Assembly: GCA_037386265.1 (NCBI GenBank)
Contig: JARRMG010000011.1
Span: 1-26,195 of the forward strand
Reading direction: 5' to 3'
DNA: 26,195 bases
From: Nitrosopumilaceae archaeon
Lineage (GTDB): Archaea > Thermoproteota > Nitrososphaeria > Nitrososphaerales > Nitrosopumilaceae
The notes under the pieces: model-generated
Seen by the model: the letters and a program-made list of their open reading frames with translations, nothing else
What the model was told of the DNA's origin: nothing
The model's database searches: none
Program-made: the position numbers and the translations under genes
Shown: positions 1 through 26,195 of the stretch, in pieces
How the letters are laid out: each line of letters starts with the position of its first letter
Numbering within the stretch: the stretch's first letter is position 1

Positions 1-1
1 T

Positions 2-178
2 ATCCATAAACAAATTGTTTTATCTAATCAAAAACACAAATGTCAAAAATGTGGAATAAAATTCAATGTTGCACACTTGCCTAATTTTGGATACGCAGAT
101 GGAAATATTGCAAACAATGCAAGGACAAACCTTCAGATATTATGTAGCGAGTGTTCATCACAGGGAACAAAACCATGA
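2..178 (+). CDS. Partial (5' end outside window) HNH-like zinc-binding protein, probably catalytically degenerate
   Basis: Manual translation IHKQIVLSNQKHKCQKCGIKFNVAHLPNFGYADGNIANNARTNLQILCSECSSQGTKP*. It has CxxC...DGNxxNN...NLQILCxxC, the HNH scaffold, but no catalytic His. The stop overlaps the next ATG (ATGA at 175-178). Confidence 0.6.
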   Translation: MHKQIVLSNQKHKCQKCGIKFNVAHLPNFGYADGNIANNARTNLQILCSECSSQGTKP

Positions 179-282
179 ACTACAAATGCCCAAAGTGTAA
201 ATTTCATTGGCATGGAGACATGGATTCATTTGGAAAGGTCATCAAACATGAGAAAGAACATAAAAAGAAAGGTACAGCATGA
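175..282 (+). CDS. 35-aa C2H2-type zinc-finger microprotein
   Basis: Manual translation MNYKCPKCKFHWHGDMDSFGKVIKHEKEHKKKGTA*, with CxxC...HxxxH. ATGA overlaps on both sides. Confidence 0.7.
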   Translation: MNYKCPKCKFHWHGDMDSFGKVIKHEKEHKKKGTA

Positions 283-383
283 TGCTTATTTGCAACAAAT
301 GTTACAATGAACACCACGATCAGTGTATGGGAAAAGCAGGAATGTTTTCTTGTGGTTGTAAATGTCTAAAAGATGAAAAATAA
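279..383 (+). CDS. 34-aa Cys/His-rich microprotein
   Basis: Manual translation MMLICNKCYNEHHDQCMGKAGMFSCGCKCLKDEK*, with 6 Cys and 2 His. ATGA-coupled to the upstream ORF. Confidence 0.65.
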   Translation: MMLICNKCYNEHHDQCMGKAGMFSCGCKCLKDEK

Positions 384-484
384 TCTAAACCTGAAGAAAA
401 ATTCTATCTTTTAATCGATTTACTGAGTTCAATTCTGAATATTTAAAAAAACAATTTTGAAATTATTGTTTGGAATTGTGCGAA

Positions 485-919
485 TTAATGCTTCATGGTT
501 AGAACGTGGCAGTGCGCCTTGTGATGAATTTGGTTTATGATATCATCATGATGGTTTGCCTCTATCATTGAAAGTTTAGGATAATCAACCACTAACAAAT
601 CAATTTTGTGTTCTTTTACATAGTCAATAACCCAGTGAGCAATAGAATCGGTCAAAGCCAATTTTGTATTAATCTTCAACCCTTCCTTTAATGCTGAATC
701 CTTCCATTTTTTAAGCTCGTCGTTAATTTTCTTAATTTGATTTTCTGTGATTTTTTTGTCTGATTTTGTTTCAAAAAAATAAAATTTTGGAGGAATTTTG
801 TAAACACATTCTATTACAGATAAATTGGCACCAAGGTTTTTTGCTAGTCCCAATCCCATTTCAAAAGATTTTTTCGTGTGGGTAGGAGTAATTATAGCCA
901 CAGCGATATTTTTGAACAA
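485..919 (-). CDS. Universal stress protein (USP family)
   Basis: 144 aa. MFKNIAVAI N-terminus, 'IVDY.KEHKIDLLVV' region and C-terminal 'HCHVLTMK' match the USP fold pattern. Confidence 0.8.
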   Translation of the reverse strand: MFKNIAVAIITPTHTKKSFEMGLGLAKNLGANLSVIECVYKIPPKFYFFETKSDKKITENQIKKINDELKKWKDSALKEGLKINTKLALTDSIAHWVIDYVKEHKIDLLVVDYPKLSMIEANHHDDIINQIHHKAHCHVLTMKH

Positions 920-962
920 TTCTGACTGTTAAATCAAAATAGAAGTATATGAATTTGTTAGA

Positions 963-1100
963 TTAACTTAGTTCGTGAATCTTCTTTTCAAACTTGTCAA
1001 TCATTTCATTGACCATAAAGTCTCCGTCATGCATCGTATTTGTTCCAATTATCTTCTTCATTCTATCCATTGTTTCACTTGAAATTTGTAGTTGAACCAT
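963..1100 (-). CDS. 45-aa hypothetical protein, possibly ribbon-helix-helix-like
   Basis: Manual translation MVQLQISSETMDRMKKIIGTNTMHDGDFMVNEMIDKFEKKIHELS*. TATA-like TTTATATAA lies about 20 nt upstream of the ATG. Confidence 0.65.
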   Translation of the reverse strand: MVQLQISSETMDRMKKIIGTNTMHDGDFMVNEMIDKFEKKIHELS

Positions 1101-1189
1101 ACATTAGGTTACATTGATGGTTATATAAAGACAAGAATAGTTTTTGTTGCTGGGAATGCAGATTGATTTTTGTGAATGATGAAAATAAT

Positions 1190-1294
1190 CTATTGACAGC
1201 AACCGCAATTTTTGTGTCCTAAATGAGCACAATCATAACAATCACAGGTTTTAGATCTTTGATTTTTTTGTAATTTTTCTTTATTGATAGTCAT
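1190..1294 (-). CDS. 34-aa metallothionein-like Cys-rich microprotein
   Basis: Manual translation MTINKEKLQKNQRSKTCDCYDCAHLGHKNCGCCQ*, with 6 Cys and 2 His in the last 18 residues. Confidence 0.65.
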   Translation of the reverse strand: MTINKEKLQKNQRSKTCDCYDCAHLGHKNCGCCQ

Positions 1295-1378
1295 TTCTTG
1301 AATATTGTAGTATATCTAATTATTTTTTGTGAAGTTGAAAAATTTAACAATAAAAGGTAGATTCTATTTATTCTATCA

Positions 1379-2001
1379 TTGGATGAATGCTGGGCAAATC
1401 TAGATGGCCTTAACATAAGATATCTTGAATTCGGAAAATTGTATCGTTTCTGAAGGAAATTTCAATTCAAAAAGAGAAAATAAGTTTTGTGGGGCATTCT
1501 TTAGGAGGATACATTGCCTCAGAATTAGCGATTCAAAACCAAAACTATGTTCAAAAACTTGTTTTAATTGACTCATCAGGAATGCTAGAAAACCCAACTC
1601 CTGTTCTTGAAGAATATTTCGAAGCTGCAATGAATCCCACACAAGACAATGTAAGAAAAGCTTTTGAAAAAATGGTTGCAGACCCAAAACGAATTCCAAA
1701 GCAATTAGTTGACGGATTTATTCGTCGGATAAATTTGCCAAATGCCAAATACGCATTCGAATCAACTCTCGTAAATAGTGCAACTACTCAGATTGGATTA
1801 AACAGATTAAGAAAAATAAATCCTGTACCCACCTTAATCCTGTGGGGAGTTCATGATAAAGTAATTCCAATAGAACACTCTAAATTTTTTAAAGAGAGTA
1901 TTGATGATTCCAGACTTGAAATAATTGCAGATGCAGGACATGCACCATTTGCTGAAAAGCCTGATCAAGTGTGTAAATTATTAAGTGACTTTCTAATTTG
2001 A
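1379..2001 (+). pseudogene. Alpha/beta-fold hydrolase with apparent internal deletion and frameshift
   Basis: The C-terminal part (1441-2001) has the nucleophile elbow GHSLGG, LILWGVHD acid region and AGHAPF His motif. The N-terminal piece (TTG 1379: LDECWANLDGLNIRYLEFGK) is in another frame and stops at 1451-1453. The HG oxyanion loop and DLxGFG segment are absent between the two. Confidence 0.65.
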
Positions 2002-2034
2002 AAGTAAATTAACAGTTGATACGTGAATTCTGTC

Positions 2035-2232
2035 TTAAATTTCGAATTCTATTTTTAAATCTTGAACAAATATTCCAGTTTTACAACTTGGACAGGTGGA
2101 ATATTCTTTTGGAAAAGAAGCATGACAATTAGAACACAAAGTAGTGGATTCTAAATCAAGCAGTCCTAAATCCTGGGCTTCTTGTAAAAGTTCCATCGAT
2201 GTTGTTTGTTTTTGATTTTCCATAAATTTCAT
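2035..2232 (-). CDS. 65-aa zinc-ribbon protein
   Basis: CSNC...CPSC motif; GGAGGT Shine-Dalgarno-like site 6 nt upstream of the ATG. Confidence 0.7.
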   Translation of the reverse strand: MKFMENQKQTTSMELLQEAQDLGLLDLESTTLCSNCHASFPKEYSTCPSCKTGIFVQDLKIEFEI

Positions 2233-2460
2233 CTATATACCTCCAATATCTTTTCGAATTTTTTTGATTGGTCCTTAATTAGGCCCCTACATCTCATAAA
2301 CCAAATAATATCTTGATATTCAGTGGATTGATTTACGACATTCATGATATTCATAAGGTAGTAGAGCCAAACTTTACTTAAAGCAGATCATTTGTAATAT
2401 GTGATTTTTACTTGTAATTTTTAAAATTAAGGCTAGAAATTATTGTGTTAGAAAATGATA

Positions 2461-2604
2461 TTACAATAAACCCTTGTGTAGGATTTCGTTTAGAACTTTG
2501 GAAAAACTTATTGGTTCTTTGTATTCTTTGATAAATTCTTCTTGTATTTTGTGTAGTTTATCATCTACTTTGTTCTCAAGAACTATGGTTACTCTTTTAC
2601 CCAT
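2461..2604 (-). CDS. 47-aa ribbon-helix-helix-like protein (start revised from 2673)
   Basis: MGKRVTIVLENKVDDKLHKIQ...ISFSKVLNEILHKGLL. 20/47 identical to the ORF at 7152-7298, which supports the ATG at 2604. Confidence 0.75.
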   Translation of the reverse strand: MGKRVTIVLENKVDDKLHKIQEEFIKEYKEPISFSKVLNEILHKGLL

Positions 2605-2811
2605 AAACTCTTTCCAATTTTTCTTGCTTAAATTAATTAGTTTACAGCTTTGAACAAACAAAAGTGGAACCAAGATATAGAGTTTTTAAAATTTTTATCA
2701 CAAAAATTCATTCTTAAATAATTGATTCTAGGTAGTTTTGAAATTTAGTTAGGCTCGCTTTGTTTGTATAGTTTTTCATGTAGGGAGGAATTTTTTTATA
2801 ATTTTAAAACA

Positions 2812-2952
2812 TTAATTCTGATTACTCTCAATTTCAAATGAATTAGCACATTTTGGGCAAGGTGTGTTTATACCTTGAATTTTCTCAGTTGATTGAAAGG
2901 GAGATTCAAATGTATATTCACAATTGGGACATTTGAGAACTAGTGATGACAT
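2812..2952 (-). CDS. 46-aa zinc-ribbon microprotein
   Basis: Manual translation MSSLVLKCPNCEYTFESPFQSTEKIQGINTPCPKCANSFEIESNQN*, with CPNC...CPKC. Confidence 0.7.
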   Translation of the reverse strand: MSSLVLKCPNCEYTFESPFQSTEKIQGINTPCPKCANSFEIESNQN

Positions 2953-3346
2953 ACTGATATTTTTTTGTGTATAGTATATACATTTGTCGTAACTTTTGTT
3001 TACACTACTTTCAGTGATCTATCTTTTTGTTAATATGAAGAGAAAGTTGTATTATGTAAAAATTAATTAAGACGAGTTTTAAAACATATGAATTGCTTCT
3101 AGTGTGAATTAATTTTTTATAATTATTTTGATCATAAAATCTTGAAGGTTTTTCTTTCCGTATGGACTATACCAACTAGGTTTTGCCTACAAACCTTGTA
3201 ACGGCAAAGAATCGCCAAAAATCCGAGATTTATACTAAAATGGTTAAAAACATAGAACAGATAAAGCCAAATTTTCTTGAGTTGTATGGAAATCACCTAA
3301 GGAAAGTTAGAATTAACAATAAATTGTGTGCAGTCAAAGATAGTCT

Positions 3347-3733
3347 ATGGGCTTCTCTTACACTGTCAAAACTCAAAAAAATATAGACGATGTAATAGAA
3401 GAGATCAAGACAAAACTTTCAGAAATAAAATTTGGTGTTCTTGGAATACTGGATTTCAAAGAAATTTTTGCAAAAAAAGGGATCAGTTATCCTCATGACT
3501 ACAAGTTGTTAGAAGTATGTAATCCCCAAGCTGCCAAACAAGCACTGGATTCAAATCCAGACATTGGATTGTTACTCCCATGTACAATTGCAATATATGA
3601 AAAGGGTGGAGAAAATTATATCAGCTTGGCCAAACCTACCTCATTGCTTTCTGTTGCCTCAAATGCAGAGTTAGAATCCATGGGAAAAGAGATTGAAGAA
3701 AAACTAGTTGACGTAATTAATAATTCAAAATAA
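3347..3733 (+). CDS. DUF302 domain protein
   Basis: 128 aa with 'FGVLGILDFKE', 'LLEVCNP..AKQAL' and 'GLLLPCTIAIYE', typical of DUF302. Confidence 0.85.
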   Translation: MGFSYTVKTQKNIDDVIEEIKTKLSEIKFGVLGILDFKEIFAKKGISYPHDYKLLEVCNPQAAKQALDSNPDIGLLLPCTIAIYEKGGENYISLAKPTSLLSVASNAELESMGKEIEEKLVDVINNSK

Positions 3734-3815
3734 TATAGTAAATCTTTCAAAAAAATATCGAAAATACCGTCTGGAAAACTTAATTGCTTTGAAGTGATAT
3801 AATAAGCGGTTTAAA

Positions 3816-4211
3816 GTGGGGGAAAATCAGAATGTTTCTGCAGCCAATGAATTTAATAAAAATTATTTTTTTGAAAATATGAAAAAAAGCTATGATTTTT
3901 GGCATCAGATTTATGATGATTCGCCCATCAATATTTTCCTAATTTGGAAAAAAGCTTTAGAATCAAATTCAGAATTTGCTGCCAATTTTAAGAAAGCATG
4001 GGATAATAATACAAAAAAAGCAGAGTTTGATCTACAGCAGTTCTTAGAAATGTGGTCTGATTCCATTCGGGAATCTGATTTTAAAAAAGCAACTAAATCA
4101 GTTTCCCAATATTGTGTAAATGTTTCTGATTCTCAAACAAAACTGTATCTTGAGGTCCTTGAAATGTTGGAAAAATATTGGAGAAATATTCAAGATAAAA
4201 ACATAGAGTAA
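3816..4211 (+). CDS. Hypothetical helical protein, Trp/Phe-rich
   Basis: 131-aa ORF (GTG start) with amphipathic aromatic-rich helices; no family recognised. Confidence 0.6.
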   Translation: MGENQNVSAANEFNKNYFFENMKKSYDFWHQIYDDSPINIFLIWKKALESNSEFAANFKKAWDNNTKKAEFDLQQFLEMWSDSIRESDFKKATKSVSQYCVNVSDSQTKLYLEVLEMLEKYWRNIQDKNIE

Positions 4212-4312
4212 ATTTGAGGAATTCATTTTTGTTAAGAATAAAACCAAAAAACCGTTTAAACTTATAACGTCTATAAAAATCAAGAATGTTACACTAATCA
4301 GAATGAATTAAA

Positions 4313-4642
4313 ATGAATGAGTTAAACACAGTAATAGTATTTTTATTTGGCTTGTTCACTTCAGGAATAATAATTTATTTTGTAACAAAATTATTTGGTG
4401 AGAGCAAGGGAGTAGGAACAGCGATTTTTACTGCCCTCATAGGGACAATTGTTTATACTATTTCTTACTATTTGTTTGAAACAGGTTGGATAGCTGCAAT
4501 TGCAGCAGGAATTGTATGGCTTATCGCACTAAGTTCGATATACAAAATAGGCTTTCTGAAATCATTGGTGATATCAGTGGTAATTTGGATATCGGCCACA
4601 ATAGTGGGTTTCTTTTTACCAACTGTTTCTGGCCCCCTGTAG
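4313..4642 (+). CDS. Small integral membrane protein (about 4 TM)
   Basis: 109 aa with four hydrophobic segments. Confidence 0.75.
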   Translation: MNELNTVIVFLFGLFTSGIIIYFVTKLFGESKGVGTAIFTALIGTIVYTISYYLFETGWIAAIAAGIVWLIALSSIYKIGFLKSLVISVVIWISATIVGFFLPTVSGPL

Positions 4643-4680
4643 GGAAAAATTGAGTCTAAAGAAGTTTTAACAAAATAAAC

Positions 4681-5094
4681 TTACTGGATTTTCTCAACAT
4701 CTTCTAATTCAATCCCGCACATTGACATTTTAGAATTGAATGGTGTCTGGTGGGTAACTAGTGTCGTTTCTCCTGCACTAACCTCTACCAGTTTTGCTTC
4801 CTTGGACAGGTCTTGCTCTTTTTCATCCTTTAATGTTAGGTGAATCTCTAGTCTATAATCTTCCTCAAGATTATTCTGTACATTAAATTCAAATTCAACA
4901 ATTTCTAATACTTTCTCACATTTGATTGGACTAATTTCAAAATCATCAGGGTTGTTGCTTAATACAAGTATTGGGGGAGGGGATTCTGAATTTTTTGATT
5001 CTATCCCAAACTCACTGGCAGGTATTAAAAACAAGACAACAATAATTATTGCACCTATTATTCCCCCAATAACATATTTTGTTTTGGAAGACAC
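4681..5094 (-). CDS. Membrane-anchored exported protein
   Basis: 137 aa; N-terminal TM (YVIGGIIGAIIIVVLFLIP) then a beta-rich acidic domain with two Cys. Confidence 0.7.
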   Translation of the reverse strand: MSSKTKYVIGGIIGAIIIVVLFLIPASEFGIESKNSESPPPILVLSNNPDDFEISPIKCEKVLEIVEFEFNVQNNLEEDYRLEIHLTLKDEKEQDLSKEAKLVEVSAGETTLVTHQTPFNSKMSMCGIELEDVEKIQ

Positions 5095-5203
5095 AAAAAA
5101 AGTTCAGACCGTTGGGTATTAAATCTAAATGGTTAGACTTGTTTTTGGTAAAATTCGATTTTAATCAAAGGTTATAATCTAGAAACCACATGTAAATAGT
5201 AAT

Positions 5204-6526
5204 TTGTCGATTTCAAATAAACTTCAAATCTCAATGGTTATAGGTGCTGTAATCGCGTCTTTACTCTTCCAACCTTATGCCTTTGGGGATTCACAAACCG
5301 CTTCCTTACAAACGCCATTTGTTTTAAGTATAGATGACACGGCAACGATTGATTCGGGGTTAATAATCACCCTTCTGGGTATTGAAGAAGATTCAAGATG
5401 CCCTTTTGATGTTACTTGTGTTTGGGAAGGAAGTGTCAAAGCAGAGATAAATCTAGTGAACGGTCAAACAAATCTCGGAAATCACATCATTCCTTTAGCC
5501 GTTAAGGATGCAGATGCCCAAACTTTTGATGGCTATTTCATTAAATTGATGGAAGTGGAACCATATCCATTAAGCAGCACTCCCATCAAACCATCGGAAT
5601 ATGCAGTAACATTTCTAGTAACCAAAATCAAGGAGGCAAACATAGATTCTCCGCTAAAACAATTCAATTTTGGAGTTCCAATAAATGAAACCCAATGTAG
5701 AAACGATCTCATCCTGATTATCAAATCCAAAGATCTTACTCCAGCATGTGTTAAACCCAATACCGCAGAAAAGTTAATCCTTCGCGAATGGGCAGAACCA
5801 CTTGACAGTCCAATATCCATACAGCCAATAATTAAAACTGGAACAAATGCAGGGTTTTGTTTAGGATACTGTTTTACAGAGTTTGCCATAACTTCTGAAA
5901 AAATTGTTTACTCTAAAACGGGACGTGAATTTGTCTCTGATTCCTGGGTAGACTTACCTGAAAAAACAACAAATGTTCCAATATCCCAAGAAGAATGGAA
6001 AGAATTGGTAGATATAGTTGACTTTCAAAAATTTAATTCCTTACCAGATAGAATTGGATGCCCAGGTTGTGCTGATGCTCCTGTGGAGTGGATTGAAATT
6101 TCATATGGTGGAAAAACAAAAAAGATTGAATTTGAGGCAAGAGAATCGATTCCTGAAATTACCCAACTAATTATCAAGCTGCAAGAAATACGTAATCGGA
6201 CGGTGAGTTCCTTAATCGACAATTTTGAAGACTGTGTTGCTGCTGGAAATCCAGTTATGGAATCATACCCAAGACAATGCAGAGATAGTAGTGGACGAAA
6301 TTTTGTAGAAGATGTTAATCTCAAAATTATGAGTCCAGAGGCACAATGCCAAAACTACAATGGAACCTGGTTGCCAGATTTCAATGAATGTGAGGGAATT
6401 TCAGAGGAGCAATGCTCGTCGATGAATGGGAATTTCAACGAATGTGAATCTGCATGCCGACATATGCCTGATTCAGAAATGTGTACCATGCAGTGTGTCC
6501 AAGTCTGTGTAATTCCATTAAATTGA
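5204..6526 (+). CDS. Secreted multi-domain Cys-rich protein
   Basis: 440 aa; signal peptide and Cys modules CPFDVTCVWEG, ACVKP, AGFCLGYC, GCPGCAD, FEDCVAAGNPVMESYPRQC and a Cys-rich C-terminus. Confidence 0.8.
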   Translation: MSISNKLQISMVIGAVIASLLFQPYAFGDSQTASLQTPFVLSIDDTATIDSGLIITLLGIEEDSRCPFDVTCVWEGSVKAEINLVNGQTNLGNHIIPLAVKDADAQTFDGYFIKLMEVEPYPLSSTPIKPSEYAVTFLVTKIKEANIDSPLKQFNFGVPINETQCRNDLILIIKSKDLTPACVKPNTAEKLILREWAEPLDSPISIQPIIKTGTNAGFCLGYCFTEFAITSEKIVYSKTGREFVSDSWVDLPEKTTNVPISQEEWKELVDIVDFQKFNSLPDRIGCPGCADAPVEWIEISYGGKTKKIEFEARESIPEITQLIIKLQEIRNRTVSSLIDNFEDCVAAGNPVMESYPRQCRDSSGRNFVEDVNLKIMSPEAQCQNYNGTWLPDFNECEGISEEQCSSMNGNFNECESACRHMPDSEMCTMQCVQVCVIPLN

Positions 6527-6575
6527 TTTTGAGTTTTGAAATTACCTTGGAAGCAATAATTCTTAGATATGATAA

Positions 6576-6761
6576 ATGCCTGTAAATATCATGGCACTAG
6601 TTAAAACAACTAGGTTAAAAAAACAGGAAAATACCTATGACATCGAGATCCCAGAGGAATTGATCAACCAACTTGATTGGAGAGTTGGACATGTCTTAGA
6701 AATTAGTGAACAAGACAACAAATTAGTTATTGAAAAACTGCATGGATTTATGGGATCTTAA
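6576..6761 (+). CDS. AbrB/MazE/SpoVT-like DNA-binding protein
   Basis: 'IEIPEELINQLDWRVGHVLEISEQDNKLVIEK' fits the swapped-hairpin AbrB pattern. Confidence 0.75.
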   Translation: MPVNIMALVKTTRLKKQENTYDIEIPEELINQLDWRVGHVLEISEQDNKLVIEKLHGFMGS

Positions 6762-6805
6762 TCTCTGCATCTTTTTTCCCAAAAAGGGGTTTAAAATTTT
6801 GGAAA

Positions 6806-6940
6806 TTATATTGAAGAGCCCACTTTTACTATAATGTCTAACACTTGAACCATCAACCCAATCTTAGGGGAGTTTGAAAGGTTAGATATTCTATGTATTG
6901 ATTTCTTTCCAGACCTCCCAGCATCAGAGAAGTTTGTCAT
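6806..6940 (-). CDS. 44-aa hypothetical microprotein
   Basis: MTNFSDAGRSGKKSIHRISNLSNSPKIGLMVQVLDIIVKVGSSI*. AAGGAGGGG SD-like site upstream and ATGA overlap with 6937-7044. Confidence 0.45.
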   Translation of the reverse strand: MTNFSDAGRSGKKSIHRISNLSNSPKIGLMVQVLDIIVKVGSSI

Positions 6941-7044
6941 ATAAGCCCCTCCTTGATTTCAATTGTATCCATCTTTCTTGGTATTAATTGGCACAAGCCA
7001 CAGCCTTTCCAAGATGGAGTTGAAGTTTTGATGTATCGTTTCAT
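6937..7044 (-). CDS. 35-aa microprotein with CxxC
   Basis: MKRYIKTSTPSWKGCGLCQLIPRKMDTIEIKEGLI*. TATTAA box about 22 nt upstream. Confidence 0.5.
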   Translation of the reverse strand: MKRYIKTSTPSWKGCGLCQLIPRKMDTIEIKEGLI

Positions 7045-7151
7045 AGAGTTCTCTAAACAAAATTTGTTAATAATACTCACCAAGGATTTATTCATGTAAC
7101 ATATCCATTTATTCAAAAATTTGAAATGGATTTCTTTTTAGGAATAAACTT

Positions 7152-7298
7152 CTATTTCTTTAGGCTTGCGCGTACAACTTCATTTAAGATAGCAGAGAAA
7201 CTAATGGATTGAGATGAAACTCGGATTTGTTTTGCCTGAATTTCATGCAGCTTTTTTAGAAGATCCTCATCAAGCATTATTGTAATCCTTTTCTTCAT
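7152..7298 (-). CDS. 48-aa ribbon-helix-helix-like protein
   Basis: Manual translation MKKRITIMLDEDLLKKLHEIQAKQIRVSSQSISFSAILNEVVRASLKK*. Paralog of 2461-2604; GGGTGG SD-like site upstream. Confidence 0.8.
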   Translation of the reverse strand: MKKRITIMLDEDLLKKLHEIQAKQIRVSSQSISFSAILNEVVRASLKK

Positions 7299-7301
7299 CT
7301 C

Positions 7302-7400
7302 TTAACCACCCTCATCCAATTCATGGTTATTGCAAGTACAACCAGGATCTCTTATTTTCTTAGAGGCGCAACTGCAATCTTTGCAGCATCCATATTTCAT
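7302..7400 (-). CDS. 32-aa metallothionein-like microprotein
   Basis: Manual translation MKYGCCKDCSCASKKIRDPGCTCNNHELDEGG*, with 6 Cys and 1 His. Starts 1 nt after the upstream stop. Confidence 0.65.
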   Translation of the reverse strand: MKYGCCKDCSCASKKIRDPGCTCNNHELDEGG

Positions 7401-7401
7401 A

Positions 7402-7611
7402 TCAAGTAGACTCCAAGAATTCAGTGGAATTTTTTGTCATCTTTTTTTCATTCTTAAAGTGGCCTTGTAATTGAAAATAGATCACACTTGCCTGAATCTT
7501 TGATATTCCAAATCTTTCTTGTAAATATTCAATCATGGTAATTTCATTCATGATTTTACTCCCATTTGATGAATCTTGAAAGTTATTAGTAAGCACAGTT
7601 AAGAATTTCAT
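7402..7611 (-). CDS. 69-aa hypothetical protein, first gene of an operator-controlled operon
   Basis: ORF track; ATG lies 20 nt after the TAAATA box of the operator-TATA module at 7632-7658. Confidence 0.55.
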   Translation of the reverse strand: MKFLTVLTNNFQDSSNGSKIMNEITMIEYLQERFGISKIQASVIYFQLQGHFKNEKKMTKNSTEFLEST

Positions 7612-7631
7612 ATTTTACCTTATTAAATTTT

Positions 7632-7658
7632 TATTTAACCTTGCCTTAACAATGTTAT
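7632..7658 (-). promoter_or_regulatory. Operator-TATA module 1
   Basis: TTAACAATGTTAT at 7646-7658 (1 mismatch to the palindrome), 8-bp spacer, TAAATA on the minus strand at 7632-7637. Confidence 0.7.
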
Positions 7659-7752
7659 CTCCTGTAAACGGATGATTGCCCTAAATCTTTTCAAAAATAG
7701 AGAAAAATGAACATATGTACAGTATTCTTCCCAACCCATTTTTGTTCAAGTT

Positions 7753-7884
7753 ATGAATATTGATGGCATGATCTTACAAGAATTTCGGGAATGTCAAAGC
7801 TGTAAAAAATATGGCTATAGCATTCCATTAAAACTCGAGGAGTCGGGTCGTTGGGTTTGTCCTATGTGCGATTATGATTATTGA
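7753..7884 (+). CDS. 43-aa zinc-ribbon microprotein
   Basis: Manual translation MNIDGMILQEFRECQSCKKYGYSIPLKLEESGRWVCPMCDYDY*, with CQSC...CPMC. Confidence 0.65.
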   Translation: MNIDGMILQEFRECQSCKKYGYSIPLKLEESGRWVCPMCDYDY

Positions 7885-7987
7885 TTTTCATAATTCTATC
7901 CTTTTGTAGTCTATAGCAGGATTATGAATTCGAAATTGCTTTTTAAGGCAACGGTCGGTTTGTTTTATATTAGTTTCAAGAATAAGC

Positions 7988-9535
7988 ATGTTGTTGGAAG
8001 GACAATTTGATAATCTTTTGCTTGAGAAGTTTAAACAAGACATATGGAGTAAGGTTCCTCATATTGACGAGCAGGATAAAACAAAGATAGTAAATGAAAC
8101 GCCTCTAGTTGATCTTACTGCATACCTCAAGGAATGTGCAAAAAATGTATACAATCTTAATCTCGATGACTCTGATCTCAAGGTTTTTGGTAAATTTGAA
8201 TCAAAATTACCAACAGGCTCAATCAAGGTAAGGCCTGCAGTTCACATAATTCATGATGCCATTGTAAATGGAAATCTAAAAACTGGACAAACCGTAATTG
8301 AGGCAACCTCTGGCAACTTTGGAATTGCTTTAGGGCAATTATCAAAACTCGGTTTGACTGTGATTTCACTGGTATCAAGGAGGCTTCAGGAAGGAGTTTT
8401 TGAGGAATTGAGAAATGAAAACATTCGAATTATGGATCTTGACATGGACATATGTCCTGCTCCTGGGATGAAAGATAGTGCAAATGATTTGACTGCAAAG
8501 GCAACTGCTGCAAATGTTCGCCAACAATTAACTGATCTTGGTTTTGATGTGGCAATATTTGACAGAGAAATGCAAGAGATTTTATCACTTTTGGCAAAAC
8601 AAGACATCATAAATTTGGCAAAGTTTCTGGCAAAGATTTACGGTTGCTTTTGCCCAGAGCAATATGACAATAAACTAAATCTTGATGTCCACAAGACAGT
8701 TACTGCACCTGAAATCGACCAACAATTACGGCAGTTGGGAGATTCTCTTGAAGATTATAAAGTTGTGTGCACATTTGGTACTGGTGGTACGTCAGGTGGC
8801 ATGAGTAGATATATTTCTGAAAAATATGGAAAAAAAGCCATTCATGTAGTATTTCCACAAAGCGCTCAAGACGTTGCAGGAATTAGGACAAAAGCCAAAG
8901 CATCTGGCTTGACACTTTATGAGCCACAAGAATATGCCGGACAACACGAAGTAGATTTTGAGCAGGTAAAACCTCTACTCAAATTTTTTGTGGACAAAGG
9001 ACACAGTATTGGTGAAAGCAGTGCTCTTGCACTTTATGCTGCAATCCAGTTGGCAAACTTTGGAAATGGTGGGAAGTTTGTAGTAATTGTAGCAGATGGT
9101 ATTGAAAAATACAAAAAGAATCTTGAAGTAATGACAAAAAAACAGACACGAACCCAAGTATCCCTTGATGAGGCAACTTCCAGTGCTGATGAATATGATA
9201 AGATAATTTGGATTCACACTCAATATACTCCAAAGCAAGAAGGAATAGAGCTTATTGCAAAATCTCTAGGAGTAGATCCATCAAAAATTTCAGTCCCTAC
9301 TGCGACAACTGTAGGAAAATTACTTGCGACACAAAAAGTCCCAGAAGAACTTAGCCCTGATCTTCAAGGAGGCAAGTCTTTACTTGTGTGTATGGCAGGT
9401 CAAACCTCACTTATGGCAGCCAAAGTCCTTGCAGGAAATGGTGTTTCCACTGAAAGTCTGATTGGAGGTATAACAGAGCTTCCAGAAGGAAAAAGCAAAA
9501 ATCTTTCTGATTTGATAAAGTATGCAACAGAGTAG
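7988..9535 (+). CDS. PLP-dependent cysteine-synthase-family enzyme with C-terminal rhodanese-like domain
   Basis: KFESKLPTGSIKVR (PLP lysine), IEATSGNFGIALG, GTGGTSGG phosphate loop and GESSALAL. The C-terminal LLVCMAGQTSLMAAKVL...SLIGG resembles a rhodanese active-site loop. Confidence 0.8.
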   Translation: MLLEGQFDNLLLEKFKQDIWSKVPHIDEQDKTKIVNETPLVDLTAYLKECAKNVYNLNLDDSDLKVFGKFESKLPTGSIKVRPAVHIIHDAIVNGNLKTGQTVIEATSGNFGIALGQLSKLGLTVISLVSRRLQEGVFEELRNENIRIMDLDMDICPAPGMKDSANDLTAKATAANVRQQLTDLGFDVAIFDREMQEILSLLAKQDIINLAKFLAKIYGCFCPEQYDNKLNLDVHKTVTAPEIDQQLRQLGDSLEDYKVVCTFGTGGTSGGMSRYISEKYGKKAIHVVFPQSAQDVAGIRTKAKASGLTLYEPQEYAGQHEVDFEQVKPLLKFFVDKGHSIGESSALALYAAIQLANFGNGGKFVVIVADGIEKYKKNLEVMTKKQTRTQVSLDEATSSADEYDKIIWIHTQYTPKQEGIELIAKSLGVDPSKISVPTATTVGKLLATQKVPEELSPDLQGGKSLLVCMAGQTSLMAAKVLAGNGVSTESLIGGITELPEGKSKNLSDLIKYATE

Positions 9536-9605
9536 ATTCTCTTAGCGAACAATTTTTGGAGTTTCCTAAACTAAAGAAAAGATAAGCATTTTATCAAATG
9601 ACAAT

Positions 9606-10442
9606 TTAGACCAAAATAATTCCTTCTCGAACCAAATATTCAATACCGGATGCAAAGTCCAGATCAGTAATCGAGCCTTCAGACCACCAGCAAGCATTGT
9701 TTTTTACCCATTGAGGAACCTCTTGTGTGTCACTAATTATTTTAGATTATGCTGGAACAACAATAATTCCATTATCTATAAGGTTGATAACAACTGAAAA
9801 AGACATTGGAGTTGCAAAGTTTCCGGCAGAGTCTTTTGCGGTACATTTGATAATGGTCTCACCAATACCGAAGAGAAATCCAGACTCAGGTTTGCATGTA
9901 GGAATAATTGATTCATCGACATCATCAATCACTAAAACATCAAACGTAACTGGAGTGAGTGCATCACTTGTTTCTGCCAAAACCACAATGTCTTCATGTT
10001 GAACAATTTCAGGTGGCATAACATCTTCAACGATTGGCACTCCTCCTGTGAAAAACATTGGGAGTTCTGCTTCTATTTTATCAAAAGTTATGTGAATAGA
10101 GTAATCACCACTTGTCTCAAATGATGTGCCTTTTGTGATAAAATTAAAGCTAAATGCGCCAAATTGACCAGGATCTGTCTGACCTGATTTTGCTAAATCT
10201 CCTGAAGGAGTCAAAACACTGTATTCTACTGAAAAGCCTGAATGAAGGTCTGCATCATAATTTTTTATTTTTCCGCTAACCCCAACACTTTCTCCATATT
10301 CATAAAAATTCTGGTTTGTGTGAGCATCGATGCTGAGTGGAAGTTGTGTCTCTGTATCCTCCTGAGCCATTGCTTGCATCAAGCTGGTGGCAGTAAACAA
10401 AATTGCAAAAAATACGATAAACGAATATTGAATCATTAACAA
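9606..10442 (-). pseudogene. Secreted HYR-like-domain protein with thaumarchaeal C-terminal repeat, interrupted by an in-frame TAA at 9747-9749
   Basis: Signal peptide and HYR-like segment (PPEI...VTFDV.VID.VD...TC.P.SG.LF.IGETII.CTAKDSAGN). The frame continues past the stop as SKIISDTQEVPQWVKNNACWWSEGSITDLDFASGIEYLVREGIILV* to 9606. Confidence 0.75.
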
Positions 10443-10528
10443 CCCTAGGTAAAATGATAACTTAAGCCTGTCTACTCTTCAAAGATAAAATTGATTCCTG
10501 AATTGTGAATTTTTAGAATGATTTGAAA

Positions 10529-10855
10529 TTATTTTTTGGAAATGATTTGATTCAAAGTTTTGAATGCTTCGGCATGTCTTTGAGGGGTAATCCATAATCT
10601 TTTGTATATTAAGTCAGTTTCCAGAACAATTGCTTTATCCTTTTTAGGCCTCTCAGAATCAAAATGAAACCAGTCACGAAAGTTACTTGTTCCTGAAATT
10701 CTATTTTTTCCTGAAAATATTCCCATTTTTTTCTCTGAAATGTTTTTTATGTGTTCAATTTTTACTTCTTTTTTACCCCAGGGCAAACACCATGCCTTGA
10801 ATGATATTTTATCCTGAAAAATTTGGATGTATTTGTCATTGTACAAAGCTTGCAT
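10529..10855 (-). CDS. Hypothetical protein, possibly bacterial-PH-like
   Basis: 108-aa ORF with a beta-rich pattern and terminal helix; family not firmly recognised. Confidence 0.65.
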   Translation of the reverse strand: MQALYNDKYIQIFQDKISFKAWCLPWGKKEVKIEHIKNISEKKMGIFSGKNRISGTSNFRDWFHFDSERPKKDKAIVLETDLIYKRLWITPQRHAEAFKTLNQIISKK

Positions 10856-10973
10856 ATGAGATCATCTATTTTAGATAATTTAAATAAATTTTTGAAAATC
10901 ACAACACTTGAGATTACCTTTGTGTATGTAAAGGGAATAAAATCTATTTTAATGAATTAAGAGTAGATTATCA

Positions 10974-11258
10974 GTGAATATTGAACAGGTATGCAAGGAT
11001 GTTTTAGACATTGATGACACAGTACGATTTTCAATGATTGTTAAGGAGGGTGTAAAGAAATTTGGAGGGTATAGATACAATACAGTGGGAATTTTAGATT
11101 CAGATGAACTAGACCAATCAATTTGGCATGCTAATGAAAGAATGGTTGGAAGAAAAATGGCAGAACACAAGCTTGGAAAGACAAGATACGCAATGGCCGA
11201 ATATGAGCGAGCCAAAAGAATAACATTTCCCTTGGAAAATAAAACATCCGAACCTTAA
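10974..11258 (+). CDS. DUF6659-like thaumarchaeal protein, probably C-terminally truncated
   Basis: C..VL.ID..VRF...; 'KLGKTRYAMAEYERAKRITFPL' motif. Ends abruptly at ENKTSEP, with the stop overlapping the convergent gene's stop. Confidence 0.65.
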   Translation: MNIEQVCKDVLDIDDTVRFSMIVKEGVKKFGGYRYNTVGILDSDELDQSIWHANERMVGRKMAEHKLGKTRYAMAEYERAKRITFPLENKTSEP

Positions 11259-11437
11259 GCCACTTTTGTATCTAATAATTTGTAATCCATATCCATTAAT
11301 GTACATTCTAAGTGTATTTGTTCCTCTGTCTCAAAATGACATTCTTTGCAAATACAAGTTATTCCCTCCTTGCATACAGGACATTTTTGTTTAATTTCTA
11401 ATTCTGCACCACATTTTCGGCACGATTCATCTCTCAT
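11255..11437 (-). CDS. 60-aa multi-Cys zinc-finger protein (start revised from 11512)
   Basis: MRDESCRKCG...CPVC...CKEC...HLEC; three CxxC pairs plus HxxC. Confidence 0.7.
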   Translation of the reverse strand: MRDESCRKCGAELEIKQKCPVCKEGITCICKECHFETEEQIHLECTLMDMDYKLLDTKVA

Positions 11438-11544
11438 AGAGTAGTTAAGTTTCCATTTGATATTAAACTCGGTCAACAGATCAGCTGACCAATCAATTAT
11501 GCAATTTACCACAATCTATGAAGAAGAATCACTATAGGTTAATC

Positions 11545-11703
11545 ATGACAACACAAACAACTCAAACACGCCCCACAAGCACCTGGGACAAAATGGTTCA
11601 TGCCCCATTTAGCAAAGTCGTCAAGTTTGACCTTATTTGTATGGGAATTGGCGTCGTAATGGGAATGGGAATTGGTGCCTTCTTAGTTACAGGAGGAGCA
11701 TAA
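11545..11703 (+). CDS. 52-aa single-TM membrane protein (start revised from 11518)
   Basis: MTTQTTQTRPT...; C-terminal hydrophobic helix with Gly repeats (GIGVVMGMGIGAFLV). Confidence 0.6.
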   Translation: MTTQTTQTRPTSTWDKMVHAPFSKVVKFDLICMGIGVVMGMGIGAFLVTGGA

Positions 11704-11734
11704 CCTCCATAACTAATTTTTTATTTAATAGGAT

Positions 11735-12510
11735 TTGATATTAAATATGCAATTTTCTCGTATCGAGCCAGCTTACACAACAAAAGATGGGTGTAGATTG
11801 GTTTGGGAAGGAAAAGATGAAGATGATTCAGATACCGTAATTTTAAACAAAGAAGAGTTTGATTCACTTGTTGAGATTTTTAAAAAAGATGTTACAGGAA
11901 CCGTCACTTTAGAAGATCAAATTAGTACTATAATGGTTAATTCAGATGTTACGCAGTTTACTTTACAAGGACATAGGCCTCTTGAGGCAGACACCTTTGA
12001 ATTACAAAAACAATTGCTTGAGTTTGCCAAAATTCCACATGAGCCCAAATATGTTCAAATTAGTACAAAGACATTCTATCCATCAGTATGGATTAGAAAA
12101 GAAACAACTAATAAAAAAGAATGGAAAATTGACAAAATCTTGGCAGCAGCTGATACTGCCCCTACAGCTGGAAACTTTCAAGGTCTCAAGATATTTTATG
12201 TCAAAAACAAGAATACCAAGCAAGCCTTAGTTGAGGCTGCAAACAAGCAACCTTATGTCAATGCTCCTGTAGTCTTGGTTTTTTGTATGGATCCTTCTCG
12301 TGTAAAGCTGAAATTCCCTCCTGAGATTTTAGAGAAATTTTCTTTACAGGATGCTACTTTAGCTGCATCCTATTCACAGATTGCAGCCACAGGTCTTGGC
12401 CTAAGCTCAATTTGGATTGGAATGCTTGATGAGAAAAAAGTGCAAGATATCCTTGGCACTGATTTGAGACCTTCATCGATATTGTGCAGTTAATCGAAGT
12501 AATTGAATAA
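11735..12510 (+). pseudogene. Nitroreductase-family protein with N-terminal extra domain and two apparent deletions
   Basis: AADTAPTAGNFQG and GLSSIWIGM are present, but the RRSxRxF FMN-binding motif is absent (junction about 12100-12120). The ORF ends ILCS* without GYP, while a likely true C-terminus LIEVIE* follows in another frame (12490-12510). Confidence 0.65.
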
Positions 12511-12572
12511 TCTGATTAGTATCACCTCATTTTCATCGGGTTTTTATGTAGCAAATCAAAACATGATTACTC

Positions 12573-13373
12573 ATGGTAGATATCATTGAGGAAACAGCAG
12601 ATTATGTTTTAGATCTTGCCAGTCCTCAAAGATTAAACATTTTATTCATTTTATTAGGAGAAAGTTCAACACCCACTCAAATTGCCACAAAACTTGAGGC
12701 TACAAAACAAGAGGTTCATAGAAATTTTACAAGACTAGTTGAAAGTGGATTAATTGAAAAAAGAGTTGATGGAAAATATTCACTTACCACCTTCGGTGAG
12801 GTTGTTTGTACACAGGTCCCAACAGTTGTTTTCTTGTCTCAGAATCGTAAGTATTTTGAGGAGCATACCCTAGGAGACATTCCTTATAAATTCAAAATGA
12901 GATGCGGTCAGCTTGCCAATGGTAAGTACATCAAGGGATTCTCAAAGGTGATGGAACAATGGAAGTCAATTTACAAAAATTCCAATGAATATATCTTTGA
13001 GATTTTATCTGAGGTTCCACTTGATCTTATAGAACCCTTGGTTAAACGAGTCAAAAAGGGAGTAAAATTCAACTATATTTTCTCCGAATCAGCCGTCATT
13101 CCAAAGGGACGAAAATCATTGTTAAAAAAATTGGGATTTGATAAATTGATGGAAAAGGGGCTTGTAGAACGAAAGATGAAACTCAATGTCCAGACAGTTT
13201 TGGTGTTAAGCGAAAAAGAGGCATGTGTGATGTTTCCAAGCAAGGATGGAGAATCAGACATTAGCGAGATGTTTTACAGTGATGACCCGATGTTTCATGA
13301 GTGGTGTCTTGATTATTTCAGATACTCTTGGTATGGCTCGGATTTATTTGAAGAAAGCAAGTTAAAGGAATAA
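12573..13373 (+). CDS. ArsR-like HTH transcriptional regulator with C-terminal DUF1724-like domain
   Basis: LASPQRLNIL...PTQIATKL..TKQEVHRNFTRLVESGLIEK...YSLT wHTH; C-terminal 'FHEWCLDYFRYSW'. Confidence 0.8.
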   Translation: MVDIIEETADYVLDLASPQRLNILFILLGESSTPTQIATKLEATKQEVHRNFTRLVESGLIEKRVDGKYSLTTFGEVVCTQVPTVVFLSQNRKYFEEHTLGDIPYKFKMRCGQLANGKYIKGFSKVMEQWKSIYKNSNEYIFEILSEVPLDLIEPLVKRVKKGVKFNYIFSESAVIPKGRKSLLKKLGFDKLMEKGLVERKMKLNVQTVLVLSEKEACVMFPSKDGESDISEMFYSDDPMFHEWCLDYFRYSWYGSDLFEESKLKE

Positions 13374-13434
13374 GAATTTCTAGAATCATTAAAAATATTT
13401 TTTCAATATGAAGTAACTATATCAAACCTAAAGG

Positions 13435-13605
13435 TTAGGTTTGATTTTTCATCCTCATAATAATTTGATTCAACGTGCCTGTACTATACTCTATACCGTG
13501 CTCTACCATTGAGTGTTTTTGAAACTTGTTGATAGCATCAGGTTCGTTCTCGTTTACTTCAAAATCACAGTCAAACCCATAGTTTTTGCAGATGATTTTT
13601 ACCAT
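13435..13605 (-). CDS. DUF1059-family small metal-binding protein
   Basis: CKNYGFDCDF...H...EHG motif; paralog at 17249-17413. An alternative ATG at 13620 is possible. Confidence 0.75.
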   Translation of the reverse strand: MVKIICKNYGFDCDFEVNENEPDAINKFQKHSMVEHGIEYSTGTLNQIIMRMKNQT

Positions 13606-13771
13606 AATTCTTTTGAGCATATGGAAATAAAACTAGTAGTTTGTTCAACATCATACAATCATCAAGTTTAGGCTGGATTTCTTGTCATTAGACACATCAA
13701 ATGTTGACTATAATTTCCTATCAATAAATCAGGTTTTAACCATATTTTGCAGTATGTTTTTTTAAAAAATA

Positions 13772-14569
13772 TTAGAAAAACAAACTTTGAATCACAATAT
13801 AACCGGCAATTACAAAAAGCAATACTGCAAAAATCTTCGTTAGGTTTTCCTTTGGTATTTTATCTGTAAGCTTAATTCCAAACAAACCTCCCACTACTCC
13901 CCCAATAACAAACATTGAGGCAATCAACACATCTACGTTTCCTGCAACAAGATAACTAGAAGCAGTAGTCAATCCAAATGCACTAACTGAAACCAACGAG
14001 GTTCCAATGGCATCAATTATGCTTAACCCTCCAGAATACATCAACGTTGGAACAATCAAAAAACCTCCACCAATTCCAAAGTATCCAGCAAGTGTTCCAA
14101 CAAAAAATCCAGATAATGGAATATTCTTTTTTGATAACATTATAGTTGATTGTTTTGCAGAATTTTGAAGATCATATTTTGATGCCTTTTTTCTTAGCAT
14201 CAATACAGCTATTGTTCCCATAAAGATTGCAAAAAACAACAACAAGTTTGAAGATGGTGTTAACAATCCTAATTGTGCTCCAAGTAACGTGCCACCTATA
14301 CCAGGTATTGCAAATACAAGACCTTGTTTGAATTTAACATGGTTTTTTCTTTTATGCCCTAAAAGATTGATAGCTGCAATCACACCGACTGCCAAAGCCG
14401 AAGTTCCAATGGCACCATGAACATCACGGACTCCTACAACATATAGTAAAAGGGGAACTGCTAGAACTGAGCCACCTCCACCAATTAATCCTAGACTAAA
14501 ACCAACAAGTATTCCCGAAAATACAGAAAGAAAAATGACCAGTGGCTCTAATACAAAATCAACTGGCAT
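13772..14569 (-). CDS. TauE/SafE (TSUP) family membrane transporter
   Basis: GLIGGGGSVLAVPLL, AIGTS, duplicated GYFGIGGGFLIVP...AIGTSL; about 8 TM. Overlaps the upstream gene by 11 nt. Confidence 0.9.
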   Translation of the reverse strand: MPVDFVLEPLVIFLSVFSGILVGFSLGLIGGGGSVLAVPLLLYVVGVRDVHGAIGTSALAVGVIAAINLLGHKRKNHVKFKQGLVFAIPGIGGTLLGAQLGLLTPSSNLLLFFAIFMGTIAVLMLRKKASKYDLQNSAKQSTIMLSKKNIPLSGFFVGTLAGYFGIGGGFLIVPTLMYSGGLSIIDAIGTSLVSVSAFGLTTASSYLVAGNVDVLIASMFVIGGVVGGLFGIKLTDKIPKENLTKIFAVLLFVIAGYIVIQSLFF

Positions 14570-15962
14570 CTACAGCACATCTGTTCGGTCCAATCTCCAA
14601 GTCAGGCACATCTGATACTACCAATTCAAGTTCGCCCTTGTTGACTGCGATGATTTTCCTGTAATTCATTGGTCGTGGAAGGGTCTTTTCAACTACTTTT
14701 TTGACAAACTCGTCTTTAGGAATATCAAGCCATGGAAGGTTCTTTGATTGCTGAATTGTGGAGTAAAATGCATCATCTGTTGCTTTTACATTTTCTCCAT
14801 GATGGGTTGGGAAGACCATCGTATAATGAGGAAGCTGCAATAGCTTTTCATGCAGAGTCTCATACAACTCTTCAGTAAATTCTTCGGCTTTGTCTCGTAA
14901 ATCTGGTCGTCCAATTGACTCTACAAACAAGATATCTCCAGTAAAGACATATTTTTCATCAACTACAAAGCTCAAGCTTCCAGGTGTGTGACCAGGTGTG
15001 TGAATTACACGAAGAGTTGTTTTTCCAAATGGAATTGTCTCTCCACCAGAAACAAAGCTTGCATCAAAATCATATCTCTCATGCTTTGAGAGATACAGTT
15101 TTGCATTTGTTGCCTTTGCAAGATCCCTGGCTGAAGATACATGGTCTGCATGCTGATGAGTATCAAAGACTTTGGTTATTTTGAAACCCTTTTGCTTTGC
15201 AATTTCTACATACTTTTCAATCGGATAAAGAGGATCAATTACTATTGCCTCATTTTTAGACTCTACGATGTGGGACAAACATCCTTTTCCGACTTTCTGC
15301 ACTTGAATTACTTGCACTGGCTCATTTACTACAGTTACAGGTTTTAGCACCTGATTCCATTTTGTTAATCCACCTGCAAGAGTAGAAGAGTATATTCCGG
15401 CTCTTGCTAATGCAAAGCTTGCAACCATAGCGCGATTCCCATGCGGACAGATTGTCACAATCTCTTTGTCTTGAGGAATTTTTTGCAGGGTTTTGGGATC
15501 GAAAAGATCAGATAGTGGAATGTTTACACTGCCTGGTATTTGATATTCAGAAAACTCCTCAGTATCCCTTACGTCCAAAAGGTACAATTCATCAAGTTTT
15601 GAGATTACTTCATCAGGAGTGATAGATTTTCCAGTCTTGCCTGTTGTAAGATCTCCATTCCATCCAGAAAAGCCACCTTGCAAATAATAAGCATCAAGGC
15701 CAAATCCTGCCATCATTGCAGCAATTTCTTTTGAGATTTCTTCAGGCTCAGATATTAGTACAATTTTGGTATTTTGTGGGATTTTAGGCATGATCTTTTC
15801 TTTTGCATGAGTATCACAGACTGCATGAACAGATCCAGGAACATGAGATTCTTCAAATTGTTCAGATGTTCGTAGATCAAAGATAAGCATTGGGGTTTGC
15901 TGAGCCACATTCTGGCTTAGCTGTTGGGTTGATATTGTTAGATTTTTGGAAATTTGATTCAT
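14559..15962 (-). CDS. Rhodanese-rhodanese-metallo-beta-lactamase (persulfide dioxygenase-like) fusion; start revised from 16010
   Basis: First rhodanese (FDLR...HVPGS) has no active Cys; second (LDVR...IPGSVNIP...ICPHGNRA) has Cys. MBL motifs DTHQHADH, HTPGHTPGS, FTGDILF, GRPDL and PTHHG. Confidence 0.85.
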   Translation of the reverse strand: MNQISKNLTISTQQLSQNVAQQTPMLIFDLRTSEQFEESHVPGSVHAVCDTHAKEKIMPKIPQNTKIVLISEPEEISKEIAAMMAGFGLDAYYLQGGFSGWNGDLTTGKTGKSITPDEVISKLDELYLLDVRDTEEFSEYQIPGSVNIPLSDLFDPKTLQKIPQDKEIVTICPHGNRAMVASFALARAGIYSSTLAGGLTKWNQVLKPVTVVNEPVQVIQVQKVGKGCLSHIVESKNEAIVIDPLYPIEKYVEIAKQKGFKITKVFDTHQHADHVSSARDLAKATNAKLYLSKHERYDFDASFVSGGETIPFGKTTLRVIHTPGHTPGSLSFVVDEKYVFTGDILFVESIGRPDLRDKAEEFTEELYETLHEKLLQLPHYTMVFPTHHGENVKATDDAFYSTIQQSKNLPWLDIPKDEFVKKVVEKTLPRPMNYRKIIAVNKGELELVVSDVPDLEIGPNRCAVDAS

Positions 15963-16025
15963 GACAGATTTGGCCTTTTGTAAAATATAATCAAGAAGTT
16001 TATAGTGCAATCAAAAGCAAGCATA

Positions 16026-16550
16026 ATGGCTTTGAGCAAAAAAACCTCCACCATTACCTTTCGAATAGATGAAAAGTATGAGAAGGGATTAAGAAAAGAA
16101 GCAGAAGAAAAAAGAATTAGTCTCAATACTTTGGCAAATCAAATCTTTGGAGACCACGTGGAGCTTGATCAATATATGAAAAAATTTGGAATGGTTGAGA
16201 TGAGCAAGGGTTCTTTTCGTGAGTTGCTCAACTCTTTAGATGAGAAAAATATCATTAATTTTGCAAAATCAATTGGATCAAAAGAACCCAAAGACTTTAT
16301 CCTGTTCAAATGGAAGGAGCTTTCTCCACAATCAATTTCAGATTTTATCAAAATGTATTTTGAGCATTGCGGTTATGGAATGTGTGACATGGAATCTGGC
16401 GATAGTGGTAGAATAGTTAGTGTTCACCATGAATTTGGAAATAAGGGGTCTATTTTCTTAAAGGCATTTTTAGAGGCCATCATTCAATCAACTCTTGAAA
16501 AAGAGGGAAATGTAAAAATGACTGAAAATTCAGTCACTCTAAAGTTTTAA
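16026..16550 (+). CDS. RHH-type DNA-binding protein with C-terminal effector-like domain (start revised from 16005)
   Basis: TSTITFRIDEK....LRKEAEEKRISLNTLANQIF is an RHH N-terminus; divergent from the MBL operon. Confidence 0.75.
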   Translation: MALSKKTSTITFRIDEKYEKGLRKEAEEKRISLNTLANQIFGDHVELDQYMKKFGMVEMSKGSFRELLNSLDEKNIINFAKSIGSKEPKDFILFKWKELSPQSISDFIKMYFEHCGYGMCDMESGDSGRIVSVHHEFGNKGSIFLKAFLEAIIQSTLEKEGNVKMTENSVTLKF

Positions 16551-16570
16551 TTAAAAAACTTCATAAGTTC

Positions 16571-17224
16571 TTAGTTTAGACCCATTGTAGATTTAGTTAT
16601 CTTCATAATTATTCCACTAAATGAAATTGAAGATAGAAAATACCACGCCCAAAGATAAACTGCGTTTTCTTGGGGACAAATATTATTTGGATCTAGTGCT
16701 TGTTCAGCAGTACAAGTAAGATGAAAAAAATTACCAGGAAAAATATTTAGAGACACAGGAGACATGGCTACAGTATAAGTGAATAATTGAGGCAACACCA
16801 AATAAAAAATCAAAATTAGAGGAATAAAAGTAAACATCATGGGCTTCATGTTCATTTGCATCATCTCCATTGACATCTTGTTCATGTAGCTAGATTTTTT
16901 GTTTAATTCCGTAATTTTTTCTTGGTCTCTTGATCTCATAGCAGACATTCGTTCCTTCTGCCATCCCTTTGTTTCCTTCATAATGCGGTTTAGTTTTGTC
17001 TGATCAACAACTTTCCTTCTAATTATAGAGTTGATAAAATTTAACATAATTCCAAATCCAGCAACTGCAAATAATGTTGGAACGATTCCTTTTACAATTG
17101 GGTCTTCGCTACCTAAAGAACCTCTCCCATTTGCAAAAATGGCAAAAAGTCCTCCATCATTTCCTTGAAGAAAAACGGAATTTATGAAAAAGGAGAGATT
17201 AGATAAATCAAAAAAGTCTATCAT
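16571..17224 (-). CDS. EMC3/TMCO1-like (DUF106, Oxa1 superfamily) membrane protein
   Basis: TM1, basic Met-rich coiled coil (VDQTKLNRIMKE...MEMMQMNMKPMMFTFIP), and C-terminal WAWYFLSS; GGAG SD-like site upstream. Confidence 0.8.
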   Translation of the reverse strand: MIDFFDLSNLSFFINSVFLQGNDGGLFAIFANGRGSLGSEDPIVKGIVPTLFAVAGFGIMLNFINSIIRRKVVDQTKLNRIMKETKGWQKERMSAMRSRDQEKITELNKKSSYMNKMSMEMMQMNMKPMMFTFIPLILIFYLVLPQLFTYTVAMSPVSLNIFPGNFFHLTCTAEQALDPNNICPQENAVYLWAWYFLSSISFSGIIMKITKSTMGLN

Positions 17225-17248
17225 GTAAATGTCTCCTGCGGTTTCAGA

Positions 17249-17413
17249 TTACGTGGTCTTTCTCAAAATAAATTGCATTAATGCTTCTTTAGAATAATCT
17301 ATCCCATGTTCACTTTCTGTATGGTCTCTAAACTCTTCTATGACTTGTTCAACCTCCCCTTCAGTCACAAAATCACATTCAAATCCATAATTACTACAAC
17401 TCAATTTTGTCAA
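17249..17413 (-). CDS. 54-aa DUF1059-family protein (not in ORF track)
   Basis: Manual translation from TTG: MTKLSCSNYGFECDFVTEGEVEQVIEEFRDHTESEHGIDYSKEALMQFILRKTT*. Confidence 0.8.
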   Translation of the reverse strand: MTKLSCSNYGFECDFVTEGEVEQVIEEFRDHTESEHGIDYSKEALMQFILRKTT

Positions 17414-17438
17414 TTTTGTTTATTTTGACATTTTACAT

Positions 17439-17465
17439 TTATTATACTTCGATTAACTTTGTTAA
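17439..17465 (-). promoter_or_regulatory. Operator-TATA module 2
   Basis: TTAACTTTGTTAA at 17453-17465, 8-bp spacer, TAATAA (minus) at 17439-17444; 25 nt to the DUF1059 TTG. Confidence 0.7.
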
Positions 17466-17490
17466 GTCTAACTTAACAAATTAAAATTTA

Positions 17491-17600
17491 ATGCAGAAGC
17501 AATTTTAGAGATTTGAGGCTATTCTGTCCAAAAGTACATGAAACATGGACAGACTGAATTAGGAACCTTTTTTCTCAAGATGCACAGCATGCTTCTGCAT
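17491..17600 (-). ncRNA. Candidate structured RNA A (110 nt) closed by ATGCAGAAGCA/TGCTTCTGCAT; contains a 13-aa micro-ORF
   Basis: 11-bp terminal inverted repeat (17491-17501 / 17590-17600), inner TTGAG/CTCAA and TCTGTCCA/TGGACAGA (17523-17530 / 17546-17553) stems. Starts 21 nt after the TATA of module 3. Micro-ORF MQKHAVHLEKKGS at 17559-17600. Confidence 0.55.
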
Positions 17601-17621
17601 AGATAACCATTAATTTTTTTA

Positions 17622-17648
17622 TATTTAGATAATGCTTAACTTTGTTAT
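17622..17648 (-). promoter_or_regulatory. Operator-TATA module 3
   Basis: TTAACTTTGTTAT at 17636-17648, 8-bp spacer, TAAATA (minus) at 17622-17627. Confidence 0.7.
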
Positions 17649-17675
17649 GTTAGGAGTTTTTCGATTTAACCCAAA

Positions 17676-17840
17676 TTAACTTTCTCGTTTAGGTTTTGAA
17701 TGAGCCTTTATCATGTGTTTTTTTGTTCTTTCAGGATCGGCAAATTCCATTTTACATATTTTGCATTCGTTAGTGAATTTTTGATCTCGTTTGAAAATAT
17801 TTTTTACCAGACTTTTTGTAGATGATATTTTTTGTTTCAT
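17676..17840 (-). CDS. 54-aa C2H2 zinc-finger protein (not in ORF track)
   Basis: Manual translation MKQKISSTKSLVKNIFKRDQKFTNECKICKMEFADPERTKKHMIKAHSKPKRES*, with C-x2-C-x3-F-x8-H-x4-H. Confidence 0.8.
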   Translation of the reverse strand: MKQKISSTKSLVKNIFKRDQKFTNECKICKMEFADPERTKKHMIKAHSKPKRES

Positions 17841-17861
17841 ATACTAGCAGCAAATCTTTGA

Positions 17862-17888
17862 TTATAAGGTATTGCTTAACAATGTTAA
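17862..17888 (-). promoter_or_regulatory. Operator-TATA module 4
   Basis: TTAACAATGTTAA at 17876-17888, 8-bp spacer, TTATAA at 17862-17867; 21 nt to the ATG at 17840. Confidence 0.75.
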
Positions 17889-17944
17889 TCATCTAAAAAT
17901 CTACATTCATAATAGTTAAAGAAGCATCACAATAAGTACCTTTA

Positions 17945-18280
17945 TTGGCTGATTTTAGAAAATATAGGGATAGAATATACATTGTAAAGGACATTATCCT
18001 TACTCTTTCAGAATATGGCCAGCTTAACCAAACTTCCCTTTTTAGTTTTTGTGGATTGAACATATCAAAACATAAAGGAATTTTAGATAATCTTGAAGAA
18101 AATGAGATGATCCAGAGTGAGGAAGTTTTGGAAGGAAAACGAAAGATAACATTATTCAGGGCAACTCAAAAGGGAAAGGATTTTTGCAATCAGATAATAG
18201 AACCTTATGAAAAATTGTTTCCAAGAAAAGAAAAATCCTCAGATTCTTCACATAACTTAAAATTTCTACTAATCATCTAG
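17945..18280 (+). CDS. Winged-helix DNA-binding protein
   Basis: YRDRIYIVKDII..L...GQLNQTSLFSFCGLN...ILDNLEENEMI...FRATQKGKDF is an archaeal wHTH pattern. Confidence 0.8.
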   Translation: MADFRKYRDRIYIVKDIILTLSEYGQLNQTSLFSFCGLNISKHKGILDNLEENEMIQSEEVLEGKRKITLFRATQKGKDFCNQIIEPYEKLFPRKEKSSDSSHNLKFLLII

Positions 18281-18637
18281 ATGGAATTTCTTAGCGATGG
18301 CTTCATCAAGACTATCTCTTTTCTCTAAATAATCACAATATCTTTTATTCCATGAGTTTAGGGACTGGAATTGTCTCAAGCCTGCCACCAGCCAAATTCC
18401 AGAGGTAATTATGACCATTGTCAAAAGAATAATCAGCATAAAACCAAATTCATTTTCATTTTCAATTAAAAGTAAAAATTTGGGATGTGTAATCAGGTAG
18501 GAAGAAATTCCAATTGCAAATGGAGCTAATATGAGGGCCGACAAGGAAACGCCCAACATTATACCTTTAATGTGTTGGATTTTTTCAATGAAACTATCCA
18601 TAGAACTGAGAATATCATTGGATTCTTGTTCAGGCAT
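18269..18637 (-). CDS. Two-TM membrane protein
   Basis: 122 aa with two hydrophobic helices and a charged C-terminal helix. Confidence 0.7.
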   Translation of the reverse strand: MPEQESNDILSSMDSFIEKIQHIKGIMLGVSLSALILAPFAIGISSYLITHPKFLLLIENENEFGFMLIILLTMVIITSGIWLVAGLRQFQSLNSWNKRYCDYLEKRDSLDEAIAKKFHLDD

Positions 18638-18750
18638 ACCTAATCCTTTTTAGTAGAGGTATAAAATCAGTTCTTTTCGAGTCTGAATAATCTAGTGAAA
18701 ATTTGAATTTCTGTATTCTTTGCATTCTGCATAGATTTCTGGGGTTCAGG

Positions 18751-18791
18751 TATTTACTTGATGCTTAACAATGTTAATTCAATCTTTTTAG
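18751..18791. promoter_or_regulatory. Operator-TATA module 5 (apparently bidirectional)
   Basis: TTAACAATGTTAA at 18765-18777. Minus side: 8 bp to TAAATA (18751-18756), then ATGCAGAATGCA at 18732. Plus side: 8 bp to a weaker TTTTAG (18786-18791), then 21 nt to the ATG at 18813. Confidence 0.65.
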
Positions 18792-18812
18792 TGTCAAAAT
18801 GGATTATTGATT

Positions 18813-18917
18813 ATGAGTAAGAAAGAAAAAGAAGAGGAAGAAGATCTTGCCGCTAAAAAGAATGATGATTGGTGGCGTTTGGAAAAATCTCAAATAGGTA
18901 GGAGAAAATTCGCTTAA
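18813..18917 (+). CDS. 34-aa charged microprotein (not in ORF track)
   Basis: MSKKEKEEEEDLAAKKNDDWWRLEKSQIGRRKFA*. Contains an AGGAG SD-like site for the next gene, which starts 1 nt after its stop. Confidence 0.6.
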   Translation: MSKKEKEEEEDLAAKKNDDWWRLEKSQIGRRKFA

Positions 18918-18918
18918 A

Positions 18919-19116
18919 ATGGGCTATAATTGCCATGGAGTATGTGAATTTTACAAAACTACTAGAATACCCACCTCAAAAAAATATCAAAGTGGTCAAA
19001 AAAGATGTTCACTATGTGATGTTTTTCTTGCAACTTTGAATCTCAGATGTCCATGCTGCAATTCAAAACTGAGATCAAAATCAAGAAAAAATAAAAGAGA
19101 TTTATTCTATTATTGA
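18919..19116 (+). CDS. 65-aa Cys-rich zinc-binding protein
   Basis: CHGVC...CSLC...CPCC followed by a basic tail (LRSKSRKNKR). Confidence 0.75.
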   Translation: MGYNCHGVCEFYKTTRIPTSKKYQSGQKRCSLCDVFLATLNLRCPCCNSKLRSKSRKNKRDLFYY

Positions 19117-19124
19117 GTCTCAAG

Positions 19125-19151
19125 TTAACAATGTTAAGCATGGCCTAAATA
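19125..19151 (+). promoter_or_regulatory. Operator-TATA module 6
   Basis: TTAACAATGTTAA at 19125-19137, 8-bp spacer, TAAATA at 19146-19151; 22 nt to ATGCAGAAGCA. Confidence 0.75.
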
Positions 19152-19173
19152 TCTCAATTCCTAAAAATTTTTG

Positions 19174-19291
19174 ATGCAGAAGCAATCTACTCCAAAAGGA
19201 AAAATGAAAAGCTTGGATGTAAATTCGTCCTTTACAAGTTCTCATTATATGCCTTAGACATAACTATATTTCCTAGAATCTGCTTCTGCAT
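19174..19291 (+). ncRNA. Candidate structured RNA B (118 nt) closed by ATGCAGAAGCA/TGCTTCTGCAT; contains a 27-aa micro-ORF
   Basis: Same 11-bp terminal arms as element A (19174-19184 / 19281-19291); inner AGGAAA/TTTCCT (19197-19202 / 19269-19274), TGTAAA/TTTACA (19218-19223 / 19231-19236) and TATG/CATA stems. Micro-ORF MQKQSTPKGKMKSLDVNSSFTSSHYMP at 19174-19257. Confidence 0.55.
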
Positions 19292-19314
19292 TATTATTTA
19301 ATTAGAGAAACAAG

Positions 19315-19341
19315 TTACCATTGTTAATCATGCCCTAAATA
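19315..19341 (+). promoter_or_regulatory. Operator-TATA module 7
   Basis: TTACCATTGTTAA at 19315-19327 (1 mismatch), 8-bp spacer, TAAATA at 19336-19341. Near-duplicate of module 6 (caagttaacaatgttaagcatggcctaaata vs caagttaccattgttaatcatgccctaaata). Confidence 0.7.
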
Positions 19342-19342
19342 A

Positions 19343-19615
19343 TCGGAATCAAATATAATTTATTCAGGTAATTCACCTTCGTTAACGGTTAAAAATGGAA
19401 ATCTAGTACAAATTCACCTAATTAATGAAGAAAAAAATGAAGCCTCAACAAAGTCAAAACATAATCTCAACATTGATGAATTTAATGTGCATACCGGAGA
19501 CCTAGGATATTTCCAAACAAAATCAATAACATTTCTCGCCGATAAAAATGGTACCTTTGAATACTATTGTTCTATACACCCCGAAATGAAAGGAATTCTA
19601 ACTGTAGAACCCTAA
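19343..19615 (+). pseudogene. Cupredoxin (type-1 copper) domain lacking start codon and signal peptide
   Basis: The open frame reads ...SPSLTVKNGNLVQIHLINEEK...KHNLNIDEFNVHT...TFLADKNGTFEYYCSIHPEMKGILTVEP*, with His...Cys-x2-His-x2-Met ligands. No ATG/GTG/TTG occurs before the first His ligand. Confidence 0.75.
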
Positions 19616-19643
19616 TCTAATTTTTCATAATAGAAAAAGAAAG

Positions 19644-20138
19644 TTATTTGGAGTTCTTTTGACCCATTCTAGAGACCTCTCCACTCTTAATTTTATTAAA
19701 AGCATCAATGACTTCCTCATCAGTAGATTCAAAACTTGGTGTTTTCTTTCTTTGCTTATCCTTAGTTACAACTGAAGTGCCAATAGCCTTTGCAACTATA
19801 ATGGGTGGTTCTAGTACATTGCAGGCAGACTCTTGTGGCAGATCATTGGATGGAGAAATTATTTTGAAAGCCTCAAAAACTATTTTTCTGCTTGTATTTC
19901 CAGCACTAATGATTTTTCCAGTAACTTCTAAAAAATCTCCAGCATGAACTGGTTCAAGAAATTCTACTTTTTCATATGCCCTAAGAAGCCCTTCATCTCC
20001 ATCATATCGAATCGTCAATTCTGTTGCAACATCCCCAAAAAGCTTCATAACATGAGCACCATCAACCAATCCTCCTTCATAATGAACATCACTTTCACTA
20101 ATTCGCACACGTAATTTTACATCAGGATAAATTTCCAT
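19644..20138 (-). CDS. kal: Hotdog-fold aminoacyl-CoA ammonia-lyase (3-aminobutyryl-CoA ammonia-lyase / beta-alanyl-CoA ammonia-lyase family)
   Basis: RVRISESDVHYEGGLVDGAH...LFGDVATEL.IR.DGDEGL.RAY..VEFL.PV.AGDFLE..G.I...GNTSRK..FEA.K...DKQR closely follows Kal/Acl family motifs. Exact substrate is uncertain. Confidence 0.75.
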   Translation of the reverse strand: MEIYPDVKLRVRISESDVHYEGGLVDGAHVMKLFGDVATELTIRYDGDEGLLRAYEKVEFLEPVHAGDFLEVTGKIISAGNTSRKIVFEAFKIISPSNDLPQESACNVLEPPIIVAKAIGTSVVTKDKQRKKTPSFESTDEEVIDAFNKIKSGEVSRMGQKNSK

Positions 20139-20194
20139 AAATTTATCAAGTTTCTATTGAATATTAGATTTTTTAATTGGATGATTTTTTGTGA

Positions 20195-20506
20195 TTACCC
20201 GTAATCGATTTTCTTTATTCTAACATTACTTCCTTTGGTTTCCAAATAATGGCCAATAAAATTAGTTAATTGTTCTCCAATTTTGAAACCTAAAGCTCCT
20301 TTCATCATGCCTGATTTTTCTATTATTGCCACCATTTCTTCACTAATTTGAATATTAAAGAAGGTCCATCCAAATTTTTCAAATGGTTTTTCAATTTTGT
20401 ACCCGCCTTTTACATTGCATTCATTTTCTAATTCTTTTAATGCTTCATGAATGATTGATATTTCTTTATCATAACTTCTAGTGCTGAGTTGAAATAATGG
20501 ATTCAC
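20195..20506 (-). CDS. Conserved hypothetical protein
   Basis: 103-aa ORF (GTG start) co-oriented with the kal-like gene; no family recognised. Confidence 0.65.
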   Translation of the reverse strand: MNPLFQLSTRSYDKEISIIHEALKELENECNVKGGYKIEKPFEKFGWTFFNIQISEEMVAIIEKSGMMKGALGFKIGEQLTNFIGHYLETKGSNVRIKKIDYG

Positions 20507-20606
20507 GGTTTGTAATTTTTTAAACAGTAATTTAACCTAAAATGGTTTCTAAGATCGGGGCCTAAAATGGAAAATAGGCTTTATACCAAAATATGCTAAT
20601 TCAATC

Positions 20607-21146
20607 ATGAAAAAATCCTTGATTGTGATTGTTGGTGTATTAGTATTTGGATTTGTTTCAGCTTTTGCTTTATCTCCATATTTTACTGAGTCGTCTATTG
20701 ATGAAGAAGTACCAATGGGTGCTCTTATTCAACCAGATACAGAAGAAGAGACGATGAGTGACACTATGGAAGAAGAGACGATGAGTGACACTATGGAAGA
20801 AGAGACGATGAAAACCCATTCTATTTCTTATTCAGGAGTATTTGTAGGAGTTGGTGATGGAATTCATGATGCTCAAGGTAAAGCATACACAATACCTCTA
20901 GAAGACGGAAGGGATTTTTTAAGACTTGAAAATTTCAAATCTACTAACGGTCCAGATCTGTATGTGTATCTCTCAACAGATAAAGACGCATCTGAATTCG
21001 TCAATTTAGGAAAATTAAAAGCTAACAGTGGAAATCAAAACTATGAAATTCCAAATAAAGTGAATCTTGTAGAGTACAACCAGGTCTTAATTTGGTGCAA
21101 AGCATTTGGAGTTTTATTTGGAAGTGCAGAAATTTTTCCTCAATGA
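20607..21146 (+). CDS. Exported DM13-domain protein
   Basis: Signal anchor; G.F.GVGDGIHDAQGKA...LRLENFKSTNGPDLYVYLS...LGKLKANSGNQNYEIP...VLIWCKAFGVLFGSA is the DM13 pattern. Confidence 0.85.
   Translation: MKKSLIVIVGVLVFGFVSAFALSPYFTESSIDEEVPMGALIQPDTEEETMSDTMEEETMSDTMEEETMKTHSISYSGVFVGVGDGIHDAQGKAYTIPLEDGRDFLRLENFKSTNGPDLYVYLSTDKDASEFVNLGKLKANSGNQNYEIPNKVNLVEYNQVLIWCKAFGVLFGSAEIFPQ
20742..20811 (+). repeat. 27-bp in-frame tandem repeat (about 2.6 copies) encoding EEETMSDTM
   Basis: GAAGAAGAGACGATGAGTGACACTATG x2 followed by GAAGAAGAGACGATGA, all exact. Confidence 0.95.
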
Positions 21147-21289
21147 GAAGGTCAAAAAACCCCAAAAGGAATTTTTTATATCTTATACTAATTCTGAGCA
21201 ATCATTGATTGGAGCTTTGGTTATTTTTCCAGTTTTTTCAATTGTGCAGATAATTCCTAAGAATATATTTTCTTTTTCAGGTACAGAGA

Positions 21290-21597
21290 ATGGCCAATCC
21301 GAGGAAAATCCTAGATTCAAAATGATACTTTGGATGTTTATTGCAGGCACAAGAGGAGGTGCTAATAGGGCAAGAATACTTAGCCTAATCAAAGAAACCC
21401 CAATGAATGCCCATAAGATTGCAAAATCCTTGAATTTAGATCACAAAACAGTAGCTCATCACCTCAAGATTTTAACAAAAAACGAGTTTGTCAAAAAAGC
21501 TGAAAAAACATATGGCGCAGAATACCAGCTATCTGACATTATGAGTAAAAATCAAAATGTATTAGTGGAGATTATGGAGAAAATTGGGACAAAGTAA
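21290..21597 (+). CDS. ArsR-family wHTH regulator; probable 1-nt frameshift just after the start, or start at 21322
   Basis: ILW..IAGTRGGANRARIL..IKETPMNAHKIAK.L.LDHKTVAHHLKIL. The promoter-positioned ATG at 21290 (about 20 nt after AATATATT) is out of frame by one base: ATG GCC AAT CC GAG GAA. Confidence 0.75.
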
Positions 21598-21624
21598 TTT
21601 ATCAAATCTCAGAGGAGGAAAAAG

Positions 21625-21927
21625 ATGGTAGACTTTATGTTAGCTGCTGTAGTATCTGCATTTCTTAATATTGGTTTGCTTGGAGTAGCAATTGGAACAT
21701 ATGTTCAGAATTTGAGGGTGATTAGATCTTACTATACATCAGGTTTAGTTTTAGTTGCATTTTTGTTGATGATTCAAAACATTGTGATTGTTTTGTTTTG
21801 GTTTACTCTTTACATGGATGACAAGGCATTGATGATGTCAGCCGACATGGTAGCTCATTACTTGTTTGCAATTAATGTAATTCAGACAATCGGACTGTCT
21901 GTTCTTGTATGGATTACAAGAAGATAG
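21625..21927 (+). CDS. Three-TM membrane protein, in operon with the ArsR gene
   Basis: 100 aa with three hydrophobic helices; GAGGAGG SD-like site upstream. Confidence 0.75.
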   Translation: MVDFMLAAVVSAFLNIGLLGVAIGTYVQNLRVIRSYYTSGLVLVAFLLMIQNIVIVLFWFTLYMDDKALMMSADMVAHYLFAINVIQTIGLSVLVWITRR

Positions 21928-21992
21928 TTGAAAAAAGATTGGGGCATAAACTTGGTAAATCTTTAAGGTAAATTTTTTGAATTATTGTTTTA

Positions 21993-22727
21993 ATGAAATC
22001 AAAAAATAAAGGTATTCTTGCTTTGGCTTCAATGGTTGCGATGTTAGCTGTTGTAAGCATGACAGGAATACCAGAATCTAATGCCGCACAAGCAAAAATG
22101 TACGAGGTAACAATAACAAACCTTACACCTGGACAACCAATAACCCCTCCTCTTCTTGTCACACACTCCCATGATGTAGGAATTTTTTCAGTAGGGGAAA
22201 TGGCAAGTGTTGAACTGCAACAGTTAGCAGAAAATGGTAATCTTGATCCCCTAATCATTATGTTAGAGGAAGAAGATGGAATATTGGATATTGTTCACGG
22301 AGATGCTCCATTAGTGCCTGCAAATGACCCTGGAGAAACTGGTTTGAATTATTCTGAAACCTTTGTAGTATCTGCAGAAGGCACAACAAGATATCTCTCT
22401 TTTGCAAGTATGTTGGTGTGCACCAATGATGGTTTTGCAGGAATCGACTCTGTCAGACTTCCAATAAACCAAAAGACAGTGTATGCTATGGCATATGATG
22501 CAAGAACAGAGATGAATACTGAAGATTTTGTAGATTTGGTACCTCCTTGTCAGGATGCAATTGGAGTCTCCTCTGATGATACTGGAACAGGTACTAGTAA
22601 TCCTGCAATCGCAGAAGAAGGAGTAGTCATACCACATCCTGGAATCGTAGGGGATGAGGATCTACTTTCAAGTGTTCATGCTTGGGGCAACCCCGTAGTA
22701 AAAATCGACATCGTTCGAATGAAATAA
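21993..22727 (+). CDS. Secreted Spondin_N-domain protein
   Basis: Signal peptide; YEVTITNLTPGQPITPPLLVTH, ELQQLAENG, SFASMLVCTNDGFAG and AYDARTE.N.E. Confidence 0.85.
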   Translation: MKSKNKGILALASMVAMLAVVSMTGIPESNAAQAKMYEVTITNLTPGQPITPPLLVTHSHDVGIFSVGEMASVELQQLAENGNLDPLIIMLEEEDGILDIVHGDAPLVPANDPGETGLNYSETFVVSAEGTTRYLSFASMLVCTNDGFAGIDSVRLPINQKTVYAMAYDARTEMNTEDFVDLVPPCQDAIGVSSDDTGTGTSNPAIAEEGVVIPHPGIVGDEDLLSSVHAWGNPVVKIDIVRMK

Positions 22728-22729
22728 TC

Positions 22730-22762
22730 TCCAACGATTGTTGGAATTTTTTTATTTTTTTA
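22730..22762 (+). terminator. Hairpin plus T-tract terminator-like signal after the spondin gene
   Basis: TCCAAC-GATT-GTTGGA followed by ATTTTTTTATTTTTTT, 3 nt after the stop. Confidence 0.55.
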
Positions 22763-23342
22763 AGATAATTTTTCCAAGGTCCTCTGGTGAGTCAATTAAA
22801 AAATCAGGATTCTCGTTTGCAAGTGCTTCTTTTGTGTTATACCCCCAACTCACGGCAATAGTGTTGACTCCTGCTTTTTTTCCAGCCTCAATATCACGTA
22901 CTTCATCGCCAACAAAATAGACATTAGATTTTTCCAATTTCATATCCTGAATGATTTTAGAGATTGTCTTGTCCTTTCCGAAAATTTTCTTTGAGGTGTA
23001 AAAAAGATCAAATTGATCAAGGTTGTTTGCGTGAAGAAAATTTCTTACATTTTCTTCAATGTTAGTCAATCGATTGGGCGTCGGTGGAGATAAAAGAGCA
23101 ATGTGAGAATTTATCTCTCGCCTTGCTTTTCTTATTACAAAAGGAAGTTTGAATAAAGATATTCCAAGATGATTTAGTATCTCTCGAGGTCGCTTGCCAC
23201 GAAGGTATTCTTTATCTTCATCTCTAATCTTTCTGAATCCAAAGTCCTCAGATAGATTATTCATAATATCGATTATAGAGTCTAGAGTGTTTGCAATAGT
23301 TCCATCAAAATCAAATATCACTACAGGTCTTTGCATCGTCAA
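22752..23342 (-). CDS. HAD-family hydrolase (phosphoglycolate-phosphatase-like), possibly with an internal deletion at motif II
   Basis: Motif I VIFDFDGT, motif III/IV FGKDKTI...YFVGDEVRDIEAGKKAG and VSWGYN. The helix and beta-strand before motif II appear missing (SPPTPNRLTN). Confidence 0.8.
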   Translation of the reverse strand: MTMQRPVVIFDFDGTIANTLDSIIDIMNNLSEDFGFRKIRDEDKEYLRGKRPREILNHLGISLFKLPFVIRKARREINSHIALLSPPTPNRLTNIEENVRNFLHANNLDQFDLFYTSKKIFGKDKTISKIIQDMKLEKSNVYFVGDEVRDIEAGKKAGVNTIAVSWGYNTKEALANENPDFLIDSPEDLGKIILKK

Positions 23343-23436
23343 ATGCTTGGAATTTCAGGTGAATATATGTCAAAATAATTAAGCAGCCAAGCCTGCTACA
23401 AGTAGATTTATTTTCGATACAAAAAAAGAGCAATTA

Positions 23437-24798
23437 TTGGCAATTTTACCCATAGATAGTGGTCGATATGGAACCAAAGAGATGATGGAGATCTTCTCTG
23501 AGCAAAAAAAGGTCGATTATCAACTCCAAATAGAAGGAGCAGCTGCCCTTTCCCAAAGTGAAATTGGCCTAATTCCAAAGACTGTTGGAAGAAAGGTATT
23601 CACAGCTGCAAATTCCGGCAAAATTACTGCAAAAAGAATCAAGGAATTAGAAGCAAAAAGTGATCATGACACTGCAGCTTTGGTCGAATCCCTCAGTGAA
23701 AAATGCACAAAAGAAGTAAGGCCATGGATTCATTATGGTTTAACAAGTAACGATTTAGTTGACACTAGCAACTCAATGCAAATGCGAGATGCATTAAAAA
23801 TAATTGAACCTAAAGTTGCAAAGATGGCATTAGTCTTGGCAAAAAAGGCTGTTCAATACAAAAGCCTCCCAGCAGTAGGTAGAACACATGGGCAACATGC
23901 AAGTATCATATCTTTTGGATTAAAGTTTGCCAATTGGGCAGCGGAGATGTCAAAACATGTCGAGCGAATTGAAGAAATAAAGAAGAGAATATTGATTTGC
24001 AAAACTCTAGGGGTTGTCGGTACTGGTTCCTTGATGGGTGCAAAGTCAATTGATGTACAAAAGAAAGTTGCAAAAAGATTGGGGTTAGTTCCAGCAGAAG
24101 TTACAACTCAAGTAATTCCAAGAGAAAGATATGCAGAGTATGTATTTGAATTGGCATTGATTGGAGCAACACTAGAAAAAATTGCAATAGAAATTAGAAA
24201 TCTTCAGAGAACAGAGATTGGTGAAGTAGCAGAACAATTCAAAAAAGGTCAAATGGGAAGTAGTGCAGTCCCCGTAAAACGAAACCCAATCAAAAGTGAA
24301 CGTGTGTCATCATTATCAAAATTATTACGAAGTCAAGTTGGAGTATCATTTGAGAACATTCCATTGTGGCATGAGCGAGACTTGTCAAATTCAGCAAATG
24401 AGAGATTTATCCTTCCAACTGCATCAATATTAGTAGATGAAATGCTTGAAACCATGACTAGAATTATTTCAAACCTTATAGTAAATGAGAAGAGAATTGT
24501 AGAAAATCTGCAAATTACAAAGGGTCAGATATTTGCAGAGTTTGTCTTGGAGGCCTTAATCAAAAAAGGAATTCCAAGATTTGTTGCCTACAGAGACGTT
24601 CAACGTGTGGCCTTTGAGGCAAAAGACAAGGATATGCAGTATAGTGATGCCATAAAGGCAGATAAGGCATTCACAGCTAATCTTTCAGAAAAAGAGATAG
24701 ACTCTATATTTTCCCCAGATAAGCATCTTGGCGCATCAAGCATTATCATTGGCAATGTTAACAGGTCCGTTGCAAAGAACTGCAAGAAAATTATCTAG
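23437..24798 (+). CDS. purB: Adenylosuccinate lyase
   Basis: HYGLTSND, GRTHGQHA, signature GSSAVPVKRNPIKSE and LWHERDLSNSANER; 453 aa. Confidence 0.95.
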   Translation: MAILPIDSGRYGTKEMMEIFSEQKKVDYQLQIEGAAALSQSEIGLIPKTVGRKVFTAANSGKITAKRIKELEAKSDHDTAALVESLSEKCTKEVRPWIHYGLTSNDLVDTSNSMQMRDALKIIEPKVAKMALVLAKKAVQYKSLPAVGRTHGQHASIISFGLKFANWAAEMSKHVERIEEIKKRILICKTLGVVGTGSLMGAKSIDVQKKVAKRLGLVPAEVTTQVIPRERYAEYVFELALIGATLEKIAIEIRNLQRTEIGEVAEQFKKGQMGSSAVPVKRNPIKSERVSSLSKLLRSQVGVSFENIPLWHERDLSNSANERFILPTASILVDEMLETMTRIISNLIVNEKRIVENLQITKGQIFAEFVLEALIKKGIPRFVAYRDVQRVAFEAKDKDMQYSDAIKADKAFTANLSEKEIDSIFSPDKHLGASSIIIGNVNRSVAKNCKKII

Positions 24799-25546
24799 TT
24801 TTTAGAAGCTTTCTGTGGATTTTGGTCCCATATTGTAGTGCTTTTTTTCTTTTATTGTAAGAGATTTCGGGAACTTGAACATCCTTTGCGAGTTTTCGAA
24901 TTGCATGCTTTCTCATCAGATCTTCTGAATCCAAAATCTTTTCTGATATTGGAATAGTTTTTGCAAATTCAATAAATTCTGGAGACAAAAGTGGCTGGAT
25001 TATCTTGACTCCAAATTCAGAAGAAATTAGATTTACTGCCTTCATCATTAGTAGTTCATTTTCCAGCTTTGAATCCATTAACTCTAAAATCTTTGATTCA
25101 CCCTCTGAGAAGACATCCCTATATGCATTGTACCCACAAAACAGCTCATCAATTCCGTTTGCAGTAACAACAGTATCAATGTCAAGACTTTGAGCAAGTT
25201 TAGATACATAGTAAAACGCAATACAGTTTTCATTCCAAGAAAGATTCTCGGTCTTTATTTTTTGGTTAATGTCAGATGATATTTTCCCAAATGTTTCAGG
25301 CTCGATTTCGAGTATATGATGAGAGAGTTTTAATTTCTCATTGACCTCTTTTGCAAACAAAATATCATGAGACTCAAAAAATCCAATTGTAAGCAGAGTT
25401 ATATTATAATCCAAGTCAGAGAGAACTTTTGAAATCAGAGTACTGTCAACACCGCCAGAAAATGCCACACCGACTCTTTTTTTGGGAACAGTTTTTGTTA
25501 TTGCATTTTTGATGTTTGTTAAGAGTTCATTGTTCATTTTATTCAC
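24791..25546 (-). CDS. Asparagine-synthase C-terminal-domain protein (PP-loop, no glutaminase domain)
   Basis: GVAFSGGVDST PP-loop, TANGIDELFCGY and RKKKALQYGT. Confidence 0.85.
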   Translation of the reverse strand: MNKMNNELLTNIKNAITKTVPKKRVGVAFSGGVDSTLISKVLSDLDYNITLLTIGFFESHDILFAKEVNEKLKLSHHILEIEPETFGKISSDINQKIKTENLSWNENCIAFYYVSKLAQSLDIDTVVTANGIDELFCGYNAYRDVFSEGESKILELMDSKLENELLMMKAVNLISSEFGVKIIQPLLSPEFIEFAKTIPISEKILDSEDLMRKHAIRKLAKDVQVPEISYNKRKKALQYGTKIHRKLLKTR

Positions 25547-25625
25547 AAAATTTCAGACTGTTCAAGATAGAAAGGTATCTGATATTATTCTTTAACTTTT
25601 AAAGTAGTAGAAGATTAGAAAATTT

Positions 25626-25904
25626 ATGATGAAATTATCTCCAGAGGAAATTTCAGTGGAGATCCAAAATCTCCCAGGGTGGTCTGTTCAGGATGAAAAA
25701 CTTCACAAGGATTTTGAGTTTGGGACCTTCAATGAGGCATTTGGTTTTATGACAAGAGCTGCAATGGAGATAGAAAAAATGAATCACCATCCAGAGTGGT
25801 TCAATGTATACAACAGACTTTCAGTAGACTTGACTACCCATGATGCTGGGGGAATCACTCTTAATGATATCAAGTTAGCCAAGATTCTAAATTCACTTGC
25901 TTGA
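25626..25904 (+). CDS. phhB: Pterin-4-alpha-carbinolamine dehydratase
   Basis: F.F..F.EAFGFM..AA...[14 protein letters not shown]...[16 protein letters not shown]. Confidence 0.92.
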
Positions 25905-25977
25905 GTTTTTGATGTCAGAGATTTTTTACATTAATTCTACTATTATCAACAGCCCTATGGTATTTGGATAATCTTAA

Positions 25978-26195
25978 CTAAGTTTTGAAAATCCCACGGT
26001 GTTTGGACAGATTTTTTTCTGTTCTTTTTCTTGCCTTTTTTTCCTTGTGTTCTTCTCTAAAATGCTCTAAGCGATGTTTTTCATGGATAAATTCTTGACC
26101 ACATTCAGTACATTTTACAATAGTATGATGATGTGCCTTTCGAACATGCTTGACTAGATCATCATGATTAGAAAATTTTTCACTGCATTCTGTAC
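25978..26195 (-). CDS. Partial (5' end outside window) tandem C2H2 zinc-finger protein
   Basis: Manual translation ...TECSEKFSNHDDLVKHVRKAHHHTIVKCTECGQEFIHEKHRLEHFREEHKEKKARKRTEKNLSKHRGIFKT*. Confidence 0.8.
   Translation of the reverse strand, partial: TECSEKFSNHDDLVKHVRKAHHHTIVKCTECGQEFIHEKHRLEHFREEHKEKKARKRTEKNLSKHRGIFKT

Follow-up and report, generated by a model that had tools for sequence, protein, structure and literature searches.

Seven promoters within one stretch of an archaeal contig (Nitrosopumilaceae archaeon, JARRMG010000011.1, 26,195 nt; this whole stretch is referred to here as the window) carry the same inverted repeat at what appears to be a constant distance from their TATA-like hexamer. 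This arrangement raises the questions of whether the repeat is a genuine regulatory element, which factor reads it, and whether binding activates or represses transcription.

A palindrome recurs at a fixed distance from TATA

A motif search of the window recovered perfect palindromes at 17453, 17876, 18765 and 19125 and one-mismatch copies at 7646, 17636 and 19315, exactly the set listed in the original prediction, and all seven sites lie between ORFs. Dinucleotide-preserving shuffles yielded 1.82 +/- 1.34 expected sites, and none of 100 shuffles reached seven. The whole 1.34-Mb draft genome contains 10 perfect copies, four of which fall inside 1.7 kb of the window. The modules are organised as follows:

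7632-7658, minus strand: module 1 (remote); palindrome 7646-7658 (ATAACATTGTTAA on the minus strand), spacer 7638-7645, TAAATA 7632-7637, ATG 7611, 20 nt past the hexamer
17439-17465, minus strand: module 2; palindrome 17453-17465, spacer 17445-17452, TAATAA 17439-17444, TTG 17413
17622-17648, minus strand: module 3; palindrome 17636-17648 (one mismatch), spacer 17628-17635, TAAATA 17622-17627
17862-17888, minus strand: module 4; palindrome 17876-17888, spacer 17868-17875, TTATAA 17862-17867, ATG 17840
18751-18791, bidirectional: module 5; palindrome 18765-18777
18751-18764, minus strand: module 5, minus side; spacer 18757-18764, TAAATA 18751-18756
18778-18791, plus strand: module 5, plus side; spacer 18778-18785, degenerate TTTTAG 18786-18791, ATG 18813 at 21 nt
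19125-19151, plus strand: module 6; palindrome 19125-19137, spacer 19138-19145, TAAATA 19146-19151
19315-19341, plus strand: module 7; palindrome 19315-19327 (TTACC half-site), spacer 19328-19335, TAAATA 19336-19341

Read on the promoter strand, the spacer measures 8 nt in all seven sites, its sequences being those initially reported, and it is followed by TAAATA in five of them and by TTATAA (17862-17867) and TAATAA (17439-17444) in the other two. An ATG or TTG was confirmed 20, 25, 21, 21, 18 and 22 nt past the hexamer in six sites, while site 19315 is without a start codon. Start codons or RNA 5' ends at 18-25 nt past the hexamer resemble leaderless transcripts, and the palindromes at 17876 and 18765 serve the opposite strand too.

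The link to TATA extends beyond the window. When the 10 perfect genomic copies were scanned in both orientations, T-W-A-W-W-W peaked at offset 8 (8 of 20 orientations, compared with 0-1 at most other offsets). Perfect palindromes pooled from this genome and from about 58 related loci gave 225 distinct oriented cases. TAAATA stood at offset 8 in 45 of them and at any other offset between 0 and 24 in just one; other TATA hexamers stood at offset 8 in 38, and no other single offset had more than 8.

The element had been described as TTAAC-N3-GTTAA. Its half-sites held up, but the free centre did not: among 105 distinct modules the middle reads A (0.93), A/T and T (0.88), so that the true element is the 13-bp palindrome TTAACAWTGTTAA, followed by GCA at the 5' end of the spacer (0.78/0.72/0.87). 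Palindrome, GCA and hexamer are conserved and the remaining spacer and downstream bases vary, a footprint-like pattern. With seven promoters in the window, roughly ten others spread over further contigs and an arrangement kept in dozens of related genomes, the proposal of a regulon is borne out, and these comparisons support the view that the palindrome is a protein-binding element.

Modules precede micro-protein genes and a structured RNA family

The following protein-coding features lie behind the modules:

7152-7611, minus strand: three close-packed small ORFs behind module 1, encoding 69 aa (7402-7611), a 32-aa Cys-rich peptide (7302-7400) and a 48-aa ribbon-helix-helix-like protein (7152-7298)
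17249-17413, minus strand: DUF1059 protein, 54 aa, module 2 target (Pfam PF06348, E = 7e-07, above cut-off)
17676-17840, minus strand: C2H2-type zinc-finger micro-protein, 54 aa, module 4 target (weak Pfam C2H2 matches, below cut-offs)
18269-18637, minus strand: membrane protein, 122 aa, two hydrophobic segments (2-TM), behind module 5, with a ~90-nt leader beginning ATGCAGAATGCA
18813-18917, plus strand: 34-aa charged peptide, module 5 plus side (sequence reading, ORF list)
18919-19116, plus strand: 65-aa zinc-ribbon protein, module 5 plus side (ORF list)
19343-19615, plus strand: cupredoxin open frame without start codon (Pfam Cupredoxin_1, E = 1.3e-07)

Neither the 69-aa ORF nor the 122-aa membrane protein matched any Pfam or NCBIfam model. 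Several promoter-gene pairs are conserved: the orthologue of module 2 is found in genomes G005 and G013, and the module 4 promoter is kept together with its zinc-finger gene in 15 loci (giving a 15-member micro-protein family), with the start 21 nt past the hexamer in every one. In relatives, the plus side of module 5 reads TATTAA and precedes the same 33-35-aa peptide gene, and the charged-peptide family spans 12 loci with starts 20-22 nt past the hexamer. The one-mismatch site of module 7 recurs in G005 and G009. In G005 and G013, the cupredoxin orthologues have their ATG 21 nt past the hexamer and are longer by about 80 N-terminal residues, a hydrophobic segment among them; the cupredoxin of the window is a 5'-truncated copy.

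Two modules are followed by structured RNAs:

17491-17600, minus strand: RNA element A, 110 nt; starts 21 nt past the module 3 TAAATA, 11-bp closing stem AUGCAGAAGCA/UGCUUCUGCAU, then a T-rich tract
19174-19291, plus strand: RNA element B, 118 nt, canonical family member; starts 22 nt past the module 6 hexamer

Element A folds at -32.8 kcal/mol (z = -4.1) and element B at -29.4 kcal/mol (z = -3.85). At least 20 loci have a homologue of element A downstream of a promoter of this type. The short ORF opened by element A shows no conservation, measuring 13 aa here and 35 aa in G013. An alignment of 22 sequences revealed a closing stem of 12 pairs, four of them with compensatory changes, and conserved interior blocks; the ~120-nt family, element A included, has no match in Rfam.

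A winged-helix protein is the probable binder

Sites on other contigs and one 10 kb off within the window require a trans-acting factor, and the cluster itself contains a candidate:

17945-18280, plus strand: winged-helix protein, 111 aa, TTG start, candidate regulator (Pfam HTH_45, 27.5 bits; cut-off 25.5)

Its AlphaFold2 model (pLDDT 84.5) consists of a wHTH and a C-terminal helix, and the best fold matches were the PadR-type Rv3488 (TM 0.71/0.76), MarR, LmrR and Sso10a-2; the protein is thus predicted to have the fold of the dimeric wHTH regulators PadR, MarR and Sso10a. G37, L38, N39, K42 and H43 of the recognition helix are invariant in 37 homologues, a counterpart of the invariant TAAC/GTTA core. 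On the plus strand, 56 nt separate the module 4 palindrome from the winged-helix gene downstream of it. That gene's own promoter is without the 8-bp geometry, the palindrome being ~20 bp upstream of its AATAGTTAAAG box.

When the winged-helix protein was used to fetch loci from Nitrosopumilus, Nitrosarchaeum, Nitrosotenuis and Nitrososphaeraceae, the module lay inside ~1.5 kb in nearly all of them. Among 121 sampled genomes of the class, each of the 18 genomes other than this one that has a close orthologue (at least 69% identity) carries 2-10 palindromes in a cluster around the gene, and those listed without any winged-helix homologue have 0-1; the genomes are mutually related and not independent. 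Part of this co-occurrence reflects whether a single gene island is present, and it therefore cannot tell the winged-helix protein apart from the products of further genes on that island, such as the C2H2 micro-protein. The membrane-protein gene and the winged-helix gene occur as a pair in Nitrosopumilaceae, in Nitrososphaeraceae (locus L050: 3339-3749) and at a paralogous locus, G000:C20. There, the paralogous regulator is flanked by operator variants (GTAACAATGTTAT + 8 nt + TTTAAA), which seem to drive a paralogous membrane protein. Since the arrangement is conserved across ammonia-oxidising archaea beside the winged-helix protein, we consider this protein the probable binder of the palindrome.

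Position and spacing lean towards activation

The palindrome occupies about -48 to -36. Archaeal activators typically bind just upstream of BRE/TATA, so that sites ending upstream of the BRE are activator-typical, whereas known repressors usually overlap the promoter, TATA or TSS or lie downstream (PMC5512572). On this analogy, position and invariant spacing would favour activation, which we regard as somewhat the likelier sign of regulation. The reading towards which we lean is that TTAACAWTGTTAA is the operator of a dimeric factor, likely the winged-helix protein, that activates by recruiting TFB or TBP. A dimer on the 13-bp palindrome would stand exactly 8 bp before the TATA hexamer, contact the TFB/TBP complex at BRE/TATA and promote pre-initiation complex assembly, a single palindrome serving one promoter or two divergent ones. 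Such promoters would yield leaderless mRNAs for tiny zinc-finger and zinc-ribbon proteins, the 2-TM membrane protein, the cupredoxin and the DUF1059 protein, and also the ~120-nt structured RNAs.

The original prediction went further, in that the activator site was thought to compensate for weak BREs. This was not established: the 8-nt spacers scored 0.21 bits, compared with 0.50 in 149 other leaderless-type promoters of this genome, a deficit that is only a trend (Mann-Whitney p = 0.13) in a comparison weakened by the faint background BRE signal of the genome itself, and their G/C at -3 to -1 was 1.35 compared with 0.74. Moreover, TAAATA is the commonest TATA hexamer among the 149 promoters, so that the TATA of the promoters studied here is not weak.

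Both results suit a possible but distinctly less likely reading, in which the same operator and the same protein act in repression: bound at -48 to -36, the protein would extend its footprint over the BRE position, block TFB and keep otherwise strong promoters silent until a signal frees them. The conserved GCA after the palindrome sits where TFB should contact DNA, the footprint of a wHTH dimer would probably extend over the BRE position and so suit repression equally well, and PadR and MarR, the nearest structural relatives of the winged-helix protein, are mostly repressors in bacteria. However, steric occlusion needs no base-pair-exact spacing kept across families, and the sites lie where activators, rather than repressors, are usually found.

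Other factors or functions explain the modules less well

It is unlikely that a different protein binds the palindrome. Candidates would be the C2H2 micro-protein, which shares the divergent promoter, the ribbon-helix-helix protein (7152-7298) and a regulator not linked to the cluster. In 15 loci the cluster comes with the C2H2 gene, a second C2H2 gene stands at an isolated bidirectional site (G000:C46) with no winged-helix gene nearby, and co-occurrence does not separate genes that share an island. Yet Nitrososphaeraceae loci keep the module with winged-helix and membrane-protein genes, the stretch inspected there (L050) shows no C2H2 ORF, the paralogous C20 locus holds only regulator and membrane protein, and a 6-1-6 palindrome is more easily reconciled with a symmetric dimer than with one zinc finger.

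Ammonia-oxidising archaea encode multiple TFBs, and the promoter-proximal half-site with GCA, near the BRE position, is better conserved than the distal flank; an extended core-promoter signal read by one TFB/TBP paralogue with no separate regulator is nevertheless very improbable, as the palindrome is complete with an equally conserved distal half, works in either direction, stops 8 bp short of the hexamer and is hence not TATA-adjacent like a BRE, and tracks an accessory regulator gene rather than basal factors. Recombination or mobile-element sites bounding exchangeable cassettes, with TATA proximity secondary, would fit the patchiness of the cluster inside one genus (14 of 34 genomes) and the variable module content, but are hardly credible given the exact spacing to TATA and start codon, the lack of a recombinase gene among the ORFs read at 16.5-20.2 kb of the window, and isolated copies that precede ordinary genes (alcohol dehydrogenase, MoxR ATPase).

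Relation to known regulators

Our literature search found no paper describing this promoter system. PadR-type Rv3488 and LmrR, the best full-length fold matches, are of similar size and likewise combine a wHTH with a C-terminal helix, but identity is 16-17%, the winged-helix protein has no PadR match in Pfam, and PadR proteins are bacterial repressors with other operators. Sso10a/HTH_45 (ArnR1-like) proteins of Thermoproteota share the HTH_45 match and the wHTH with a long C-terminal helix, and Sso10a-2 is one of the structural matches, although the protein falls below the cut-off of the NCBIfam Sso10a model (28, cut-off 60). Sso10a proteins are chromatin proteins, to our knowledge described without a defined operator, whereas the winged-helix protein is linked to one precise palindrome.

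Among activators, Ptr2 of Methanocaldococcus jannaschii (Lrp/AsnC family) also uses palindromic sites upstream of BRE/TATA and activates through TBP recruitment (PMC5512572). It has two sites per promoter rather than the single one seen here, and the present candidate, a winged-helix protein of ~100 aa with PadR/Sso10a-like features, matched no Lrp-type model of Pfam or NCBIfam. The TFB-RF1 (PF1088) site at the pf1089 promoter of Pyrococcus furiosus and the Sulfolobus ara-box likewise lie immediately upstream of BRE/TATA and are proposed to recruit TFB to promoters with a non-optimal BRE (PMC5512572). Those systems belong to other phyla and govern a single promoter each or a small regulon for sugar use, whereas the palindrome type described here serves 7-17 promoters per genome, is often bidirectional and keeps its spacing to the base pair, BRE weakness being only a trend. 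In the ammonia oxidiser Nitrososphaera viennensis, shared upstream motifs were proposed to mark co-regulation of copper-responsive genes; they resemble the palindrome in being shared upstream motifs, but have other sequences (TTCSGSMTTTGWACYANT, an A/T-rich 27-mer), no described fixed relation to TATA and other gene sets (PMC7785015).

An operator-like palindrome at a fixed distance from TATA

The module described here consists of a 13-bp palindrome of the TTAAC-N3-GTTAA type, an 8-nt spacer and a TATA hexamer, and is named by the start of its palindrome. When the window was searched for this palindrome with one mismatch or fewer, the same seven sites as in the original prediction were recovered, and none other:

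17453, 17876, 18765 and 19125: perfect palindromes
7646, 17636 and 19315: palindromes with one mismatch

Dinucleotide-preserving shuffles of the window gave 1.82 +/- 1.34 such sites, and seven were reached in 0 of 100 shuffles. All seven sites are intergenic, as had been claimed, and the fixed gap of 8 nt to the hexamer was likewise found in every module (TAAATA five times, TTATAA and TAATAA once each, read on the promoter strand). A start codon behind the hexamer had been proposed for six cases and was found in six, with ATG or TTG at 20, 25, 21, 21, 18 and 22 nt; module 19315 is without one. Module 18765 is built in both directions: on its plus side TTTTAG stands 8 nt away and is followed after 21 nt by an ATG, before a 34-aa peptide and a zinc-ribbon gene. 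Relatives have TATTAA in place of TTTTAG.

The draft genome that contains the window comprises 334 contigs and 1.34 Mb, with 35% G+C and a completeness of 74%, and its relatives place it in the Nitrosopumilaceae. DNA of the window region was matched in salt-marsh, marsh, wetland and sediment metagenomes; for 17200-19700 and 17420-19400, the datasets listed included no RNA run. Only ten perfect copies of the palindrome occur in the whole genome, four of which lie inside a single 1.7-kb stretch of the window. Around these perfect copies the T-W-A-W-W-W hexamer shows a sharp peak at offset 8, so that the positional link to TATA on which the original prediction depended is clearly present genome-wide. 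The proposal that the element defines a regulon is also borne out by modules of like build on the contigs C25 (two), C46 (two, one of them two-way), C125, C165, C175 and C266 (two). The genes behind these modules encode a 149-aa protein of unknown family, DUF6659 proteins, a Cache-like protein, a second C2H2 micro-protein, a 490-aa protein, an alcohol dehydrogenase and a MoxR-type ATPase. Because the genome is fragmented and incomplete, the roughly 17 modules counted give a minimum size for the regulon. The short contigs C25, C125 and C266 carry near-identical copies of the module-driven 149-aa and DUF6659 genes, which are paralogues or else reflect a mixture of strains in the assembly, and the three contigs may be strain variants of a single locus; the DUF6659 frame on C266 is shortened to 27 open codons, compared with 135-136 aa on C25 and C125.

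We refined the motif on a pool of 105 distinct modules, taken from relatives as well as from this genome. Its supposedly free central bases turned out to be A (0.93), A/T and T (0.88), so the element is the 13-bp palindrome TTAACAWTGTTAA. Its spacer opens with G-C-A (0.78/0.72/0.87) and closes with C (0.64). A mirrored TATA signal stands on the distal side of the palindrome, again at 8 nt, which shows that a large number of the palindromes act for a pair of divergent promoters. Of 225 distinct oriented perfect palindromes, 45 have TAAATA at offset 8 and one has it at any other offset from 0 to 24; other TATA hexamers occurred 38 times at offset 8 and at most eight times at any other offset. 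The site is over-represented, intergenic and kept at orthologous promoters while the flanks diverge, as expected of an operator.

Recurrent target genes and a putative small-RNA family

Across many species the same genes recur directly behind a module.

Recurrent targets of the module, with starts 20-22 nt past the hexamer
C2H2 micro-protein: 15 loci
33-35-aa charged peptide: 12 loci
Cupredoxin with N-terminal hydrophobic segment: 11 loci
2-TM membrane protein: 9 loci
145-149-aa protein: 6 loci
DUF1059; MoxR ATPase: further recurrent targets

The cupredoxin frame of the window (19343-19615, plus strand) lacks the start codon and about 80 N-terminal codons when compared with its orthologues in the relatives G005 and G013, while its promoter module is intact; either a recent 5' deletion or a variant of the assembly probably accounts for this truncation.

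Behind modules 17636 and 19125 there is no conserved ORF. Instead, the predicted start site opens an element of 110 nt in the first case and of 118 nt in the second:

17491-17600 (-): RNA element A, behind module 17636
19174-19291 (+): RNA element B, behind module 19125

Both have an 11-bp closing stem (AUGCAGAAGCA/UGCUUCUGCAU) followed by T-rich tracts. At least 20 loci have homologous elements of about 104-133 nt behind a promoter of this type (related loci L026-L045, L065 and L076-L078), and these elements always start about 21 nt after the module TATA. An alignment of 22 sequences revealed conserved interior blocks and a closing stem of 12 pairs, four of which show compensatory changes. 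Searches against Rfam gave no match at the gathering threshold for the window and none at E <= 1 for 17400-19400. The elements look like an undescribed small-RNA family under module control. Reading element A as a micro-ORF was unsupported, as the ORF length varies (13 vs 35 aa); element B could conceivably contain a small ORF, given that 27-30-aa ORFs starting with MQK are kept in relatives.

A winged-helix protein as candidate regulator

A candidate for the factor that binds the palindrome is encoded in the middle of the cluster, and a membrane-protein gene is paired with it:

17945-18280 (+): 111-aa winged-helix protein, the putative regulator
18269-18637 (-): 122-aa 2-TM membrane protein, behind module 18765

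The former matches the Pfam family HTH_45 (PF14947) with 27.5 bits at a cut-off of 25.5, and stays below threshold with the narrower NCBIfam Sso10a model (28 vs a cut-off of 60). Its AlphaFold2 model (pLDDT 84.5) predicts a winged helix-turn-helix with helices at residues 4-24, 29-36 and 44-52 and a wing at 56-73, followed by a long C-terminal helix (75-91), and the best fold matches were the small PadR-type protein Rv3488 (TM 0.71/0.76), MarR proteins, LmrR and Sso10a-2 (4hw0). In this model the likeness to PadR is one of fold only: the PadR Pfam profile gave no match to the protein at E <= 0.1. A search of solved structures with its sequence returned chance-level matches only, headed by a peroxiredoxin at E = 0.02. 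Prediction of a homodimer scored 0.37 against a mark of 0.42, which speaks neither for nor against a dimer. Among 37 homologues, the residues that open the predicted recognition helix are invariant, and so is the TAAC/GTTA core of the operator.

Regulators of the cluster type share a conserved hydrophobic C-terminal tail (18245-18280), which reads ...LKFLLII here and ...LGCLLFI in many relatives, and shorter paralogues are without it. The tail is modelled with low confidence and might contact the membrane or the membrane partner.

To follow the system across genomes, 56 loci were fetched with the winged-helix protein from one-genome-per-species collections covering Nitrosopumilus, Nitrosarchaeum, Nitrosotenuis, Nitrososphaeraceae and others. 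In nearly all of them a palindrome followed after 8 nt by an A/T hexamer lies within about 1.5 kb of the regulator gene. Per 6 kb, loci from Nitrosopumilaceae contain two to seven perfect palindromes; in Nitrososphaeraceae one site is retained upstream of the regulator gene, TTAACAAGGTTAA followed at 8 nt by TATTAA, and a variant site stands before the convergent membrane-protein gene. Co-occurrence was assessed in 121 genomes drawn evenly from the class, for which the relaxed pattern TAAC-N3-GTTA-N9-TWAWWW proved too permissive, with controls as frequent as the real pattern, and the strict 13-mer was used instead. Its counts are bimodal. Each of the 18 other sampled genomes whose orthologue reaches 69% identity or more contains 2-10 copies, grouped within 2-6 kb together with the regulator gene; where the homologue is a more distant, long-form one, the count is 1-7, and 0-1 copies were found in the listed genomes without any homologue. 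The presence of sites thus tracks that of the regulator, but the gene and its sites travel as one island and the genomes are related. The genes that flank the cluster on either side lie on separate contigs in relatives, an arrangement that speaks neither for nor against a simple insertion.

The same genome encodes a second, more distant paralogue of the regulator together with a paralogue of the 2-TM membrane protein (C20:1000-1900). Variant operators are found there, namely cTAACAATGTTAc and GTAACAATGTTAT, the latter with TTTAAA at 8 nt and placed as the promoter of the membrane-protein paralogue. Half-sites of this unit read GTAAC...GTTAY vs TTAAC...GTTAA in the main system, a difference in sequence that suggests two parallel systems in one cell with diverged half-site edges.

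In view of its linkage to the sites, the co-occurrence, the paralogue with variant operators and the invariant helix residues, the winged-helix protein is the best candidate for the palindrome-binding factor, and we consider it rather likely to be that factor. In its own promoter, which is built differently, about 20 bp separate the palindrome from a conserved AATAGTTAAAG box downstream, and any autoregulation would therefore work differently. A conserved block, AATAGTTAAAGAAGCA/AATAGTTAAAGTAGCA, is located at 17905-17925 (+) in the window and at about 2960-2985 in the loci L025 and L036-L045; about 20 nt separate it from the 17876 palindrome on its upstream side and about 24 nt from the regulator start on its downstream side, and it is probably the TATA region of the regulator's own promoter.

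Activation or repression from the palindrome

Taking the start codon of the leaderless genes as +1, the hexamer lies at about -27 to -22 and the palindrome at about -48 to -36, with the spacer between them (about -35 to -28) where the BRE would be. In the seven window modules and in 83 of the conserved modules counted, the palindrome ends 8 bp upstream of the hexamer, with no overlap with TATA or the transcription start site. The archaeal activators Ptr2, TFB-RF1, the ara-box factor and EarA bind directly 5' of the BRE and recruit TBP or TFB (PMC5512572), and like their sites, the palindrome is upstream of and adjoins BRE/TATA. A dimer on the palindrome would be able to touch the initiation complex at BRE/TATA, and the symmetry of the site would permit its use by two divergent promoters. 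Position, base-pair-exact spacing across families and symmetric two-way use together favour activation, and on this arrangement of sequences we judge it somewhat probable that the palindrome is an activation site.

The original prediction had gone further and proposed an activator that compensates for weak BREs. Activation is favoured by position and spacing, but the argument from weak BREs was not established: module spacers scored 0.21 vs 0.50 bits in 149 background leaderless-type promoters (p = 0.13), a crude background set to which the comparison was restricted because poor start calls had blurred a profile built on every first ATG. Against the same crude set, the spacers contain more G/C at -3 to -1 (1.35 vs 0.74); before the hexamer, the background promoters are A-rich at -7 to -4 and T-rich at -3 to -1. 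TAAATA, moreover, is the commonest hexamer of the genome. With the BRE weakness non-significant and the hexamer the commonest one, a bound factor that acts as a repressor by occluding TFB is a serious rival, though we hold it to be the less likely reading; archaeal repressors usually overlap the promoter or sit downstream of it (PMC5512572). An integron attC-like origin of the palindromes or the RNA arms was rejected, given that there is no integrase among the ORFs read between 16.5 and 20.2 kb, the TATA geometry is exact and the arms are unlike attC core sites.

Activation from the palindrome could also be part of a two-gene signalling unit, shared by several families of ammonia-oxidising archaea, in which the regulator and its ever-present 2-TM partner switch on a stress programme from divergent promoters. 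In this scheme the regulator would be retained or set free by the membrane protein, perhaps via the hydrophobic C-terminal tail, and a freed dimer would activate two divergent pre-initiation complexes together from one palindrome; the programme, for metal or redox stress, would comprise the zinc and copper micro-proteins and the new structured small-RNA family. We regard this extended scheme as speculative and quite improbable.

Ammonia-oxidising archaea account for a large share of global nitrification, and to our knowledge there is no genetic system for them and almost no defined pair of transcription factor and operator. What is offered here is a sharply defined operator, an obvious candidate regulator, a compact promoter set with single-base-pair geometry and a conserved small RNA. 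Operator, candidate regulator, targets and RNA are all present in cultured strains, which makes promoter control directly testable in this group and opens a way to study several micro-proteins that are so far uncharacterised. The fixed gap of 8 bp and the use of one palindrome in both directions are useful for understanding how archaeal regulators contact TFB and TBP, and are relevant to archaeal transcription as well as to nitrifier biology. Transcription-factor operators that lie upstream of archaeal core promoters are already known as a kind of element; searches of the open-access literature on the motif and on Nitrosopumilus regulators yielded no account of this motif, of its link to the regulator family, of the regulon or of the RNA family. 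The copper-limitation motifs reported for copper-responsive genes of N. viennensis (PMC7785015) differ from the palindrome in sequence.

Genes neighbouring the modules

Two further stretches of the window adjoin the cluster and its remote module:

16571-17224 (-): EMC3/TMCO1-like membrane-insertase gene
7152-7611 (-): three packed micro-ORFs driven by the remote module 7646

A second, more distant copy of the insertase gene is present in the relative G013, and the copy that adjoins the cluster may belong to the accessory island. The three micro-ORFs include a 32-aa peptide with seven cysteines, and a 48-aa ribbon-helix-helix-like protein (7152-7298) could be a second-tier regulator.

Follow-up and report, generated by a model that had tools for sequence, protein, structure and literature searches.

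The region described here is part of a 26,195-nt stretch of DNA from a Nitrosopumilaceae archaeon (the window, which was analysed as a whole) and appears, with a probability of roughly 0.6, to represent the core of a Nitrosopumilaceae regulon governed by a transcription factor, in which a centrally encoded wHTH protein would bind a palindromic operator and most likely activate transcription.

A shared operator and its promoters

What joins the units of the region is a 13-bp palindrome, TTAAC-N3-GTTAA, present in six copies within 17441–19341 (sites 17453, 17636, 17876, 18765, 19125 and 19315), with an additional site at 7646. When the whole window was searched for TTAACNNTGTTAA with at most one mismatch, 13 strand matches were found versus 1.49 expected, a number equalled in none of 100 shuffles of the window. 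Each of the six cluster operators has a TATA box 7–9 nt downstream, and a scan for an operator followed, after 6–9 nt, by a TATA-like hexamer recovered all the operator–TATA modules claimed in the initial annotation, orientations included. The notion of one shared cis-element, with a promoter of its own for each small unit, is supported. The spacing from operator to TAAATA was 8 nt in 33 of 35 cases, and a conserved GCAT fills the BRE position between both. A crude, genome-wide BRE/TATA profile was flat.

On the left side, module 2 (17441–17465, minus strand; operator 17453–17465 plus TATAAT) points to the DUF1059 gene, and module 3 (17622–17648, minus strand; operator 17636–17648, GCAT and TAAATA) would be the promoter of a small RNA, sRNA A. 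Module 4 (17861–17888) contains a perfect palindrome at 17876–17888 and had been described as a leftward unit for the C2H2 gene; this holds for its left TATAAT, but the module also serves the wHTH gene on the right, with a longer spacing, through a conserved AATAGTTAAAG box at a distance of about 18 nt. Module 5 (18751–18790; perfect palindrome 18765–18777) is likewise bidirectional: the rightward reading initially given to it fits a 34-aa ORF preceded by a weak TTTTTA, but the canonical side, with GCAT and TAAATA, points left to the gene for a protein with two transmembrane segments (2-TM). On the plus strand, module 6 (19125–19151; operator, GCAT and TAAATA) would drive a second small RNA, sRNA B, and module 7 (19315–19341; operator variant TTACCATTGTTAA, TCAT and TAAATA) a cupredoxin gene. 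The remote module 1 (7633–7658, minus strand), consisting of an operator variant and TTAAAT, precedes a 69-aa ORF at 7402–7611. From this layout we infer that the six operators may drive up to nine cluster units, the candidates being DUF1059 with an EMC3/Oxa1-like gene, RNA A, C2H2, wHTH, 2-TM, the 34-aa ORF with a zinc-ribbon gene, RNA B and the cupredoxin. The promoter motifs described for copper limitation in Nitrososphaera viennensis (PMC7785015) differ from TTAAC-N3-GTTAA, and no paper containing the operator string was found in the literature searched.

The central wHTH protein as candidate regulator

The wHTH protein (111 aa; 17945–18280, plus strand) matches PF14947 (HTH_45) with 27.5 bits, above the cut-off of 25.5. 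It scores 28 bits on NCBIfam Sso10a_fam, where the cut-off is 60, and is therefore not an Sso10a equivalog. Its AF2 model (pLDDT 81) displays the order H-H-H-E-E-H, with helices flanking the winged helix, and Foldseek related it, with probability 1.0, to the PadR-s2 proteins Rv3488 and LmrR (TM-scores of 0.71–0.76) and to MarR proteins. Two cysteines, C36 and C81, are invariant among the orthologs, and the family is restricted to Nitrososphaerota. The PadR subfamily-2 and MarR regulators (Rv3488, LmrR, OhrR, AbfR) and the archaeal HTH_45/Sso10a group resemble it in size (about 110 aa), in the succession of N-terminal helix, wHTH and C-terminal helix, and in recognising a palindrome and having a site in their own promoter, both predicted here; however, sequence identity is just 15–24%, and the site predicted for the wHTH protein belongs to an archaeal promoter, where it precedes BRE/TATA.

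The proposal that the central wHTH is the simplest regulator gained weight, and the protein is the best candidate for reading the operator, as judged from its distribution. In all 29 assessable loci of close orthologs, the operator is found 48–104 nt upstream of the wHTH start, and it also occurs ahead of the wHTH gene in some Nitrososphaeraceae. Close orthologs are confined to operator-rich genomes: at least five exact operators were present in 14 of 201 genomes, all of them carrying the cluster (partial in G009, where it is cut at a contig end), with 0–4 in controls. Under this proposal the wHTH protein, presumably as a dimer, would bind the 13-bp TTAAC-N3-GTTAA, recognising TTAACAATGTTAA. 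It would sit directly upstream of BRE, with the palindrome ending 8 nt before the TATA hexamer, and most likely help the recruitment of TFB/TBP, that is, activate.

Whether binding activates or represses has to be weighed. In the same regulon the wHTH could instead be a repressor that blocks TFB/TBP at or over BRE until a ligand or thiol oxidation releases it, as is the way of most PadR/MarR proteins; this is possible, although we hold it to be on the unlikely side. It would agree with the nearest folds, which are PadR/MarR repressors, including the redox-sensing AbfR, OhrR and SarZ and the metal-binding Rv3488 and ZitR, and with the two invariant cysteines. A site adjoining BRE could also block TFB, and the conserved GCAT occupies precisely the BRE position between operator and TATA. 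Nevertheless, since the operator ends 8 nt before TATA, it abuts BRE and covers neither TATA nor the TSS, which is the usual position for an archaeal activator; in Ptr2, the SurR-activated promoters and TFB-RF1, activator sites are usually upstream of BRE. The promoter of the wHTH gene itself, where the operator is placed one helical turn further upstream than elsewhere, also speaks against repression.

A reading that we regard as improbable is that the operator is recognised by another factor (a second wHTH paralog, a C2H2 or zinc-ribbon microprotein, or an RHH protein) and that the central wHTH is a mere member of the regulon. The same genome does encode a second wHTH paralog, on C20 (55% identity), further DNA-binding microproteins lie inside the cluster, and in expanded clusters the C2H2 and zinc-ribbon proteins are just as syntenic as the wHTH. 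Against this, genomes having the C20-type paralog alone contain 0–1 operators, a 13-bp palindrome suits a wHTH dimer, and remote lineages retain the operator upstream of their wHTH and cupredoxin genes where no C2H2, 34-aa or zinc-ribbon gene is nearby.

Two putative structured RNAs

The motif ATGCAGAAGCA occurs in four copies that constitute two inverted pairs, 17491/17590 and 19174/19281, delimiting the elements A and B. Both are proposed, from sequence and comparative evidence, to be a new family of structured sRNAs, as yet putative transcripts. Element A (17491–17600, minus strand, 110 nt) would be a divergent paralog, recognised by the inverted pair, the fold and a minus-strand covariance-model match of 27.7 bits; its closing stem is AUGCAGAAGCA/UGCUUCUGCAU, and orthologs were found in G005, G013 and G063. 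Element B (19174–19291, plus strand, 118 nt) is a typical member, with 98.4 bits. The initial suggestion that the two elements are structured RNAs was strengthened by folds exceeding those of shuffled sequences (z of -4.0 for A and -4.8 for B) and by a strand-specific, covarying structure: the family model gave 98–140 bits on the promoter strand versus about 28 on the opposite one. In an alignment that was fitted to the model, 92.3% of the model cells were paired, versus 36–58% when the partners were slid, the covariation score was matched in none of 500 shuffles, and double changes affected 10 pairs, including all seven of helix 3. With plain MAFFT alignments, RNAalifold returned the closing stem alone, and more once the B-type subset was aligned.

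The fold begins with an 11-bp end stem, followed by a helix of 5 bp, a bulge of 7 nt (ACUCCAA) and the covarying helix; the conserved motifs, UUUCAU... and CCUAAGACA, are mostly unpaired. The end stem is almost invariant, with 11 G-U cells versus one C-A and a single compensatory change from C-G to U-A; it is kept in sequence and not in pairing alone, which would also fit a role at the DNA level or in protein recognition. The distance from TATA to the first base of the RNA is about 22 nt (exactly 22 nt in 25 of 35), a T-rich stretch follows downstream, and behind 28 of the 35 RNAs a second operator–TATA promoter is found at 22–44 nt. Carriers belong to 4 of the 27 Nitrosopumilaceae genera and have 1–3 copies per genome, in syntenic positions and with diverged interiors. 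The mirror-image arrangement with two RNAs that had been described is valid for this genus and for one g4 genome (G063); in most relatives a single RNA is present, on one side.

Several other identities were considered for these elements. Rfam 15 gave no match at the gathering score, and, with the search extended to an E-value of 5, two at chance level with E-values of 2–3. The RNAs contain neither C/D boxes nor a k-turn, and a riboswitch or cis-acting leader was rejected in view of the operator–TATA promoter that intervenes behind 28 of 35. Like Rfam families, C/D-box sRNAs and MITEs, the elements measure about 100–130 nt and have terminal inverted repeats; unlike MITEs, they are low-copy and syntenic, and a MITE nature was dismissed for this and for their diverged interiors. 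A conserved ORF is excluded by indels whose lengths are not divisible by three, and the conserved motif falls in different frames with stops at variable positions. The idea that the 2-TM leader contains a third element, of ATGCAGAA type, was also dropped: the sequence in question is not kept in G013 or G021, and it is therefore probably due to chance or lineage-specific. That the elements act as DNA (MITE-like, as cruciforms, or as paired insulating or terminating protein sites) or as tiny leaderless ORFs is very improbable: the nearly invariant 11-nt arms, the initial ATG in archaea where leaderless translation is common, and the wedging of 28 of 35 elements between two promoters would suit it, but they are outweighed by the few syntenic copies with diverged interiors, the fixed distance to the TATA box, the strand-specific G-U bias (11 to 1), the covarying helix 3 and the shifting frames and stops.

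As for targets, a seed search with RNAs A and B against mRNAs of their own genome yielded chance-level 11–16-mers only, and the cupredoxin start was discarded as a general target, since its likeness to the 5' arm (ATGCAnAAG) is not kept in other genera. Searching sequencing runs for RNA B identified 22 matching runs of DNA or unknown kind (marsh, estuary, soil, sediment), and two RNA runs lacked it. A search with the 2.4-kb stretch brought up no RNA-seq run, and one RNA run examined for contigs yielded 0.

The conserved core and its possible meaning

The remaining members of the cluster are largely microproteins and membrane proteins. The DUF1059 protein (54 aa; 17249–17413, minus strand; PF06348, 29.8 bits versus a cut-off of 21.1) probably has a leaderless mRNA. 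The gene lying 24 nt behind it, in an order repeated in many related loci, encodes a membrane insertase homolog of the EMC3/TMCO1 type, Oxa1 superfamily (16571–17224, minus strand; PF01956, 56 bits versus 27.1), which is possibly co-transcribed by read-through only. The C2H2 zinc-finger microprotein (54 aa; 17676–17840, minus strand) has a weak Pfam match, below cut-off (E 0.003), and its gene adjoins that of the wHTH in about 30 loci. The 2-TM protein (122 aa; 18269–18637, minus strand), whose gene converges on that of the wHTH and overlaps its end, matched no Pfam family and is restricted to Nitrososphaerota; the distance from its canonical promoter suggests a 5' leader of about 95 nt (18638–18732, minus strand), the sequence of which is not kept in G013 or G021. 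On the plus strand, a charged peptide of 34–36 aa (18807–18917), kept in about 25 loci according to tblastn, appears to be translationally coupled to the following gene, which encodes a Cys-rich, zinc-ribbon-like microprotein (65 aa; 18919–19116) that is kept in related loci and has at least eight paralogs in this genome. PADLOC and PHROGs profiles gave nothing meaningful in the region, and any connection with phage genes or defence systems was discarded on that basis.

The last gene (19364–19615, plus strand) covers the 83 codons for the C-terminal part of a type-1 cupredoxin with a membrane anchor (PF13473, Cupredoxin_1, 32.3 bits). The initial annotation took it for a remnant, which proved wrong: the first ~79 codons are absent owing to an assembly gap at 19363, where independent contigs from other runs have 233 extra bases and the full 5' part, and G005 carries a complete gene of 162 aa. 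The motif H...YYCSIHPEM, with the His, Cys, His and Met ligands of a putative copper site, occurs both in this protein and in its orthologs from Nitrosopumilaceae and Nitrososphaera, and the Cys ligand is Ser in those of Nitrosotalea type.

As to synteny, the wHTH, 2-TM, C2H2, 34-aa, zinc-ribbon, DUF1059 and RNA genes are kept together in four genera, and wHTH and 2-TM adjoin in 78 of 80 thaumarchaeal loci examined. Nearly all 80 have the triad of wHTH, convergent 2-TM and membrane cupredoxin, and an operator-TCATnnnC-TAAATA module precedes the cupredoxin gene in 40 of 46 distant loci, which reinforces the link to a copper protein first proposed. Other predicted members of the regulon (DUF6659, an ADH, a MoxR-like ATPase and secreted proteins) show no clear metal theme.

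Taken as an activator, the wHTH would serve through this operator its own promoter, seven or eight others in the cluster and some six more outside it in the same genome; most of the mRNAs would be leaderless. Two units would yield non-coding RNAs of 110–118 nt, starting at AUGCAG about 22 nt after TATA and with 5' and 3' ends paired as an 11-bp stem, which may act in trans through their conserved motifs, by protein binding or mRNA pairing; candidate binding partners are the zinc-finger or zinc-ribbon microproteins of the same regulon. The ancestral core in ammonia-oxidising archaea would comprise the wHTH, the 2-TM protein and the membrane-anchored blue-copper protein, and thus the likely theme is the membrane electron-transfer apparatus and its copper or redox state. 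Copper or redox is a plausible signal, with the 2-TM protein and the two invariant wHTH cysteines as candidate sensing parts.

In archaea, palindromic sites upstream of BRE/TATA are known for SurR (GTTn3AAC, Pyrococcus), a redox-switched wHTH, for Ptr2 and for the TrmB family. Those regulons are alike in their short palindrome, fixed position relative to the core promoter and dozen promoters including that of the regulator; they differ in protein family and motif (here a predicted AAC-N3-GTT core within TTAAC-N3-GTTAA), and the present regulon adds dedicated structured sRNAs and many microproteins. Bacterial stress regulons such as Fur-RyhB, sigmaE-MicA/RybB and OxyR-OxyS place proteins and sRNAs under one factor. 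Here, too, sRNA genes share operator and promoter with protein genes of the regulon, which by analogy suggests a post-transcriptional arm; in contrast, this system is archaeal, has no Hfq-type context and seals both RNA ends with an invariant terminal stem.

Ammonia-oxidising archaea play a major part in the nitrogen cycle worldwide and have a heavy need for copper proteins; neither a regulator–operator pair nor a small RNA has been described for them in the literature searchable here. It is a tentative and rather doubtful idea that the RNAs are their first dedicated riboregulators or protein-binding RNAs, sharing a signal with the blue-copper protein and the zinc-finger microproteins. Their invariant sealed stem and conserved loops would be recognised by those microproteins or by mRNAs, and together they would tune the biogenesis of the copper-dependent electron-transfer machinery, controlled by a wHTH/2-TM switch that would be ancient and class-wide and would sense thiols or the membrane. 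Experiments are feasible because the cluster is present in cultured relatives; one of the loci was on a contig of Candidatus Nitrosopumilus salarius BD31. The locus offers a testable pairing of factor and DNA site, conserved class-wide and linked to a membrane blue-copper protein, together with a defined microprotein regulon and a new structured RNA family whose start, end and fold are sharply predicted.

Operator sites and promoter architecture

The window comes from a Nitrosopumilaceae metagenome-assembled genome (MAG; 1.34 Mb, 74% complete), and DNA nearly identical to it is found in salt-marsh, wetland and estuary metagenomes. In this AT-rich sequence the palindrome TTAAC-N3-GTTAA, with at most one mismatch, gives 13 strand matches against 1.5 expected; six of the sites are crowded within 17453-19327, and one further site lies at 7646. 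A scan for an operator followed after 6-9 nt by a TATA-like hexamer recovered every operator-TATA module listed in the initial annotation, including its orientation. Modules 2 (17441-17465), 3 (17622-17648) and 4 (17861-17888) point leftward, to a DUF1059 gene with an EMC3-like gene 24 nt behind it, to RNA element A (17491-17600, minus strand) and to a C2H2 microprotein gene, respectively. Module 5 is two-sided: its canonical side (18751-18777) faces left, toward the gene of a 122-residue membrane protein (2-TM; 18269-18637, minus strand) reached through a leader of about 95 nt, and its weak side (18765-18790) faces right, toward a 34-aa peptide and a zinc-ribbon protein. Modules 6 (19125-19151) and 7 (19315-19341) point rightward, to RNA element B (19174-19291, plus strand) and to a cupredoxin gene. 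The gene for the winged-helix (wHTH) protein, a candidate regulator of 111 residues (17945-18280, plus strand), has the module 4 palindrome together with a conserved AATAGTTAAAG box, placed about one helical turn farther from the operator, and the operator sequence predicted for this protein is TTAACAATGTTAA.

Spacing was assessed in 35 promoter-oriented RNA genes gathered from relatives. The gap between the operator end and TAAATA is 8 nt in 33 of them, the distance from the hexamer end to the first A of AUGCAGAAGCA is 22 nt (range 19-23) in 25, and GCAT forms the four bases behind the operator in 21. Because the operator-TATA-AUGCAGAAGCA spacing is fixed, the transcript is predicted to begin with the closing stem, at its first base. 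Where a protein gene follows such a module, its start lies about 19-25 nt past the TATA box, so most of these mRNAs would be leaderless. As judged by these comparisons, the architecture of the operator promoters is rigid and conserved among relatives.

At least five exact operator sites occur in 14 of 201 genomes, all of which carry the cluster (G009 only in part, at a contig end), while a reversed-pattern control gave 0-4 sites per genome. Where a wHTH ortholog of at least 68% identity is present (19 genomes), the genome holds 2-10 sites. Within the window's own genus the system is present in only 4 of 17 genomes, and the remaining ones contain only a distant wHTH paralog and 0-1 sites. The same paralog type, about 55% identical to the wHTH protein, is encoded in the source MAG (C20:1112-1390); it is followed on the same strand by a distant 2-TM-like ORF and belongs to the type found where the operator system is absent. 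Eighty wHTH loci were then compared from public genomes of Nitrosopumilus, Nitrosarchaeum, Ca. N. salarius BD31, Nitrosotalea and Nitrososphaera. Thirty encode a protein of about 66% identity or more, and in 29 of these (all except L080) the sequence extends 100 nt or more upstream of the gene. An operator lies 48-104 nt upstream of the wHTH start in all 29, each of which holds 2-9 operators, and an RNA of the family is present in all but four (L061, L065, L069 and L073). An operator is retained upstream of several orthologs from Nitrososphaeraceae as well. In four genera the RNA is syntenic with the wHTH, 2-TM, C2H2, 34-aa peptide, zinc-ribbon and DUF1059 genes, and often also with EMC3 and cupredoxin. 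The restriction of operator enrichment to genomes with this cluster ties the operator to the wHTH protein on comparative grounds.

An older core and its cupredoxin

The 2-TM gene is convergent on the wHTH gene in 78 of the 80 loci, and in nearly all distant loci the 2-TM gene has a cupredoxin gene immediately upstream in the same orientation. In 40 of 46 loci of this kind, operator-TCATnnnC-TAAATA precedes the cupredoxin gene. Lineages differ in the left half-site (TAAAC...GGTAA, GAAGC...GTTAA), and the wHTH protein is highly conserved throughout the class, with two invariant cysteines. This class-wide conservation marks the link between regulator, operator and cupredoxin as ancient. On the same comparative grounds, some Nitrosopumilaceae acquired the RNAs and the zinc-finger and zinc-ribbon microproteins later. 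All four cupredoxin ligands (His, Cys, His and Met) are present in Nitrosopumilaceae and Nitrososphaera. In 30 of 58 cupredoxin orthologs, those of the Nitrosotalea type (L089-L133), Ser stands in place of the Cys ligand (YYS..HPEM) while His and Met persist; these proteins may lack classical copper binding. Remote operator sites, in this and other genomes, precede recurring families: a further membrane cupredoxin, DUF6659, an uncharacterized protein of about 150 residues, second C2H2 and zinc-ribbon microproteins, secreted proteins, an alcohol dehydrogenase and a MoxR-like ATPase.

The window's own cupredoxin gene had been described as a remnant, a description that has to be withdrawn. Relatives have about 235 additional bases at position 19363, which complete a 162-aa cupredoxin with an N-terminal membrane anchor; across G005, G009, G013 and contigs of independent runs the extra stretch measures about 233-259 bases. 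When contigs of independent marsh and estuary runs were compared with the window, one proved identical to it on both sides and carried 233 extra letters exactly at 19363. Another leaves this position into ...GCATAAGAAAAAAAAGG..., where the window's AT continues as ATG CAT AAG AAA, with which the complete gene begins. Among the contig pieces listed, not one spans the junction as the window has it. The break is therefore a gap in the assembly.

The protein assignments were borne out by Pfam, with EMC3_TMCO1, DUF1059, HTH_45 and Cupredoxin_1 each above the cut-off and a weak match for C2H2; the same search found no family for the 2-TM protein, the 34-aa peptide or the Cys-rich protein. This last one, the 65-aa zinc-ribbon microprotein, has at least eight paralogs in its own small genome (contigs C101, C308, C171, C17, C40, C115 and C191), and in relatives some paralogs stand behind the same operator (L140). 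Three more DUF1059 paralogs exist, in the window (13453-13605, minus strand) and on contigs C56 and C5; the C56 type occurs in every genome of the genus, with a different promoter and no adjoining EMC3. Directly upstream of the cluster, the translation of a 483-aa ORF (14559-16010, minus strand) suggests a metallo-beta-lactamase fold to which two rhodanese-like domains are joined, possibly persulfide-dioxygenase-like.

A structured RNA family

Elements A and B fold far better than their shuffles (z -4.0 and -4.8), and RNAs of six relatives likewise fold much better than theirs. Rfam gave no match to the elements, either at gathering thresholds or at E values up to 5. Of 201 Nitrosopumilaceae genomes, 14, from four genera, contain a match to an exact-arm pattern of the element; a covariance model trained on 14 B-type members hit 12 of 151 genomes of the family, likewise from four of 27 genera, and 47 true-strand copies across the loci searched, with none in loci of distant wHTH relatives. 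The model scores 98-140 bits on the promoter strand against about 28 on the opposite one. In the consensus, P1 (10-11 bp, AUGCAGAAGCA/UGCUUCUGCAU) encloses, in many members, a 5-bp helix UAUCU/AGAUA, then a 7-nt bulge ACUCCAA and P2 (GGAAA.../...UUUCC), whose distal part covaries, while the conserved interior motifs UUUCAUUUACUGCC and CCUAAGACA are mostly unpaired or lie in small hairpin loops.

Paired cells amount to 92.3%, against 36-58% with partners slid by 1-3 columns, in an alignment fitted to the covariance model. Double changes occur at ten pairs, compensatory ones at every one of the seven pairs of P2, and the covariation score is 0.176 against 0.099 when shuffled, with 0 of 500 shuffles as high. 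P1 is nearly invariant; its rare changes comprise 11 G-U cells, a single C-A cell and one double change from C-G to U-A, an estimated nine or so independent events. Since a constraint on the DNA would yield G-U and C-A equally, the excess of G-U indicates that pairing is selected on the transcribed strand. Fold stability, covariation and strand-specific scores thus agree with the structured RNAs put forward in the initial annotation, and by these criteria elements A and B belong to a new family of structured RNAs.

That the element instead forms the cis leader or riboswitch of a neighboring gene is argued against by a separate operator-promoter, for DUF1059, C2H2 or cupredoxin, 22-44 nt downstream of 28 of the 35 RNA genes; a T run of at least three follows 24 of them. 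A conserved ORF, which a 5' AUG might suggest, is excluded because indels of 1-6 nt, out of step with the triplet frame, shift the conserved motif, and stop positions vary. With only 1-3 copies in each genome, all in syntenic positions, the element is not a MITE.

Element A, which scores 27.7 bits, is a divergent paralog with orthologs in G005, G013 and one genome of another genus (G063), so the proposed mirror image with two RNAs is real in this lineage but is not the general plan. A Nitrosarchaeum-type genome (G210) has three RNA copies (L134, L143 and L146), which lie apart from one another and from the wHTH cluster; all three have a canonical promoter, and a second-type C2H2 gene stands behind one of them. 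A simple complementarity search for mRNA targets of RNAs A and B in their own genome returned nothing above chance level; its longest match, a 16-nt perfect complement at C257:1317-1332 to non-conserved positions 30-45 of RNA B, is probably due to chance.

A candidate regulon and its signal

The best reading, to which we give a probability of about 0.6, is that the wHTH protein would control its own gene and the operator-bearing units as an autoregulated regulon. Archaeal activators usually bind at a position abutting the BRE, and because the operator occupies such a position, activation is favored over repression by a clear but not commanding margin. Repression is nevertheless a serious rival, since most of the proteins related by predicted fold are repressors that let go on ligand binding or oxidation. 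A sequence search for relatives of solved structure found none; an AlphaFold2 model (pLDDT 81, 24-sequence alignment) predicts the order helix, helix, recognition helix, beta wing and C-terminal helix, and resembles in fold the PadR subfamily-2 proteins Rv3488 and LmrR (top Foldseek TM-scores 0.66-0.76), followed by many MarR proteins, including redox-sensing OhrR, AbfR and SarZ and metal-sensing ZitR.

Transcription-factor regulons that include small RNAs are of a known kind. The operator string appears in no paper of the searchable library, a literature search found none on thaumarchaeal sRNAs or such a wHTH regulon, and the published copper motifs of N. viennensis differ from the operator (PMC7785015). 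The wHTH family, its operator, the class-wide coupling to cupredoxin and the RNA family appear undescribed. Within the proposed autoregulated regulon, the sealed ends and conserved loops suggest that the RNA is stable and acts in trans; it could bind a protein, for which the co-regulated zinc-finger microproteins are obvious candidates, or pair with mRNAs. As for the signal, the coupling to a membrane blue-copper protein throughout the class, the constant adjacency of the 2-TM protein and the two invariant wHTH cysteines make the copper or redox state of a membrane electron-transfer system the most plausible theme, if still a tentative one.

Follow-up and report, generated by a model that had tools for sequence, protein, structure and literature searches.

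Two short elements in the window, by which we mean the whole stretch of 26,195 nucleotides analysed here from a Nitrosopumilaceae archaeon, are closed by the same pair of complementary arms, which raises the question of whether they are genes for a structured RNA, very short messages or repeats that act at the DNA level. The earlier note had favoured a candidate new structured RNA family, describing elements A and B as identical in their 11-nt arms and dissimilar inside. The arms are indeed exact, with ATGCAGAAGCA at 17491-17501 and 19174-19184 and TGCTTCTGCAT at 17590-17600 and 19281-19291 (Table 1). Allowing at most one mismatch, the 11-mer occurs five times in the window (0.75 expected; 0/100 shuffles got to five), and elsewhere in the 1.34-Mb MAG the exact 11-mer is found only three more times, each time as an unpaired singleton within coding sequence. 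A and B fold more stably than their shuffles in all four strand readings (z -3.4 to -4.1), values that cannot by themselves separate the strands because the arms are palindromic partners. Dissimilarity of the interiors held only in part: A lacks the ACUCCAA motif of B, but UUUCA(U) is common to both interiors, where it lies in an apical or large loop, and the R1 covariance model, built from B-type copies, also recovers A. Judging from comparative sequence evidence, A and B are quite probably paralogous genes of an uncatalogued Nitrosopumilaceae family of structured small non-coding RNAs (100-130 nt), each forming an independent predicted transcription unit.

Table 1 Coordinates of the elements, their promoters and their conserved parts in the window
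Feature	Position	Strand	Support
Promoter of B: TTAACAATGTTAA palindrome 19125-19137, 7-nt spacer gcatggc, CTAAATA 19145-19151	19125..19151	+	
Element B, canonical family member, 118 nt	19174..19291	+	R1 model, 57 bits, E 4e-11
P1 5′ arm of B, AUGCAGAAGCA, partner 19281-19291	19174..19184	+	98-99% of cells paired, sequence almost invariant
P2 of B	19186-19189 with 19274-19277	+	
ACUCCAA of B, unpaired, between P2 and P3	19189..19195	+	Nearly invariant across the family
P3 of B	19198-19205 with 19266-19273	+	8/8 pairs covary
Core motif of B, GUUCUCAUUAUAUGCCUUAGACA, a local form of the consensus yUAG-UUUUCAUUU-n-CUGCC-UAAGACA	19238..19260	+	
P1 3′ arm of B, UGCUUCUGCAU, with a T-rich tract behind it	19281..19291	+	
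Promoter of A: ATAACAAAGTTAA palindrome 17636-17648, spacer gcattat, CTAAATA 17622-17628	17622..17648	-	
Element A, divergent paralogue, 110 nt	17491..17600	-	R1 model, 24.7 bits, E 0.003
Central hairpin of A, UGUUUCAUGUAC in its loop	17523-17553	-	

The exact-arm pattern is present in 31 of the 401 Nitrosopumilaceae genomes and in 4 of 27 genera, one of them Nitrosarchaeum, and a reversed-pattern control gave 0 matches. Further copies, their arms slightly altered, came from a model search, and a scan of metagenome contigs that used only the operator and TACTCC as criteria, the arm being no search condition, returned about 26 true elements, all with an AUGCAG(A/G)(A/G)GC arm. A scan of genome contigs, its pattern too loose, gave mostly chance matches, the organisms named being Nitrosarchaeum sp. 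LAS73, Nitrosarchaeum sp. nzgw9 and a Nitrosopumilaceae MAG. Orthologues of B in three genomes (G005, G009 and G013) show identities of 92-95% and about 73%. The usual setting is one conserved cluster with genes for DUF1059, C2H2 zinc-finger, 2-TM membrane, wHTH and Zn-ribbon proteins, and the conserved neighbour genes occur in 16-22 genomes; PADLOC defence-system models found nothing for the six cluster proteins. A third ATGCAGAA start (~18731, minus strand), examined as a possible partner in trans for the 3′ arm, occurs only in the closest relatives (G005, and as GTGCAGAA in G009) and is absent from G013 and the other genera; it is thus not a family feature.

Could the elements instead be DNA-level repeats, namely a MITE-like remnant, a segment flipped by a recombinase or paired inverted repeats that bind a protein? 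The terminal inverted repeats, 11 bp long and perfect, are what such a reading expects, the spread is patchy (4 of the 19 species of the window's own genus are carriers, with two copies in the window's genome and one to three in others), and one metagenome copy, L188, breaks mid-element and continues into unrelated sequence. We nevertheless consider this extremely improbable because target-site duplications are absent at A and B, whose flanks share no direct repeat, and because the copies are mostly syntenic and have diverged with their hosts, as opposed to being numerous, near-identical and dispersed. Orientation relative to the promoter is the same in every copy examined (41 from genomes and about 26 from metagenome contigs), with no sign of inversion, and the conserved neighbours include neither recombinase nor transposase. 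IMG/VR yielded no family member, its 71 pattern matches being unrelated coding sequences of varied GC content without the promoter or the motifs. Covariation of the internal helices and the strand asymmetry of the wobble-only changes in P1 also speak against it.

Support for an RNA comes from the conserved structure. In the covariance-model alignment of 51 copies, 93.2% of cells are paired, compared with 85.6% in shuffles (0/500) and 40-53% for slid partners; because the alignment is fitted to the model, these pair counts lean towards it, and the shuffle control overstates significance because many of the 51 sequences are related. Element B is laid out as P1, P2, the ACUCCAA bulge, P3, a variable hairpin and the UUUCAU/CUGCC/AAGACA core. 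Changes on both sides of a pair were seen at 8/8 pairs of P3, 3/3 of P4 and 2-3 of 6 of P2, and two motifs are conserved and unpaired, ACUCCAA and UUUCAU..CUGCC..AAGACA, so that the family has the conserved fold with compensatory changes expected of a structured non-coding RNA in general. P1 (10-11 bp) is nearly invariant, being conserved in sequence without covarying; apart from one mismatch, its few changes either keep a G·U pair possible (A7G, A8G, C10U) or are compensatory, the latter in G013, where C10U goes with G to A. Tolerance of G·U on the sense strand argues for RNA over duplex DNA. The sequence conservation of P1 exceeds what a plain structural stem needs, which we count against our preferred explanation, and a closing stem that begins with AUG and does not vary is odd for a structured RNA and calls for an explanation of its own.

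Element A has a P1 identical to that of B, and its central hairpin is restored by compensatory changes in three lineages, the stem GUCCA/UGGAC becoming GUCCG/CGGAC in G013 and UUCCAA/UUGGAA in L214. The two-state fold once suggested for A did not survive comparison: the ATGCA...TGCAT partner exists in the window and is not conserved in more distant A orthologues.

A second line of support is the promoter. All 37 listed family copies, and four further copies found by the model, have on the same side an operator palindrome of the pattern TTAAC-N3-GTTAA, a CTAAATA box behind it and a spacer of about 22 nt; the distance from box to ATG is 22 nt for B and 21 nt for A (ATG at 17600), in agreement with the start at 21-22 nt after a TAAATA box that had been noted before. 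In five complete genomes the exact operator palindromes concentrate at the element locus, and sister promoters of the same regulon drive leaderless open reading frames at the same spacing. Because another promoter module always follows in tandem, 20-60 nt downstream on the same strand, and because at least four T within 12 nt after P1 are found in only about half of the copies, the element might be read as a cis-acting leader, read-through giving the downstream operator-controlled gene an alternative long 5′ UTR of riboswitch or attenuator type. This we hold to be very unlikely, since the gene downstream changes with lineage (DUF1059, cupredoxin or C2H2 zinc finger; in the window DUF1059 after A and cupredoxin after B) and owns a complete operator and TATA, and since the 3′ end of the element is set by P1 in all copies.

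The same promoters bear on whether the transcript would be a message. In a leaderless mini-mRNA whose 5′ AUG is gated by pairing with its own 3′ end, as a switch or thermometer, the output would be the act of translation or an MQK... peptide; consistent with this, no copy departs from the AUG at the predicted transcript start, leaderless frames stand behind the sister promoters at equal spacing, the AUG-started frames run to a median of 23 codons where mononucleotide shuffles give 12, and the core motif can be read as ..FHLLP.. in about half of the copies. However, frame 0 shows no advantage in openness over frames 1 and 2 (stop counts 29, 28 and 37 in frames 0, 1 and 2 of 23 non-redundant copies; median first stop at 23, 20 and 18 codons), and the motifs fall in different frames, ACUCC mainly in two (30, 19 and 2 copies) and UUUCAU in three (26, 15 and 10 copies). 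Indel lengths in the stretch from P1 to ACUCC are not divisible by three, and coding would leave the covariation of P3 unexplained. Neither frame-specific conservation nor a conserved peptide was found, the peptides diverging beyond MQK within the family and those of A and B being unrelated after it, as had been remarked of the micro-ORFs at the outset. With the motifs spread over different frames and frame 0 not favoured in openness, the elements are unlikely to code for a peptide, and we see little prospect for the mini-mRNA as a whole; a locked AUG retains a small probability, given that neither the 5′ AUG nor its pairing varies. A non-coding RNA is thus the reading we favour from the sequence comparisons.

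The predicted RNA matches no Rfam family. Searched with Rfam 15 at gathering thresholds, the whole window gave 0 matches, and a search at E values up to 10 brought only noise (mir-737, DGCR5 and a wrong-strand snoR113, at 17-21 bits where the cut-offs are 47-60); a tRNA/tmRNA scan found none. The consensus has neither a C box (RUGAUGA) nor a D box (CUGA), its P1 is fully Watson-Crick, and the only CD-box match in Rfam scored 17 bits on the antisense strand. A literature search on Nitrosopumilus sRNA or ncRNA, promoter palindromes, DUF1059 and the motif strings found no description of the family. The proposal of a new structured RNA family is therefore borne out by occurrence in four genera, by a promoter and an orientation that stay the same, by compensatory changes and by the absence of an Rfam match; three of the findings named in advance as speaking against it (a known Rfam family, a MITE with target-site duplications, or a conserved peptide whose stem is broken) did not appear.

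Counted against our preferred explanation are the sequencing data, which gave no evidence of a transcript, and target prediction, which found no target. The sequence of B appears in four runs of unknown kind as contigs of 150-250 nt at depth 2-3 over 18848-19627, with ends, at that low depth, unrelated to the predicted RNA ends, and the sequencing-run listing for the 2.5-kb locus contained no RNA run. A genome-wide antisense BLAST for targets gave noise, long-window RNAduplex prediction was uninformative, and duplex tests against the start regions of five conserved neighbour genes remained at background. When base pairing was assessed against the adjacent 2-TM gene, which has a long leader, and four other neighbours, the 5′ loop region scored a mean z of -1.1 with the membrane gene (cognate -9.0, non-cognate -8.2 kcal/mol) and the core a mean z of 0.07, the other four likewise being at background. 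A base-pairing sRNA, or one resembling a type I antitoxin, directed at these neighbour mRNAs is accordingly not supported, complementarity being at background scores.

We propose that the operator palindrome TTAACAATGTTAA abuts the BRE/TATA region, that transcription would start at or beside the A of AUGCAGAAGC, and that the unit would stop directly behind the complementary GCUUCUGCAU, frequently at a T-run. The RNA would form a rod of invariant P1 (10-11 bp), P2, the ACUCCAA bulge (6-7 nt) and covarying P3, its inner domain exposing the UUUCAU-containing loop and CUGCC..AAGACA. Its synthesis would accompany that of the cluster regulon whenever the transcription factor of the regulon acts, and it may serve as a trans riboregulator by means of the two conserved motifs left single-stranded. 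The motifs might pair with mRNAs, ACUCC being anti-Shine-Dalgarno-like and UUUCAU complementary to AUGAAA starts, or they and P1 might be bound by a protein, perhaps a co-regulated small Zn-finger, Zn-ribbon or wHTH protein. A base-pairing regulator can be put forward only tentatively, a protein-binding or RNP RNA just as tentatively, and some other mechanism is somewhat doubtful. P1, in which the 5′ AUG pairs with the 3′ CAU, together with ACUCC and the UUUCAU loop suggests a more specific reading, a regulator of translation initiation acting as decoy or switch for initiating ribosomes; that, or a small-RNP subunit working with C2H2/Zn-ribbon proteins to control the regulon post-transcriptionally, seems to us rather improbable. 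In the organism, most mRNAs are leaderless. Were either reading true, the family would add a new class to the archaeal riboregulators.

Ammonia-oxidising archaea rank with the most abundant microbes on Earth; to our knowledge, almost nothing is known of their regulatory RNAs, and we know of no means of manipulating them genetically as yet. The predicted RNA gene is well delimited, conserved and promoter-defined, with a clear consensus structure, and its link to a compact operator-controlled regulon of small metal- and nucleic-acid-binding proteins offers a testable entry to post-transcriptional regulation in this group. The family is a ready candidate for a new Rfam entry and flags intergenic DNA that gene callers might annotate as MQK... 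micro-ORFs.

Several known systems share features with the family. Like MITEs and invertible promoters, it is a short segment between perfect inverted repeats, but it has no target-site duplication, keeps one orientation and synteny, and has covarying helices and a dedicated promoter. Retron msr-msd ncRNAs are likewise transcripts closed by pairing of terminal inverted repeats, but they are larger and come with a reverse transcriptase, of which there was none in Pfam scans of the window's open reading frames or in the conserved neighbour sets of the cluster, and Rfam gave no match. Y RNA and 6S-type RNAs, whose conserved stem is a protein-binding site, resemble the family in length (~100 nt), in joining 5′ and 3′ ends in a long sequence-conserved stem and in their internal loops, although neither Ro/TROVE nor another known partner gene lies near the family and no Y_RNA or 6S Rfam match was found. 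Also comparable are the trans-acting archaeal sRNAs controlled by transcription factors, such as the nitrogen-regulated sRNA154 of Methanosarcina mazei and the zinc-related sRNA479 of Haloferax volcanii; these differ in taxon, have no sequence or Rfam relation to the family and lack its invariant AUG-initial closing stem, but the Nitrosopumilaceae family resembles them in being a stand-alone small RNA gene with a regulated promoter, placed within a regulon and carrying possible single-stranded seeds.

The host MAG, from an ammonia-oxidising archaeon of the Nitrosopumilaceae, comprises 1.34 Mb (74% complete, 35% GC), and the window spans all of its contig C11. A direct sequence check bore out the two elements with identical end arms described in the earlier note (A and B; see table). 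With up to one mismatch, the arm 11-mer has five matches in the window against 0.75 expected, a number reached in 0 of 100 shuffles; the rest of the genome has just three occurrences, all unpaired and within coding sequence. Whichever strand is folded, A and B come out well below shuffled controls, as is expected of mutually reverse-complementary arms, so strand is not assignable by folding. It is set by the promoter: TTAACAATGTTAA, 7 nt, CTAAATA and then 22 nt lead up to B, and ATAACAAAGTTAA, 7 nt, CTAAATA and then 21 nt lead up to A on the minus strand, confirming the 21-22-nt spacing from a TAAATA box reported previously. The module (T/A)TAACA(A/T)TGTTAAG, short spacer, CTAAATA and ~22 nt lies upstream in all 37 + 4 copies, always on the same strand as the 5'-proximal ACUCC motif. 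Standard archaeal promoter geometry places the start site relative to the TATA box, whose centre lies ~25 nt upstream of the AUG, so transcription would be expected to begin with the element's first bases. Runs of at least four T occur within 12 nt 3' of the closing stem P1 in about half of the copies, a weak hint of termination there.

Folded singly, 33 copies adopt a common architecture, in which P1 (10-11 bp) is followed by a short P2, a CUCCAA bulge on the 5' side, P3 (GGAAAA... with ...UUUUCC), a variable hairpin, and the conserved stretch yUAG-UUUUCAUUU-n-CUGCC-UAAGACA. In model-based alignments of 38 and then 51 sequences, standard pairs fill 93.2% of pair cells, compared with 85-86% in column shuffles (0 of 500 as high as the real alignment) and 39-53% when 3' partners are slid by 1-3 columns, although a model-fitted alignment is biased toward its model, which raises pair counts, and kinship among the sequences inflates the shuffle statistic. 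Two-sided changes occur at 8 of 8 pairs in P3, 3 of 3 in P4 and 2-3 of 6 in P2. P1, unlike P3, is almost fixed in sequence. Among its few changes, A7G, A8G and C10U face U or G and leave a G.U or U.G pair; in the related genome G013, C10U is matched by a G-to-A change and is truly compensatory; the rest are one mismatch and one bulge. That G.U pairs are tolerated on the sense strand alone points to the RNA, not duplex DNA, as the target of selection. A metagenome scan that specified the operator and TACTCC at the right distance, with the arms left free, returned 37 matches, ~26 of them true elements; every one of these carries the AUGCAG(A/G)(A/G)GC arm and its partner, so the constancy of P1 was not produced by how copies were searched for.

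By DNA search, three congeneric species have the whole 17.2-19.7 kb region in synteny (92%, 95% and 73% identity), with one further syntenic copy in another genus (72%). All of these relatives have both A and B, except that the G009 contig starts past A; relatives including Nitrosopumilaceae archaeon and Nitrosarchaeum sp. also carry the elements. The bare pattern ATGCAGAAG-N80-110-CTTCTGCAT matches in 31 of 401 family genomes (4 of 27 genera), and the reversed pattern gave no match over the same 401 Nitrosopumilaceae genomes. The covariance-model search of related genomes proposed earlier did yield further copies, with slightly altered arms, besides regaining the known ones, the model being built from seven copies and not just A and B. 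A look-up of sequencing runs for the locus listed none of RNA, and four runs of unknown type contain B, only as short, low-depth contigs. The feature is real and conserved; it is also accessory, as only 4 of the 19 species in the window's genus carry it and 7 of the element-free species are at least 90% complete.

A is a divergent paralogue, keeping P1 and the promoter, lacking ACUCCAA and presenting GUUUCAU in a hairpin loop, the stem of which has been rebuilt across three lineages (five sequences; GUCCA/UGGAC, GUCCG/CGGAC and UUCCAA/UUGGAA). A covariance model trained on B-type copies alone still picks up A at 24.7 bits and the A copy of G013 at 39 bits. Two loci, L188 and L054, hold unusual copies (see table).

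A MITE, the mobile-element reading raised earlier, is rejected: the elements show no target-site duplications, inheritance is syntenic and copy number is low. An inverton is rejected on the single orientation of every copy examined and the absence of a recombinase, and a viral element because IMG/VR matches were due to chance.

The earlier note also allowed for a leaderless mini-mRNA, in which the element would be a micro-ORF starting at its 5' AUG. The core would read ..FHLLP.. in about half of the copies; that reading follows from the conserved nucleotides themselves and leaves the coding option a small residual probability. The ORFs run for 8-35 codons, six copies have no stop inside the element, 30 copies place ACUCC in frame 2, against 19 in frame 0 and 2 in frame 1, and UUUCAU is spread over all three frames (26, 15 and 10 copies). 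Stop positions and totals by frame in 23 non-redundant copies gave no frame-specific coding signal (median first stop at 23, 20 and 18 codons and 29, 28 and 37 stops in frames 0, 1 and 2). With motifs in two or three frames and frame 0 no more open than the others, we do not favour the coding option. A structured RNA family is supported by the shared fold, the covariation in P3 and the fixed promoter and orientation.

Comparing all ORFs with one another in the 3-kb loci that surround the elements identified five conserved neighbours: a DUF1059 protein (54 aa, 22 genomes), a C2H2 zinc-finger protein (54-60 aa, 21 genomes), a 2-TM membrane protein (~122 aa, 21 genomes), a wHTH protein (111 aa, 19 genomes; Pfam HTH_45, weak Sso10a family match) and a Zn-ribbon protein (~65 aa, 16 genomes). 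None of the cluster proteins matched PADLOC defence models. Across five complete genomes, 15 of 21 exact operator palindromes (TTAAC-N3-GTTAA) lie within ~2 kb of an element, and six crowd one interval of the window, with only a handful in the rest of the genome. This clustering and the conserved neighbours make the RNA gene a core member of a compact regulon, which is probably autoregulated. The palindrome abuts BRE/TATA on the upstream side, a position commoner in archaea for activators than for repressors, and may thus point to an activator.

The operator, 7-8 nt upstream of the TATA box, also occurs on genome contigs C25, C46, C125, C165, C175 and C266. It precedes two ~135-aa paralogues (MPLIFEQKN...), two ~148-aa paralogues, a second C2H2 zinc finger and a Zn-dependent alcohol dehydrogenase-like gene. 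At the cupredoxin break, G005, G009 and G013 have 233-258 extra bases, and contigs from runs holding this population go on with GCATAAGAAAAAAAAGG..., which fits the MHKKKK N-terminus of G013; the MAG thus has a ~235-bp deletion or assembly collapse, and intact alleles coexist in the sample.

Coordinates of the elements and associated features (window unless a locus is named)
Feature	Position	Strand	Remarks
Element A	17491-17600	-	exact arms ATGCAGAAGCA + TGCTTCTGCAT
Element B	19174-19291	+	exact arms ATGCAGAAGCA + TGCTTCTGCAT
Operator palindromes	17453-19327		six; mark small regulon
Operator	7646		same regulon
69-aa ORF	7402-7611		preceded by operator
wHTH mRNA, predicted 5' end	17915-17945	+	AAGAAGCA, inner part of P1 5' arm; also in G005 and G013, not in G021 and G071, the other genera compared; may be promoter-module duplication within genus
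2-TM gene	18269-18637		
2-TM gene 5' leader	18638-18756	-	~95-110 nt, behind operator promoter; kept with strong GGAG-type SD in most lineages examined; start ATGCAGAATGCA confined to closest relatives; unusual here, as sister cluster genes appear leaderless
34-aa ORF (...DWWRLEKSQIGRRKFA)	18813-18917	+	directly upstream of Zn-ribbon gene; conserved in at least 9 genomes; not among ORFs of 50-aa scan
Zn-ribbon gene	18919-19116		
Cupredoxin gene region	19315-19620		behind sixth operator module; 5' part missing
Cupredoxin break	19362/19363		run contigs go on at 19363
L188 (Ga0210019_1012194)	2371-2540		B-type, intact to ~position 55, then unrelated, apparently coding sequence; may be mobile-element insertion in RNA gene
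L054 (genome G118)	1243-1364	+	weak second model match (24 bits, E 0.004), ~140 nt from main element; may be degenerate or divergent extra copy

The likely functional surfaces are the two motifs that are strongly conserved yet unpaired, together with P1 and its invariant sequence. Because ACUCC resembles the anti-Shine-Dalgarno core and UUUCAU is complementary to AUGAAA, with which leaderless genes here commonly begin, base pairing at translation start regions is plausible. Predicted pairing with the five conserved neighbour genes gave background values, among them the membrane-protein gene, with its ~100-nt leader and strong SD in the lineages examined. A stem fixed in sequence across genera beside a freely covarying P3 is more typical of a protein-recognised helix, with the small Zn-finger, Zn-ribbon and wHTH proteins of the same regulon as candidates for the partner; we consider base pairing and protein binding about equally likely.

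Assignment to the class of structured small RNA genes is well supported by these comparisons, and we commit to reading the element as a putative trans-acting structured sRNA embedded in the regulon. Among known systems, C/D box sRNAs and retron RNAs were ruled out, and the Rfam comparison called for earlier matched the element to no family; the feature is new both to that database and to the literature open to searching.
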